This document shows positions 1-64,000 of a stretch of DNA of 64,000 bases, piece after piece; position 1 is the first letter of the stretch, and the number at the start of each line of letters is the position of its first letter. The notes under the pieces were generated by a model. That model made no database searches. It was not told the DNA's origin and was given only the letters and a program-made list of their open reading frames with translations. Source of the stretch: Gemmatimonadales bacterium (GTDB lineage Bacteria > Gemmatimonadota > Gemmatimonadetes > Gemmatimonadales > GWC2-71-9); assembly GCA_035519565.1 (NCBI GenBank), contig DATIWD010000081.1:579-64578 (forward strand), given 5' to 3'. The translations under genes and the position numbers were made by a program.

Positions 1-1053
1 GAAGACGGGATTAACGAGGAGCAATCGTTTGCCTTCCGCGGGCTCGATCCTGCGCTCCGGGTCTACACCCAGAACGTCTACGTCGGCGCCGATGTGGATG
101 CCGTGATCGCCGCCGGCGCGAGCGGCGATCAGCAGCTCTTTCTCCAGACCCTGGTCCAGGCACTCCAGACGTTCGACGCCACCGACTGGGCGACGCGCGC
201 CGGCCGGATCGCCGATGAGATTGCGCACCAACGGCCTCACGTGATCGGCCTGAACGAGATCTCCACGGTCGAGCGGAAGGGCCTCCAGCAAATCGGCCTG
301 GGCCTGGCCGACCAGCGGACCGAGTTCCTGCCGATTCTCCAGCGGGAGCTCAGCCGGCGCGGGTTGCATTACCGCACCGCAGGTCTGGTCCAGAACGTGA
401 GTGTGACCATCCCGCTCCTGATCGACAACGGACAGCCGGTGGCCTTCGTCTCGCTCACCGACTTCGACGTGATGCTGGTCGATCAGAGCCTGAAGACCAG
501 CAACGTGGTGGCCAAGAACTACCAGACCTACCTGCCGGTCAACCTGGCCGGGCTCGACCTCGCGATCCTCCGCGGCTACGTGGCGGCGGACGTCAAGGTG
601 GGGAAACAGACCTACCGGTTCGTGACCACCCATCCCGAGCCCCGGCAGCCGGTCCCGCAGATCCAGCAAGCCCAGATCGCGGAGCTGCTCGGCGACCTGA
701 GCACAGTCACCCTGCCCATCGTCGCCATGGGCGACTTCAACTCGGAGCCGACCGATCCGGCGGGATACGGGTACGACCTGATGGCCAAGGCCGGCTTCAC
801 CGATACCTGGCTGGGCCGCCTCGGCTGGCCGCAGCCCTCGGGGGCCACCTGCTGCCACGCCGCCGATCTGCGGGACAAGACACCGCTCACCCAGCGCATC
901 GACTACGTCTGGGTCAAGTCCGGCGGAGGGCTGATTGGGCCGGTGCGAATGAAGGTGTTCGGCGACGATCCCTGGGAACGCACCGACAGCGGACTCTGGC
1001 CTTCCGATCACGCCGGCCTGATCGCTCGACTGCGGATCATCGAGCGGCCCTAG
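1..1053 (+). CDS. Endonuclease/exonuclease/phosphatase (EEP) family protein, 5' end off-window
   Basis: Tracked ORF 94..1053 stays open in frame back to base 1. The upstream residues ...ALRVYTQNVYVGADVD look like the first EEP strand, so the real start is off-window. C-terminal GDFNSEP and WPSDHAGL are the EEP catalytic signatures. Confidence 0.8.
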   Translation, partial: EDGINEEQSFAFRGLDPALRVYTQNVYVGADVDAVIAAGASGDQQLFLQTLVQALQTFDATDWATRAGRIADEIAHQRPHVIGLNEISTVERKGLQQIGLGLADQRTEFLPILQRELSRRGLHYRTAGLVQNVSVTIPLLIDNGQPVAFVSLTDFDVMLVDQSLKTSNVVAKNYQTYLPVNLAGLDLAILRGYVAADVKVGKQTYRFVTTHPEPRQPVPQIQQAQIAELLGDLSTVTLPIVAMGDFNSEPTDPAGYGYDLMAKAGFTDTWLGRLGWPQPSGATCCHAADLRDKTPLTQRIDYVWVKSGGGLIGPVRMKVFGDDPWERTDSGLWPSDHAGLIARLRIIERP

Positions 1054-1075
1054 CGGAAGATCCAGAATCCACCAG

Positions 1076-1107
1076 CGGCCCCGCGCGCGAACCGGCGTGC
1101 GGGGCCG
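1076..1107 (+). terminator. GC-rich hairpin after the EEP gene (no U-tract)
   Basis: CGGCCCCGC (1076-1084) pairs perfectly with GCGGGGCCG (1099-1107). It lies 23 nt after the stop at 1053. There is no T-run, so terminator function is inferred only. Confidence 0.4.
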
Positions 1108-1158
1108 TTGGCTTGGGACCGCGCTTGCGCCGGATCGCGGGCGGGCGGAACTTCGAGC

Positions 1159-1440
1159 ATGAGCCCCGCCCTCGCCACCTGGATCGTCTGGACCGTCGGC
1201 GCCTACCTCGGAGTCGGACTGCTCTTCGCCGTTCCCTTCGTCCTGACCGGCGCCGGGCGACTCGACGAGGTGGCTCGACATGGCACCGTCGGCTTTCGCC
1301 TGGTGATCATCCCGGGCGTGGTCGCGCTCTGGCCGCTGCTCGCCCGGCGCTGGTATCGGGGCGATTCCACACCGCCCGTGGAGCACAACGCGCATCGGGA
1401 TGCCGCCGGTCCTCCGGTCTCCATCGAGGAACCGCGATGA
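1159..1440 (+). CDS. Small integral membrane protein, unknown function
   Basis: The in-frame ATG at 1159 gives MSPALATWIVWTVGAYLGVGLLFAVPF... with two hydrophobic helices. Its stop overlaps the next start (ATGA at 1437-1440). The TTG at 1108 used by the ORF track abuts the upstream hairpin. Confidence 0.55.
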   Translation: MSPALATWIVWTVGAYLGVGLLFAVPFVLTGAGRLDEVARHGTVGFRLVIIPGVVALWPLLARRWYRGDSTPPVEHNAHRDAAGPPVSIEEPR

Positions 1441-1958
1441 ACCACCGGCTCCGGCAACGGCACCGGTGGATGGTGCTCAGTCTCGCGCTGGTGCTGCCGG
1501 CTGCCTTCTTCTGGACCGTCTCCTCGCGCCGTCTCGACGCCGGGATTCACCAACTCCCGGCGGCACTCGCCGACCCTCCTCCGGGTCGAGGCGAGGTCCT
1601 CGCGGTCCGCGACATCCTGCTGGGCTCGACGATCGTGAACAGCCGGCTCCTGCTGGATAGCGCGTCTCGCCAGTTGACCCTCGAGATCACCCCCAGGACC
1701 GACCCGCGCCAGCCGGATCCGCTGCTCTACTGGTCTCCCGAAGCGCCGGAACCCGAGAGCGGAGCGGGAGTGCCGCCCGACGCCGTATTGCTTGGCAGTC
1801 TCGTGGGGACTCGGACCCGCAGCTTCCCGCTCCCCAGGGAAGCGGCCGCACAGGACGGATCGTTGCTGCTCTACAGCCTGGGGCACCAGAGTGTCCTGGG
1901 CGCCGCCAGTCTGCCGACCCAGTCACTGCTGGCGCAGGGAGCAGGCGCCAAGCCATGA
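1437..1958 (+). CDS. Hypothetical membrane-anchored protein
   Basis: ATG at 1437 inside tracked ORF 1113..1958 gives MNHRLRQRHRWMVLSLALVLPAAFFW, an N-terminal anchor. The 108 codons upstream are an Arg-rich alternative-frame read of the previous gene. There are ATGA overlaps at both ends. Confidence 0.55.
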   Translation: MNHRLRQRHRWMVLSLALVLPAAFFWTVSSRRLDAGIHQLPAALADPPPGRGEVLAVRDILLGSTIVNSRLLLDSASRQLTLEITPRTDPRQPDPLLYWSPEAPEPESGAGVPPDAVLLGSLVGTRTRSFPLPREAAAQDGSLLLYSLGHQSVLGAASLPTQSLLAQGAGAKP

Positions 1959-2992
1959 GCGCGCACTACCAGGCGGTCAACTGGAACCGGCAGAAGTACA
2001 TCTACGACGGGCTGCTGGCGGGCGGAGTCGTGGGATATCTCGCTCTGTTCGTGGGGACCAGCTTTCTCCTGCACCCGAATATCACCGCGGAAACCGCCTT
2101 CATCCGCGGGCTCGGAACGGCGGCGCTGGTGCTGCTCACCCTCATCCTCGGCATCGGTCCACTTTGCCGGATCGATCGCCGGTTCCTGCCGCTGCTCTAT
2201 AACCGCCGGCACCTGGGCGTCACCATGTTCTTGCTGGCGTTCTCCCACGCCACGTTCTCGATCATCCAGTTCCACGCCCTGGGCAACATGAATCCCCTGG
2301 TCAGCGCCCTGACCGGCACCTGGCGAGTGCCGCCCATCGATCGGTTCCCCTTCGAGCTGCTCGGCTTCCTCGCGCTCCTGATCCTGTTCCTCATGGCCGC
2401 GACCAGTCACGACTACTGGTTGGCGACCCTCACGCCCCCGGTCTGGAAGTCTGTGCACATGCTGGTCTACCTGGCCTATGGGCTGATCGTGCTCCACGTG
2501 GGACTGGGCGCGCTGCAGGCCGAGCGGCAGACGGGGCTCACACTCCTGGTTGGCGGGGGGCTCATCGTGGTCCTGGGCCTGCACCTGGTCGCCGGCTCAA
2601 GGGAGCGAGCGGGCGACCGTCCCGCTGCAGCAGAGGAGCCGGATGGATTCGTGGAAGTCTGCCGGGTGGATGACATCAAGGAGAATCGGGCCCGGATGGC
2701 GCTGGTCGGCGGCGAACGGATCGCGGTGTTCCGCTACGACGGCAGGCTGTCCTGTGTCTCCAACGTCTGCGCTCACCAGAACGGCCCGTTGGGCGAAGGC
2801 AAGATCGTGGATGGATGTATCACCTGCCCCTGGCACGGCTATCAGTATCTGCCGGACCGGGGCAGCTCGCCGCCCCCATTCACGGAACGGATTCCCACTT
2901 TCGACGTCCGAGTGCGAGACGGCCGAGTCTTCGTGAACCCCAAGCCCCATCCGCCGGGCACGCGGGTCGAGCCGGCGTTGATCACCGGGTGA
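1955..2992 (+). CDS. Ferric-reductase-like (YedZ/MsrQ-type) transmembrane domain fused to a Rieske [2Fe-2S] domain
   Basis: The N-terminal ~190 aa has multiple hydrophobic helices with conserved His (HLGVTMFLLAFSHATF, SHDYW, HMLVYLAYGLIVLHV). The C-terminus has CAHQNGPL...CPWHGYQY, which are the CxH...CxxH Rieske ligands. Confidence 0.8.
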   Translation: MSAHYQAVNWNRQKYIYDGLLAGGVVGYLALFVGTSFLLHPNITAETAFIRGLGTAALVLLTLILGIGPLCRIDRRFLPLLYNRRHLGVTMFLLAFSHATFSIIQFHALGNMNPLVSALTGTWRVPPIDRFPFELLGFLALLILFLMAATSHDYWLATLTPPVWKSVHMLVYLAYGLIVLHVGLGALQAERQTGLTLLVGGGLIVVLGLHLVAGSRERAGDRPAAAEEPDGFVEVCRVDDIKENRARMALVGGERIAVFRYDGRLSCVSNVCAHQNGPLGEGKIVDGCITCPWHGYQYLPDRGSSPPPFTERIPTFDVRVRDGRVFVNPKPHPPGTRVEPALITG

Positions 2993-2996
2993 TCCC

Positions 2997-3758
2997 ATGA
3001 CCGATCCCGATACCGACGAGTTCTACGTCGGCTATTTCCCCGTTGCGCCTCCACGGCTCGGAAAAGCCGTGCGGCGCCGGGCGCTGACCTACCTCGGCGT
3101 AGCCCTGGCCGCCGGGCTCGGTCTGGCCGGAACGCAGGGGCCCTTCGAGGTCAGCAGCTTCGAGTTCGGCGGGAACACCGCACTCGAGGGGCGGCTTCAT
3201 GCGTTTCCCTTCCCGGTGCTCGACGTGCCCCGGCCCGGGCTGACCGATCGCCGGGCCGCGTATTCACGCTATCTGCTGATGGCTCCGGGCAAGCACGGGG
3301 CCGCGAACCTGGTACAGGGGTGGGATGGCCGTTGGGTGCGGCTGAGCGGGGCCTTGATCTACCGCCAGGACCAGACCGCGATGGAGCTGATCCCGGGGTC
3401 GCTGGTGGGGGCGGAACCGAGTGAGCGGCCCGAACCGGCCGTCGAGGAAGTCGTGGGCCAGCAGACCCTGGCCGGCGAGATCGTGGACAGCAAGTGCTTC
3501 CTCGGCGTGATGAATCCCGCCAGTCAAAGCGTGCATCGCGGCTGCGCGACTCGTTGCATCAGTGGGGGGATTCCCCCGCTGCTCGTGCTCCGGGATTCGA
3601 CGGGGCCGGCGCGCTACCTGCTGCTGGTCGGTGCGCAGGGGGAGGTGATCAATGCCCGCTTGAGCGGACTGATCGGCATCCCGGTGCGGGTGAGAGGGAC
3701 CGTCCGGCGGGAAGGCAGTGAGTTGGTCATGGCCGCGGGAGAGATAACGCCCGAGTGA
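2997..3758 (+). CDS. Hypothetical single-anchor protein with a C-terminal Cys cluster
   Basis: It starts 4 nt after the Rieske gene stop. One TM segment is present (LTYLGVALAAGLGLAG). It carries C-x15-C-x3-C (CFLGVMNPASQSVHRGCATRC). I recognise no family motif. Confidence 0.6.
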   Translation: MTDPDTDEFYVGYFPVAPPRLGKAVRRRALTYLGVALAAGLGLAGTQGPFEVSSFEFGGNTALEGRLHAFPFPVLDVPRPGLTDRRAAYSRYLLMAPGKHGAANLVQGWDGRWVRLSGALIYRQDQTAMELIPGSLVGAEPSERPEPAVEEVVGQQTLAGEIVDSKCFLGVMNPASQSVHRGCATRCISGGIPPLLVLRDSTGPARYLLLVGAQGEVINARLSGLIGIPVRVRGTVRREGSELVMAAGEITPE

Positions 3759-3773
3759 AGCGACCGGACGGAA

Positions 3774-4202
3774 CTACGGCGTGGCTGCCGGTGCGCTTCC
3801 TTCCTCGAGCACGGCCACGCTGTCCACGAAGTAATTCGTGGCCGCAAAGCAGGTAGTGGGGACCCCTCGGTGTTCGCGGTAGTGAACGGTGACCTTCTTG
3901 CCGAGCAGCTGCTCCAGCTGCTTGGCGGTCGTGTCCTTCCGCACGCTGAACTCGAAGATGCTGGGAGAAACGCCGGCCACCACAAACTGGGCGACCTCTC
4001 CCTCCCAGGTCTTACAGACCCAGCCCTTGTGCGAAAACTTCAGCAGCACGCCAGCTCGGAACCCCTCGGAGTAGGCGAAGTTCAGGGTGAAGAGCGTATA
4101 CAGGGTGAAGAGGAGAATTGGCGTCAGGACGATGGTCCAGAGCACCAGCTTGGTCTTGGTCCGCCAGCCCTTCTTGGGGGGGTAGGCCGCTTCCGCCGTC
4201 AT
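3774..4202 (-). CDS. Hypothetical N-terminally anchored membrane protein
   Basis: 142-aa ORF with a TM anchor (LVLWTIVLTPILLFTLYTLFTL) followed by a soluble domain. Third-position G/C bias is strong in this frame. Confidence 0.6.
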   Translation of the reverse strand: MTAEAAYPPKKGWRTKTKLVLWTIVLTPILLFTLYTLFTLNFAYSEGFRAGVLLKFSHKGWVCKTWEGEVAQFVVAGVSPSIFEFSVRKDTTAKQLEQLLGKKVTVHYREHRGVPTTCFAATNYFVDSVAVLEEGSAPAATP

Positions 4203-4268
4203 GGCGATTAAGCTATCCGGCGCCGGCGGCCACCGTAAGGGTCGTCGGCATGGTCTCGATCGTTCGGC

Positions 4269-5924
4269 TCAGAATTGGTCGAACCGGAGCGCCGCGAATG
4301 GAAATCCCTTCTGAATGACCACCACCCATCCCTTCCCTTCTACGTCATTGGCCAACCGGTAGGCGAGATCGATCCGGAGCGGCGGCTCGCCGGCCACGCG
4401 GGAAGGACCCAGGCGCAGTCCAACACCGAAATCGGTTCCGGTCCGGCTGGGAGTCCCATCGAACCAGGCGCCGCCGTAGTCCCCAAAGGCCGCGAGACCG
4501 ATCCCCATCACGCTGAGAAACTCCTCGGTGAGGATCCACCGGTATTCGGCCGTACCGTAGAACGCGCGATTACCCGTAAAGGCGTGGGCCGGAAAGGCCC
4601 GCGGCCCGATCCCGAGTCCCAGGTCGAATTCATCACCGGGAGCGGGGTCCCTCTGCCATCCGCCGTCTCCGTGCAGGAGAATCATGTGTCGGAGTCCCGG
4701 CTGAAAGACTACGGTACCGGCGACGATGGCCGAACCAGAGTCGAGGCCGGCGGAGGAGTAGAGACCACTGGCCCGCCCCGAGAAAATCGCGAAACCGGAC
4801 GGGAGCCGCGTTCCGGTGGAGGCGATCAGGGCCGGACCGACACCGCTCCGGACGTACCCGAACTCCTGGAGTGCGACATAGGCGCCGACACGCACCGTGC
4901 TGCTGATGTCCACGTCCTCCTGATTCTTGAAGCCCAGGAAGTTGCGCACCACCAGGAATCGCGGACGGGTGGCCTGACCGAAAGGGCCGAAGGTCCCGCT
5001 GACGGTGCTGGGAATTGGTCCGGTGGATGACTGCGGCACAAAGTCGTCGCGCTTGGCATACCCGCTCAAGCCGAGACGCAGATGACCACCGGGTCTCGCG
5101 ACCGGTGCGTAGGCCGCCTCCATCTGCAACTGGGCGAACCGACGTTGCAGGGTGTCGCTGGGTACCGGCTGACCGTTAGTGTACTGAAAGATCCGGCCCG
5201 AAAAGCTGCGGCCCGTCACCCCGACACCCCAGCGTGTTTCCAGGGAATAGAACGGAGCGGCCACCGTGACCTGGGCGGCGGTCCCGTCGGAGAGATCGTT
5301 GTAGAGGGCCAGAACGCCGATCCGCCGGGCGATCAGGCGGGAGCGCGCGAAACCGACCTGCCAGCTGGAGCGGTCGGGATTCTTGCTGTAGATCAGCAGG
5401 GCCTGGGAACCGGTGCCCAGGAGGTTGCCCTCATTGGCCCCCACGGTAAACGCGATCTGGTTGCCGGTGCTCCGGAAGCTGAGCGCGAGCCGGGTGCTCC
5501 AGGCATCCTGGGTGGTGACCAGGACTTTGACCGTCGAATCGGTCCGCAGCGTGTCGATTCGGACGTCGCGGAAGATCCCCAAGGCCCTGAGGTTCCGCGC
5601 GGTCTCCGCGACCCGGGCGGAATCGTATGGCTCGCCGGCCTTGAAGAGCAGCTCGTTCCGCACCACGCCTTGCGCCGTGGTGACGTGCAGCCCGTTGGCG
5701 ACATGCGCCAGCCAGTTGCGCGCTTCGACGCTGTCGAAGACATCCTGGCGACTGATGATGACCGTGTCGATGATCGGCCTGCGGGCGGCCGGTCCCGCAC
5801 TTTCCGGCTCCTGCGCGCGGGCCGGGCCAGGCAGGAGAAGCGTGAACAGCGCCAGCGAAACCCATCGAGCGAAGAAGCGGGGGGGCCGCATGGGAGTCAC
5901 AAACAGCGAAAGGCGTACCAGCAT
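4269..5924 (-). CDS. Omp85/BamA-family outer-membrane protein (POTRA plus surface-antigen beta-barrel)
   Basis: The internal ATG at 5924 (or 5891, MRPPRFFARWVSLALFTLLLPGPARAQ) gives a signal peptide. A POTRA-like segment follows (IIDTVIISRQDVF...LRALGIFRDVRIDT). The rest is rich in alternating beta-strands and ends in a terminal F (...ALRFDQF). The 135 upstream codons of tracked ORF 4269..6329 overlap the HAD gene out of frame. Confidence 0.75.
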   Translation of the reverse strand: MLVRLSLFVTPMRPPRFFARWVSLALFTLLLPGPARAQEPESAGPAARRPIIDTVIISRQDVFDSVEARNWLAHVANGLHVTTAQGVVRNELLFKAGEPYDSARVAETARNLRALGIFRDVRIDTLRTDSTVKVLVTTQDAWSTRLALSFRSTGNQIAFTVGANEGNLLGTGSQALLIYSKNPDRSSWQVGFARSRLIARRIGVLALYNDLSDGTAAQVTVAAPFYSLETRWGVGVTGRSFSGRIFQYTNGQPVPSDTLQRRFAQLQMEAAYAPVARPGGHLRLGLSGYAKRDDFVPQSSTGPIPSTVSGTFGPFGQATRPRFLVVRNFLGFKNQEDVDISSTVRVGAYVALQEFGYVRSGVGPALIASTGTRLPSGFAIFSGRASGLYSSAGLDSGSAIVAGTVVFQPGLRHMILLHGDGGWQRDPAPGDEFDLGLGIGPRAFPAHAFTGNRAFYGTAEYRWILTEEFLSVMGIGLAAFGDYGGAWFDGTPSRTGTDFGVGLRLGPSRVAGEPPLRIDLAYRLANDVEGKGWVVVIQKGFPFAALRFDQF

Positions 5925-6712
5925 CAGAGCAGGTCCGCCAGGGAATTCAGGACCCGGTCCGGACGCACCCCGCTGCTGCCCAGTTGATCCTCTCTGAACT
6001 TGCCGGTGCGCACCAGCCATCCCCGATACCCCGCTCGCTGAGCGCCCTGGACATCGGACCAGAGGTCGTCGCCCACCATGACGACCTCCACCGATGCCGC
6101 ATCGGTTGGCCGGGGGAGCCCCGCCGCGGCCGCATGGAAGAATTCGGGGCTGGGCTTCCCGGCGACCGTCGCCGATCGAGTCGTCGCGTATTCGAGCGCC
6201 GCCACGAAGGGGCCGGCATCGAGCGCCAGGCCATCGGCCCGCTGCCAGAACCGGTCCCGCGAGAGCGCCATCAGCTCGGCCCCGGCCATGACCAGGGAGA
6301 ACGCCTCCTGAAGGAGCGCGTAGGTCCATCGTTCACCGAGGTCGCCGACCAGCACCGCCGTCGGTGGTGTGCCCCCCTCAGTTGAGGGCGCGACCCCACC
6401 CGCCAATTCCAGCCCGGTCAGGTCCTCCAGGGAACCCAGCGGGAGAAACGGGGCGATCCGCCGGTGCCCGCGCTCGGTGAGCAGCTTGACGGCGGTGAAT
6501 ATCGGCGTCTGAATGTCGGCGGCCTCCACCTCGAACCCATATGAATGGAGACGCTCGACCAGCAGGCGCCGGGGACGGCTCGAGGTGTTGGTCACCAGCC
6601 GGAATGGAACACCCTTCGCCCGGAAGGCGCGCACCAGTTCGGGAGCCCCCGGGATCGCGCCAGCCTGGGTGTACAGGGTGCCATCGAGGTCGAGGAGAAA
6701 GGCGGAGGGCAT
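5924..6712 (-). CDS. HAD-superfamily (IIA-type) phosphatase
   Basis: LLDLDGTLY (motif I), VTNTSS (motif II) and MVGDDLWSDVQGA (motif IV) are present. Its stop overlaps the Omp85 start (ATGA at 5922-5926). Confidence 0.85.
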   Translation of the reverse strand: MPSAFLLDLDGTLYTQAGAIPGAPELVRAFRAKGVPFRLVTNTSSRPRRLLVERLHSYGFEVEAADIQTPIFTAVKLLTERGHRRIAPFLPLGSLEDLTGLELAGGVAPSTEGGTPPTAVLVGDLGERWTYALLQEAFSLVMAGAELMALSRDRFWQRADGLALDAGPFVAALEYATTRSATVAGKPSPEFFHAAAAGLPRPTDAASVEVVMVGDDLWSDVQGAQRAGYRGWLVRTGKFREDQLGSSGVRPDRVLNSLADLL

Positions 6713-6802
6713 GGCGTCGGAGGAGCGGATCCCCGGCAGACAGAAGTGGAGAAATCCTCGAGGGCCCTGGTCGCGGCCGCCCCCAAGGTCAGTGGCCCGG
6801 AA

Positions 6803-7168
6803 TCAGATCCGCTCGAGCCGATCCACGGTTCGCTGGTTCCGGAGATTCCCGGTGTTGAGCGTCGTCGCCGGCTCCACCAGCATCACGTGCACCTCTTCTT
6901 CCGCCACGGGCAGGTGCTCGACGCCGCGGGGGACCACCAGGAACTCGCCTTCGTTGATCCACACGTCCCCGTCCCGGAACCGCATCAGCAATCGGCCCTT
7001 GAGGACCAGAAACAGCTCGTCTTCGGCATCGTGGTGGTGCCAGACGAACTCCCCTTGCAGCTTGACCAGCTTGATCTGGGTGTTGTTGACCTCGCCCACG
7101 ACTTTCGGGCTCCAGCGGTCCTCGAAGCTGGCCAGCTTGCGGGTAAGGTTGACGGCAGCGAGCATCAC
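6803..7168 (-). CDS. Cupin-domain protein
   Basis: 121 aa with GEFVWHHHDAEDELFLVLKG...VVPRGVEH, which is the two-motif cupin metal-binding pattern. Confidence 0.8.
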   Translation of the reverse strand: MMLAAVNLTRKLASFEDRWSPKVVGEVNNTQIKLVKLQGEFVWHHHDAEDELFLVLKGRLLMRFRDGDVWINEGEFLVVPRGVEHLPVAEEEVHVMLVEPATTLNTGNLRNQRTVDRLERI

Positions 7169-7174
7169 GACCTC

Positions 7175-8551
7175 TCAGTAGCGCCCCAGGTAGTTCTCGA
7201 TCTCCCACCGGGTCACCTGTTCGTTGTACTGCTGCACCTCCTCGCGCTTGGCCTCCAGGAAACGCTCGGTCAGGTGTTCGCCCAGCGCCGCCTTGATGAC
7301 GTCGTCCTTCTCGAAGCGGTCCAGCGCTTCATGGAGGTCCCGCGGGAGGTCATCGATCTGGTACTTCCGGCGGTCCCGGTAGCTCATCTTGAAGATGTTC
7401 CGGTTCACCGGCTCGCGGCACTCGAACTTGTTGGCCACGCCGTCGAGGCCCGCGGCCAGCTGGACGGTCAGCGCCAGGTAGGGATTACATGAGGGATCGG
7501 GCATCCGCAGCTCGCACCGGGTCCCGATCCCCCGGCGCTCGGGCACCCGGACCAGCGGCGACCGATTCCGCTGCGACCAGGCCACATTGACCGGCGCTTC
7601 GTAACCGGGCACCAGCCGCTTGTAGCTGTTGATCAGCGGATTGGTGATGGCGCAGAATCCCCGGGCGTGTTGAAGCAGGCCTTCGATGTAGCTCAGCGCC
7701 ACCCGTGACAAGCCATGCTCGGCCTTGGGGTCGGAGAAGGCGTTCTCCTTCCCCTTGAAAAGCGACTGGTGGGTGTGCATGCCGCTGCCGTTCTGCCCCA
7801 GAATCGGCTTGGGCATGAACGAGGCGATGTAGCCGTAGCGATTGGCCACGTTCCGGACGATGAACCGGCAGGTGGCGATGTTGTCCGCGGTCGACAGCGC
7901 GTCGGCGTACCGGAAGTCCACCTCGTGCTGACCCGGGGCCACCTCGTGGTGGGCGGCCTCGATTTCGAACCCCATCAGCTCCAGGTCGTTGACGATGAGC
8001 CGCCGGAGCTCCTCCCCCTTGTCGACCGGGGTCAGGTCGAAGTAGGAGGCGTCATCGTGGGTCACGGTGGTGGCGCCGCCCTGGGGATCCTTTTCGAACA
8101 GGAAGAACTCCACCTCGCACCCCGCCATCATCGCATAGCCCAACTCCTTGGCCCGGGCGATCTGGCGCTTGAGGGTCAGCCGCGGACACCCCGCGAATGG
8201 CTGCTCGTCGGGGGTGTAGATGTCGCACAGCAGCCTCCCCACCCGGCCACCCTCGTCCTCATACGGGAGGATCCGGAAGGTGTCGAGGTCGGGCTTGAGG
8301 AGCATGTCGCTCTCCTCGATCCGCACGAACCCTTCGATCGAGGACCCGTCGAACGTGATCTCTCCTTCCAGCGCCTTCTCGAACTGGCTCTTGGGCACCT
8401 CGACGTTCTTGTTGATGCCGAGGATGTCCGTAAACTGGAGTCGCAGGAAGTCGACCTTGAGCTCGGTCGACAGCCGGAGAATGTCGGCCTTGGAGGCGCC
8501 GGCCAGATGGCGTGGTGCTTCGGAGACGCCTGGACGTGACGAAGGCGGCAT
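7175..8551 (-). CDS. glnA: Glutamine synthetase (type I)
   Basis: 458 aa with FTDILG, GFEIEAAHHEVAPGQHE, NGSGMHTHQSL and NRSPLVRVP motifs, which are characteristic of GlnA. Confidence 0.9.
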   Translation of the reverse strand: MPPSSRPGVSEAPRHLAGASKADILRLSTELKVDFLRLQFTDILGINKNVEVPKSQFEKALEGEITFDGSSIEGFVRIEESDMLLKPDLDTFRILPYEDEGGRVGRLLCDIYTPDEQPFAGCPRLTLKRQIARAKELGYAMMAGCEVEFFLFEKDPQGGATTVTHDDASYFDLTPVDKGEELRRLIVNDLELMGFEIEAAHHEVAPGQHEVDFRYADALSTADNIATCRFIVRNVANRYGYIASFMPKPILGQNGSGMHTHQSLFKGKENAFSDPKAEHGLSRVALSYIEGLLQHARGFCAITNPLINSYKRLVPGYEAPVNVAWSQRNRSPLVRVPERRGIGTRCELRMPDPSCNPYLALTVQLAAGLDGVANKFECREPVNRNIFKMSYRDRRKYQIDDLPRDLHEALDRFEKDDVIKAALGEHLTERFLEAKREEVQQYNEQVTRWEIENYLGRY

Positions 8552-8732
8552 CGGCTAGCTCAACGAGAAGGAGGTCCTGAGGCTCGGGCTCAGGGAACGG
8601 GACCAGGGACGGCTGACTCGGGAAACAAGAGGAAGGATACAGCGATTGGTGCGGAGTGCTACAGGGGGCGGGCGCGCCCAGGGGACCGGGGCCGGACCCT
8701 CGCCGGGGTGCCGCCCGGGGCCCGACCCCGGC

Positions 8733-9008
8733 TCAGCTCAGGCTCTCGAGGATCCTCCACAGCTCGACCGGGCTGAACTCGTTGAACCGGTCGGCAATCT
8801 CCCGCTCGGTCCATTCCCGAAAAATCCAGCCGGTGGTCCGACGCCGAGAGCCTTCCATGAAATGCAGCCGCCCTTGCGCGGTCTCTCCCTCCCGGCGGGT
8901 CTCGAGGTACACACTCCAGCGCACCTGGCTGCGAGCGAGGTCGCCCAGGTGTCGGGCGGCGGGCGCATCGGGAATGGCGATCGGCTGTGGCTGCTGGGGC
9001 TGACCCAT
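8733..9008 (-). CDS. Small conserved hypothetical protein (possible paralogue of 23199..23432)
   Basis: 91-aa ORF with coding-like third-position bias. It has Trp/Arg-rich strands and a C-terminal helix FSPVELWRILESL, comparable to LSKEELQRLLDSS in the 77-aa protein. Confidence 0.5.
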   Translation of the reverse strand: MGQPQQPQPIAIPDAPAARHLGDLARSQVRWSVYLETRREGETAQGRLHFMEGSRRRTTGWIFREWTEREIADRFNEFSPVELWRILESLS

Positions 9009-9080
9009 GAGGCCTCCTGGCGTGCATTCACGCTAACGAATTCGCCAAACGAACGCCACAGTCTTGCCGCCTCTTTTCGA

Positions 9081-9130
9081 TGTGGGAATGTGGGGGAAAA
9101 GTTAATAGCAGTTTGTGGGAACTGTGGAAA
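9081..9130 (+). repeat. Four direct TGTGG(G)AA repeats in a divergent promoter region
   Basis: TGTGGGAA is at 9081-9088, TGTGGGGGAAAA at 9089-9100, TGTGGGAA at 9114-9121 and TGTGGAAA at 9123-9130. They sit in a locally AT-richer stretch between divergent genes. Confidence 0.45.
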
Positions 9131-9132
9131 CG

Positions 9133-10032
9133 ATGACGGCGTCATGGGGTATCAACCGTTTCCAGAATGAGCCTCCTGCCGGCACCACCATTCGGTTAGA
9201 TTTTGCCCCCAACCGCCGGGCGATCCGGCCTCCCGATTACCCCAGACCCTTCTTGACGCCAACTCACTGTCCGTCCTGCGGCAATCCGGCCACCGGGAAA
9301 TTCTGCAGTCACTGTGGCGCGCCTCTGGGGCCGGCGACCTGCGCACGCTGCCAGGCCACCCTCTCCCCGGAAGCCCGGTTCTGCCACCGCTGTGGCGCGC
9401 CGGTCGGCGCCGCGGCCGCGACCGGACCCGCGCCGGGGAGCCGTCCGGATCGGATACCCTGGCTGATCGCCGGCATTTCGATCGCGATCCTGCTCGGGGT
9501 GATCGGGTACACCGCCGGTCGGAACAGCCACCCCGCCGCGCCCGATATGGCCAACAACGGCGCCCCGGGCGGGGCATCGGGACCCCCGGGCCAGCCACCC
9601 GACATCAGCCAGATGAGCCCGCGGGAGCGGTTCGACCGGCTCTTCGACCGGGTCATGAGCGCCGCCGAACAGGGCGACACCGCCACCGTGGTGCGGTTCA
9701 GCCCCATGGCCCTGGCCGCCTATGAACAGCTCGATAGCTTCGACGCCGATGCCCGCTACCATGCGGCCATGATTCACCTCGCGCTGGGCCAAACCCCTGA
9801 GGCGCTGGCCCTGGCCGACACGCTGCTCCAGAAGGACCCCGGTCATCTCTTCGGCTATGTGATCCGCAGCCAGGCGGCCCAGCAGCAGAACCGGCCGGCC
9901 GACGTGAAGAAGAACCAGGCCGCCTTTCTCCAGCACTACGACGTGGAGATGAAGAAGAACCGGGTCGAGTACCAGCAGCACCGGCCGGTCATCGAGGACT
10001 TCAAGAAGCAGGCGCAATCCGCCGCGCCCTAG
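9133..10032 (+). CDS. Double zinc-ribbon protein with TM segment and TPR-like C-terminal domain
   Basis: It has CPSCGNPATGKFCSHCG and CARCQ...FCHRCG zinc ribbons, a TM segment (IPWLIAGISIAILLGVIGY), then a helical repeat region. The start is uncertain. Candidates are GTG 9115 (ORF track), ATG 9133 or TTG ~9253. Codons 9133-9250 have weak third-position bias. Confidence 0.6.
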   Translation: MTASWGINRFQNEPPAGTTIRLDFAPNRRAIRPPDYPRPFLTPTHCPSCGNPATGKFCSHCGAPLGPATCARCQATLSPEARFCHRCGAPVGAAAATGPAPGSRPDRIPWLIAGISIAILLGVIGYTAGRNSHPAAPDMANNGAPGGASGPPGQPPDISQMSPRERFDRLFDRVMSAAEQGDTATVVRFSPMALAAYEQLDSFDADARYHAAMIHLALGQTPEALALADTLLQKDPGHLFGYVIRSQAAQQQNRPADVKKNQAAFLQHYDVEMKKNRVEYQQHRPVIEDFKKQAQSAAP

Positions 10033-10046
10033 CCATCTTAGCCACC

Positions 10047-10892
10047 ATGTCTCTCCAGACCATTCGCGTCGCGCATTCTCCCGACTCGGACGACGCCTTC
10101 ATGTTCTACGCCCTCGCCGAGGGGAAGATCGACACCGGCAATCTGCGCTACGAGCATGAGCTGTCGGACATTGAGAGCCTCAACCGGCGGGCCCTGAAGG
10201 GAGAGCTCGAAGTCACCGCGGTCTCGATCCACGCCTACGCCTACCTCCACCGCACCTATGCCCTGCTGGCCAGCGGCTCCTCGATGGGCGATGGCTACGG
10301 ACCGCGGTTGGTGGCCCGCGAGCCGGCCCCGACGGACCCCAGGAGCGCCGTCCGGGGCCGCCGGATCGCGGTACCGGGGAAGCTCACGACCGCCTACCTC
10401 GCGCTGCGACTTTACCAACCGGAGTTCGAGGAAGTGGTCGTGCCCTTCGACCAGATCGAAGCGGCGGTGGCCGAAGGGAAGGTGGATCTCGGGCTCCTGA
10501 TCCACGAAGGGCAGCTCACCTTCGGGGACCAGGGGCTGCACCTGTGGGCCGACCTGGGCGCCTGGTGGGCCGGTGAGACCGGACTCCCGCTCCCCCTGGG
10601 AGGCAACGTCGTGCGGCGCGATCTGGGGGAAGCGGTGGTCCGGCAGGTGGCCCGGGATCTCAAGGCCAGCATCGTGTACGCGCTGGAGCATCGGGCGCCG
10701 GCCCTGGCCCATGCCAGGCAGTTCAACCGCGGTCTCACCGACGAGCGTACCGACACCTTCGTCGGGATGTACGTCAACCGCTGGACGGTGGACTACGGCC
10801 CGCGGGGCCGGCAGGCGGTCCAGGCGCTGCTCGATCGGGGCTACGCCGCTGGCCTGCTGCCCGAGCGCGTCGCGGTCGAGTTCCTCGGGTAA
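10047..10892 (+). CDS. MqnA/MqnD-family menaquinone (futalosine-route) biosynthesis protein
   Basis: 281 aa starting ...IRVAHSPDSDDAFMFYAL, with later LIHEGQLTF. This is the pattern I associate with the VitK2-biosynthesis periplasmic-binding-fold family. The subfamily (MqnA versus MqnD) is not resolved. Confidence 0.7.
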   Translation: MSLQTIRVAHSPDSDDAFMFYALAEGKIDTGNLRYEHELSDIESLNRRALKGELEVTAVSIHAYAYLHRTYALLASGSSMGDGYGPRLVAREPAPTDPRSAVRGRRIAVPGKLTTAYLALRLYQPEFEEVVVPFDQIEAAVAEGKVDLGLLIHEGQLTFGDQGLHLWADLGAWWAGETGLPLPLGGNVVRRDLGEAVVRQVARDLKASIVYALEHRAPALAHARQFNRGLTDERTDTFVGMYVNRWTVDYGPRGRQAVQALLDRGYAAGLLPERVAVEFLG

Positions 10893-10964
10893 GGCCCGAA
10901 AGGTTTTCTTGACCTCCTCTTTCGCGCTCCGTAGCTTCCCCCTTGTCCCCCATGAGGAGAAGTC

Positions 10965-12026
10965 GTGCCCCTAGCGGACGGTCCCGTCAGTGTGCTCATC
11001 GTCGATGACGAAGAGCCGATCCGGAACGCCCTGAAGAAGTTCCTTGCTCAACAGGGGTACGACGTCACCACCGCCGGTTCCGGCGACGAAGCCATCAAGA
11101 TCCTGCAGCGCCAGAAGATCGCCTGTATGCTGCTGGACGTACGCATGCCGGGGCGCAGCGGCATCGACCTGGTCCCCCAGGTCATGGAGATCGAGCCCAG
11201 CATCGCGATCCTGATGCTGACCGCCGTCAACGACGCCACCACGGCCGCGCTCTGCATGCAGCGCGGCGCCATGGATTACCTCACCAAGCCGATCGATCTG
11301 AGCGACTTGGCCCGTGCCATCCTGCGCGCCATTCGCCGGCGGGACAGCCTGCTGGAACAGCAGCATCTCAATCAGTGGCTCAAGGAGGAGGTCGCCACCC
11401 GGACCGCCGAGCTCCGGCGGGAGCGGGAGAAGCTGGAGCGGCTCTCCGTGGCCACGCTTGAAGCCCTGGTCAACGCCCTGGAAGCCAAGGACGCCTTCAT
11501 CCGGGGCCACTCTGCCCGGATCGCCGACCTGAGCGCCATGATTGCTGCCGAGATGGGGCTCAACGACGAGACGGTGGAGGCCGTGCGCACCGCGGGCCGG
11601 CTCCATGACATCGGCAAGATCGGCGTCAAGGAGGAGATCCTCTCCAAGCAGGGACCGCTGACCGCCGAAGAGTACGAAATGGTCAAGCAGCACGTGGTGG
11701 TCGGTTCCCAGATCCTGGCTCCGCTCGGCCACCTGGGGGAAATCATCCCCTTCGTCCGCAGCCACCACGAACGCTGGGACGGCCAGGGGTACCCCGACAA
11801 GTTGAGCGGAAAGGAAATCCCCACGGGCGCCCGGATCCTGGCCGCCGCCGAGATCTATGACGCCCTGACCACTGCCAGGCCCTACCAGGAGAAAATGCCG
11901 CCCGAAGCCGCCATCGATCGCATGCGCGATCTGGCCGGGACCGTACTGGATCCCGACGTCTTCAACGCTCTCGAGGCTTCCGTCAAACGGCGCCAGACGC
12001 TGGTCTTCCTCGACGATCGCCCCTGA
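10965..12026 (+). CDS. Response regulator with HD-GYP c-di-GMP phosphodiesterase domain (RpfG-like)
   Basis: The receiver has VLIVDDE...MLLDVRMPGRSG...KP. The HD-GYP domain has HDIGKIGV and HHERWDGQGYP. The start is GTG, preceded by GAGGAGAA. Confidence 0.9.
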   Translation: MPLADGPVSVLIVDDEEPIRNALKKFLAQQGYDVTTAGSGDEAIKILQRQKIACMLLDVRMPGRSGIDLVPQVMEIEPSIAILMLTAVNDATTAALCMQRGAMDYLTKPIDLSDLARAILRAIRRRDSLLEQQHLNQWLKEEVATRTAELRREREKLERLSVATLEALVNALEAKDAFIRGHSARIADLSAMIAAEMGLNDETVEAVRTAGRLHDIGKIGVKEEILSKQGPLTAEEYEMVKQHVVVGSQILAPLGHLGEIIPFVRSHHERWDGQGYPDKLSGKEIPTGARILAAAEIYDALTTARPYQEKMPPEAAIDRMRDLAGTVLDPDVFNALEASVKRRQTLVFLDDRP

Positions 12027-12078
12027 GGCGCGTCCGAGGGACACTCCGCGGGTCAGCTCCGGAAGGAGGTCGCGGCGC

Positions 12079-13122
12079 ATGCTGGAGCGGCAGGCCCTCC
12101 GCATTCTCATCGTAGACGACGATCCGGCCATCTGCCGGCTGATCGAGCAGATCCTCACGGCCGCCGGCTTCTCGGCGCCGCTGGCGGTCCGCACCGGCCG
12201 GGAAGCGCTGACCCGCTCCGACAACGTCGACGTCGTCCTCCTCGATCATCGTCTCCCCGACCTCAAGGGCCTCGACCTGGTCCCGGCGCTCCGGGCCCGT
12301 CCCAATCGCCCGTCCGTCGTTCTGGTCACCGCCCACGGCAACGAATCCCTGGCCGCCAATGCCCTGCGCCTGGGCGCGGACGACTACCTGATCAAGGATC
12401 ACTCACTGACGGAGATGTTGCCCGAGGTGCTGGAACGGGTGCGTCGGGCCCGAGCGCTCCGGGAGGCGCTGGCCGCGGCGGAACGGGACCTGGTCCACGC
12501 CGAGCGTCGCGCGGCAATCGGGCAGCTGAGCGTGAGCCTGCATCACTCCATCAACAATCCCCTGATGTCGGCCTCGGCCGAGGTCGACCTGCTGCTCAAG
12601 GGCCAGGGCCTGGGCGAGGACCAGCGCCAGTCGTTGAGCACTGTCAAACAGGCGCTGTCCCGCATCAACGAGATCATGGAGCGGACCCGCCACCTCAAGC
12701 ACGACGCGACCGAGGAATACCTCGACGGGATTCGAATGATCGACCTGTCCCGGCGCACAACCCAGGCTCCGGTCTTCCGCGGGAGCGCCGTGCTCTACGT
12801 GCCGGACGAGGACACCGCCAGGGTGCTGGACCTGCTGCTCCGGCACGCCGGGTTCGGGGTCCAACGGGTGGATACGGTGGATCAGTTGTTCGGGGTGGCC
12901 AATCGGGATGACGTGGTACTGGTGGTGTTGACGGCGCTGGCGGCGAAGGGGACCGATCCCCTGGGGGGCTTCAAACCCGCTCCCCAACGGAGCTATACGC
13001 TGGTGGCGCTGGTGCAGGGTGACGGGCAGCCGGCCCGGGCGGCCGGCGCCGACCTCGTGGTGACGCTGCCCTTCGATCCCGGGACGTTCGTCAGTGATCT
13101 GCTGGAAGCGATGAAGCGCTAG
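12079..13122 (+). CDS. REC + HisKA-like DHp + degenerate receiver-like domain; no histidine-kinase ATPase domain
   Basis: The N-terminal receiver has ILIVDDD...VLLDHRLPDLKG...DYLIKD. An H-box-like LHHSINNPL follows (compare AHEINNPL). The C-terminal ~110 aa is receiver-shaped but lacks the acceptor Asp (VVLVVLTAL). I see no N/G1/G2 boxes. The SD GGAAGGAGG precedes the ATG. Confidence 0.75.
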   Translation: MLERQALRILIVDDDPAICRLIEQILTAAGFSAPLAVRTGREALTRSDNVDVVLLDHRLPDLKGLDLVPALRARPNRPSVVLVTAHGNESLAANALRLGADDYLIKDHSLTEMLPEVLERVRRARALREALAAAERDLVHAERRAAIGQLSVSLHHSINNPLMSASAEVDLLLKGQGLGEDQRQSLSTVKQALSRINEIMERTRHLKHDATEEYLDGIRMIDLSRRTTQAPVFRGSAVLYVPDEDTARVLDLLLRHAGFGVQRVDTVDQLFGVANRDDVVLVVLTALAAKGTDPLGGFKPAPQRSYTLVALVQGDGQPARAAGADLVVTLPFDPGTFVSDLLEAMKR

Positions 13123-13140
13123 GGAGAGCCCGGCCCATCC

Positions 13141-13617
13141 ATGAAGCCGTGGCAGCGCAGGGCCCTAGCGCTCTACCAAATGGTCGGCGGCCTCGCGGGC
13201 CTGGCATCAATCGACCTTCTGAAACACCCCACCACAATCAGGGGGGCGGTAATTCTCGGCCTCGCGGCCTTGGCCTTCGCCATGAGCTTCCTCGCCGGCT
13301 ATCTCCTGCTCATCGGAAAACCACTTGGTGAGTCGCTCACCTTCTGGCTTCAAGCCTCCCAGGTCCCCGCGATCCAGAGTCCCGTGCTGAGCTACTCGTG
13401 GTTTTCAGGGTTGTCATTCGCCATGCTGTGGGAGGGAGGCGGAAATTTGACGTTCAGGCTTGGTGCGGGTGGGGCCTTCACACTACAGCTTGGGTCCGAC
13501 TCTCCCCTCACCATCGGCCTGAACTTGGTGGCAATATTCGTCGTGTATCACTTCGCAGGCCCCAAGGCCAGCACGCCCCGCACCGTCATCCATACCCCGC
13601 CCGAGGGATCCGCCTGA
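13141..13617 (+). CDS. Hypothetical multi-pass membrane protein with atypical codon usage
   Basis: 158 aa with about 4 hydrophobic segments. It has many A/T-ending codons (caa, aaa, tca, ctt, gga, aat, ata, tat), unlike its neighbours. Coding status is less certain. Confidence 0.45.
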   Translation: MKPWQRRALALYQMVGGLAGLASIDLLKHPTTIRGAVILGLAALAFAMSFLAGYLLLIGKPLGESLTFWLQASQVPAIQSPVLSYSWFSGLSFAMLWEGGGNLTFRLGAGGAFTLQLGSDSPLTIGLNLVAIFVVYHFAGPKASTPRTVIHTPPEGSA

Positions 13618-13639
13618 CCGAGGGGCGCATACCCACACG

Positions 13640-14575
13640 CTAGCTCGCGAGGCTCTTCAGCACGAACCAGACATTGGCCGGCCGCTCCGCCAGCCGCCGC
13701 ATGTACCACGGGAACCAGGACCGGCCGTAGCTGATCAGGGTCCGGACCACCCGCCCTTCCTTCGCCAACGCCTGCTGCTCGCCGGACCGAATCCCGTAGA
13801 GCATGTGGATCTCGTAGGCGCCGTCCCTGGCGCCGAGCTCACGGGCCCGGTCCACCACACGCCCGACCAGTGCCATGTCGTGGCTCCCAAACACCGGATA
13901 GGCAGCGCCACCAGCCGCCGCAGCGAGGAGTCGGGAGCCCAATTCGAAATAGGCGCGATCGGTGTCCTTCTTGGACGCAAACGCCACCTTGGGCGGTTCC
14001 GCATAAGCGCCCTTCACCAGCCGGATCGCCGGGGCGAGGGGCATAAGCGACTCGAGATCGGCGCGCGTGCGGTGCAGGTAGGATTGGAGACAGACTCCGA
14101 CCTTGGGGTGGTTCTTCCGCAGCCGGCGGAACAGGTCCAGCGTGCGATCCACGTAGCTCGAGTCCTCCATGTCCAGCCAGAGAAAGGAGCCGGTGGCCTC
14201 CGCCTTGGTAGCCAGGACCTCGAGATGGGCGTCGCAGGCATCGCGGGAGAGATCGAGCCCCAATTGCGTCGGCTTGACCGAGACGTGGATGGATGACCCC
14301 CGCCCCTTGAGCTGATCGAAGACCCCCAGGTAATGCTCCCGGACCCGATCGGCCTCGTCGAGCGTAGTCAGGTTCTCGCCCAACTGGGTGAGTACCGTCC
14401 CCAGGCTGCTTTGGGACAGGGTCTGGGCGGCGGCGAGCGCGTCGGTCACTTCTTCCCCGGGCATGAAGCGTTGAACGGCGCGGCGGGTAAATCCTCGGCG
14501 GGTCACCTGATCGGCGAGCCAGCGGCTGTGAGACATCCGGAGGAGGATGTTTCGCGCGAGTGACATGGAGTGCAC
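13640..14575 (-). CDS. Proline dehydrogenase family protein (monofunctional)
   Basis: 311 aa. Its length and pattern (VSVKPTQLG...WLDMEDSSYVD...LVKGAY...HMLYG) fit the Pro_dh TIM-barrel family as I recall it. Confidence 0.75.
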   Translation of the reverse strand: MHSMSLARNILLRMSHSRWLADQVTRRGFTRRAVQRFMPGEEVTDALAAAQTLSQSSLGTVLTQLGENLTTLDEADRVREHYLGVFDQLKGRGSSIHVSVKPTQLGLDLSRDACDAHLEVLATKAEATGSFLWLDMEDSSYVDRTLDLFRRLRKNHPKVGVCLQSYLHRTRADLESLMPLAPAIRLVKGAYAEPPKVAFASKKDTDRAYFELGSRLLAAAAGGAAYPVFGSHDMALVGRVVDRARELGARDGAYEIHMLYGIRSGEQQALAKEGRVVRTLISYGRSWFPWYMRRLAERPANVWFVLKSLAS

Positions 14576-14651
14576 CGGTTAGAGTCGTGGAGCTCTGCGG
14601 TAGCCCACGGCGCCGGGAAAATACGCAGATGGGGCGAGACGCGCGAGGCGC

Positions 14652-15974
14652 TCAGGTCGTGACCATGGTCCGGTCGGCGCGGATCCAGATCCAGGCCACG
14701 GCGCCGAGCACGGCAAAGAGAGACCCGGTCGCGATCGCGGCGGTCCAGCCGATGGCATGCGCAGTCCACGGCACCAGCACCGCGACCAGTCCGCCCACAA
14801 TGTTGCCCCCCGTGTTGAGTACCCCGCAGGCGGCCGAGGAGTGCTCGCCGCCCACCGAAGTGGTCGCGGCCCACGCCGCGCTATCGGTGAACTGCTGAAA
14901 GCCCAGGCAGAGCGAGAGGTAGAGCACGGCGAGATAAGGATCCTGAGCAGCGCCGGCCAGGGCCAGGAATCCGCCCGCCAGCAGGAGTCCGGTGATCGAT
15001 GTGAATCGGCAGCCCCAGCGGATCCCGAGCCGGCGGGTCACCGCATCGCAGACCAGACCGCCGGTGATCGCGCCCACGCACCCCACCAGCCACGGCACCG
15101 AGGCGAGGAAGCCGCCTTCGAGAATCGCGAAGTGCCGCACCTCGATCAGGTAGTAGAACAACCAGTTGAAGAAGAAATAGAAGACATAGTTGCTGCCGAA
15201 GTAACTCACCGTGAGCAGCAGGATGTCGCGATTCCAGAGAATCCGTTTCCAGGCCCCCAGGTGCTCCGCCCCGACGATCCCGCTCCGGCGACCGGCATTG
15301 ATGATCTCCAGCTCACGCTGCCCGACGCCCTGGTGCTCGGAAGGGTAGTTGCGCGCGTACCACCACCAGGCTCCGGCCACGAGAAACGCCGCCGGGGCCG
15401 TCACCGCAAAGGAGGCCCGCCAACCCAGCGACTGCATGAGCCAGCCGATCAATGGCGGGGTGGCCGCGGCGCCGAGGGTGAGGCCCACGTTGGACAGCCC
15501 GTTGGGCACCGCCCACCCGGTGGGTGGGAACCAGTGGGCGATGACGTCGCCGCCGATGACCGGAAAGAGCGGAGCCTGCGCCACGCCCATCAGGAAGCGC
15601 AGCACGAATAGGGTGCCGATGATGACCGAGGCCGAAGCGAGGGCGGGAGAGGGAACCAGGCAGACCAGGAGGTTCAAGGCCCCCCACAGACAGGCGGTGA
15701 TGGTGAGCGCGCGACGTCCTCCCACCATTTCATCGAAGAGTCCGGCCGGGAACTGGAAGAGCCCGTAGCCCCAGGCAAACGCGCCGAGGACCACGCCCAG
15801 CTGCACATCGGTGAGTCCCAGATCCGGCATCATGGCCACACCGGCCGTGGACAGATTGGACCGGAGCAGGTAGGCCACGAAGCCGACCAGGATGGTGAGG
15901 CCCAGCACCTTCCAGCGAACGTAGGTCATCCCACCAACGCGGCTCGGGCCGGTGGTCACGGTGTCAGTTGACAC
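14652..15974 (-). CDS. MFS transporter
   Basis: 440 aa with about 12 hydrophobic helices. An MFS-like loop (GLFDEMVGGRRAL) follows TM2. Confidence 0.85.
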   Translation of the reverse strand: MSTDTVTTGPSRVGGMTYVRWKVLGLTILVGFVAYLLRSNLSTAGVAMMPDLGLTDVQLGVVLGAFAWGYGLFQFPAGLFDEMVGGRRALTITACLWGALNLLVCLVPSPALASASVIIGTLFVLRFLMGVAQAPLFPVIGGDVIAHWFPPTGWAVPNGLSNVGLTLGAAATPPLIGWLMQSLGWRASFAVTAPAAFLVAGAWWWYARNYPSEHQGVGQRELEIINAGRRSGIVGAEHLGAWKRILWNRDILLLTVSYFGSNYVFYFFFNWLFYYLIEVRHFAILEGGFLASVPWLVGCVGAITGGLVCDAVTRRLGIRWGCRFTSITGLLLAGGFLALAGAAQDPYLAVLYLSLCLGFQQFTDSAAWAATTSVGGEHSSAACGVLNTGGNIVGGLVAVLVPWTAHAIGWTAAIATGSLFAVLGAVAWIWIRADRTMVTT

Positions 15975-17421
15975 CCACGTGACCCCGCACCGACTCGATC
16001 AGCTTGCCCGGGTCGTAGCCGGCGCCTCGCTTGAAGACGAACTCGACCTTCTCGATATCGCGAATGTCAGCAGTCGGATCGCCGCGGACCACCACCAGGT
16101 CGGCCTGCATTCCCACGGCGATGCTTCCCACCCGCGCTTCCCGGCCCAAATAGCGGGCCCCATTCCAGGTCGCGATCTGGATCGCCTCGATTGGAGTGAA
16201 CCCGGCCTCGACCAATAGCTCGATTTCGCGCTGGTTGGCGTATCCGGCCACCACCCCACCGTACCCGGTGGGGTCGGTCCCGGCCAGCAAGAGTCCCCCC
16301 GCCTGCACGAAGGCCCGCTCGAACATCATCTCTTTCCGGAACAGCACCGTATATGTCGTGTCGCGGCTGTCGGCGACCCGGGAACGGGAGCCGAGATAGA
16401 GCACCTTCGCGTCGGCCGACATGGCGTCCAGCGCCCCCTCGCCGAGGGGAGGCCGGGCCAGGGCAAACGTCTCGAACACGGGAAGCGTGGAGGTAATGGC
16501 CACGCGCCGGGAAACCAGCTCCTGGATCAGGTCCCGGGCCTCGGGGCTCTCGAGGTCGAGGCCCAGCAGGGACTGCACCACCTGGGCCTGAGGGGGGCAC
16601 CGATCGGGTTCCTTGCCGGCAACGAAGTCGGTGCTCACCAGTAACCCGTGCTCCAGGTCGTCGATACCGAGGCGCGCGGCCTCGCGAAAGGTGATCGAGC
16701 AGAGATGACCCGTGACCTTGAGGCCCCGCCCGTGAGCGGTCTCGATCGCGGCCTTGAGCTCCGCGCGGGTGATATCGGTGTAGGCCTTGAACGATGTCAC
16801 CCCGGCATCGGCCCAGTATTCCACCATCTTCCTGGCCTCCGCCGGTCCACTCAGCACATGCAGCTGATAGACGGCGGGGAGACCAGGCCCGGTGAGATAG
16901 GGTCCGGTGACATCGATGTCCGGCCCCGGAATCCGGCCCGAATCAATGGCCGCCCTGAGATTGAGGTCGGTGTAGGGCTCGACGCTGCCGGCGGTCCGGA
17001 TCGTGGTCGCTCCACCGGCCAGGTAGAGTCGGGGGAAGCTGAACGGCTCCTCGTTGATCACGAACCAGGTGGCCGACCCGAGCATGGTGTAATACAGATG
17101 CTCGTGGACCATCACGAACCCGGGGAGGACGGTACGGCCGAGGAGATTCAGCACCTGGGCGCCATCCGGCACTCGCGTGGTGGCGGCCCCGCCGACGGCG
17201 GAGATCCGGCCTCGCTCGATGATGATCGTCAGATCGTCGCGGGCCGGGGTGCCTCGCCCATCGATCATTCGCACGTGAGTGAGGGCGACGACGGGGCTGT
17301 CGATCGCCACGAACGACCGGGTCTCCGGAGAGGCCGGCGATTGGGCGGCAGCCGCGGGAACGGAGACAAGGCTGGAGACGAGCGCCAGCGCACCGCGGGA
17401 GGTGGGCGTCCAGGTCTTCAT
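15964..17421 (-). CDS. Secreted amidohydrolase-family metallohydrolase
   Basis: It has a signal peptide (ALALVSSLVSVPAAAAQ), a VHEH metal motif (GFVMVHEHLYY), and later GHL.. and GTD motifs. Its 3' end overlaps the MFS start by 11 nt. Confidence 0.85.
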   Translation of the reverse strand: MKTWTPTSRGALALVSSLVSVPAAAAQSPASPETRSFVAIDSPVVALTHVRMIDGRGTPARDDLTIIIERGRISAVGGAATTRVPDGAQVLNLLGRTVLPGFVMVHEHLYYTMLGSATWFVINEEPFSFPRLYLAGGATTIRTAGSVEPYTDLNLRAAIDSGRIPGPDIDVTGPYLTGPGLPAVYQLHVLSGPAEARKMVEYWADAGVTSFKAYTDITRAELKAAIETAHGRGLKVTGHLCSITFREAARLGIDDLEHGLLVSTDFVAGKEPDRCPPQAQVVQSLLGLDLESPEARDLIQELVSRRVAITSTLPVFETFALARPPLGEGALDAMSADAKVLYLGSRSRVADSRDTTYTVLFRKEMMFERAFVQAGGLLLAGTDPTGYGGVVAGYANQREIELLVEAGFTPIEAIQIATWNGARYLGREARVGSIAVGMQADLVVVRGDPTADIRDIEKVEFVFKRGAGYDPGKLIESVRGHVGVN

Positions 17422-17462
17422 GGTTTTTCCCGAGCGGGAGTGATGAGTGAGTGGGCCGTCGG

Positions 17463-20087
<2,625 letters not shown>

Positions 20088-20146
20088 AACTGAGCAAGAT
20101 GCAGGAGCCCGGCAGGGGGCGCCAGCAGCGGCCCTTGATGCCCAGC

Positions 20147-22930
20147 TTACGGAATGGCGGGTCCTACCGGCTGGCGGCTCAGATTCACGATCTCTTCGTG
20201 GGACAGGGGCCCGGGCGCCGTGAGCAAGCGGGCGATCCCCTCGGGGGGAAGCGGGGGCGCAAAGTAGTAGCCCTGGCCCCACTCGCAACCCAGTCCGATC
20301 AGGGCCATCCGTTGCTCGGCGATCTCCACGCCCTCGGCGATGGTGCTGAGCTTGAGGGTCTCGCCCAGCGCGATGATCGCCCGTGCCAGGGCGGACTTGT
20401 CCACGCCCGAGGCGACCTCCTCCACGAACGGTTTGGCGATCTTCAGCACATCGATCGGGAAGCGCTGGAGGTAGCTCAGCGAGGAATACCCGGTCCCGAA
20501 ATCGTCGATCGCCAGCCGAACGCCAAGACCTTTGAGCTGATTGAGCCGATCGAGGACCGAGGCAGTCTCCTGCATGAGGACGCTCTCGGTGATCTCGAGC
20601 ATGACCATCTCGGGAGGAACCTTGGCGTCGGCCAGCGCCTGGCGAGTCTCCTGCACGATGTCCAGCTCGTGCAGCTGCCGCCCCGACACGTTGACCGAGA
20701 CCAGCAGCTGGCTGCTGGAGGGAGACTGCCGCCAGCGCCGGAGCTGCAAGCATGCCTCGCCCAGCACCCAGCGGCCCAGCTGAACAATGAGCCCGGTCTC
20801 CTCGGCGAGCGGAACGAAGTGCTGAGGCAGCAGATGCCCGTAGAAGGGGTGCTCCCACCGCACCAGGGCCTCGACCCCGCGAACCGCGCCGGTACGCATG
20901 GAGACGATCGGCTGGTAGACCAGGCTGAGCTCGTTCTGTTCGATGGCCGCCCGGAGCGCCGCCTCCATCTCGAGACGGTGCTTGACGTCCGAATGCATCT
21001 GGTAGTGATAGGTCTCCGAACGCGCCTTGCCCCGGCGCTTGGCGGTGTACATCGCCATGTCCGCGTTGCGGAGCAGGTCGTCCGCGGTGTCGTCCGGTGT
21101 CGCGACCGCGATGCCGATGCTGGTGCTGACATGGACCTCGTTGCCGCTGAGCGAGAAGGGCCGGGACATCGCGGCGGAGAGCCGCTCCAGCAGGTTGGCC
21201 TGCCCGTCGCCGCCGTTGAGGTCCTCGATCAGAATCGCGAACTCGTCGCCACCCAGCCGGGCGATGGTATCGGTCGCGCGGGCGCAGCTGCGGAACCGGT
21301 CCGCCGCGGCCACCAGGAGCCGGTCTCCCTCGGCGTGACCCAGGCTGTCATTGACCTTCTTGAAGTCGTCGAGGTCGAGGAACAGAACGCTGATCGAGTG
21401 TCCCTGACGACGGGCCAGCGCCAACGCATGGCTGACCCGGTCCCGGAACAGGGCGCGGTTGGCCAACCCGGTCAGCGGGTCGTGGAACGCCTGGTGGGTC
21501 AGCTGCTTCTCGAGCCGCTTCCGTTCGCTCACGTCGCGGCAGTTGAGCACGATCCCGCGCACGGCCGGCTCCTCCAGCAGGTTGGTCGCGATGATCTCCG
21601 CGTGGAGCATCGAGCCATCCGGCTGACCGAAGCGCCACTCGATCGGAGCACTGACCTCCTTCGCCCGGCCGGCCTCGCGGAGATAGGTGCGGGCGCGAGT
21701 CTGATCCTCGGAAATGATGAGATCGATCAGCGCCCGCCCCACCAGTGGTCCGGCCTGGTATCGCAGCAGGCGCTCGACCGCCGGGCTCACGAAGCCGATG
21801 GTTCCATCGGCCCCGATCACGAAAATGACGTCTGAGGAGTGCTGCACCAGCGAGCGAAAGCGCACCTCCGTCTCTCGCGCCGTGGTTTCCGCCAGGAGAC
21901 GCACGCTCTGCCGCACGGCCAGCAACTGGCGAATGATCAGCAGAATCGTGCCGACCACACCACCGATGACGACCAGACTGAATCGGCCTCGCCATGGCGC
22001 GACTGCGTCGGCCAGCATGATGAGGTAGCTGCTGACCACGGCCAGGTAGGGGAGCGGGTTGACCGGCATCGACGAACCGCTCGGCCGGGCACTCCAGGTC
22101 TCCGGCGCCACCGGCGTCCGATAGTACAGCTCGGCGCTCGCCGACATGAGGACGAGACAGAGCAGGTAGATGAAGTCGATCAGACTGGAGATCCCCTGCG
22201 TCGCTCCGAAGCGGGTCAAGGCGAACGTCAGGTCGGCGACAATCCCCACCAGGACGGAGGCGACCAGCAACCGGAAGGCCGAGTGGTTGGCGTCCATCGG
22301 ACCCCTGATCAGCACCGCCGTGACGCCAAGGAGGACCAGCAGGCTCCCGAGCGGGCGGGCGAGGGTCAGAATCGCTCCGGTCACGCCTCCGGAGTGGGGT
22401 GCTGCCCCCTGAAGCAGAGACGAGGACCAGAGCGCCGTTCCCCCACCGACCAGCACCATGGCCACGTCGAGCAGGAACTTCCAACGATCCTCCCGCAGCG
22501 GGCGGGAGAGCGGGAAGGAGAGCAGGGCCGCGAACATCAGGAGGCTGTCGGACAGGTAGAACGCGTCCGCCCAGTACCCCGGTGGGTTTCGTTCGAGAGC
22601 CAACATCGAGAACGCCAGGACCGCGCTTCCGATGAGCGCGACGCCGGCGCCAGCAGCGAGAAGTCGGAGGGCCTGCCGCACACCCGATTCGAGAACACTC
22701 CGTCCCGCGGCCAGCAGCAGCAACACCATGAGGACCGCGTGGAGCGGCAACAGCGCCAGGTTGGAGACGAGATCGCGCGGACCCGGATTTCCCCACCCCG
22801 CGCTCTCCCACAGCATGCAGGTCAGGGCATAGACGGCGACCAGCCCCGTGACCCACCCCACCGGGAGGGACATGGCTGCCCCGCCGGCCGGCCGAGTGCG
22901 ACTCTGGGACTCTCGTCTGCGATTAGACAT
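20147..22930 (-). CDS. Membrane-bound PAS-GGDEF-EAL c-di-GMP turnover protein
   Basis: The N-terminal ~330 aa is polytopic. Then come a PAS segment (FRSLVQHSSDVIFVIGADGTIGFVSP), GGDEF (RLGGDEFAIL), and EAL (EALVRWEHP, DDFGTGYSSLSYL). Confidence 0.9.
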   Translation of the reverse strand: MSNRRRESQSRTRPAGGAAMSLPVGWVTGLVAVYALTCMLWESAGWGNPGPRDLVSNLALLPLHAVLMVLLLLAAGRSVLESGVRQALRLLAAGAGVALIGSAVLAFSMLALERNPPGYWADAFYLSDSLLMFAALLSFPLSRPLREDRWKFLLDVAMVLVGGGTALWSSSLLQGAAPHSGGVTGAILTLARPLGSLLVLLGVTAVLIRGPMDANHSAFRLLVASVLVGIVADLTFALTRFGATQGISSLIDFIYLLCLVLMSASAELYYRTPVAPETWSARPSGSSMPVNPLPYLAVVSSYLIMLADAVAPWRGRFSLVVIGGVVGTILLIIRQLLAVRQSVRLLAETTARETEVRFRSLVQHSSDVIFVIGADGTIGFVSPAVERLLRYQAGPLVGRALIDLIISEDQTRARTYLREAGRAKEVSAPIEWRFGQPDGSMLHAEIIATNLLEEPAVRGIVLNCRDVSERKRLEKQLTHQAFHDPLTGLANRALFRDRVSHALALARRQGHSISVLFLDLDDFKKVNDSLGHAEGDRLLVAAADRFRSCARATDTIARLGGDEFAILIEDLNGGDGQANLLERLSAAMSRPFSLSGNEVHVSTSIGIAVATPDDTADDLLRNADMAMYTAKRRGKARSETYHYQMHSDVKHRLEMEAALRAAIEQNELSLVYQPIVSMRTGAVRGVEALVRWEHPFYGHLLPQHFVPLAEETGLIVQLGRWVLGEACLQLRRWRQSPSSSQLLVSVNVSGRQLHELDIVQETRQALADAKVPPEMVMLEITESVLMQETASVLDRLNQLKGLGVRLAIDDFGTGYSSLSYLQRFPIDVLKIAKPFVEEVASGVDKSALARAIIALGETLKLSTIAEGVEIAEQRMALIGLGCEWGQGYYFAPPLPPEGIARLLTAPGPLSHEEIVNLSRQPVGPAIP

Positions 22931-23198
22931 TCGCTTGCGTTTCGCCTCGCAGGGCTACCAAGCGGGGGCACAGCCACAGGCTGAGCCCAGCCGTGTAAGT
23001 GCAAGTAAACCAAGATGTTCTAGGCGGTTCGAATTGCAACGTATGCTTTCAGAGCCGCCCAGCTCAAACCGGCTCGATTGAAGGCAATCATGATGCCGTG
23101 GGCCCGAGAAAACACTGAAGAGATTCGTAACATGCCGGGCGACCGGCTGTGACCTATGACCTGGAGGCTGCGGGCTGCGGAGGGGGGCTGCCGAGGAG

Positions 23199-23432
23199 CT
23201 AATCCTTGAACGGCGACTTGGTCGAGCGAGTGGGTGGTGGGGCGCTGGAATCGAGGAGCCGCTGTAGCTCTTCCTTACTTAGCTCGAAGGGGTCTTTCTC
23301 GTAGCCTGGCGCCGGCGCGGTGCGGGCCCGCTCACGGTTGTCCCCCACCGGCTCTAGATCCCACTCGGTTCGGGAGCGGATCCGGATTTCCCACTCTCTT
23401 CCATCACGATCGATGAATTTCCGGAAGGCCAT
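23199..23432 (-). CDS. Small conserved hypothetical protein (possible paralogue of 8733..9008)
   Basis: 77 aa, starting MAFRKFIDRDGREWEIRIRSRTEWDLEP and ending LSKEELQRLLDSS. The layout matches the 91-aa protein. Confidence 0.5.
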   Translation of the reverse strand: MAFRKFIDRDGREWEIRIRSRTEWDLEPVGDNRERARTAPAPGYEKDPFELSKEELQRLLDSSAPPPTRSTKSPFKD

Positions 23433-23616
23433 GGGCAGCCTCGGCGGTCAGGGCCGCACCAGCGCACGAGAGACCACCCTCAGCAGCGGCTTCCGTGCCG
23501 GGAACGGGACGGGTGGTGCAACAGAGCGAATCTAGATCGGTCCCAAACCCCTGCAAGCGGCGCCAAGTCCGGGGGGAGCTATGGCCAGCCCTGTCGGCAG
23601 CTGCTCACTCAGCGCT

Positions 23617-24234
23617 CTACGCCGGGCTCGGCGCGCCGCCCTCCTCCTCGATGTACTTCTCCGGATGCCGGGCCATCTCCTTCCGGAAATAGCGGCGTAG
23701 AGTCACGACGTCGTCAGGTTCGCTGGGACCCGCCTGGAACGGGGGGCCGATACCCACGCACCGCGACTGGTAGTCGAACCAGACCGGCACGATCGGCACG
23801 CCGGCCCCGAACGCGATCCGGTGGAAACCCGTCTTCCAGTGGGGCACCGGCCGGCGGGTTCCTTCCGGGGAGAGCGCCAGGACCCACGAGGGCCGCTCGC
23901 CGAAATGTCTGATCGCGACGCCCACCGTGCCATGCTCCACCGCTCGATCAATCGGCTCGCCACCGAGCCAGCGCAGCACCGGGGCCACGGGAAACCGGAA
24001 GATCGTGTGTTTGCCCAGCCAACTCGCTCGGAGGTCCAGGGCGAACATAGCCAGAACGCCGACGAAGAAGTCCCAGTTCGAAGTGTGGGGCGCCACGATG
24101 AGGACGAACTTCGGTAGCGGCGGCATCGCCCCCTCGATGCGCCAGCCGACCATTCGAAGACCCCAGCGGCCCAACGCGTGGGTGAGTGCGTTGCCTCGGC
24201 GGGGATAGTCCAGGCCGGGGCCGTCAGGAATCAC
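23617..24234 (-). CDS. Lysophospholipid/1-acylglycerol-3-phosphate acyltransferase family protein
   Basis: It has the H(X)4D acyltransferase motif (APHTSNWDF) and a downstream SPEGTR block. Confidence 0.8.
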   Translation of the reverse strand: MIPDGPGLDYPRRGNALTHALGRWGLRMVGWRIEGAMPPLPKFVLIVAPHTSNWDFFVGVLAMFALDLRASWLGKHTIFRFPVAPVLRWLGGEPIDRAVEHGTVGVAIRHFGERPSWVLALSPEGTRRPVPHWKTGFHRIAFGAGVPIVPVWFDYQSRCVGIGPPFQAGPSEPDDVVTLRRYFRKEMARHPEKYIEEEGGAPSPA

Positions 24235-24259
24235 TGTTGGGAGTCAGGGCGGGAGAAGC

Positions 24260-26926
24260 TCAGTGCCCGAGCCGGGTCTTGAGCTCGGCGAACCAGTTAC
24301 TGACCAGGACCAGTCGCCCGGTGTTCGCGCGATGGGCCAGGCGATCGGTCGAAGCCAGAAACAGGAACGACCGGCCGTCCGGTGTGACCTCGAATGACTG
24401 ATGGTAGAAGTCGATGTCGTAGTCGGCGACGGAGAAGAGCGGCGTGCGCTGGGCCACCGCGAACGTCGGAGCGGTCACGATGCGAGCCGCGATCAGCTGG
24501 TTCCCATTGAGAAAGTACAGCTCGCTGCCGTCGGGCGACCAGCGCGGGGCCCCGCCCCCACCAATCGACACCTGCCACCGGCCGCTCGCGGCGTTCGGGA
24601 ACGGGCGCACGTAGACCTCGTATTGCCCCGACTCGTTCGAGGAGTAGGCCATCCAGTGTCCGTCCCGGGAGAGGGACGGGTGCAGTTCCTCGAACTGGGT
24701 GGCGGCCAACGGTACCGCAGCGGTATCGCCGCTGGTCCGCTTGCCCACGATGTCTCCGTGACCCTCGGCCGCGTCGTCAGTCCGCATGAGCAGCCACTGG
24801 CCGTCGCGCGACCAATCCGCCGATTGAATCGGCCGGTCAAGACTGGCCAGCAGCCGATCCTGCCCGCTCCCGTCGGAACGATGGGCATAGACGTTGCCCC
24901 CGCTCAGGGTGTCTCGGATATAGGCGACCTCACTCCCATCCGGTGACCAGACCGGTCGCCGCCCCTGTCCGGAGAAGGTCAGGCGGGTGAACGGTCCGTG
25001 ATCCAGCTCCTTGATCCAGATGTCGAAGCCGTCACCCGAAGCGGCACCCACCGCGACCCGCTTGCCATCCCGCGACAGCGCAAACGAATTGAACCTTCCC
25101 ACAAAGGCCGAATCGATCCGGGAGACCCTGCCGCTCCGGTCCACCCGCACCATGGTCCGATCGAGGCTGCCAACCCCAGCCCCCTGCACGTACAACAGCG
25201 TCCCCGACTCGCTGACCCCCAGCTGCACCGACGAGCTGTTGAGCACCTCGATGTTTTCGAGGACCGGCGAGGCGGTGCCGGTGAGCTTGAGGCTGCGGAG
25301 GTCGAAGGGGGCGGCCATCGCCACTCCGTCGCGGCGCACATACAGGATGTGACCGGTGGGGAGATACCAGGCTCGGGTGGCGTTGGGCACCAGGGTGGTG
25401 AACTTGCCTGACTTGAGGTCCACCACGGCCAGCTCCTGTGTGATGCAGTTCGAGTTGCAGAGCGTGACGAATACGCCACGAGCACCGGGGAGAGGATCGG
25501 CCATCGCGGCCGCCCGTCCCGACATCTGGGCCGTCGTCACCAGCGGAGTCGACGCGCCGCCGGCCTGGTTCATTCGCCGCAGGCCCAGGGTCTGATCGGT
25601 ATAGACCAGGGTTCCATCGTCGAGCCACGCCAGGCCACCGAAGATGCTGCTGGCCGAATCGGCCAGGGTGATGGCCCCGCCCCCGTCGGTCCGCACCTTT
25701 CTGAGCTTGGTGCCGGTGACGAAGGCGATCCACTGCCCATCGGGAGAGAATGCCGGCATCCGTGCTCCCTGGGTCTCCGGCAGCAACCGCGCGTGCAGAT
25801 CATCCCGGCTCCGGACCCAGAGCCGACCGCCGGCGTTCTCCTCGATGAAGGCGATGTGCGATCCATCCCGGGAGATCGCCAATACCGGCACTTGATCCAC
25901 CAGCAACCCCACACTGTCGGAGAGGGTCACGAAGTCCCGGGTCACCGGCGGTGATGGAGAACGCCGAAGCCAGCCAAAGGCGGCCAGTAAGATCGCTAGG
26001 CCGGCCGCGACCCACCCCGCGAGTGGTTGCCACCTTCGGCCAGCCCCGAGCGCTGCGGGAGTCGCTGCGGTTGCTCGACCGGAGATCGTTGGTGCCCGAC
26101 CGGCCAGCGCCTCGGAGAACTGGGCGGCGGTCGAGAACCGGTCGGCGGGAAGCTTCTCCAGCGCAGTCAGCACCGCCTGCTCCACGTGGGCCGGAATCGT
26201 GTGTCGTTGGGAGATCAGCGGCCGGGGATGCTCGGTGAGGACCCGGGCCACGATCGCCTGGGCGGTGGCGCCGGTGAAGGGCGGCTCGCCGGTCAGCATC
26301 TCGTAGACCACGCACCCCAGCGCGTATACATCCGAGCGGGCCGTGATCTCCCGCTCGCCCATGGCCTGCTCCGGACTCATGTAGTGGGGGGTGCCGAGAC
26401 TCATCCCGGTCTCGGTCATCCGGCTGCCACCCGCGCTGCTCACCGCGAGGGCGATGCCGAAGTCGGCCACCAGGGCCTGGCCGTCGTGGAGCAGGATGTT
26501 CTCGGGCTTGATGTCCCGGTGGATCACGCCGTGGCGATGCGCGTAATCGAGAGCGCCGGCCACTTCGCGACCGATCCGCACTGCGTCGTCCACCGGCAGC
26601 TGCTTCTCCCGGTTGAGCCGGTCGCGCAGCGATTCGCCCTCGACGTAGGGCATGACGTAGAAGACGGTCCCGTCCACCTCTCCCGAGTCATGCAGCGGGA
26701 GAATGTGGGGATGCTGCAGGTTGGCCGTGGTCTTGATCTCGTGGAGGAACCGCTCGGCGCCCAGCACCGCGGCCAGCTCAGGTCGCAGGACCTTGAGGGC
26801 GACGTGCCGATCGTGGCGGAGGTCCTGGGCCAGATAGACGGTCGCCATCCCGCCCGAGCCGAGCTCGCGCTCGATGCGATAGCGATCGGAGAGCGCCGTC
26901 GTCAGGCGCGTGGAGGGGTCGCTCAC
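24260..26926 (-). CDS. Receptor Ser/Thr protein kinase K2: kinase + TM + PD40 beta-propeller
   Basis: Kinase motifs are GSGGMATVY, HRDIKPEN, DFG and GTPHYMSPEQ. The TM segment is LAGWVAAGLAILLAAFGWL. Blades include AFSPDGQWIAF, VWSPDGSEVAY and RWSPDGSELYF. Confidence 0.92.
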   Translation of the reverse strand: MSDPSTRLTTALSDRYRIERELGSGGMATVYLAQDLRHDRHVALKVLRPELAAVLGAERFLHEIKTTANLQHPHILPLHDSGEVDGTVFYVMPYVEGESLRDRLNREKQLPVDDAVRIGREVAGALDYAHRHGVIHRDIKPENILLHDGQALVADFGIALAVSSAGGSRMTETGMSLGTPHYMSPEQAMGEREITARSDVYALGCVVYEMLTGEPPFTGATAQAIVARVLTEHPRPLISQRHTIPAHVEQAVLTALEKLPADRFSTAAQFSEALAGRAPTISGRATAATPAALGAGRRWQPLAGWVAAGLAILLAAFGWLRRSPSPPVTRDFVTLSDSVGLLVDQVPVLAISRDGSHIAFIEENAGGRLWVRSRDDLHARLLPETQGARMPAFSPDGQWIAFVTGTKLRKVRTDGGGAITLADSASSIFGGLAWLDDGTLVYTDQTLGLRRMNQAGGASTPLVTTAQMSGRAAAMADPLPGARGVFVTLCNSNCITQELAVVDLKSGKFTTLVPNATRAWYLPTGHILYVRRDGVAMAAPFDLRSLKLTGTASPVLENIEVLNSSSVQLGVSESGTLLYVQGAGVGSLDRTMVRVDRSGRVSRIDSAFVGRFNSFALSRDGKRVAVGAASGDGFDIWIKELDHGPFTRLTFSGQGRRPVWSPDGSEVAYIRDTLSGGNVYAHRSDGSGQDRLLASLDRPIQSADWSRDGQWLLMRTDDAAEGHGDIVGKRTSGDTAAVPLAATQFEELHPSLSRDGHWMAYSSNESGQYEVYVRPFPNAASGRWQVSIGGGGAPRWSPDGSELYFLNGNQLIAARIVTAPTFAVAQRTPLFSVADYDIDFYHQSFEVTPDGRSFLFLASTDRLAHRANTGRLVLVSNWFAELKTRLGH

Positions 26927-26929
26927 AGG

Positions 26930-29581
26930 CTACCTATGCTCTCGGCGCAACTGGTCGAACCAGTTCAGCGTGACGTACACGGTCTGCGCGGCGCCCTGCA
27001 CTTGCTGAAACAGCGTGAAGTTCTGCCCGTCCGGCGTGACGTCGTAATCTCGCATGCCGGCGAACTGGTTGTATCCCCCGGAAAAGAGCTCGGTCCGGTT
27101 GCCGACCTCGAACCCGCCCTGGGTGCGGACCGCGGCAGCCATCATCCGGTCGGTGATCCGATAGAAGATCTCGCGACCATTGGGAGACCAGACCGGCTCG
27201 ACGCCACCGTTGAGCGACACTTGCCACCGGCCTCCCGGGCCGGGGTAGGGGCGCACATAGACTTCGGGGCGACCCGATTCGTCGGACACGTAGGCCATCC
27301 ATTTCCCATCGGGCGAGAGGGCGGGACTGAAGTTGTTGAAGCCGCTGGCCAGCACTTGCTGCGGTGTGCGGTCCCCGCTGGTGGCGACGCGCCAGATGGC
27401 CGACTTGGTCTGCTCCTGAGTTCTCCCATAGTAGAGAAGTGCCTTGCCTCCCGGCTCGAAAGTCGCCGGGAACCATCGCCCGGCCGTGGTGACCAGAGAC
27501 TCGGGCGGACTGCTCCCATCAGCCAGGACCCAGTAGATCGAGGTGGCGAACGCACCAAACCCTCCCGGGCTCCGTTGGTACGCGATCCGCCGGCCGTCCG
27601 GCGACCACACCGCGTAGTCGGCGGTGGTATCGAAGGTCAGCCGGGTCCGGACCCGTTGCTTCAGATCGAGGATCCAGATATCGACCGACCCGAGGTTGGC
27701 ATCGGTGAAACGGCTCACGGTAACGCGCTTCCCGTCAGGCGAGATCCGGCCGTTGTAGTAGTAACCGCTGTCGGAGCCGGCCGGCCGGGCGACGCCACTG
27801 CGATCCACCAGCAGGAGCCAGTTCCCCGAAGTCACCGAAGACTGAAAAGCCATGTCGCCCGAAGCGGAGATCCCCATGTTCCGGTCGCCATTGGCACTGG
27901 TGAACAGCTTGTCGGTGACCGGCAGTGCGGCGCCGGTGACCTCCAGCCGCTTGGCGTCGAAGGGAACCGCGGTGACGAGCCCGGAAGGATCGGAGAGCAC
28001 GACGAAACCGCCATTGATGTAGCGCGGATAACCGCCGACCTGAGCCAGGCGTTTGACCTGCCCGCTGGTCCGAACCAGGACAGCCAGCTTCAGTGACCCA
28101 TGCCCGTACGCGCTCAGGAGCACTGCCCGGCCATCTGGCAAGGCCTCCGGCCAGAGCAGGGTCTCGCCGCTGTCCGGCTTCGCGATCCGTCGCGGGGTGC
28201 CGCCGGCTGCCGGAACCTCGAACAGACCGGTATCGGAAGCGAAGACGATCGTATCCCCAGGCAGCCAGGTTGCCCCGTAGGTGTTGCCGGGTGCGTCGCA
28301 CAGTGGGGTGACGGGGCCGCCGGCCAGCGCGACCTTGACCAGTTTGTTGTCCTGCTTGAACCCCACCGTCCGGCTGTCGGCGGAGAAGAAGGGGAGGATG
28401 GCGCCTTCCGACCCCGGAATCGGGACCGGATCGACCTGATCCATGCCGCGGACGTAGAGTCGCTGCCCCGAAGGCGCCTTGCCGACGTACACGATGCGGG
28501 AGCCATCCGGCGAAAACGCGATGGTTGATCCCGTAGCGCCGACCGGTTCCGCGTCGCGGGGCAGCACGACCCCGAAGCGAACGACCTGTCGAGGCAGGCC
28601 GGCCGGTCGGGGACGCGCGACGGCCCAGAGCCCGGCACCCGTTGCCGCCGCCAGGATCAGACTGGAGGCCATGATGAGCCGCTGGCGCCGCCTTCCCGCT
28701 CCAGTGAGCGCAACCGCTGGGGAAGCGGCGGTCATCAGGGGAATACTCCCCGGATGGGTCAGTGCGTCCGCGAACTGGCTGGCCGAAGTGAATCGATCGG
28801 CGGGGAGCTTCTCGAGCGCCATCCGCGCGGCCGCTTCGACGTGGGCCGGAATGGTGTGGCGCTGTAGCGTGAGGGACCGGGGTGTCTCCGTCATCACCCG
28901 GGCAATGATCGCCTGCGCGGTGGGGCCGGTGAACGGTGGCTCCCCCGCCAGCATCTCGTAGAGCACGCAGCCCAGGGCGTACACATCCGCGCGAGGCGTG
29001 ATCTCCCGTTCGCCCATCGCCTGCTCGGGCGCCATGTAGAACGGCGTGCCGAGACTCATCCCGGTCTCGGTCATCCGGGTGCTGCCGTCGGAACGAGAGG
29101 CGGCAAACGCGATCCCGAAATCCGCGACCAGGGCGCTCCCGTCGTGGAGCAGAATGTTTTCCGGCTTGACGTCCCGGTGGATCACGCCATGCCGGTGCGC
29201 GTAATCGAGGGCGCTCGCCACTTCCCGCGTGATCCGGACCGCCTCGTCCACCGACAGCTGCTTCTCCCGGTTGAGCTTGTCGCGGAGTGACTCCCCCTCG
29301 ACGAAGGGCATGACATAGTAGACGATGCCGTCCGCCTCGCCCGAGTCGTGCAAGGCCAGGATGTGAGGATGCTGCAGGTTGGCGGTGAGCTGGATTTCCT
29401 TGAGGAAGCGTTCGCCCCCGAGAATGGCGGCCAGCTCGGGTCGCAGGACCTTGAGGGCCACCTTGCGATTATGGCGGACGTCCTGCGCGAGGTACACGGT
29501 CGCCATGCCACCCGAGCCGAGCTCGCGCTCGATGCGGTAGCGGTCCTCCAACGCGTGGACCAGGCGCTCGGGAGCGGTCAC
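26930..29581 (-). CDS. Receptor Ser/Thr protein kinase K3: kinase + TM + PD40 beta-propeller
   Basis: Kinase motifs are GSGGMATVY, HRDVKPEN, DFG and GTPFYMAPEQ. The TM segment is LIMASSLILAAATGAGLWAV. Blades include AFSPDGSRIVY, RISPDGKRVTV, VWSPDGRRIAY and ALSPDGKWMAY. I set the start at GTG 29579-29581, which overlaps the PP2C stop (GTGA). The tracked ATG at 29665 would overlap PP2C by 88 nt. Confidence 0.9.
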   Translation of the reverse strand: MTAPERLVHALEDRYRIERELGSGGMATVYLAQDVRHNRKVALKVLRPELAAILGGERFLKEIQLTANLQHPHILALHDSGEADGIVYYVMPFVEGESLRDKLNREKQLSVDEAVRITREVASALDYAHRHGVIHRDVKPENILLHDGSALVADFGIAFAASRSDGSTRMTETGMSLGTPFYMAPEQAMGEREITPRADVYALGCVLYEMLAGEPPFTGPTAQAIIARVMTETPRSLTLQRHTIPAHVEAAARMALEKLPADRFTSASQFADALTHPGSIPLMTAASPAVALTGAGRRRQRLIMASSLILAAATGAGLWAVARPRPAGLPRQVVRFGVVLPRDAEPVGATGSTIAFSPDGSRIVYVGKAPSGQRLYVRGMDQVDPVPIPGSEGAILPFFSADSRTVGFKQDNKLVKVALAGGPVTPLCDAPGNTYGATWLPGDTIVFASDTGLFEVPAAGGTPRRIAKPDSGETLLWPEALPDGRAVLLSAYGHGSLKLAVLVRTSGQVKRLAQVGGYPRYINGGFVVLSDPSGLVTAVPFDAKRLEVTGAALPVTDKLFTSANGDRNMGISASGDMAFQSSVTSGNWLLLVDRSGVARPAGSDSGYYYNGRISPDGKRVTVSRFTDANLGSVDIWILDLKQRVRTRLTFDTTADYAVWSPDGRRIAYQRSPGGFGAFATSIYWVLADGSSPPESLVTTAGRWFPATFEPGGKALLYYGRTQEQTKSAIWRVATSGDRTPQQVLASGFNNFSPALSPDGKWMAYVSDESGRPEVYVRPYPGPGGRWQVSLNGGVEPVWSPNGREIFYRITDRMMAAAVRTQGGFEVGNRTELFSGGYNQFAGMRDYDVTPDGQNFTLFQQVQGAAQTVYVTLNWFDQLRREHR

Positions 29582-30465
29582 GTCGTACTCCGGCGCCGAG
29601 CCACCAGCACCGTAATGTTGTCGGTCCCCCCTCGTTCCAACGCCAGGTCGAGTAGGCAGTGGCACAGCTGCTCCGAGGATTTCACGCGTCCGATCTCCGC
29701 GGCGATTTCGTCGTCGCTCACGTGTTTGGTCAATCCATCACTGCAGAGCAGGAGGACACCGCCCGGCCGGACTTCAATCCGGCTCACTTCCGGGCTGGTC
29801 TCCTCACCGCCGATGGAGCTGACCAGGATGTGACTGAACGGAGAGGCCGCCGCCCGCTCGGGCGGCAGCGCTCCCCGGTCCACCAGCTCCTGGGCCATGG
29901 TCTGGTCGCGGGTCACCTGCCGGAGCTTCCCCTCGAAACAGTAGTAGAACCGGCTGTCGCCCACCTGCACCGTGTACATGTACGGCCACACCCCGATCAC
30001 CAGCGTGAGAGTGGTGGCCATGTGCCGCACCTCCGGGTGGGACTCGGCTTCGGCTTTGACTTTCGCGTGGGCCTCGAACACTGCGGTCTTGAGGGCGTTG
30101 AAGAAATGGTCGTCCGCGGCCGAGCCGGCGGTGTGGTAGCACCGCAGAGTCTCGGAGACGTAGCGGGTGACTGCCTCCACCGTCAGCCGACTGGCCTCGG
30201 CACCGCCACCGCCACTGGCCACGCCATCGGCCACCATCATTACGGTGGCCAATCGGTCGCCTCTGAGCGGCAACGTGTCCGGCGAAGGAAGACTGGTTCC
30301 GTGGATAACGACCTGGGGATGAACGGTGCAGAGGAGAAACTGGTCCTGATTCTCCCTCCGGACCTTGCCGGTATGGGTGAGGCCGAAAAGGTCGAGCTCG
30401 TCGTCCCGCGGGCGCTGATCCGCCTCTGCAGGGACCGATGTGGTACGCAGTTGGGTCGCACTCAT
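29578..30465 (-). CDS. PP2C-family Ser/Thr protein phosphatase
   Basis: It has GLTHTGKVRRENQDQF, MVADGVASGGGG, LLLCSDGL and GGTDNITV, which are PP2C metal-binding blocks. I prefer ATG 30465 because GGAGG lies 5 nt upstream. The ORF track starts at 30531. Confidence 0.9.
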   Translation of the reverse strand: MSATQLRTTSVPAEADQRPRDDELDLFGLTHTGKVRRENQDQFLLCTVHPQVVIHGTSLPSPDTLPLRGDRLATVMMVADGVASGGGGAEASRLTVEAVTRYVSETLRCYHTAGSAADDHFFNALKTAVFEAHAKVKAEAESHPEVRHMATTLTLVIGVWPYMYTVQVGDSRFYYCFEGKLRQVTRDQTMAQELVDRGALPPERAAASPFSHILVSSIGGEETSPEVSRIEVRPGGVLLLCSDGLTKHVSDDEIAAEIGRVKSSEQLCHCLLDLALERGGTDNITVLVARRRSTT

Positions 30466-30556
30466 GGTTGCCTCCATCACCCCAGGATCTCGATGTCCGC
30501 CAAAATGGGGTGTCGAGACCCACGCCGCCATCCTGAACTGTGCCCTGCCAGGCCGG

Positions 30557-33214
30557 TCACCGCGCAGGGCCGAGGCGCGACCGGATCTCCTGAAGCCAGT
30601 TGAAGACCACCACGACGGCGCCGGTCGGATTGGGTTCCTGTCGAATCATCAGGAAGCGGCGATCGTCGGGACTGACCGCGTAATCGGCGTGAATTCCTTC
30701 GGCGGCGAACTGGCCGGCGTCGAACAGCGCATGTTGCTCCCCGATCGGCAGACGGGACCCGGAGGCAATGGCCGCGGCCATGAGCTGATTGGCCCCGTTG
30801 CGGTAGAAGAGCTCCCGGCCGCTGTGGGCCCAGACCGGCTCACTCCCTCCTGTCGTCGAGACCTGCCATTTGCCGTCGTTGACGGCCGGGAATGGCCGCA
30901 CGTACACCTCGGCTCGCCCTGATTCGTCCGAGACGTAGGCCAGCCAGCGCCCATCGTCCGAGAGGGCCGGCGCATACTCGTCCGCCGGCGAGGCCAGCAG
31001 GGGAATCACCGCCGAGTCCGACCCGGACCGCCGCGCGTAGATATCGCGACCCTCGGCGCCACCACCACCCACGCGAAAGATCAGCCACTGGCGGTCGGCC
31101 GACCACAGGCCCTCGTAGCTCGGCCGGGCTCCGCTGTCGGTCGGCACTCGCACCGGAGCCGCGCTACCATCCGCGAGACCGCTGTACAAGCCTCCGTCCG
31201 CGCTGGCGAAAAGCACCGACTTGCCGTCCGGACTCCAGCTTGGACGAAGGTTGCCGTTCCCGTTCAGCGTCAGGCGGGAGAGCGGCCCCCCCAACCGCTT
31301 GATCCAGATGTCGAGTCCGGTGCCCGTGCGCAGCGACAGCGCCACGCGAGACCCATCCGGCGAGAGAGAAGGGTTGTCGTAGCTGTCAGTCCAGTGCGGC
31401 TCGATTTCGTGCACGGTCCCCCCTCGGTCTACCCATACCGGCGTGCCGAGCCGGTTCTGGAATGCCGAGTAGATGAGAGTGCCGGAACGCGAGAGCGCCA
31501 GCGCCGCCCCGTTATTGAAGGGAAGGACCTGGACCCCTTCCACCAGAGGTTGGGCCGGTCCGTCGAGCGTCGCGCTCCGGGCATCGAAGCGGGCCACCCC
31601 GACCTTCCCGTCGTTCTGCACCATGACCAGAAACCCCGGCGGCAGGTACCTGGCCATGATCCCGGGGCCGAGCCGTTTCACCTCGCGGGTCTGCAGGCGC
31701 CGGGCAAGGATCTCGGCGCTAGCACCTGCCCCAGCGACGTACAGCAACCACTTCCCTCCCGGCAGGATTTCGGGGCGGAACAGAGCGGGGGCCTTGCCCA
31801 GGGAAGAGTCCCGGGGAACCACCACTTCCGCTCGCCCACCCGTTGCCGGGACTCGCCGGATATCCTTGGTGCTGGCGAAATAGACGAAGCCATCGTCCCC
31901 CCAGCTGCTCCCCCCATTGGCAGCGGAGTCTCCTACCAGGGTCGTGGGCAGCCCGCCGGCGACCGGGACCACGACCAGCTCGCCCTTCGTAGTACCGGCG
32001 GTGAAGGCCAGCGAGCGGCCATCGGGGGAGAAGGCCGGTTCGTAAGCATTATGCGTCCCCGGGATCGGGGAACCGGTAAGTGCATCGAACCGCCGACTCC
32101 AGAGCTGGAAGTCCGAGGGACCGGCACCTACGGGATAGACGAACGACTTTCCGTCCGGAGCGACTGCGAAGGTGTTGTTGTTGAAATGCAGGAAGGGTTC
32201 TTCCTTGGGAAAGGCAATCGCCAGACGCACGGTCGACTGGGACGACTCCGCAGCCGGACGAAGCCAGCCCCAGACGGCAAGCGCGGACGCTGCCGCCGCC
32301 AGGCCCCATCCCAACCAGGCAACTCGCGGGACTCGTGCCCCGATCCTGGACCTCGCCCCCTCATCTCGCGGGATGGATGTCGTGGCGCCGGGCGCCAGGG
32401 CGGACGCGAACTCGGCTGCGCTCCCGAACCGATCGGCCGGTAGCTTGGCCAAGGCCACCCGCACCGCGACATCCACCGACTCGGGTACAGTGTCCCGCAG
32501 GCGGCGGATCTCCAACGGCTTCTCGGTCAGGACCTTGGCGACGATCGCCTGGGCCGTGGAACCGGTAAACGGAGGATCCCCAGTGAGCATCTCGTAGAGC
32601 ACGCACCCCAAGGCATACACGTCGCTCCGGGCGGTCAGCGCCCGTTCACCCATCGCCTGCTCGGGACTCATGTAATGCGGCGTCCCGAGACTCATCCCGG
32701 TCTCGGTCATCCGGCTCCCGCCCGCGCTGGAGGCCGCCAGCGCGATCCCGAAATCCGCCACCAGCGCCTGGCCGTCGTGAAGCAGCACGTTCTCGGGCTT
32801 GATGTCCCGGTGGATCACCCCATGGCGATGCGCGTAATCGAGCGCGCTGGCAATTTCCCTCGTGATCCGCAGAGCGTCGTCGACGGGGAGCTGCTTCTCC
32901 CGGTTCAATCGGTCGCGCAGCGATTCGCCCTCAACGTAGGGCATGACATAGAAGACGGTCCCGTCCACCTCGCCGGAGTCGTGGAGCGGGAGGATGTGCG
33001 GGTGCTGCAGATTGGCGGTGGTCTTGATCTCGTGCAGGAAGCGCTCGCCGCCCAGAATCGCCGCCAGCTCGGGCCGGAGGACCTTCAGGGCGACCGGGCG
33101 ATCGTGACGAACATCGTGGGCCAGGTACACGGTGGCCATGCCGCCCGAGCCGAGCTCGCGCTCGAGCCGGTAGCGGTCTGCGAGGGCCGTCGCAAGACGG
33201 TTGGTGTCGGTCAC
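30557..33214 (-). CDS. Receptor Ser/Thr protein kinase K4: kinase + TM + PD40 beta-propeller
   Basis: Kinase motifs are GSGGMATVY, HRDIKPEN, DFG and GTPHYMSPEQ. The TM segment is VAWLGWGLAAAASALAVWGWL. Blades include AFSPDGRSLAF, SLSPDGSRVAL, SWSPDGKSVLF and ALSDDGRWLAY. Confidence 0.92.
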   Translation of the reverse strand: MTDTNRLATALADRYRLERELGSGGMATVYLAHDVRHDRPVALKVLRPELAAILGGERFLHEIKTTANLQHPHILPLHDSGEVDGTVFYVMPYVEGESLRDRLNREKQLPVDDALRITREIASALDYAHRHGVIHRDIKPENVLLHDGQALVADFGIALAASSAGGSRMTETGMSLGTPHYMSPEQAMGERALTARSDVYALGCVLYEMLTGDPPFTGSTAQAIVAKVLTEKPLEIRRLRDTVPESVDVAVRVALAKLPADRFGSAAEFASALAPGATTSIPRDEGARSRIGARVPRVAWLGWGLAAAASALAVWGWLRPAAESSQSTVRLAIAFPKEEPFLHFNNNTFAVAPDGKSFVYPVGAGPSDFQLWSRRFDALTGSPIPGTHNAYEPAFSPDGRSLAFTAGTTKGELVVVPVAGGLPTTLVGDSAANGGSSWGDDGFVYFASTKDIRRVPATGGRAEVVVPRDSSLGKAPALFRPEILPGGKWLLYVAGAGASAEILARRLQTREVKRLGPGIMARYLPPGFLVMVQNDGKVGVARFDARSATLDGPAQPLVEGVQVLPFNNGAALALSRSGTLIYSAFQNRLGTPVWVDRGGTVHEIEPHWTDSYDNPSLSPDGSRVALSLRTGTGLDIWIKRLGGPLSRLTLNGNGNLRPSWSPDGKSVLFASADGGLYSGLADGSAAPVRVPTDSGARPSYEGLWSADRQWLIFRVGGGGAEGRDIYARRSGSDSAVIPLLASPADEYAPALSDDGRWLAYVSDESGRAEVYVRPFPAVNDGKWQVSTTGGSEPVWAHSGRELFYRNGANQLMAAAIASGSRLPIGEQHALFDAGQFAAEGIHADYAVSPDDRRFLMIRQEPNPTGAVVVVFNWLQEIRSRLGPAR

Positions 33215-33283
33215 GAGTTCGCTGCCAAAATGCGGCGCCGAGAATATGGTCGCTAGTCTACCGACGCGGAATGGTTGGCCGTG

Positions 33284-35458
<2,175 letters not shown>

Positions 35459-35482
35459 GGCATTGAGTACCTCACCTCGGGG

Positions 35483-37645
35483 TTAGAGCCGGGCCAGCAG
35501 AGACTGAAATCTGGGGTCGTCACGGAGGGAGGCCAGATCGGAGTCGTTCTCCAGCCATTCCCGATGCCCGAATCCGTTCCGGATCGCCTTGTCGAGCAGG
35601 GCCAGCGCCTCATCCTTCTGCCCGCCCAGGGCGTGGCAACAGGCCACGTTGTAGAGCTGGCTGGAATCCTCCGGATCCAGAGCCAGCCCCCGGCGGGCCC
35701 AGTCCAGCGCCTGATCGCGCTTGCCCTGCTCCATCAGCGCCGAGGCTCCCAACACCAGGGCCCGGATGTCTTCCGGGTTGGTCTCCAGGTGCCGCTCCGC
35801 GAGGGCGATTCCGCGGCGCTGCGCGGCCGAGCCTTCCTCGGTACGGCCCAACGAGCGAAGGTCCTGGACCATCAACAGCGGAGCCTGGTAGTCCTCCGGG
35901 CGCACCCGTGCGGCTTCGGTGTACTCCCGGACCGCCGCCTCATGCTTCCCCTGCTGGAACAATGCCCGCCCGTAGAAGTAGTGCGGCTCGTACAGGTTGG
36001 GGCCCAGTCGGATCGCGCGCTCGTAGTTGGCATTGGCTTCCTCGTAGCGCTGACTCAGCGAGAGGACCAGCGCCCGCGAGGTGATGGCCTCCGGCATCTC
36101 GGGGTTGAGCTCGAGCGCCTTCTGACTGTAGCTGTCGGCTTGCTCCAGGTTCGACCGGCTGGCGTCCCAATACATGTACAGCACCGAGCAGCAGTCGGCC
36201 GCCCCGGCGTATCCTTGGGCATAACCCGGATCGATCTCGATGGCCCGCTCGAACATCCGACGGGCGAACTGGATGCCGGTCCGGCGGAACTGATGGAAGA
36301 ACTGCCGGCCCCGGAGGTAGAACTCGTAGGCCCGGACGTCCGCGGTGGGGGCCTTCTCGATGGCCCGCTTCTCGTCCTCGCTCAGGACCACGCGGAGCGC
36401 CTTGACGATGTTTTCGGAGATCTCGTCCTGGATCGCGAAGACGTCCTCCAACTCGCGATCGTAGCGCTCCGACCAGAGGTGATAGCCGTCGGCGACGTTG
36501 ACCAGCTGGGCGGTGACCCGGAGCTTCTTTCCCGCCTTTCGGACGCTCCCTTCGAGCACCGTCGCCACCTTGAGCTTCCGACCGATCTCCCCGATGTCCT
36601 CGTTCTTCCCCTTGAAGGCAAAGGCCGAGGTCCGCGAGGCCACTCGCAGCGCCTGAATCTTGGTCAGGGCATTGATGATCTCCTCGGCGATGCCGTCCGT
36701 GAAGTATTCGTTCTCAGGATCGGCGCTCATGTTGACGAACGGCAGCACCGCGATCGACTTGGCCGTGGGCACCGGAGTGACCACCAGCGTCGCATTGGGT
36801 GGCGTCACGATCCGCGCGGAACCCAGCGCCTGCCCCAGCAGCGCCGCGGTCGCGAATCGTTCGTGGGGCTCTCGCGCCAGCGTCTTGGTCACCACTTCGT
36901 CCAGTTCGGGCGACACCCCGCTTCTCCGGGCCTTGAGCGACGGCACCGGCTCGGTGAAGCGCTTGCTCATGAGCGCCTGAACCGTGCTCCCGGTGAACGG
37001 GGCGCTGCCGGCCAGCATTTCGTAGAGCACGCATCCCAGGCTGTAGATGTCGCTCCGGCCGTCGGGCTCTCCTTCTCCCGACGCCTGCTCCGGGCTCATG
37101 TAGGTCGGGGTTCCGACCGCCAGGCCCGTCTGAGTCAGGCTCTCGCTCCCCGCCGCGCTCACCGCCTTGGCGATCCCGAAATCGGTCACGATCGCCTCGC
37201 CTTCGTGGAGCATCACGTTCTCGGGCTTGATGTCCCGATGCACCACGCCCTGGCGGTGGGCGTAGTCGAGCGCCGCCGCCACATCCCGCGCGATCCTGAC
37301 CGCGTCATCCACGGGAAGCTGCTTGTCCTTGTTGAGCCGGTCTCGCAGCGATTCACCTTCCACGAAAGGCATCACGTAGTAGAGCAGCCCGTCGGCCCGC
37401 CCCGAGTCGTAGAGAGGAAGGATGTGAGGGTGCTGAAGGCGCGCCGCGATCTGGATCTCACGCAGGAATCGCTCGGGGCCCAGGGTGGCGGCCAGCTCGG
37501 GGTGCAGCACCTTGAGCGCCACGCGCCGGTCGTGCTTGATGTCCCGGGCCAGGAAGACGGTGGCCATTCCTCCTCGGCCGACCTCGCGGTCGAGGAGATA
37601 GCGGTCGGTCAGACTGGATTGCAGGCGCTGCAGCAGGTCGGCCAT
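35483..37645 (-). CDS. Ser/Thr protein kinase K6: paralogue of K5 (kinase + 'AVLPF' module + TPR)
   Basis: It has the same architecture as K5 and is colinear with it over its whole length (KSIAVLPFVNMSADPENEYFTDGIAEEIINALTK...). It lies 24 nt upstream of K5. Confidence 0.9.
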   Translation of the reverse strand: MADLLQRLQSSLTDRYLLDREVGRGGMATVFLARDIKHDRRVALKVLHPELAATLGPERFLREIQIAARLQHPHILPLYDSGRADGLLYYVMPFVEGESLRDRLNKDKQLPVDDAVRIARDVAAALDYAHRQGVVHRDIKPENVMLHEGEAIVTDFGIAKAVSAAGSESLTQTGLAVGTPTYMSPEQASGEGEPDGRSDIYSLGCVLYEMLAGSAPFTGSTVQALMSKRFTEPVPSLKARRSGVSPELDEVVTKTLAREPHERFATAALLGQALGSARIVTPPNATLVVTPVPTAKSIAVLPFVNMSADPENEYFTDGIAEEIINALTKIQALRVASRTSAFAFKGKNEDIGEIGRKLKVATVLEGSVRKAGKKLRVTAQLVNVADGYHLWSERYDRELEDVFAIQDEISENIVKALRVVLSEDEKRAIEKAPTADVRAYEFYLRGRQFFHQFRRTGIQFARRMFERAIEIDPGYAQGYAGAADCCSVLYMYWDASRSNLEQADSYSQKALELNPEMPEAITSRALVLSLSQRYEEANANYERAIRLGPNLYEPHYFYGRALFQQGKHEAAVREYTEAARVRPEDYQAPLLMVQDLRSLGRTEEGSAAQRRGIALAERHLETNPEDIRALVLGASALMEQGKRDQALDWARRGLALDPEDSSQLYNVACCHALGGQKDEALALLDKAIRNGFGHREWLENDSDLASLRDDPRFQSLLARL

Positions 37646-37650
37646 TGGCG

Positions 37651-39372
37651 TTACGGTCCGGCCGCCTTCATGGCTGCCGTGCTATCTCCCAGCATCAGCC
37701 ACTCGACGATCGAGAGCGGCAGGCTGCCGTAGCTGATCAGTTGGTCGTGGAACGCCCCCAGGCGGAAATTGGCGCCCTCCTGATCGCGATACTTCCCGAG
37801 CAGCCGCATGATCTGCCACTTGCCGACCATGTAAGTGATCTTCTGGGTGGGACTGGACGCCGCTCCTGCCGCCTCTCCCTCCGCCGCTTCCTTGTCGAGT
37901 CCCCCCGCTTCCATGAAGTACTTTACCGCCTGGTCGAAGGTCCAGCGCCCGGTGTGCAGGTTCACATCCACGCCGATCCGGGCCCCGCGGTAGCGCGAGA
38001 GCCGGAGCACCTGGCCGTGCGCGGCCGAGTTCTCGGGGTAGAAGCCGCTCCGGAGCAGCATCTCCTCGCCGTAGAGCGCCCAGCCCTCGATGAAGATTCC
38101 GTCGTTCTGCTGTCGCCGGATCTCGTCGCTCACGTGGTTGGCGATCGAGATCTGGAGAAAGTGCCCGGGGATCCCTTCGTGCCCCAGGATCGGCCGCGGG
38201 TCTTCGATGGCCGCCCGGATGTAGAAATTGCCGCTCTTGGGGTTGTAGGTAGGGATGAAGAAGAAGCCGCTGGGGTCGCTGTCGTAGAGCCCGGGCGGAT
38301 TCATGAAGCCGCCGGGGCTGGTCGGCTTGAATGCCTCTGGCAGCTGGCGAATCAGGAAGGGACCAATGTAGGAGGGAATGGTCACCAGCTCGTTCGCCTT
38401 CAGGAATCCCACGATGTCGTTGAGGCGGCTCTGGTACGCCGCCAGGAACTCTTCCTGGTCCCTGGGGATGTTGGGGCTGCGGGCTGGGTCCGGCGAGGCG
38501 AGGCTGGGGTCGCTCAGCATCGCCTCGAGCCCCCGATTCCGTGCCAGTTCGGCCTCGCCCAGCATGGCCACCTGCTCGGCATCGACCGGCAGCAGGTACC
38601 AGTGTTTGATCAGGTAGTTGTAGTTCTTCTCACCCATCGGGCTCCAGGCCACCATGCGGGGGAGCCTGGCCTCCAGCCAATCGGCAAATCCGTGGAGGGC
38701 GCGTATCGCACCGTCCCGCGCCTTGACCAGCGCCGCCTGCTCTTCCGGACTCAGGCTGTCCGCCAGAGTCATCAGGCTGGTGTTGAAGAGATCGTCCCCC
38801 GAGCGGGCCGCATCGATGGCGAGCTGAGCGTAGAGCTTGACCGGTTTGGTGAGATTGACCTTGCCCTGCTCCAGGAGCGCCGGCATCCGCCGCAACCTGG
38901 CCGTGGCGGCCAGCGCCCGGGTCCGATGCGGGGCGTACTCCTTCTTGAGCAGGCTGAAGATGGCGTTACTGCACTCGCCCACGTAGGTCTGGGGATCCGA
39001 TTCCTCGGGGAAGAGCACGCGGCCGAAAAACGCGACTCCCTCGAGCTGCGAACGGAACAACATGAGATCGATCCGATCGTCGCGGGGCCAACCCTTCGTA
39101 CTCATCGCCTTGACCCGCGCCAGCAGCTGCTCGACGTGCGCCCGACGAGCCCGCACCGCGCTCATGCTGTAGTCGGCCAGCCGATCGTCCCACATGTGCA
39201 GACCCTGATCGCTGGAGCTCACCGGGTAGCTCTGGTCGCGCCAGGCGTAATAACGAACGGCCAGCGCACGCAGCGTGTCCGGAGAGGCCGCCGGGGTGCG
39301 GGCCTGTGCCGCCAGGCCGCCGGTCCCGACGACCGAGACCATGGCCCATGCCAGGAGTGGTCCCTTCAGCAT
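37651..39372 (-). CDS. Secreted DUF885-family protein
   Basis: It has a signal peptide (LLAWAMVSVVGTGGLAAQA) and the HEGIPGHFLQ block I associate with DUF885. Its stop lies 5 nt before the K6 start. Confidence 0.75.
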   Translation of the reverse strand: MLKGPLLAWAMVSVVGTGGLAAQARTPAASPDTLRALAVRYYAWRDQSYPVSSSDQGLHMWDDRLADYSMSAVRARRAHVEQLLARVKAMSTKGWPRDDRIDLMLFRSQLEGVAFFGRVLFPEESDPQTYVGECSNAIFSLLKKEYAPHRTRALAATARLRRMPALLEQGKVNLTKPVKLYAQLAIDAARSGDDLFNTSLMTLADSLSPEEQAALVKARDGAIRALHGFADWLEARLPRMVAWSPMGEKNYNYLIKHWYLLPVDAEQVAMLGEAELARNRGLEAMLSDPSLASPDPARSPNIPRDQEEFLAAYQSRLNDIVGFLKANELVTIPSYIGPFLIRQLPEAFKPTSPGGFMNPPGLYDSDPSGFFFIPTYNPKSGNFYIRAAIEDPRPILGHEGIPGHFLQISIANHVSDEIRRQQNDGIFIEGWALYGEEMLLRSGFYPENSAAHGQVLRLSRYRGARIGVDVNLHTGRWTFDQAVKYFMEAGGLDKEAAEGEAAGAASSPTQKITYMVGKWQIMRLLGKYRDQEGANFRLGAFHDQLISYGSLPLSIVEWLMLGDSTAAMKAAGP

Positions 39373-39474
39373 CGATGTCTCCAGAAGTGCCGACTGCGGT
39401 CGGCTTCGGGGGCTTGGAGCGCGGGGTTTCAGGCCGTCAAGAATGGCGAGGACGGGCCCGGTTCGCTACCAGGG

Positions 39475-41043
39475 TCAGGGACCCGCCAGGAGGCGACGTA
39501 CTTCTTCCAGTTCGGGCAGGCCGGGATCGGCCTGGTGCCAGATCTCCTGAAGATCCCGGATGGCCGACTGGGCGGCCTTGGTATCACCGGCGCCGGCGGC
39601 GGCGCGGGCCAGGCCGATCAGTGAGCGCGCTCTCCGCGGGGCCCCCTGCAGCGCCCGCTCGAACTCGATCTCCGCCTCGCCCGGGCGCTGCATCCCCAGG
39701 AGCAACTCGCCCAGCAACTCATGGGAGGGCTTGATCCAGGTAGGGGGACCGAAATCGACCGGGATCGTCTCTTCGAGGGCAATCGCCTGTCGCACCAGTG
39801 CCACCGCCGTGTCGCCGTGGCCGGCTCCCGCCTCGAGGGACGCGCGCAGTTGCGAGGAGAGAATCGCCGCGACTTGCCTGCTATCGTCCTCGCCTGGACC
39901 CACCTCCGCCTGCCTCAGGCTGTCGAGGCCGGTCACCGCCTTCTCCGCCGCGCCCCGATCCCCCCGCTTGAGTGCCGCCAGGCCCAGGACATATCGGTCG
40001 CAAACCAGTGGAACGCTCGGCCCGTCGTCGAGGTCGATGGTCCAGTCCGCCACCGGACTGGTCCAGGCCTCGGTGTTGACCAGGTAATGCGCCCGCATCC
40101 AGGCCAGGGCATGGCGCCTCGGTCGTGACCCTCCCTCACCCAGATTGGCCCGGACCCGCTCCAGCAGCCTGGTGGCTTCCACATAGCGACCCTGCTGCAA
40201 CAGCCCATAGTCGAGCCACGCCGTGTAGTGTCCCGGCACTTCCGCAGTGGCCTTCACCGCAATCGCGTTCTGTGAAACCACCTGGTCCCACATGCCGAGC
40301 GCCACGAAGATGTGGGTGGTCATGTGCTGGGCGTGGGCCGCATCGGGCGCGATCCCCGAATAGGCACGAGCCGCCGGGAGCCCCAGTGGCGCATGGACCG
40401 GATCGTCAAAGGCGTGAATCAGGTAGTGCGCGGCGCCGGGATGGTTGGGGTTGACCCGGAACACGCTGTCGGCGATCGCTGCCGCGCGCATGTACGTCGG
40501 CACGTTTCGAATTCCCTGACTCAGCCCCTCGAGCGCCAGCGCGTAGAACACCTTGGCCTCGAGATCCTTGGGGTACTTGCGGGCCACTTCTGCCATCACT
40601 GTCGCATAGGCGGTGTCGCGGACCGGCTTGGAGCCGGTCCCGTAGAGGGCCTCTACCGCCGACAGGTAGTCCTTCTCCCTGGCAGTGGGGGCCCGCTTCT
40701 GGCGCGCCTCCGGCGTCGGTCCCAGTCGAGCCAGGGTGGCGCGCGCCGAGACCGAGTCCTGTTCGTTCCAGATCGGATGGGTGTAGCTCATGGCCTCGCC
40801 CCAGTAGGCCATGGCGAAGCCCGAATCCAGTGCCTGGGCCTTCTTGAAGGCCTTGATCGCCGACTCGTACTCGAAGCTGTGCAGGTACAGCACGCCCTGG
40901 ATGAATTGTGCCTGCGCGGCCCCCTTGGCCGAGGTGGGGAAACTGATGGTGCCCAGGCGCGGAGGCTGCTGGGCCGTGGCCGTCGAGGGGAGCGCCACCA
41001 GCAGGGCGGCGAGCAGGGCGTGTCGAATCGGAGACCCGGTCAT
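39475..41043 (-). CDS. Secreted TPR-like protein with conserved His motifs
   Basis: It has a signal peptide (LLAALLVALPSTATAQ) and helical repeats. HYLIHAFDD and HMTTHIFV motifs are present. Its start overlaps the acyltransferase stop (4 nt). Confidence 0.65.
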   Translation of the reverse strand: MTGSPIRHALLAALLVALPSTATAQQPPRLGTISFPTSAKGAAQAQFIQGVLYLHSFEYESAIKAFKKAQALDSGFAMAYWGEAMSYTHPIWNEQDSVSARATLARLGPTPEARQKRAPTAREKDYLSAVEALYGTGSKPVRDTAYATVMAEVARKYPKDLEAKVFYALALEGLSQGIRNVPTYMRAAAIADSVFRVNPNHPGAAHYLIHAFDDPVHAPLGLPAARAYSGIAPDAAHAQHMTTHIFVALGMWDQVVSQNAIAVKATAEVPGHYTAWLDYGLLQQGRYVEATRLLERVRANLGEGGSRPRRHALAWMRAHYLVNTEAWTSPVADWTIDLDDGPSVPLVCDRYVLGLAALKRGDRGAAEKAVTGLDSLRQAEVGPGEDDSRQVAAILSSQLRASLEAGAGHGDTAVALVRQAIALEETIPVDFGPPTWIKPSHELLGELLLGMQRPGEAEIEFERALQGAPRRARSLIGLARAAAGAGDTKAAQSAIRDLQEIWHQADPGLPELEEVRRLLAGP

Positions 41044-42551
41044 CGTGATTCCTTTTGACGCATGGGGACCGCTCGCTCCGCGGTCATGATGTCCATCTCG
41101 TCCCGGCGCGCCAGCCGGGGCAGAGTGGGATCCCGCTCTCCAGCCGGCGTGAAGGTGACCGAGACCGCCTCCGGCAACAGATGGGCGATGGAGTTGGCGT
41201 AGTACTCCAGGAGCGGCCGTTGAGCGGGAAGGATAACGTACTCGGTTCCCTGTTCCACCAGGATCCGCCGCATCCGGAACATGCGCCAGGCGCGGTCCCA
41301 GACTTCGTCGACCGCCAGGTCGCGGCGCACCACCCGCGCGTTGAACTCGGTCAATCGGTCCCGCAGCTCATCGATCCGCTCCAGCAAACGGGCCCTGGGT
41401 ACCACGCTGGTATTGAAGGAAAGCAGCGCGGCCGAACAGAGCGGCACCGGCGTCACCGGGATCACCTGGCCGATCCGCTCCAGGGTCAGCTCCGCCAATT
41501 GCTGCACGTGCGGGAGGCGCTGGTCCTTGGGCATCTGCAGCAGGTCGGAAGGTTGAGTCGCCAGCCAGGCCCGGACCGAGACCGGCGTTCCCAGGCTCAC
41601 CGCCACCCGTCCATAGCGCCGGAGCCGCCCCGTGAAAAACCTGAGGAGGTTGGACCACAGATAGGCTGCGACGCCTCCGAGCTGCCGCCAGCGGGAGAGT
41701 GGCTTGACCCCGATCACACGCTCCCGGATCAGAGAGCGATCCTCCAGTACCCGGTCGTAATTGATCCCCACCGGGATCAGCCAGATGTCATGGGCGAAGG
41801 TAGGGTCGTTCATGGTGCGGAGGATGTAGTCGATGAGCCCGATCTTCGGCGGTCGCAGCGCCCCGTCCCGGGAGAGGCCACCCTCCGGAAAGATCCCCTG
41901 GGTCACCCCGTTCCGGGTGATCAGCTGCACATAGCGCTCGAGCACCGCGTGATAGAGCGGCTCGCGATAGCGGCGGCGGATGAAGTAGCTGCCGAAGCTC
42001 TTGAACACGTACTCCAGTGGCCAGACGCGCGCCCACTCACCCACCGCGTAGCTGATGCTCACCACCCGGGCGAGCACGTAGGCCACGACCACGTAGTCGG
42101 CGTTGCTCCGGTGGTTCATGAGGTAGACCACCATGTCCTCGCGAGGGACACGGCCCAGTGCCTCCCGGTCCTGGTACTCGATCGAGGCCTTGTAGAGCAG
42201 GTTGATGAGGAAGCGACTCAGGTTGTAGCCGATCCGGTAGTAGGAGAGCACGTTGAAGAAGGGGACGATCTCGTCGATGTACTCGTTGACCAGGCGACGT
42301 ACCTCGCCGTCGGTCATCGGATGCTCGCGCTGGTGCTGCGCCATCGCCTCGAGCACCAGGGGATCCTGGAGGAGCTGCTCCCGGATGATGTCCCGCTTCA
42401 CCAGCTTGTAGCGGTCCAGGCGGGCCTGGAACTGGTGGATCGCTCGGAGGGCGGAGCGGCGCAGCCTCTCTTGCAACGCGACGGCGAGGGCCGCCGCCAG
42501 CACCAGCCCTGCCAGGGCGATCCCCGCGATCCACCAGACCCGTTCGTTCAT
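41040..42551 (-). CDS. PlsB/PlsC-like glycerolipid acyltransferase with N-terminal TM anchor
   Basis: It has an N-terminal anchor (VWWIAGIALAGLVLAAALAVAL), an H(X)4D motif (NHRSNADY) and FPEGGLSRDG. There are 4-nt overlaps at both ends. Confidence 0.8.
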   Translation of the reverse strand: MNERVWWIAGIALAGLVLAAALAVALQERLRRSALRAIHQFQARLDRYKLVKRDIIREQLLQDPLVLEAMAQHQREHPMTDGEVRRLVNEYIDEIVPFFNVLSYYRIGYNLSRFLINLLYKASIEYQDREALGRVPREDMVVYLMNHRSNADYVVVAYVLARVVSISYAVGEWARVWPLEYVFKSFGSYFIRRRYREPLYHAVLERYVQLITRNGVTQGIFPEGGLSRDGALRPPKIGLIDYILRTMNDPTFAHDIWLIPVGINYDRVLEDRSLIRERVIGVKPLSRWRQLGGVAAYLWSNLLRFFTGRLRRYGRVAVSLGTPVSVRAWLATQPSDLLQMPKDQRLPHVQQLAELTLERIGQVIPVTPVPLCSAALLSFNTSVVPRARLLERIDELRDRLTEFNARVVRRDLAVDEVWDRAWRMFRMRRILVEQGTEYVILPAQRPLLEYYANSIAHLLPEAVSVTFTPAGERDPTLPRLARRDEMDIMTAERAVPMRQKESR

Positions 42552-43606
42552 GCCGGTGCGCTGGGGGGGGTGAGCACCCCGGGGTGGCCCTCCAGCTTGG
42601 CTTGTTGATAGGCCATCCCCTCGAGGCGGATGACCCGCTCGCGAATCGGCGGATGGGATCCGAAGACGTCTCCGACCACGCCCGGTCGTTCCGACGCGGG
42701 GCGCCCCAACGCGTCCACAATACAGAGATGAGCGGCGCCGTGGGTGATCGTGGTAGTGGGTCCGGTGGCCCCATCCAGCTTTTCGAGGGCACTCGCCAGC
42801 GCCATCGGGTTGCGGGTGAACTGCGCGCCGGTCGCATCGGCCAGGAATTCGCGCTTCCGGCTCACCGCCATGGCCAGCAGCTGGGAGAGGATCGGTGCGA
42901 CCACCAGCGAGAGCAGCCAGGCCACCAGAACGATCAACGCGAGCGGATTACCCTTGCGATCCCCTCCGCTCCGGCCGCCACCACTCGAGCTACCGCTCCT
43001 CACATAGGCCCCACCGCGGAGCATCCGGCCCATTCCGTCCGACATCAGCGCGATCGCCCCCACCATCGCGGCCAGCAGGGTCATCAACCGGGTATCGAGG
43101 TTTCTCACGTGGGCCATTTCGTGGGCAACCACACCCTGCAGCTCGTCCCGGTTGAGGGTTCGAAGCAGACCCTCGGTTACCGCGATGCTGGCGTGCTGGG
43201 GGTCGATCCCGGTGGCGAACGCGTTGGGATCGGAGTCGGGCACGATCCAGATGCGCGGACGCGGCAGACCCGAGGCGACCGCCATCTCTTCCACCACGTT
43301 GACCAGCTGCTGCTGGGCCGGGTCAACCGCCTCGATGATTTCCCAGGCCCCGGTGGCCCAGAGCACCCGGCCCGCGCCGTAGCGCCAGGAATACCAGCAG
43401 AGGCCGGTCGCAAATGAGGTGGTGAGGAGGCCGATCCAGGGAATGATGTGATGATAGGCTTCGGGTGGGGCGCCTTCGGTTTGCAGATAGAAAGCCCAGT
43501 CGCCGCCGAAGCCAACCCAGGCGAAGAGCAGGATGAAGCCGGCGAGCAGCCAGAAGGAGCGGCGGCGATTGGACTCTTGTTGTGCGAAGAGATTCGAATC
43601 GCTCAC
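42548..43606 (-). CDS. M48-family (HtpX-like) membrane zinc metallopeptidase
   Basis: It has the HEXXH motif in VVAHEMAHVRNLD, four hydrophobic segments, and a downstream REFLADA (third-ligand Glu region). Confidence 0.85.
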   Translation of the reverse strand: MSDSNLFAQQESNRRRSFWLLAGFILLFAWVGFGGDWAFYLQTEGAPPEAYHHIIPWIGLLTTSFATGLCWYSWRYGAGRVLWATGAWEIIEAVDPAQQQLVNVVEEMAVASGLPRPRIWIVPDSDPNAFATGIDPQHASIAVTEGLLRTLNRDELQGVVAHEMAHVRNLDTRLMTLLAAMVGAIALMSDGMGRMLRGGAYVRSGSSSGGGRSGGDRKGNPLALIVLVAWLLSLVVAPILSQLLAMAVSRKREFLADATGAQFTRNPMALASALEKLDGATGPTTTITHGAAHLCIVDALGRPASERPGVVGDVFGSHPPIRERVIRLEGMAYQQAKLEGHPGVLTPPSAPA

Positions 43607-44175
43607 GCCGGCGGCTTGTTCATCGACAGGTCGACCTGCGGCACCGCCCGCTCGCCGGCATCCTCGATCTCCCAGAGCTCGGCGGGGCTCGCCTTGGCCA
43701 GGCCGGCCAGCAGATTGGTCGGAAACTGCGCCTGCTTGGTGTTGTACTCGGTGGCCACGTCGTTATAGAACTGGCGGGCGAAACCGATCTTGTTTTCGGT
43801 GCTGGTGAGCTCTTCCTGCAGTTGCGCCACGTTCCCCGTGGCCTTCAGCTGAGGGTAGGCCTCGGTCAGGGCGAAGAACCGTCCCAACGCCTGGGTGAGC
43901 TCGCCTTCCGCTTGCGCTGTCGCCTTCACGCCCGTGGCACTCACCGCCTTGTTCCGAGCCGCGATCACCGCCTCGAGCGTGCTCTTCTCGAAATCCATCG
44001 CCCCTTTGACGGTGTTGACCAGATTGGGGATCAGGTCGTGGCGGCGCTTGAGCTGAACGTCGATCTGCTTCCAGCCGTTCACCACCTGATTCTTGAGGCC
44101 GATCAGGCGATTGTAGGCGCCCACCACCCACAAGGCCACCACCACGAGGACGACCAGGAAGATGATGCCGGACAT
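43603..44175 (-). CDS. lemA: LemA family protein
   Basis: It has an N-terminal anchor, then YNRLIGLKNQVVNGWKQIDVQLKRRHDLIPNLV and ARQFYNDVATEYN, a canonical LemA pattern. Confidence 0.88.
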   Translation of the reverse strand: MSGIIFLVVLVVVALWVVGAYNRLIGLKNQVVNGWKQIDVQLKRRHDLIPNLVNTVKGAMDFEKSTLEAVIAARNKAVSATGVKATAQAEGELTQALGRFFALTEAYPQLKATGNVAQLQEELTSTENKIGFARQFYNDVATEYNTKQAQFPTNLLAGLAKASPAELWEIEDAGERAVPQVDLSMNKPPA

Positions 44176-44190
44176 GGGATTCCTTCCGAG

Positions 44191-44883
44191 TTACGGGTGG
44201 GACGGGCTCCCCCGTGGCTCTTCCTCTCCCTCCGGGAGAAGACCGGCCAGGGCATGGCGGAACTGCGCGACCAGGGCCGAATCGTTGGTCGCACGATGAA
44301 AGAGAGGATGGCGCTCGTCCACCAGCAACTCCACCCCCGGGGCCAGCGGTACTCGACGGCAGATCTGGCCGGCCGGGTCTCGTGCGGCGCCCTCTGCGGC
44401 GCGCGTCACCCGCTGGAGGCGGCCCTGCAGCGCCCGCCCCACCTTCCCGCTCGGACCCCCCGGCCCCAGCGCGAGCGTCAGTCTCGAGGGCGCCGGGAGG
44501 GCGGCCCCGAGCGCGCCGGCGACCCGGCGCTCGACCACGTCTCCCGCCAGCCCCGCCAACTCCTTCACGATGGTCTCCAGGGTGGCGCCTTCCATCTGGC
44601 GGAGTTTGATGGCCAGCACCTGGAGCAGGTGGCGGTAACTGTAGATCGCGGCGGTGCCCCGTCCTTCGGGCGGGCTCACCAGTCCCCGGGTCACATAGAA
44701 CCGGATGGTCCGCTCGGTTGGACGGGCGCGGGCTGCGGCGTTGACCGGGAAGATCCCGGAAGCGTCGAGGATGGCTGAGGCAAGGGCCACCAGGTCCCGG
44801 AGGCGCCATGGGGCCAGCGCCGAATATTCCCGGAGCGTCCCGAGTGGATCAGCGGCGGAAGTCGGTGGCGCGGCCGTGGTCAC
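44191..44883 (-). CDS. MerR-like HTH protein
   Basis: TERTIRFYVTRGLVSPPEGRGTAAIYSYRHLLQVLAIKLRQ matches the MerR HTH/wing pattern (TIRYYxxxGLL...Y). The GTG start overlaps the receiver gene stop (GTGA at 44880-44883). Confidence 0.6.
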   Translation of the reverse strand: MTTAAPPTSAADPLGTLREYSALAPWRLRDLVALASAILDASGIFPVNAAARARPTERTIRFYVTRGLVSPPEGRGTAAIYSYRHLLQVLAIKLRQMEGATLETIVKELAGLAGDVVERRVAGALGAALPAPSRLTLALGPGGPSGKVGRALQGRLQRVTRAAEGAARDPAGQICRRVPLAPGVELLVDERHPLFHRATNDSALVAQFRHALAGLLPEGEEEPRGSPSHP

Positions 44884-45287
44884 TGGCCGCCGCCTGACGC
44901 TTCAAGGGGCGGGCGCCCGTGCTGCTCTATCACCGACGCCACGGTGTCCATCAACTCGTCGAGCTGGAACGGCTTCACCAATACCGGGCATCCCTGCAGC
45001 TCCTCCGGCCATTCGGACACCGCCAACCCCGGATCGCCCGACATGAAGACCAGCCGGCTTCGCAGGTTGGGCCAGCGTCTGATCAGCGCCAGGGCCAGGG
45101 CGGAGCCGGAAAGCTGCGGCAGGATCAGGTCCACCAGGATCGCGTCCACCGACAGGTCGGCCAGCACCGCGTAGGCCGATTCTCCGCTCGCCACGGTAAT
45201 CGCCTCGTAGCCGCTCCGCCGCAGCGCCCGCTCCAGGGCGCTCCGGATCTGCGGCTCGTCGTCGACCACCAGTACCCGGTAGGTCAT
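44880..45287 (-). CDS. Single-domain response regulator (CheY-like)
   Basis: ATG at 45287 gives MTYRVLVVDDEPQIR...ILVDLILPQLSG...VLVKPF. The 89 upstream codons of tracked ORF 44880..45554 overlap the AraC-like gene. There is an ATGA overlap at 45284-45287. Confidence 0.85.
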   Translation of the reverse strand: MTYRVLVVDDEPQIRSALERALRRSGYEAITVASGESAYAVLADLSVDAILVDLILPQLSGSALALALIRRWPNLRSRLVFMSGDPGLAVSEWPEELQGCPVLVKPFQLDELMDTVASVIEQHGRPPLEASGGGQ

Positions 45288-46027
45288 GACGCCGCCTGCT
45301 GGAGCGGGGGGAAGTAGCGGGTCACGACTTCCCGCATCGCGTCTTCCGGCGTAAGCGAGATCCGGAGCTCCCCGGCCGGCAGACCGAAGACCTCCTTGAA
45401 GTGCTGCTGAAGGGTCCGGGCCTTCCCGTAGCCCAGCTTCATCGCCACGTCCTCGATCGTGTAGCCCGGATCGAGCAGCAGCCGGTGGGCGTAGAGCAGG
45501 CGGGCCAGCATCAGCACGACCCGCGGCGAGGGGAGCTGGGAGCGCGCGCACCACCGGTCGAAGGTCCGGCGGTTGACTCCCGCTTGATGGGCCAGCTGGT
45601 CTACGGTCAGGTCGGCAGTGGGCTGGCTCAGCGCGCTCTCCAGGACCGCCCGCACCCGATCGGAGAGACCGTGGAGCGCGTCGGCCAGGCCGTTGATCAC
45701 CTGCCAGAGAGTCGAGCAGCTCAGCTCGTCCCGGAGCACGGCCCGGAGGGTGAGCGGATCGTCGTCGATCCGCGCGAAGATGGCCCGCCGGATTCCGGTC
45801 CGCCCCAATGTAAGGAGAATCCCCGCCATCGCCGGCACCAGCGTGGTATACAGCACCACTGGCAGCGAGGGGAATTGAATCCGCAGGCTTTCGATCTCCC
45901 GGGAGCGGGGCTGCCCGGTGAGCATCGGGTCAACGACCGCCAGGGCTACCGGCCGGCTCCGGATCACCTGAAACAAGTCGGCCCAGTCCGACACCTCCAA
46001 AAACACGTAGCGATCCGGCTCGAGCAT
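45284..46027 (-). CDS. AraC-family transcription regulator with receiver-like N-terminal domain
   Basis: The C-terminus has a double HTH (VDQLAHQAGVNRRTFDRW... and IEDVAMKLGYGKARTLQQHFKEVFG). The N-terminus looks CheY-shaped (ALAVVDPML...LPVVLYT). I prefer the ATG at 46027 (MLEPDRYVF). The ORF track starts at 46168, inside an AT-richer promoter-like stretch. Confidence 0.75.
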   Translation of the reverse strand: MLEPDRYVFLEVSDWADLFQVIRSRPVALAVVDPMLTGQPRSREIESLRIQFPSLPVVLYTTLVPAMAGILLTLGRTGIRRAIFARIDDDPLTLRAVLRDELSCSTLWQVINGLADALHGLSDRVRAVLESALSQPTADLTVDQLAHQAGVNRRTFDRWCARSQLPSPRVVLMLARLLYAHRLLLDPGYTIEDVAMKLGYGKARTLQQHFKEVFGLPAGELRISLTPEDAMREVVTRYFPPLQQAAS

Positions 46028-46087
46028 CCGGAGACGGTGGATTTGGGGGGCTGGCAACGCAGCCAAAACCTGAACTTGTCTCAATTG

Positions 46088-46116
46088 GGGCCTAAAATGT
46101 CCAAAAATGGGCCTAA
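46088..46116. promoter_or_regulatory. Direct repeat GGGCCTAA x2 spaced 21 bp in a divergent promoter; candidate AraC-type operator
   Basis: GGGCCTAA is at 46088-46095 and again at 46109-46116. They sit in the AT-richer gap between the AraC-like gene and the small lipoprotein gene. Confidence 0.3.
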
Positions 46117-46186
46117 CGACGCGCCTGGACTCGCCAGATGTTGGACTCCCGCCAATGCGGGTACACACTCATCAGGAGGCTGGTCC

Positions 46187-46318
46187 ATGTCACGCCGCCG
46201 TCAGATCATCGCACTTCTTCTCGTGACGCTTCCCCTGGTCGCCGCAGCCTGCACTGATCCGAGCGGCCCCAATCTCACTCCCAACTTCGAGCAGCAGGGG
46301 AGCGAGACCCATCACTAG
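46187..46318 (+). CDS. 43-aa putative lipoprotein
   Basis: A perfect AGGAGG (46174-46179) lies 7 nt before the ATG at 46187. The product is MSRRRQIIALLLVTLPLVAAAC|TDPSGPNLTPNFEQQGSETHH, with a signal peptide and a Cys at a lipobox-like position. It is embedded in tracked shadow ORF 45401..46318. Confidence 0.55.
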   Translation: MSRRRQIIALLLVTLPLVAAACTDPSGPNLTPNFEQQGSETHH

Positions 46319-47616
46319 GTAGTACCGGCCTGCTCGGCGTAACGCCGCAGGCCGGCCGCGACCTCGGCCAGTGCCGGCGTCTCCAACAACTCGACCCGTG
46401 CCGTTGGGGTCGGGGCTGCGACCGTCGGAGCCTCGTCGAGTCGCTCGAGTGTTCGCTCGATCCTGAAGTACCATTCGTTCAGCTGGTGACGCTCCGCGAG
46501 CGCCATGGCCTCGCGGAGCTCCCGGCGCGCCTGCGTCTGCTGCCCGAAGTGGGCCAGGCCCAGGCCCTGCTTGTATCGGAAGTCGACCGCCATCGAGGGC
46601 GGCATCTTGGCTTCGAAGCTCCGTGCCGCCTGGCGCCGGCGCTCGAAGGCGATCCGGTCCCCTTCAGCCGCCTCGAGCTCCATGAGCTCCACGGCCGCGT
46701 TGGCCTTCACGTTGAAGCTCGCCCGGGAGTCCAGCACGATCTCGAAGGCCTGACGCGCCACGTCGTTGACACCGAGCGCGCGGAGAGACACCGCCACGTC
46801 ACCAAGAGCCCGGCAGCGGGTCACGTAATCCGGGGCGTATTCGAAGGCCCGATACTGGGCGACCAGCGAGTCGAGCTGCTGCCCCTGCACCGCCAGAATC
46901 GCCCCCAGGTCGGCGTAGGCCCGGCCGAGCACCTCGGGAAGATCCAGGGGCGTCGCGTCGGCAATCACTCCATCCACCGCCAACCGCGCCGCCGGCAGAT
47001 TGCCCTGACCGCGCATCACATTCGCTCTGCCCAGCCGCGACAGCAGTACTGACCGCTCATCCCCCAGAACGCGAGCCGCCTGCTCGGCGGCGGAATAGGC
47101 GTCGTTCGCCCGGTTCCAGCGGGCCAGGCGCCGGTTGAGCCGGGCGATTTCGAGCGCCAACCGGGGGCTTTCCTCCAGTGGAACCGAGGCTCCGAAGGTG
47201 CGCGCGGCCTGGCTCACCAGGTCGAGTGCCTCTTCATAGCGGCCTTCGTGCTCCAGGTAGTAGGCGAAGGCGCTCAGGCTCATCCTGAGTGTCGCCGGCC
47301 GATTGGAGGGCGGGTGATTGAGCGCCCGCACCAGTCCGCGGAGGTGCTCGGAGTCCGGCAGATCGTCGGGAAGCTCGTCGAGATAGCGCCGAACCCCCTG
47401 CAGCTGCCACTGGAACGACTCCCGGTCCTCCTCGGTGCCGGGAAGCCGGTCCAGCCGGTCGATCAGCCGTTGCACCAGATATCCGGCCAGGCAGACGCGA
47501 CTCGAGGTTTCCCGACCTCGTTCCAGTTCTTCACGGGCGCGGTCAAGAAATGCGGCATGGCCCAACCAATCCTCGGGGCCTGCGGTCGACTCGATGAGTT
47601 GGCGGGGACTGTACAA
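46315..47616 (-). CDS. TPR-like repeat protein, unknown function
   Basis: 433 aa and all-helical, with repeated A..Y/A..A patterns (EALDLVSQAARTF, YAFEYAPDY, ALGDVAVSL). Its stop overlaps the lipoprotein stop (CTAG at 46315-46318). Confidence 0.6.
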   Translation of the reverse strand: MYSPRQLIESTAGPEDWLGHAAFLDRAREELERGRETSSRVCLAGYLVQRLIDRLDRLPGTEEDRESFQWQLQGVRRYLDELPDDLPDSEHLRGLVRALNHPPSNRPATLRMSLSAFAYYLEHEGRYEEALDLVSQAARTFGASVPLEESPRLALEIARLNRRLARWNRANDAYSAAEQAARVLGDERSVLLSRLGRANVMRGQGNLPAARLAVDGVIADATPLDLPEVLGRAYADLGAILAVQGQQLDSLVAQYRAFEYAPDYVTRCRALGDVAVSLRALGVNDVARQAFEIVLDSRASFNVKANAAVELMELEAAEGDRIAFERRRQAARSFEAKMPPSMAVDFRYKQGLGLAHFGQQTQARRELREAMALAERHQLNEWYFRIERTLERLDEAPTVAAPTPTARVELLETPALAEVAAGLRRYAEQAGTT

Positions 47617-47779
47617 GGGATCCTCTGGGTTCGATTCGAGGCCGTACCCGGGTGGACTGTCGCTAGTATGGCCTGAGGGTCACTGGTCGGCAAGGCCTGT
47701 GCCCCCAGCAGCGTCCTTCGGCTCCACTCCGCGCGAATGCGATACCGTAACCTGGGTCACAGCATCGCATTCTTGCCTC

Positions 47780-48208
47780 ATGTCGCGCGGCTTCAGTCTG
47801 CTCGAATTGCTCCTGATCCTGACCCTGGTGGGTATCCTTGCCGGGCTCGCCTACCCTCGTGCAGTGGACACCATCGATCGGGCGTCGGTCGAGCGCGCGA
47901 CCAGGGAGCTGGTGGCCGCGCACACCCGCGCCCGAATGAACGCCGTGGTGGAGAGTCGCATCGGCTTGTTGTACGTGAGCGGCGACTCCGTCGTCCTGAA
48001 GATGGTGATCGGTTCCGATACGGTGACTCGATGGCGCACACCGGGACCGGGTGCCCTAGGGATTTCCCTGAGTGGCCCCAGTCGGCCACTCCGGTTTCTC
48101 CCGACCGGCGTCACCTTCGGCGCATCCAACGCGACATTCGTGTTGTCGAGAGGCGGATGGAGCAGGCGAGTCGTGGTTTCGCGATGGGGCCGGGTCAGGG
48201 TCCAGTGA
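47780..48208 (+). CDS. Prepilin-type N-terminal cleavage/methylation domain protein (GspH/FimT-like pseudopilin)
   Basis: ATG at 47780 gives MSRGFSLLELLLILTLVGILAGLAYP, the class-III signal with the conserved Glu. The upstream 115 codons of tracked ORF 47435..48208 are non-coding-like. Confidence 0.8.
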   Translation: MSRGFSLLELLLILTLVGILAGLAYPRAVDTIDRASVERATRELVAAHTRARMNAVVESRIGLLYVSGDSVVLKMVIGSDTVTRWRTPGPGALGISLSGPSRPLRFLPTGVTFGASNATFVLSRGGWSRRVVVSRWGRVRVQ

Positions 48209-48232
48209 GCCCGCCGGCCGGACCCCCCATCC

Positions 48233-48811
48233 TCAGTGGGCGCCGGCCGAATCCGGACGGAAGTGCAAGTCGATGTGGACCTGGATGTCGGGATACATCT
48301 TGAGCACACCGAGAAACTTGGTGAGCCCCCCGATCTTGTAGTCCTTCAGGTTGAGCGGGAAATCGGAGTGGAGGTGGATCCCCTCGGGAAGGAACGCCAC
48401 CCACGCGGGCAGGTTCACCTGGCGGGAGACGCCGTGGATCTGGAACGTGCCGTGCATGGTGATGGTGGCGCTATCGGTGCTCTCCGCTCCCACCGTCACG
48501 CCCTCGAGATCGAAACGAATCGTCGGAAATTGCTCCGACTCCATCGACTTGTTCATGTCCCGGTCCCGGTGGTCGTTGCCGGTCTTGAGAGTCTTGACCG
48601 GCGTCTCCGCCCACCCCAGGACATCGGCCAGTCCGCCGCCGCCGGCGATCTCACCAGTCACCACCTGCGTGGCGCCGACGAAATCGCCCACCGAAGCGTG
48701 GCCGTCGAAGCTGAGGGTACCGGAATCCACCACGGCCCGGGGAATGGGTCGCTGCGCCTCGACACCGCTCGCCCCTGCCAGAAGCAGGGTGGCCCAAAGC
48801 AGAAGCCGCAT
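48233..48811 (-). CDS. YceI-family periplasmic protein
   Basis: It has a signal peptide (MRLLLWATLLLAGASGVEAQ), SFDGHASVGDF...TMHGTFQIHGVSRQVNLP, and a lipocalin-like strand pattern typical of YceI. Confidence 0.75.
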   Translation of the reverse strand: MRLLLWATLLLAGASGVEAQRPIPRAVVDSGTLSFDGHASVGDFVGATQVVTGEIAGGGGLADVLGWAETPVKTLKTGNDHRDRDMNKSMESEQFPTIRFDLEGVTVGAESTDSATITMHGTFQIHGVSRQVNLPAWVAFLPEGIHLHSDFPLNLKDYKIGGLTKFLGVLKMYPDIQVHIDLHFRPDSAGAH

Positions 48812-48832
48812 ACGGTTTCCCGGTCGCCTGTC

Positions 48833-49258
48833 TCAGGTCCCGCGGCGACCACGGGCGCGGCCATCGCTACCCAGACTGTACTTGCGGACCTTGGCCAGAA
48901 GCGTCGATCGGGCGATGCCAAGCAGCTGAGCGGTCCGGCGCTTGTTGCCGCCGGTGTACTCGAGAGCCCTGGCAATGTGGCGGCGCTCGGCGTCCTCCAG
49001 CGACTCGGGGGGGACCGGATCGCCCGGGGCCATGGCCTTGCGGAGCGCGCCCAAATCGAGGCCCGGGACCCCCAGGCCGAGGATCAGGACGTCCAGGCCG
49101 GGGACTTCCAGCGCGCGGACCGCCTCCCTGCCATCCGACACCTGAACCACCCGCTGCCCGGTCTCCCGGAGCACACCGGTGACGCGCTGAGCGCGCTTCG
49201 GATCATCGTCCATCAACAGGAAATGCGAAGCGCTCATGGGGACGAAGGTAATGGTCAA
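48833..49258 (-). CDS. Truncated receiver fragment fused directly to a Fis-type HTH (NtrC-like without the AAA+ core)
   Basis: LLMDDDP...[14 protein letters not shown] has Gly at the acceptor position. The C-terminus has [37 protein letters not shown], an HTH_8/Fis-type motif. The TTG start is preceded by AAGGAG. Confidence 0.7.
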
Positions 49259-49304
49259 CCTGACTCCTTGCTCCTAAGTTTGCCCCAGTGACCGATCGGT
49301 ATCC

Positions 49305-56957: not shown

Positions 56958-58064
56958 TTAGAACGTGTAGCGGAGCAGTCCGTTCGCCTGCCAGCCAGTG
57001 AGATCGCTGTCTACCGTAGCGCCGGGTGCCCGGATCTTGCCAAACCCATACCGGCCGGCTGGGGTAAAGGTCAAATGGGAACCCAAGGTCCACCGCAGGC
57101 CCAGGCTCCCCGAAAAGAAGTTCCCCATCCCATCGTTGGGAGTCCAGATCCGCGCGTCCGCCCCGGGTTCAAAGGCAAGCCTTCTGGCCAGTGGCCAACT
57201 GCCGTTTACGCCCCCGGTGAAGACGTTCTCGTGGGCCACCGCGCCGGCGCTCACAGAGCCCTTCTGAGACCGGTAAAAATCCCAGACGTAGAAGGACATC
57301 GACCCGGCCCCGAGGGGTGAGGCCAGGCTGAGTTCGCCAATGTAGCGGTTACCCGGCTGGTTGACGCCGACGTTGACACCGCCGGCCTGATCGGTTCCGA
57401 AGGTGCTGAAAGTGAACCCGGCCTGGAGACGCGAGCGTCCGACCAGGCGATCGGCCCCTACCCGCAGCCGACCCTCGAGTCCGGGCTGATAGGTCGAGTC
57501 CACGTCGCTGAAGGGCTCGTACTGTGTGTTGTACCGGACGCTCCCGGCCAGACCGAGATTCCATCCTCCCGCCGTCTTCGCGAAGGCTAGACCGCCGGTC
57601 ACCGAAGTTCCGTTGGTGTAGGCGTTCACGGGGAAGAGCAGAAAGTTGTTGGCTGCGTATCCCAGCAGCAGGCTGTTCTGGGTGGTCTTCTTGCCGGTGG
57701 GAAGATTCACCATGAAGCTGGCCACCACGGCGTCCCGCCCCATGACATAGGAGAGGCGGAGTTGGGTATCGGTGAATCCGCTGAGCGACTGTGACCCACC
57801 GCTAGTCGGTTGGACCTTGGTATAGGCGTAGTAACTGCCGATGTCGAGCGCGAAGCGCCCGCCGATTGGAAACATGAAGGCCAGCGGCACCGCGACCTGC
57901 TGGATGCTCTTGGTCGGATAGGTGCTGGCGAAATCATATCCGGTGGCTTGCACGCCGCTGATGAGGGAGGTCGGGCTCACGAAACTCGACTGCGCCGCGA
58001 CCGACCCGGTGGCAATGACCAGCAAGCCGAACGCGAGGCGAGCGGATCGCATCGGCAATCTCAT
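56958..58064 (-). CDS. Outer-membrane beta-barrel protein, unknown family
   Basis: It has a signal peptide (AFGLLVIATGSVAAQ), alternating-residue strands throughout, and a C-terminal ...LLRYTF with terminal Phe. The start overlaps the upstream lipoprotein stop (ATGA at 58061-58064). Confidence 0.75.
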   Translation of the reverse strand: MRLPMRSARLAFGLLVIATGSVAAQSSFVSPTSLISGVQATGYDFASTYPTKSIQQVAVPLAFMFPIGGRFALDIGSYYAYTKVQPTSGGSQSLSGFTDTQLRLSYVMGRDAVVASFMVNLPTGKKTTQNSLLLGYAANNFLLFPVNAYTNGTSVTGGLAFAKTAGGWNLGLAGSVRYNTQYEPFSDVDSTYQPGLEGRLRVGADRLVGRSRLQAGFTFSTFGTDQAGGVNVGVNQPGNRYIGELSLASPLGAGSMSFYVWDFYRSQKGSVSAGAVAHENVFTGGVNGSWPLARRLAFEPGADARIWTPNDGMGNFFSGSLGLRWTLGSHLTFTPAGRYGFGKIRAPGATVDSDLTGWQANGLLRYTF

Positions 58065-59428
58065 GGGCGCGTGATGATGATGATCACGTTTCCGGTGAGC
58101 ACCGGTTGGCCCGGATTGGTGATCCCGATCGTCTCAGGCAAACCCGGTCGTGGGCTGGTGGGAGGGGTAGTCTGGCCGGTGTTGACCGAGCCCCCGGCCT
58201 GGACACCCAGAGTGGAACCGGTGCTGGGAATCGTATTGACGGTCAGGGTCTGCAGCGTCTGCCCGCGGCCGATCGTGGCTCCCAGCCCGGCCGCCGGGGC
58301 CCCCAGGCCACCCTGGATCCCGGCCAGCTGCGGCGGGGGCACCGAGATCGCCGAACTCAGCTGCTCGCTGGCCGCCTGTTGATCGGCGGCAGCGCGGAAA
58401 TTGGGATCACGCTGCACGGCGGTGTTGAAGTATCCCTCCGCGGCCTTGTAGTCACCACGGTCTGCCGCTTCGAGGCCCTTGCTGAAGGCCAGGAACGCCT
58501 GGAGGTCCGCCGTAGGCCGTTCGCTGATGGCGCGCTGTTCTGCCGGGCTCAAGGTGATGCCCATTCCCTGGATCAGCTGGAAGACCACTTTCTTCTCGAC
58601 GTCGAAGAACTGCTGAAGCTTGTCGGACCCGGACCCGGTCCCCACCACCGCCGCATTGGTCGCGTTCACGACGTTGGCGTCCAGCTTGAGCTGGTTGTTG
58701 GTGGGCACGTCCTGCAGCGATCCCTGCACTACCCGCGCGGCCCGAAGGAGCCGACCGGAGCGGGCGCCGGTCGTGGCGTCGACCCGGCCGTCATCGGTCA
58801 GCTGGAGCTCATCCACCAGGGCCTGCACCCGCTCGCGCTCCAGCAGCTTGAGCCGGGTGACTCGGCTCAAGTCGGTGATCATGAGGTGCGTGACTCCACG
58901 GGAGAGCGGTTCCAGATCGCCGTTGGTCCCGACATACCGGAAGGGGAAGACCGCCACCGAATTCTCGACGGGCGGCTGCGAAGCCAGCTGGCTCTCCTGC
59001 GCGATGGCCTGTTGGGCGGCCTGCTGCAGCTCCTTGCGGGTCAGCAGGGCCATGCGGTTGGCGATCTCGGCCTTCTGCTGCTGCGAGGTCGCGAGCGCCG
59101 CCGCCGAGGTGTAGGAGGCCCGCGCCTGCGCCAACTGACCGAGCTCCTCGTAGGACAGCCCCTGGTACACGGTCGCGGGATAATTGGTCTTGTTGATCGC
59201 GAGAGCGGAAGCGAGGACGTCGCGTGCCTTCTGATAGTCCTTCGCGTTGTAGTAGGTGATGCCCAGATGGACCATGCGGGAGACGTCATTGGGATGACGC
59301 TGCAGGTCGGCCTCGAGTGATGGAATCTCCGCCGCACCCGCACCGCCGGGCTGCGGGTTGGAGGCGCAACCGCTCAAGAGCGCTGCTCCGCTCACGGTGA
59401 GCACGGCGAGCGTGAATCTCACGGTCAT
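58061..59428 (-). CDS. Lipoprotein with TPRs, an 'AVFPF' (TolB-N/CsgG-like) module and a Gly/Pro/Thr-rich C-terminal region
   Basis: It has MTVRFTLAVLTVSGAALLSGC|ASNPQ (lipobox), TPR-like repeats, and SVAVFPFRYVGTNGDLEPLSRGVTHLMITDLSRV...LLERERVQALVDEL. The C-terminus ends ...LTGNVIIIITRP. The start is 59428 or 59440. Confidence 0.75.
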   Translation of the reverse strand: MTVRFTLAVLTVSGAALLSGCASNPQPGGAGAAEIPSLEADLQRHPNDVSRMVHLGITYYNAKDYQKARDVLASALAINKTNYPATVYQGLSYEELGQLAQARASYTSAAALATSQQQKAEIANRMALLTRKELQQAAQQAIAQESQLASQPPVENSVAVFPFRYVGTNGDLEPLSRGVTHLMITDLSRVTRLKLLERERVQALVDELQLTDDGRVDATTGARSGRLLRAARVVQGSLQDVPTNNQLKLDANVVNATNAAVVGTGSGSDKLQQFFDVEKKVVFQLIQGMGITLSPAEQRAISERPTADLQAFLAFSKGLEAADRGDYKAAEGYFNTAVQRDPNFRAAADQQAASEQLSSAISVPPPQLAGIQGGLGAPAAGLGATIGRGQTLQTLTVNTIPSTGSTLGVQAGGSVNTGQTTPPTSPRPGLPETIGITNPGQPVLTGNVIIIITRP

Positions 59429-59542
59429 AGGTTCCTGCATGGCCTTGAGGGATGGGGGGAATCCCAATGTACGGGCCGGTGGAAAGGTCGGGAAGGGGGT
59501 GCGACGAGGCCCCAAAACCAGCCCGAACCCGTGGCTTGGATC

Positions 59543-59950
59543 CTACGGCGTAGATCGGCCCCGGATGCGGAGTTGGCCGACCATTCGATAGGCCAAATGA
59601 GGCAGGCAGAAAAACTCGTAATTGCCCGGTGGGAGCGCAGGGACGGTGATCTCGTACCGGGCCCCTTGAGCCACGAGAAGCGGCCCGCGGAGGTCACCCA
59701 CACGATCGGGCATTGCGGCGTTCAGGGCCGCCTTGGCGGAGGGCGATAGGCCATCGGATCTGAATCCGATGCTGTGCGGCCCGCCGCTCTGGTTTACGAA
59801 CCGGAGAACCTCTCCCGGTTTGGCCGAGATCTCATTGGGAACGAATCGAAACACGCCGGTCAGTGCATCGCCCTCGAGCCGGATTTCGTGGACCCGCTGC
59901 GCACGCAGCGGTACCGGGGCCAGGAATAACCAGGCCGCCAAGGCCAGCAA
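59543..59950 (-). CDS. Type-1 copper (plastocyanin/cupredoxin-like) protein; start codon unresolved
   Basis: GGPHSIGF (His ligand) and YEFFCLPHLAYRMVGQL (C-x2-H-x4-M) are present. A signal-like ALLLALAAWLFLAPVPLRAQ precedes the domain. There is no ATG or GTG between it and the far ATG at 60289. The nearest candidate is TTG at 59950. Confidence 0.65.
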   Translation of the reverse strand: MLALAAWLFLAPVPLRAQRVHEIRLEGDALTGVFRFVPNEISAKPGEVLRFVNQSGGPHSIGFRSDGLSPSAKAALNAAMPDRVGDLRGPLLVAQGARYEITVPALPPGNYEFFCLPHLAYRMVGQLRIRGRSTP

Positions 59951-60001
59951 GAGAGCCGTCCCGGCTTTGCGCCCACCCGAGGCGGCCGGTAGATTCCAGC
60001 G

Positions 60002-60292
60002 ATGGCGGAGTGTCTCTCTGCTCCGCTGGAAGGACTGCCCGTGGGACGTCGCGGGATTAAGGAGTACCGGGCGGCTGAAGCCTTGGCGTTGATCGCAGCA
60101 GACCGCGACAACCAGAAGTTGGTGTGCCCGTCCTGCGCGGCTCAGGCGGTCGAGCGGATCCCCAAGCGGTCCGCACAGTACGCTGGACGCATCACGCTGC
60201 ACTGTGCCGCCTGTGGCCGGAGCGCGGTCTATCTGGCCCGTGGCGGACCCATCGAAGCCCCTTCGCCATCCTCCGCCCCGCGGCGTCACTGA
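60002..60292 (+). CDS. Possible small zinc-ribbon protein
   Basis: 96-aa ORF with C-x2-C-x22-C-x2-C (VCPSCAAQ...HCAACGRS). Third-position G/C bias is moderate. It is divergent from the cupredoxin gene and antisense to the implausible N-terminal extension of ORF 59543..60289. Confidence 0.4.
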   Translation: MAECLSAPLEGLPVGRRGIKEYRAAEALALIAADRDNQKLVCPSCAAQAVERIPKRSAQYAGRITLHCAACGRSAVYLARGGPIEAPSPSSAPRRH

Positions 60293-60316
60293 GCGCCTGG
60301 CCGGGGAGTGCCCCGG

Positions 60317-61063
60317 TCAGCGCGGCCGGGTAAAGAGCCGCTTCCATCGGATCGCGGTCAGGAAGGGGAGCGGCCGCCAACTCTCCGGGTCATAGCTGAA
60401 GTACACGATGAGTGGTGTCCCGCGCACCTTGGCCCGGGGCAGGAAGCCCCAGTACCTCCCGTCGTACGAGTTGTCCCGGTTGTCTCCCATCATGAAAAAC
60501 GAATCGGGCGGCACCACGATGGGCCCCCAGTCCTGCAGATCGGGGTCATACGTGGTCGGATCTCGCCCCACCAGATGACGGCTCTGCCACTGCCGCATCT
60601 TCGAGCGATAGATGGCGTCTTCGGACTTGGTGGAATCGGCGTGCACGACGTACGGCTCGTCGAACGGTTTGCCATTGCGGAGGACGTGGCCGTGCGCCAT
60701 CGCCAGCGTATCGCCCGGCATGCCGATCAGCCGCTTGACGACCTTCAGCCCCTCTTCTTCGACCGAGTCGAAGACCAGTATGTCGCCCCGAACCGGTTCC
60801 CGAAACGCCGGGAGCGACTTGTGAATCAACGGCACCTCGGCGCCGTAGACGGCCTTGTTGACGAAGAGAAAGTCCCCGATCAGGAGCGTCCGCTCCATGG
60901 AGCCGGAGGGGATCCGGAAGGCTTCCACCAGAAAGGTCCGCATCACCAGCCAGACCACCAGCGCGATCAGGATCGACTTCACCCATTCCCAGAGCCAGCG
61001 TCCGGTGGCCTGCGCGCGTCCGGCGAGGTCGGGAGTGGTCTTCGTCATGACGGTCACGCTCAA
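60317..61063 (-). CDS. lepB: Signal peptidase I
   Basis: It has an N-terminal TM segment, PSGSMERTL (catalytic Ser), KRLIGMPGD (Lys box) and GDNRDNSYDGRYWGF. Confidence 0.92.
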   Translation of the reverse strand: MSVTVMTKTTPDLAGRAQATGRWLWEWVKSILIALVVWLVMRTFLVEAFRIPSGSMERTLLIGDFLFVNKAVYGAEVPLIHKSLPAFREPVRGDILVFDSVEEEGLKVVKRLIGMPGDTLAMAHGHVLRNGKPFDEPYVVHADSTKSEDAIYRSKMRQWQSRHLVGRDPTTYDPDLQDWGPIVVPPDSFFMMGDNRDNSYDGRYWGFLPRAKVRGTPLIVYFSYDPESWRPLPFLTAIRWKRLFTRPR

Positions 61064-61142
61064 AGGGTGGAAACGGGGAGCAAAGCGATCGGAGGCGACG
61101 AGGATACGCCAGACCGGAAAGAATCGCCCCAGGCGTGAGCCG

Positions 61143-61619
61143 TCAAGGCGAGGAGTCGATTCCAGGCTCCAGCGCCTCCAGGACCTGCGCCGCGTGACCC
61201 TTGGGCTTCACGTTGCGGAAGATCCGGAGAATCCTGCCGTCTTCACTGATGACGAAGGTGCTCCGGCGTATTCCCTGGTAGGTCCGGCCGTACATCGACT
61301 TGGCGCCCCAGGCGCCATAGCGGTCCGCGACCGCATGATCCGGGTCGGAAAGTAGTGGAAAGGGGAGCCCGTACTTCTGCTTGAACTTGACGTGCGAGGG
61401 CACCGGATCGGGGGAGACCCCCAGCACCACGGCCCCCTGCTTCTCGACCTGCTTCCAGTTGTCCCGGAACTCGCAGGCCTCGGTGGTACACCCGCTGGTG
61501 TCGTCCTTGGGATAGAAGTAGAGCACGACCTTCCGCCCCTTGAGATCCTTGAGGGCGACGGTCGATCCGGTGTCGGATACGAGGGAAAACGCGGGCGCGC
61601 GGTTACCGACGGCGAGCAT
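61143..61619 (-). CDS. bcp: Peroxiredoxin (Bcp/PrxQ type)
   Basis: FYPKDDTSGCTTEAC contains the peroxidatic Cys in the PxDxTxxC context. Length is 158 aa. Confidence 0.9.
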   Translation of the reverse strand: MLAVGNRAPAFSLVSDTGSTVALKDLKGRKVVLYFYPKDDTSGCTTEACEFRDNWKQVEKQGAVVLGVSPDPVPSHVKFKQKYGLPFPLLSDPDHAVADRYGAWGAKSMYGRTYQGIRRSTFVISEDGRILRIFRNVKPKGHAAQVLEALEPGIDSSP

Positions 61620-61640
61620 GAACGGTAGATCGAGACCGGT

Positions 61641-62741
61641 TCAGGGCTGCTGTACCGCTTCGGCGCCCGGCGGGGGGCCTGCCCTCCGCTCGACGACCTT
61701 GGCGCTGACCGGCGCACCCTCGGAGAGCAGCTCGAGGCCACCGACCACCACCTGATCTCCGGCATCGACTCCACTCCTGACTTCTACGAATCCGGGGGTT
61801 CTCACGCCCAGGCCAACCTGACGTCGCGTGGCCTTGGAGTCCCGCACCAGCCAGACGTAGGAGGCGCCCTGCAGGGGAAGGATCGCGTCTTCGGGCACCA
61901 CCACGGCCTTGGGCCGGACATCGGTCGCCAGCCGGACCTCGATGAACATGCCCTGCTGAAGCAGCCGGCGGCCGTTGGGAACCAGTGCCTTCACCAGGAT
62001 CGTCCGGGCCGGGAGCTGAACCACCGGATCGATGAAGTCAACCACGCCGGTGAAGTCTTCACCGGGCAGCGCCGCGACCCGGAAGGCTACCTTCTGCCCC
62101 TTCTTGAGCCGCTGCGCATACCGTTCAGGCACGGGGAACGTGGCCCGCTGCGGATTGACCGTCTGAATGGTGGCGAGCCGCGTGCTGGTCGTGAGGTAGT
62201 CGCCCAGACTGACGAACCGCTGGCCCACGACCCCGGTGAACGGTGCCCGCACCACGGTATGCGAGAGCCGCACCTGGAGCAGCTCCAGCTGAGCCTGAGT
62301 GCCCTTGGCCGTCGCCTGCGCCCGCTCGAGGTCGGCGGTCGAAGAGGCGTTCTGGGCAATCAAGTCCCTGGTGCGAGTCAGGGCCTGCACGGCCAGGTCG
62401 CGATCAGCCTCCGCCCGGGCGACCTCCGCCTTGAGCTCGGCGTCGTCGACCTTGAACAGCGGGGTCCCCTTCTCTACCTCGGTCCCCTCCTTGGCGTAGA
62501 TCTCGACCAGGCGGCCCTCGATATCGGAGCGCAGGTCGAGCGACTGCAGCGCCTCGATCTGCCCTGTCGCGGCGATCGCGTCGACCACGGTGTCCTCGTG
62601 GGCCACCGCGACCTCCACCATCATCGCGGGCGGGCCCGCCTGGCCCCCGGCGGAGGCGGGACCGGCGGTCTTCTTGCCCGCGCTCTTCGAGCAGCCGGCA
62701 AGGGCCAGCACCGTGAGGCTTGTCAGCAGGACGTATCGCAC
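61641..62741 (-). CDS. Efflux-pump periplasmic adaptor (membrane-fusion protein, HlyD/AcrA family)
   Basis: It has a lipoprotein signal (LTVLALAGC), a coiled-coil hairpin (AELKAEVARAEADRDLAVQAL...LERAQA), VVRAPFTGVVG, and a beta-barrel region. Confidence 0.88.
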   Translation of the reverse strand: MRYVLLTSLTVLALAGCSKSAGKKTAGPASAGGQAGPPAMMVEVAVAHEDTVVDAIAATGQIEALQSLDLRSDIEGRLVEIYAKEGTEVEKGTPLFKVDDAELKAEVARAEADRDLAVQALTRTRDLIAQNASSTADLERAQATAKGTQAQLELLQVRLSHTVVRAPFTGVVGQRFVSLGDYLTTSTRLATIQTVNPQRATFPVPERYAQRLKKGQKVAFRVAALPGEDFTGVVDFIDPVVQLPARTILVKALVPNGRRLLQQGMFIEVRLATDVRPKAVVVPEDAILPLQGASYVWLVRDSKATRRQVGLGVRTPGFVEVRSGVDAGDQVVVGGLELLSEGAPVSAKVVERRAGPPPGAEAVQQP

Positions 62742-62749
62742 GGGGTACC

Positions 62750-64000
62750 TCAGGGCGTGGGGAACAGGCGGGTCCCGAGGATCGCCTCGAGTCCCGCTCG
62801 CGCCAGCCGATTGGTGTACCGGGCCTGAACCAGACCGGCCTGGGCGTCGCTCAGGCTGAATTGCGCATCCAGCAGATCCAGAATCGTGGTGGCGCCCGCC
62901 CGATACCGGGTCTGCTGCACTCGGAAGTTCTCGTTCGCGACGATCACCGCCGTCTGGGCCAGCTTGGTGGCCGCCTGGGCGGCGGTATAGGCCTCGTAGG
63001 CACGCGTGACGTCGGGATACGCCGATCGCAGCATGTCCTCCTTCGTCGCGCGAGCCACGTCCCGATTGGTCTTGGCGATGGAAATGTTCAGTTCGCGCTG
63101 GGCGTTGTCCCAGATGGTCAACCCGAAGCTCAAGGTAATCAAGGACACGTTCCGGGCGTTGGGAAAGAAATGATCGTCGAAGCGGAGGTGTGAGGCCGTG
63201 AGGTTGATGGTCGGGAGATATCCGCCCTTGAGGCCCAGCAGCGTCGCATTCGCCGAGCGCTCGTTGGCGCGGGCCACTTCGTACTGGGGGCCTTGCCGCA
63301 GGGCCTGCTGCACCGCATCCTCCAGAGTGAGCGGCAGATCGGGCTCGGGGAGCGTGTCGAGTGGCACCGCGTCGGCGGGGCCCGCTTCTCCCACGCGCCG
63401 CCCCAGCTCGAGCCGGGCCACGCTGTAGGTCGTCTCCTGCCGGAGCGCATCGACCTGAGCCCGGGTCAGCTCGAGCAACAGCTGTAGCGAATCGGTCTGT
63501 ACCGCCGCCCCGGAGAGAACCCTCGCTCGGGCGATCGCCAGCTGCTCGTCGGCGCGCCGGATCCGATCGTGCGCCACCCGGACCAGCTCCTGGCCGGCCA
63601 GCACATCGTAGAAGCTGCGCTCGGTATCGAAGGCGGCCTGGAATCGGGCCTGGAGCTCACCGGCCACGGCGCTGGCCTGATCCGCCTTGGTCCGCGTCAG
63701 GTCGGTGATCTTCCGCAGGCTGAACACTTCGTAGTGGGCATCCAGACGGGCGTTCACCGCATTGGACTGCAGCTGGCCGGTCCCGATGTTGAAGAACTCG
63801 CTCGAGTACTTGGTGGCGTCGACCTCGGCGGTGAGAGCGGGGACGAAAAACGAGATGATGGCCTGGCGGCGACCCCACTCCGCGTTGTCGATCTGGCCCA
63901 GGGCCTGGACGTAGTTGGGATCCAGCCTGGTGGCGCGCTGCAGCGCCTCGCTCAGGGTGAGCGTGGGCACCGCGGCGTTCACCTGCAGAAGACCGACGAG
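62750..64000 (-). CDS. TolC-family outer-membrane efflux protein, 5' end probably off-window
   Basis: LTLSEALQRATRLDPNYVQA begins the first TolC repeat. Two repeats have long helices. The frame stays open beyond the tracked GTG at 63982 to the window edge (..LVGLLQVNAAVP), which looks like the end of a signal peptide. Confidence 0.85.
   Translation of the reverse strand, partial: LVGLLQVNAAVPTLTLSEALQRATRLDPNYVQALGQIDNAEWGRRQAIISFFVPALTAEVDATKYSSEFFNIGTGQLQSNAVNARLDAHYEVFSLRKITDLTRTKADQASAVAGELQARFQAAFDTERSFYDVLAGQELVRVAHDRIRRADEQLAIARARVLSGAAVQTDSLQLLLELTRAQVDALRQETTYSVARLELGRRVGEAGPADAVPLDTLPEPDLPLTLEDAVQQALRQGPQYEVARANERSANATLLGLKGGYLPTINLTASHLRFDDHFFPNARNVSLITLSFGLTIWDNAQRELNISIAKTNRDVARATKEDMLRSAYPDVTRAYEAYTAAQAATKLAQTAVIVANENFRVQQTRYRAGATTILDLLDAQFSLSDAQAGLVQARYTNRLARAGLEAILGTRLFPTP

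Follow-up and report, generated by a model that had tools for sequence, protein, structure and literature searches.

HtpX of E. coli is a membrane protease under heat-shock and Cpx control, and in B. subtilis the ykrL (htpX) gene adjoins the gene of its own regulator, YkrK. We know of no organism in which a function of LemA has been demonstrated, nor, to our knowledge, do MerR-like, acyltransferase or head-cassette genes form parts of the Firmicute lemA-htpX pair. In S. pneumoniae, lemA and htpX (SPD_1139/SPD_1138) are adjacent and co-regulated (PMC8546594).

Here, we analyzed a stretch of 64,000 nucleotides, subsequently designated the window, which derives from a Gemmatimonadales MAG. As in the Firmicute pair, a LemA-family gene adjoins the gene of an HtpX-type M48 protease, and in the window the two overlap by 4 nt. 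The locus differs from this pair by a MerR-like gene on the 5' side, usually a GPAT-type acyltransferase gene on the 3' side and often a head of TPR, peptide, AraC-like and CheY-like genes. We consider it fairly probable that the locus represents a Gemmatimonadota-specific membrane-homeostasis operon built of separable modules, in which the known lemA-htpX pair would have gained a lipid acyltransferase and a hitherto undescribed peptide/TPR/AraC/CheY input. An earlier note on this DNA had read seven of the genes as a membrane-quality or lipid module of undescribed composition; this reading agrees with the verified domains, and no description of this gene composition was found in the literature searched.

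About 90 related genomes served for comparison. Denominators of synteny fractions are Gemmatimonadota loci with enough flank, and fractions designated acyltransferase-seeded refer to the best 80 of at least 592 relatives, a sample blind to LemA-M48 pairs lacking the acyltransferase. Gene content, motifs, junctions and synteny were observed directly in these sequences.

Table 1. Features of the locus in order of their position in the window.
Feature	Position	Strand	Characteristics
Secreted TPR protein	39475..41043	-	signal peptide; TPR_2/TPR_16 matches
TM-anchored ~500-aa GPAT/PlsB-type acyltransferase (AT)	41040..42551	-	Acyltransferase and GPAT_C domains
HtpX-like M48 zinc metalloprotease	42548..43606	-	Peptidase_M48, 104 bits; HEMAH; four hydrophobic segments
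LemA-family single-pass membrane protein	43603..44175	-	Pfam LemA, 187 bits
MerR-like regulator, divergent	44191..44883	-	MerR_1, 36 bits (cutoff 21.6 bits)
CheY-like single-domain response regulator (RR)	44880..45287	-	Response_reg, 57 bits
AraC/XylS-type regulator, non-canonical N-terminal domain	45284..46027	-	HTH_18/AraC, 55 bits
Direct repeats TAGGCCCATTTTTGGACA (46115-46098) and TAGGCCCCAATTGAGACA (46094-46077)	46077..46115	-	21 bp apart, between peptide and AraC genes
43-aa exported peptide or lipoprotein precursor, MSRRRQIIALLLVTLPLVAAAC|TDPSGPNLTPNFEQQGSETHH	46187..46318	+	signal peptide; lipobox-like AAC
TPR433, cytoplasmic all-helical TPR superhelix	46315..47616	-	first gene of the head; absent from the earlier list
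Promoter-like element TTGCCG-N17-CATACTA	47664..47693	-	~48 nt upstream of TPR433 start

Proteins encoded by the chain

All seven minus-strand ORFs listed previously were present at the same coordinates, and Pfam and NCBIfam scores upheld their domain identities. LemA matches the LemA structure PDB 2etd (E 9e-32), and according to the positive-inside rule its C-domain is predicted to be cytoplasmic. The M48 protease shares with E. coli HtpX and B. subtilis YkrL the type of membrane protease, the HEXXH motif and four TM segments, but stays below the NCBIfam HtpX equivalog cutoffs (best model 245 bits, cutoff 355 bits). LemA and the HtpX-type protease would be translationally coupled inner-membrane proteins whose soluble portions face the cytoplasm. 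LemA may assist the protease as its partner or adaptor, and together they might clear misfolded or jammed membrane proteins.

As for ykrL, a dedicated regulator gene adjoins the protease gene. However, the regulator in the window is a MerR_1-domain protein encoded within the same operon, whereas YkrK is divergently transcribed. Pfam matches of this protein are confined to MerR-type HTH families. Its N-terminus is extended in a phylum-specific manner, and its C-terminal domain, without recognized fold, gave no structural match; fold searches with the protein returned weak MerR-family matches only. Among its 1742 homologues, the best 120 all belong to Gemmatimonadota (61-97% identity), and residues W155, C175 and H192 are conserved. 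With HspR and other MerR-family stress regulators it has in common the winged-helix MerR_1 domain and the position at the head of a stress-type operon, but its NCBIfam matches to SoxR, HspR and MerR are weak, all equivalog scores lying far below cutoff. Located immediately 5' of the core, this protein would be its constant regulator.

The acyltransferase shares the Acyltransferase plus GPAT_C architecture with PlsB/GPAT enzymes and all four motifs (HX4D, FxxR, EGG and PV..NYD), which are invariant, and its closest solved relatives are GPATs (PDB 9vuq and 8e4y). In contrast to PlsB it carries a TM anchor at its N-terminus and comprises only ~500 residues, which correspond to the PlsB segment ~180-610 (aligned positions 179-611; 149 bits, cutoff 610 bits). 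Coupled to the protease gene in this lineage and with its catalytic motifs intact, such an enzyme could acylate phospholipids de novo or by re-acylation, being made jointly with protein quality control.

In the CheY-like protein, residues D9, D53 (the acceptor), S/T83 and K105 are conserved; no histidine kinase was found in the cluster or among conserved neighbours. The N-terminus of the AraC-like protein had been regarded as receiver-like, which did not gain statistical support (hhalign probability 12-14%, E ~0.002; no Pfam match): D33 and T61 are conserved, but the acidic pair and the Lys are lacking. The start of this protein is uncertain. Homologues begin ~20 codons upstream with MLVLAAVPD, where the window reads VQVLAALPA and offers a single TTG, at 46066, as a possible start.

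The putative sensory head

The unit had been thought to begin at 46027, but it runs further upstream. Its head comprises, in this order, a conserved promoter, TPR433, an opposite-strand peptide gene, direct repeats, the AraC-like gene and the CheY-like gene, which overlaps the MerR-like gene. The head is optional, being present in ~45% of loci to about half of lineages: in acyltransferase-seeded loci, the CheY-like RR was detected in 29/68, the AraC-like gene in 27/63 and syntenic TPR433 in 27/55 cases. Of the three-component regulatory head proposed before, the MerR-like protein would be the constant member, whereas the AraC-like and CheY-like proteins are optional parts of a larger head. Loci also exist in which TPR433 abuts MerR directly (L004 and L023), AraC is deleted, the peptide is absent or the head is displaced, indicating that the modules are separable.

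The promoter motif TTGCCC-N17-CATACTAGC occurs in 28 distinct instances and as a single copy in the window. It is located directly 5' of MerR in headless loci and directly 5' of TPR433 in loci with head, and the element in the window is the probable start of the transcription unit, as judged from sequence. Consensus scans gave neither a promoter nor a meaningful terminator. The spacer of the conserved motif measures 17 bp, whereas promoters activated by MerR proteins typically have 19-20 bp; a fixed dyad within it was not significant (32/500 shuffles reached the observed value), and neither a MerR operator nor a palindromic one was identified at the locus. In >=14 loci the consensus TAGGGCrTTTTTGCGRCA is found twice with a 21-bp period, and among the loci compared these direct repeats are confined to the peptide-AraC interval. 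They represent a putative AraC-type binding site.

The peptide gene, overlooked previously, is convergent to TPR433 and divergent from AraC. Positional homologues with signal peptide, lipobox-like AAC and conserved C-terminal motif are present in >30 loci. That it is coding follows from the bias of substitutions over codon positions (98/81/229), a conserved GGAGG Shine-Dalgarno sequence 5-7 nt upstream, the signal peptide and the C-terminal motif; moreover, an independent gene caller predicted the gene in L081 and L086-L091. The peptide matched no Pfam or NCBIfam family. Its C-terminal motif reads CDxxNPxTC or [FC]ExQG[ST] and is preceded by a variable linker. TPR433 (433 aa; AF2 model pLDDT 93) belongs to a family of ~105 members, all from Gemmatimonadota and some with TPR_MalT matches. 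Foldseek retrieved LGN/Pins, consensus TPRs, NprR and Rap (E ~1e-5 to 1e-4, TM 0.45-0.6).

For the head, we infer every regulatory link, as we do every activity of the locus, from these features. Transcription would probably start at the conserved TTGCCC-N17-CATACT promoter, and in roughly one half of lineages, that of the window among them, the head appears to have been inserted between this promoter and merR. The 21-bp-period repeats are most likely bound by the AraC-type protein, which could regulate both its own operon and the divergently transcribed peptide gene, while TPR433 and the orphan CheY may relay a signal to this regulator.

This signal might be the peptide itself, as in RNPP/Rap-Phr systems: the conserved C-terminal 7-10 residues of the processed peptide would be sensed by TPR433, and CheY and/or AraC would be modulated to act on the operon. 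Indeed, the TPR superhelix gene has as its neighbour a short gene whose exported product combines signal sequence, variable linker and conserved C-terminal motif; the motif is doubled in L063, L080 and L086, as expected of a functional unit, and the peptide ORF always adjoins TPR433 and AraC. Among bacterial proteins, NprR and Rap match the fold of TPR433 best, and the cassette includes a single-domain receiver, comparable to Spo0F, the single-domain receiver partner of Rap. However, the fold likeness is generic, with eukaryotic LGN and designed TPRs scoring equally well or better (TM ~0.5), and TPR433 has neither an HTH nor a recognizable Rap N-terminal domain. The peptide gene lies on the opposite strand, and its lipobox-like cysteine suggests that the product is perhaps a tethered lipoprotein; the host is diderm and no importer gene is located nearby. 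In addition, TPR433-AraC occurs without peptide gene in L049 and L059, and L004 and L023 carry TPR433 without AraC, RR or peptide. Membership in this group is putative, and we regard peptide signalling as unlikely.

Alternatively, the pre-peptide could be a Sec/lipoprotein reporter substrate, of which the unexported precursor is caught at its C-terminal motif by TPR433, switching on LemA-HtpX, which would then clear jammed membrane proteins. TPR433 has no signal peptide and the peptide has one; with TPR433 on the cytoplasmic side and the peptide exported, both could meet only upon export failure or re-import. Downstream, the genes specify a protease of membrane quality control together with its partner, and HtpX is a member of the E. 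coli envelope-stress regulon. In another FCB-group bacterium, F. columnare, impaired signal-peptide clearance by deletion of the signal peptide peptidase induced lemA (PMC13236525). Nevertheless, this scheme is purely inferential and explains the Cys-loop and linear variants and the duplicated motifs no better than signalling does, and the core operon is headless in about half of lineages. We know of no precedent with such an architecture and judge the scheme improbable.

Junctions and synteny of core, acyltransferase and tail

In the window, the chain is joined by five 4-nt overlaps, reading ATGA at AraC-RR, M48-AT and AT-TPR and GTGA at RR-MerR and LemA-M48, and by one 15-nt gap with GGAAGGAA inside, between MerR and LemA, just as described before. 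Overlaps of this type join 5/6 chain junctions but only 3 of the ~33 remaining pairs of co-directional neighbours in the window, a background of ~9% that relies on a rough gene call. They recur in relatives: AraC-RR is kept in 25/27, RR-MerR in 25/29, LemA-M48 in 33/70 and M48-AT in 29/66 loci. Independent gene calls at four loci gave the 4-nt overlap in 4/4 cases for AraC-RR and in 3/4 each for RR-MerR and LemA-M48, L088 being the exception with +10 and +17, respectively.

The MerR-LemA junction behaved differently. Relatives display two tight trios, [AraC-RR-MerR] and [LemA-M48-AT], with a gap between them in every case (29-76 nt in the four independently called loci), which in some clades contains promoter-like boxes or a GC hairpin. 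The idea of a single transcript for the whole chain is therefore not secure, and the operon structure proposed here is deduced from gene spacing alone.

The predicted neighbourhood largely held for the middle of the chain. In acyltransferase-seeded loci, M48 is found upstream of the acyltransferase in 69/72 closest orthologue loci, LemA upstream of M48/AT in 68/69, and the MerR-like gene adjoins LemA in 63/68. The core of MerR-like gene and LemA-M48 is thus present in nearly all related loci and strongly syntenic with the acyltransferase, whereas AraC and CheY are optional and the secreted TPR gene is lineage-specific. Accordingly, synteny divides the chain into modules, and the seven genes do not constitute one system.

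Could the array be a positional accident, with overlaps reflecting compaction of co-directional genes in a genome that is gene-dense and GC-rich, the acyltransferase being simply the housekeeping GPAT? The chain sits in a ~25 kb co-directional minus-strand block, past the acyltransferase lies a changing set of unrelated genes (S51 peptidase, Kup, HD protein), and the acyltransferase is unlinked elsewhere. However, order and overlaps are kept in dozens of species at protein identities down to ~40-55%, the overlap background is low, and lemA-htpX pairing also occurs in an unrelated phylum. Hence, there is little chance that position alone accounts for the locus.

Within the modular operon that we favour, the acyltransferase is a frequent but non-obligatory 3' member and dispensable for the regulator-LemA-M48 unit: TPR433-seeded loci retain head, MerR, LemA and M48, but the acyltransferase is missing after M48 in 4/4 (L086-L089). 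Outside the clade, homologues are unlinked to LemA/M48 in 4/4 cases and adjoin a GpsA-like dehydrogenase or acyl-CoA synthetase, consistent with glycerolipid synthesis. The functional tie between acyltransferase and protease may therefore be loose, or only positional. By regulated proteolysis, LemA-HtpX could set the amount of the GPAT-type enzyme and so keep lipid synthesis in balance, much as FtsH-LapB controls LpxC. The M48-AT overlap in 29/66 loci and the membrane anchoring of all three proteins with predicted cytoplasmic domains (positive-inside rule) would fit this scheme, but it is very improbable, since the unit cannot exist for control of an enzyme absent from all four TPR433-seeded operons.

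The secreted TPR gene, which the earlier note had counted as a member of the system, is a lineage-specific tail outside the conserved system. No homologue was found in 80 related loci, 63 of which extend >=1.7 kb past the acyltransferase (0/63). At the chain end it may be a recent passenger; elsewhere, the gene occurs in the sister species L081 only, with an identical 4-nt overlap.

Gene junctions within the lemA chain

All seven minus-strand open reading frames that an earlier note, made by a model from the sequence alone, had described as one chain are present (see the table), and every domain assignment made there is backed by Pfam and NCBIfam. The near-universal 4-nt overlaps that it had claimed were borne out as well, as reading of the junctions from the sequence gave five 4-nt overlaps and one 15-nt gap. 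The overlap is ATGA between the genes for the AraC-like protein and the CheY-like receiver, for the M48 protease and the acyltransferase, and for the acyltransferase and the secreted TPR protein. It is GTGA between the CheY and MerR-like genes and between lemA and the protease gene. The gap separates merR from lemA and contains a ribosome-binding site, GGAAGGAA. In a rough gene call of the window, which has a GC content of 66%, a 4-nt overlap was seen in just 3 of the about 33 remaining pairs of same-strand neighbours, as compared to five of the six junctions in the chain. Therefore, the overlaps of the chain are not background.

Features of the chain and its surroundings (window positions)
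Feature	Position	Strand	Remarks
Large Ser/Thr protein kinase genes	30557-37645	-	short gaps; two ~720-aa kinases, then an 885-aa gene
DUF885 protein	37651-39372	-	signal peptide, HEGIPGH motif; 102 nt past the secreted TPR gene
Secreted TPR protein	39475-41043	-	TPR repeats behind a signal peptide
Acyltransferase	41040-42551	-	
M48 protease	42548-43606	-	
LemA	43603-44175	-	
MerR-like protein	44191-44883	-	
CheY-like receiver	44880-45287	-	
AraC-like protein	45284-46027	-	
Direct repeats	46115-46098; 46094-46077	-	TAGGCCCATTTTTGGACA; TAGGCCCCAATTGAGACA; between peptide gene and AraC gene
AAGTTGG…N17-18…yCAAC boxes	46148-46183		upstream of the Shine-Dalgarno sequence of the 43-codon ORF
43-codon ORF (small peptide)	46187-46318	+	MSRRRQIIALLLVTLPLVAAAC-TDPSGPNLTPNFEQQGSETHH; between TPR433 and AraC genes
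TPR433 (433-aa TPR protein)	46315-47616	-	
Conserved promoter-like element	47693-47664	-	48 nt ahead of the TPR433 start
GspH-type pseudopilin	47780-48208	+	N_methyl + GspH; divergent from TPR433
YceI-like protein and 141-aa half-receiver/Fis-type HTH_8 protein	48233-49258	-	immediately upstream

Related loci were collected in an acyltransferase-seeded scan, with each GTDB species represented by a single genome, which returned at least 592 relatives; the best 80 were taken with 10-kb flanks, and all of these are labelled Gemmatimonadota except L049, from a bin labelled Acidimicrobiia. With a start-codon choice biased toward overlaps within 60 nt of the aligned start, the AraC and CheY genes overlap in 25 of 27 relatives and the CheY and MerR-like genes in 25 of 29 (21 of these at -4), and -4 overlaps were counted in 33 of 70 cases for lemA and the protease gene and in 29 of 66 for the protease and acyltransferase genes. 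The merR-lemA junction is essentially always a gap, measuring 25-125 nt in 62 of 64 loci; the 15 nt of the window represent the shortest spacer among the loci. This pattern is largely reproduced by the independent gene calls of the source pipelines. In three loci fetched with the upstream TPR433 protein as seed (L086, L089, L090), AraC to CheY and CheY to MerR-like were called at -4, MerR-like to LemA at +29 to +76 and LemA to M48 at -4; the corresponding values in L088, fetched likewise, are -4, +10, +53 and +17. Thus, the chain consists of two tightly coupled trios with a spacer between them.

In the clade comprising loci L005-L022, the merR-lemA spacer carries a promoter-like sequence, TAGCCC-N17-TACACT, which overlaps the merR stop codon and is similar to the main TTGCCC-N17-CATACT element described below. 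The spacers of L030-L033, L039, L047, L051 and L055 contain a 9-bp GC hairpin (GGGGCGCAG-nnnn-CTGCGCCCC) without a T-run, which is absent in the window and may be an attenuator or mRNA-stability element. Putative internal control points therefore exist in the merR-lemA spacer of relatives, while none was seen in the window. A scan of positions 37000-48500 for sigma-70 and terminator consensus sequences, which is uninformative for this GC-rich phylum, detected no promoter and only chance-level terminators, and Rfam gave no match in 39000-48500 at E <= 1.

The conserved unit and its acyltransferase

Gene presence in the related loci was assessed by tblastn with the window proteins, taking loci with enough flank as denominators. 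Upstream of the acyltransferase gene, M48 was found in 69 of 72 loci, LemA in 68 of 69 and the MerR-like protein in 63 of 68; CheY followed with 29 of 68, AraC with 27 of 63 and TPR433 with 27 of 55. The synteny expected by the earlier note thus holds for the first three genes, but not for the secreted TPR protein (0/63). Neither this gene nor the next one, encoding the DUF885 protein, had a match in the 80 loci, 63 of which include 1.7 kb or more of sequence 3' of the acyltransferase. Beyond the window, only L081, a sister species with an acyltransferase 88% identical, has both genes, and the 4-nt overlap recurs there; the genes 3' of the acyltransferase in other loci are variable and unrelated (S51 peptidase, Kup, HD protein). 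The acyltransferase gene nearly always follows that of M48 among the 80 closest orthologues. The TPR433-seeded loci L086-L089 contain the whole array, i.e. the divergent GspH gene followed by TPR433, peptide, AraC, CheY, MerR-like, LemA and M48 genes, and in none of these four informative loci does an acyltransferase follow M48; two further TPR433-seeded loci, which are cut or poorly assembled, are outside this count.

LemA (PF04011) scored 187.5 bits (Pfam gathering score 26.2) and matches PDB entry 2etd at 9e-32; its N-terminus is hydrophobic (IIFLVVLVVVALWVVGA), with a TM helix ahead of the LemA domain. The Peptidase_M48 domain of the protease scored 104 bits vs. 20.3 and the zinc motif HEXXH is present as HEMAH. 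Among the NCBIfam HtpX equivalogs its best match was NF003425, whose cutoff of 355 bits was not reached (245.6 bits); therefore, the protease is HtpX-like rather than a curated equivalog. The MerR-like protein (MerR_1, 36 bits vs. 21.6) has 1742 homologues, the best 120 of which all belong to Gemmatimonadota at 61-97% identity. Its HTH region is interrupted by an unusual insertion, and Trp, Cys and His residues are conserved in the C-terminal domain. The top fold matches of its model (pLDDT 76) are all MerR-family proteins, albeit weak ones (E at least 0.07).

The LemA family is very widespread and its structure has been solved, but to our knowledge its function is not known. HtpX of E. coli is a member of the heat-shock and Cpx regulons, and in B. 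subtilis a dedicated regulator is located adjacent to htpX. The lemA-htpX pair is already known: in S. pneumoniae, lemA adjoins htpX and both are co-regulated (PMC8546594). In Flavobacterium columnare, deletion of signal peptide peptidase A leads to lemA induction (PMC13236525). The impression of the earlier note that the composition is undescribed agrees with the literature searched, coverage of which is incomplete: no match was found for the MerR-like regulator, the coupled short GPAT-type acyltransferase or the TPR/peptide/AraC/CheY head, nor was the latter cassette found annotated as a unit.

LemA, the protease and the acyltransferase are predicted to possess N-terminal or internal TM segments, with the soluble parts toward the cytoplasm by the positive-inside rule. 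The membrane-quality or lipid-remodelling module suggested by the earlier note survives in part, in that a membrane-associated quality-control and lipid-acylation module would be the most economical reading, but the stable unit is MerR-like/LemA-HtpX-like only. Here, LemA and an HtpX-type protease make up a conserved, translationally coupled unit that has its own regulator and to which a phospholipid acyltransferase is often attached; the locus offers a testable setting for LemA, in which the quality control of membrane proteins would be linked to the supply of lipids.

The acyltransferase matches the Pfam families Acyltransferase (59.7 bits) and GPAT_C (89.8 bits), and its nearest PDB relatives are solved GPATs. 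It holds the conserved HX4D, FxxR, EGG and P-x-x-N-Y-D motifs of GPAT/DHAPAT-type enzymes, and residues H147, D152, F190/R192/R193, E223-G225, P260 and N264-D266 are invariant in 20 sequences. Against the PlsB equivalog it reached 149 bits vs. a cutoff of 610-618, with only PlsB positions ~179-621 aligned; PlsB has an ~800-aa architecture, whereas the acyltransferase of the window comprises 503 aa. Its sequence is identical to that of a protein annotated in a Gemmatimonadales MAG. PlsB-type enzymes are described as typical of Gammaproteobacteria, and PlsX/PlsY as used by other bacteria including most Gram-positives (PMC6431249). Within the PlsB/GPAT superfamily, short TM-anchored enzymes of GPAT type form a branch that has been poorly characterised, and lipid biosynthesis in this phylum has received little study. 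Forms of ~500 aa with 30-47% identity exist beyond this clade, one of them labelled Planctomycetota. LemA and M48 are absent from all four contexts of such out-of-clade homologues, which feature FHA and HAD proteins, a GpsA-like glycerol-3-phosphate dehydrogenase, ribosomal protein S21 and FHA, and MaoC and acyl-CoA synthetase, respectively; the linkage of the acyltransferase to LemA and M48 is thus clade-specific. In L083, the locus of a distant homologue, a short GPAT-type gene directly follows the gene of the GpsA-like dehydrogenase (4959-7416). This gene order supports a putative true GPAT role for the short acyltransferase family, just as the neighbours in distant homologues support a probable role of the acyltransferase in glycerolipid metabolism.

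Promoter-like element, peptide gene and direct repeats

In loci without AraC, CheY and TPR433, a strongly conserved element, CTTGCCC-N17-CATACTAGC, lies 26-48 nt before the MerR-like gene. TPR433-bearing loci have the same CTTGCCC-N17 element just upstream of TPR433 instead; the promoter pattern was matched outside this position only once in the ~1.3 Mb of fetched loci. As the promoter is fixed ahead of either MerR-like or TPR433 genes, the head, i.e. the genes for TPR433, the small peptide, AraC and CheY, seems to have been inserted between promoter and merR, or to have been deleted there in other loci. The GspH-type pseudopilin gene is kept at this position in 59 loci and stands directly opposite the MerR-like gene where the head is absent. 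The promoter spacer measures 17 bp vs. 19-20 bp in MerR-type promoters, and its dyad score (0.424 vs. 0.392±0.018 in shuffled sequences; 32 of 500 shuffles reach the observed value) is not significant, so that no MerR-type operator is claimed here.

Several architectures were found: the promoter followed directly by MerR; by TPR433 and MerR (L004, L023); by TPR433, peptide, AraC, CheY and MerR, as in the window; the same without the peptide gene (L049, L059) or with AraC deleted, but peptide gene and repeats kept (L077, L078); a head displaced by other genes (L043, L046, L050, L053, L062); and LemA-M48-acyltransferase without MerR (5 loci). Where the AraC-like gene is gone, the peptide gene and both direct repeats lie just upstream of CheY (L077:7190-7280, L078:7010-7100), which looks like a recent loss. 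L049 (CAXMUQ010000094.1), labelled 'uncultured Acidimicrobiia', carries a full Gemmatimonadota-type array with 51-75% protein identity and is probably a mis-binned contig.

Both TPR433 and the 43-codon ORF had been missed in the earlier note. The ORF has positional homologues in more than 30 loci, with a conserved GGAGG 5-7 nt ahead of the ATG; substitutions at codon positions 1/2/3 number 98/81/229, and it was also predicted, independently, by the source pipelines for L081 and the TPR433-seeded loci L086-L091. The peptide carries a Sec or lipoprotein-type signal with a lipobox-like [AGS]-C at its end. On these combined grounds, the ORF is judged to be a real gene. Curated families gave sub-threshold matches only, several of them within the signal peptides of lipoprotein families. 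The signal of the peptide is followed by a variable linker and, at the C-terminus, by a conserved motif that exists as a Cys-loop (CDxxNPxTC[HR] or CExQGxGGRxC) in most relatives and in a linear form ([FS]ExQG[SA]NN or NFEQQGSET) in the window and five relatives; in L063, L080 and L086 the motif is duplicated. Degeneration of the window peptide, in which both loop cysteines are missing, was considered and rejected, as the linear motif also occurs in L081, L086, L087, L089 and L091.

The AAGTTGG…N17-18…yCAAC boxes ahead of the ORF also occur in relatives, e.g. in L068 (3782-3860, minus strand). An RNA hairpin was rejected at this site, as the 5 pairs proposed by RNAalifold are backed by no compensatory change; the GTTGG…CAAC boxes are sequence elements and, since they show no covariation, may be an alternative-sigma-factor promoter rather than an RNA structure. 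Between the peptide gene and the AraC gene, the direct repeats have a 21-bp period and the consensus TAGGGCrTTTTTGCGRCA. They are conserved directly upstream of the AraC gene in at least 14 loci, in keeping with a putative AraC-type site, and in many loci finish a few bases ahead of the AraC-like start codon. More copies of the motif were found neither elsewhere in the window nor in the fetched loci. Both window repeats diverged identically from the consensus, which suggests that the putative site is still maintained.

Proteins of the head and flanking genes

CheY (Response_reg, 56.7 bits) possesses all catalytic receiver residues, D9, D53 and K105 being invariant and S/T83 conserved in 17 sequences; no kinase is encoded near the CheY gene. 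The AraC-like protein scored 55.4 bits vs. 33.6 for HTH_18. Its homologues begin with MLVLAAVPD, ~20 codons upstream of the ATG chosen in the earlier note; the window has no ATG or GTG at this position, just a TTG at 46066. In the N-domain of this protein, an Asp and a Thr occupy positions like those of receivers (D33, which pairs with the acceptor Asp, and the conserved T61), but there is no acidic pair, no Lys and no Pfam match. Profile-profile comparison of this domain with the CheY alignment by hhalign is weak (probability 12-14%, E about 0.002), both with truncated and with full-length homologues.

The TPR433 family comprises ~105 members, all from Gemmatimonadota. Foldseek matched its model (pLDDT 93) to LGN/Pins and designed TPRs, then to NprR and Rap, at E about 1e-5 to 1e-4 and TM 0.45-0.6; for NprR and Rap, E is about 4e-5 to 4e-4 and TM 0.4-0.56, with LGN and designed TPRs equal or better. 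No sequence-level match to RNPP proteins in PDB and no HTH by Pfam were detected. The model thus depicts a predicted peptide-groove TPR superhelix, which does not imply RNPP membership. The likeness to Rap-Phr/RNPP systems lies in the gene next to TPR433, found there in more than 30 loci, that encodes a small exported pro-peptide whose C-terminal part is conserved; as a difference, this gene is on the opposite strand from TPR433.

Most plausibly, the head would work through binding of the AraC-type protein to the two direct repeats; both the divergent peptide gene and the genes downstream of AraC would thereby come under its control, and TPR433 and CheY would serve as signal inputs. Should this cassette be a local regulator only, the locus would be a solid yet ordinary phylum-specific stress operon. 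We regard it as possible, but rather improbable, that the head is a peptide-based sensory cassette gating a LemA-HtpX quality-control operon in a diderm phylum; if true, this would provide the first regulatory and functional context for LemA. In this reading, TPR433, the small exported peptide with its C-terminal motif, the AraC-type protein along with the repeats of 21-bp period, and the orphan CheY would act together as a cell-cell signal of Rap-Phr/RNPP-like type or as a secretion-stress sentinel. The peptide itself is a candidate extracellular signal, a candidate secretion-stress sentinel or a mere small lipoprotein; if the cassette senses it, this would be an unusual example, for a lineage of Gram-negative type, of regulation that depends on a peptide.

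Both a mobile element and a defence island were considered and rejected, because housekeeping-type genes (CSD, MGMT, HD, YceI, GspH) are conserved in the flanks and keep their order from species to species. PADLOC defence-system models gave no match to the eight proteins at E <= 0.001. The YceI-like and half-receiver/HTH_8 genes are retained as neighbours by many loci; in L089 and L091 the two are fused. The co-directional minus-strand block extends over ~25 kb; the ~720-aa kinase scanned in the sister locus has TPR repeats, and the counterpart of the 885-aa gene there encodes a Pkinase/Tricorn-type protein.
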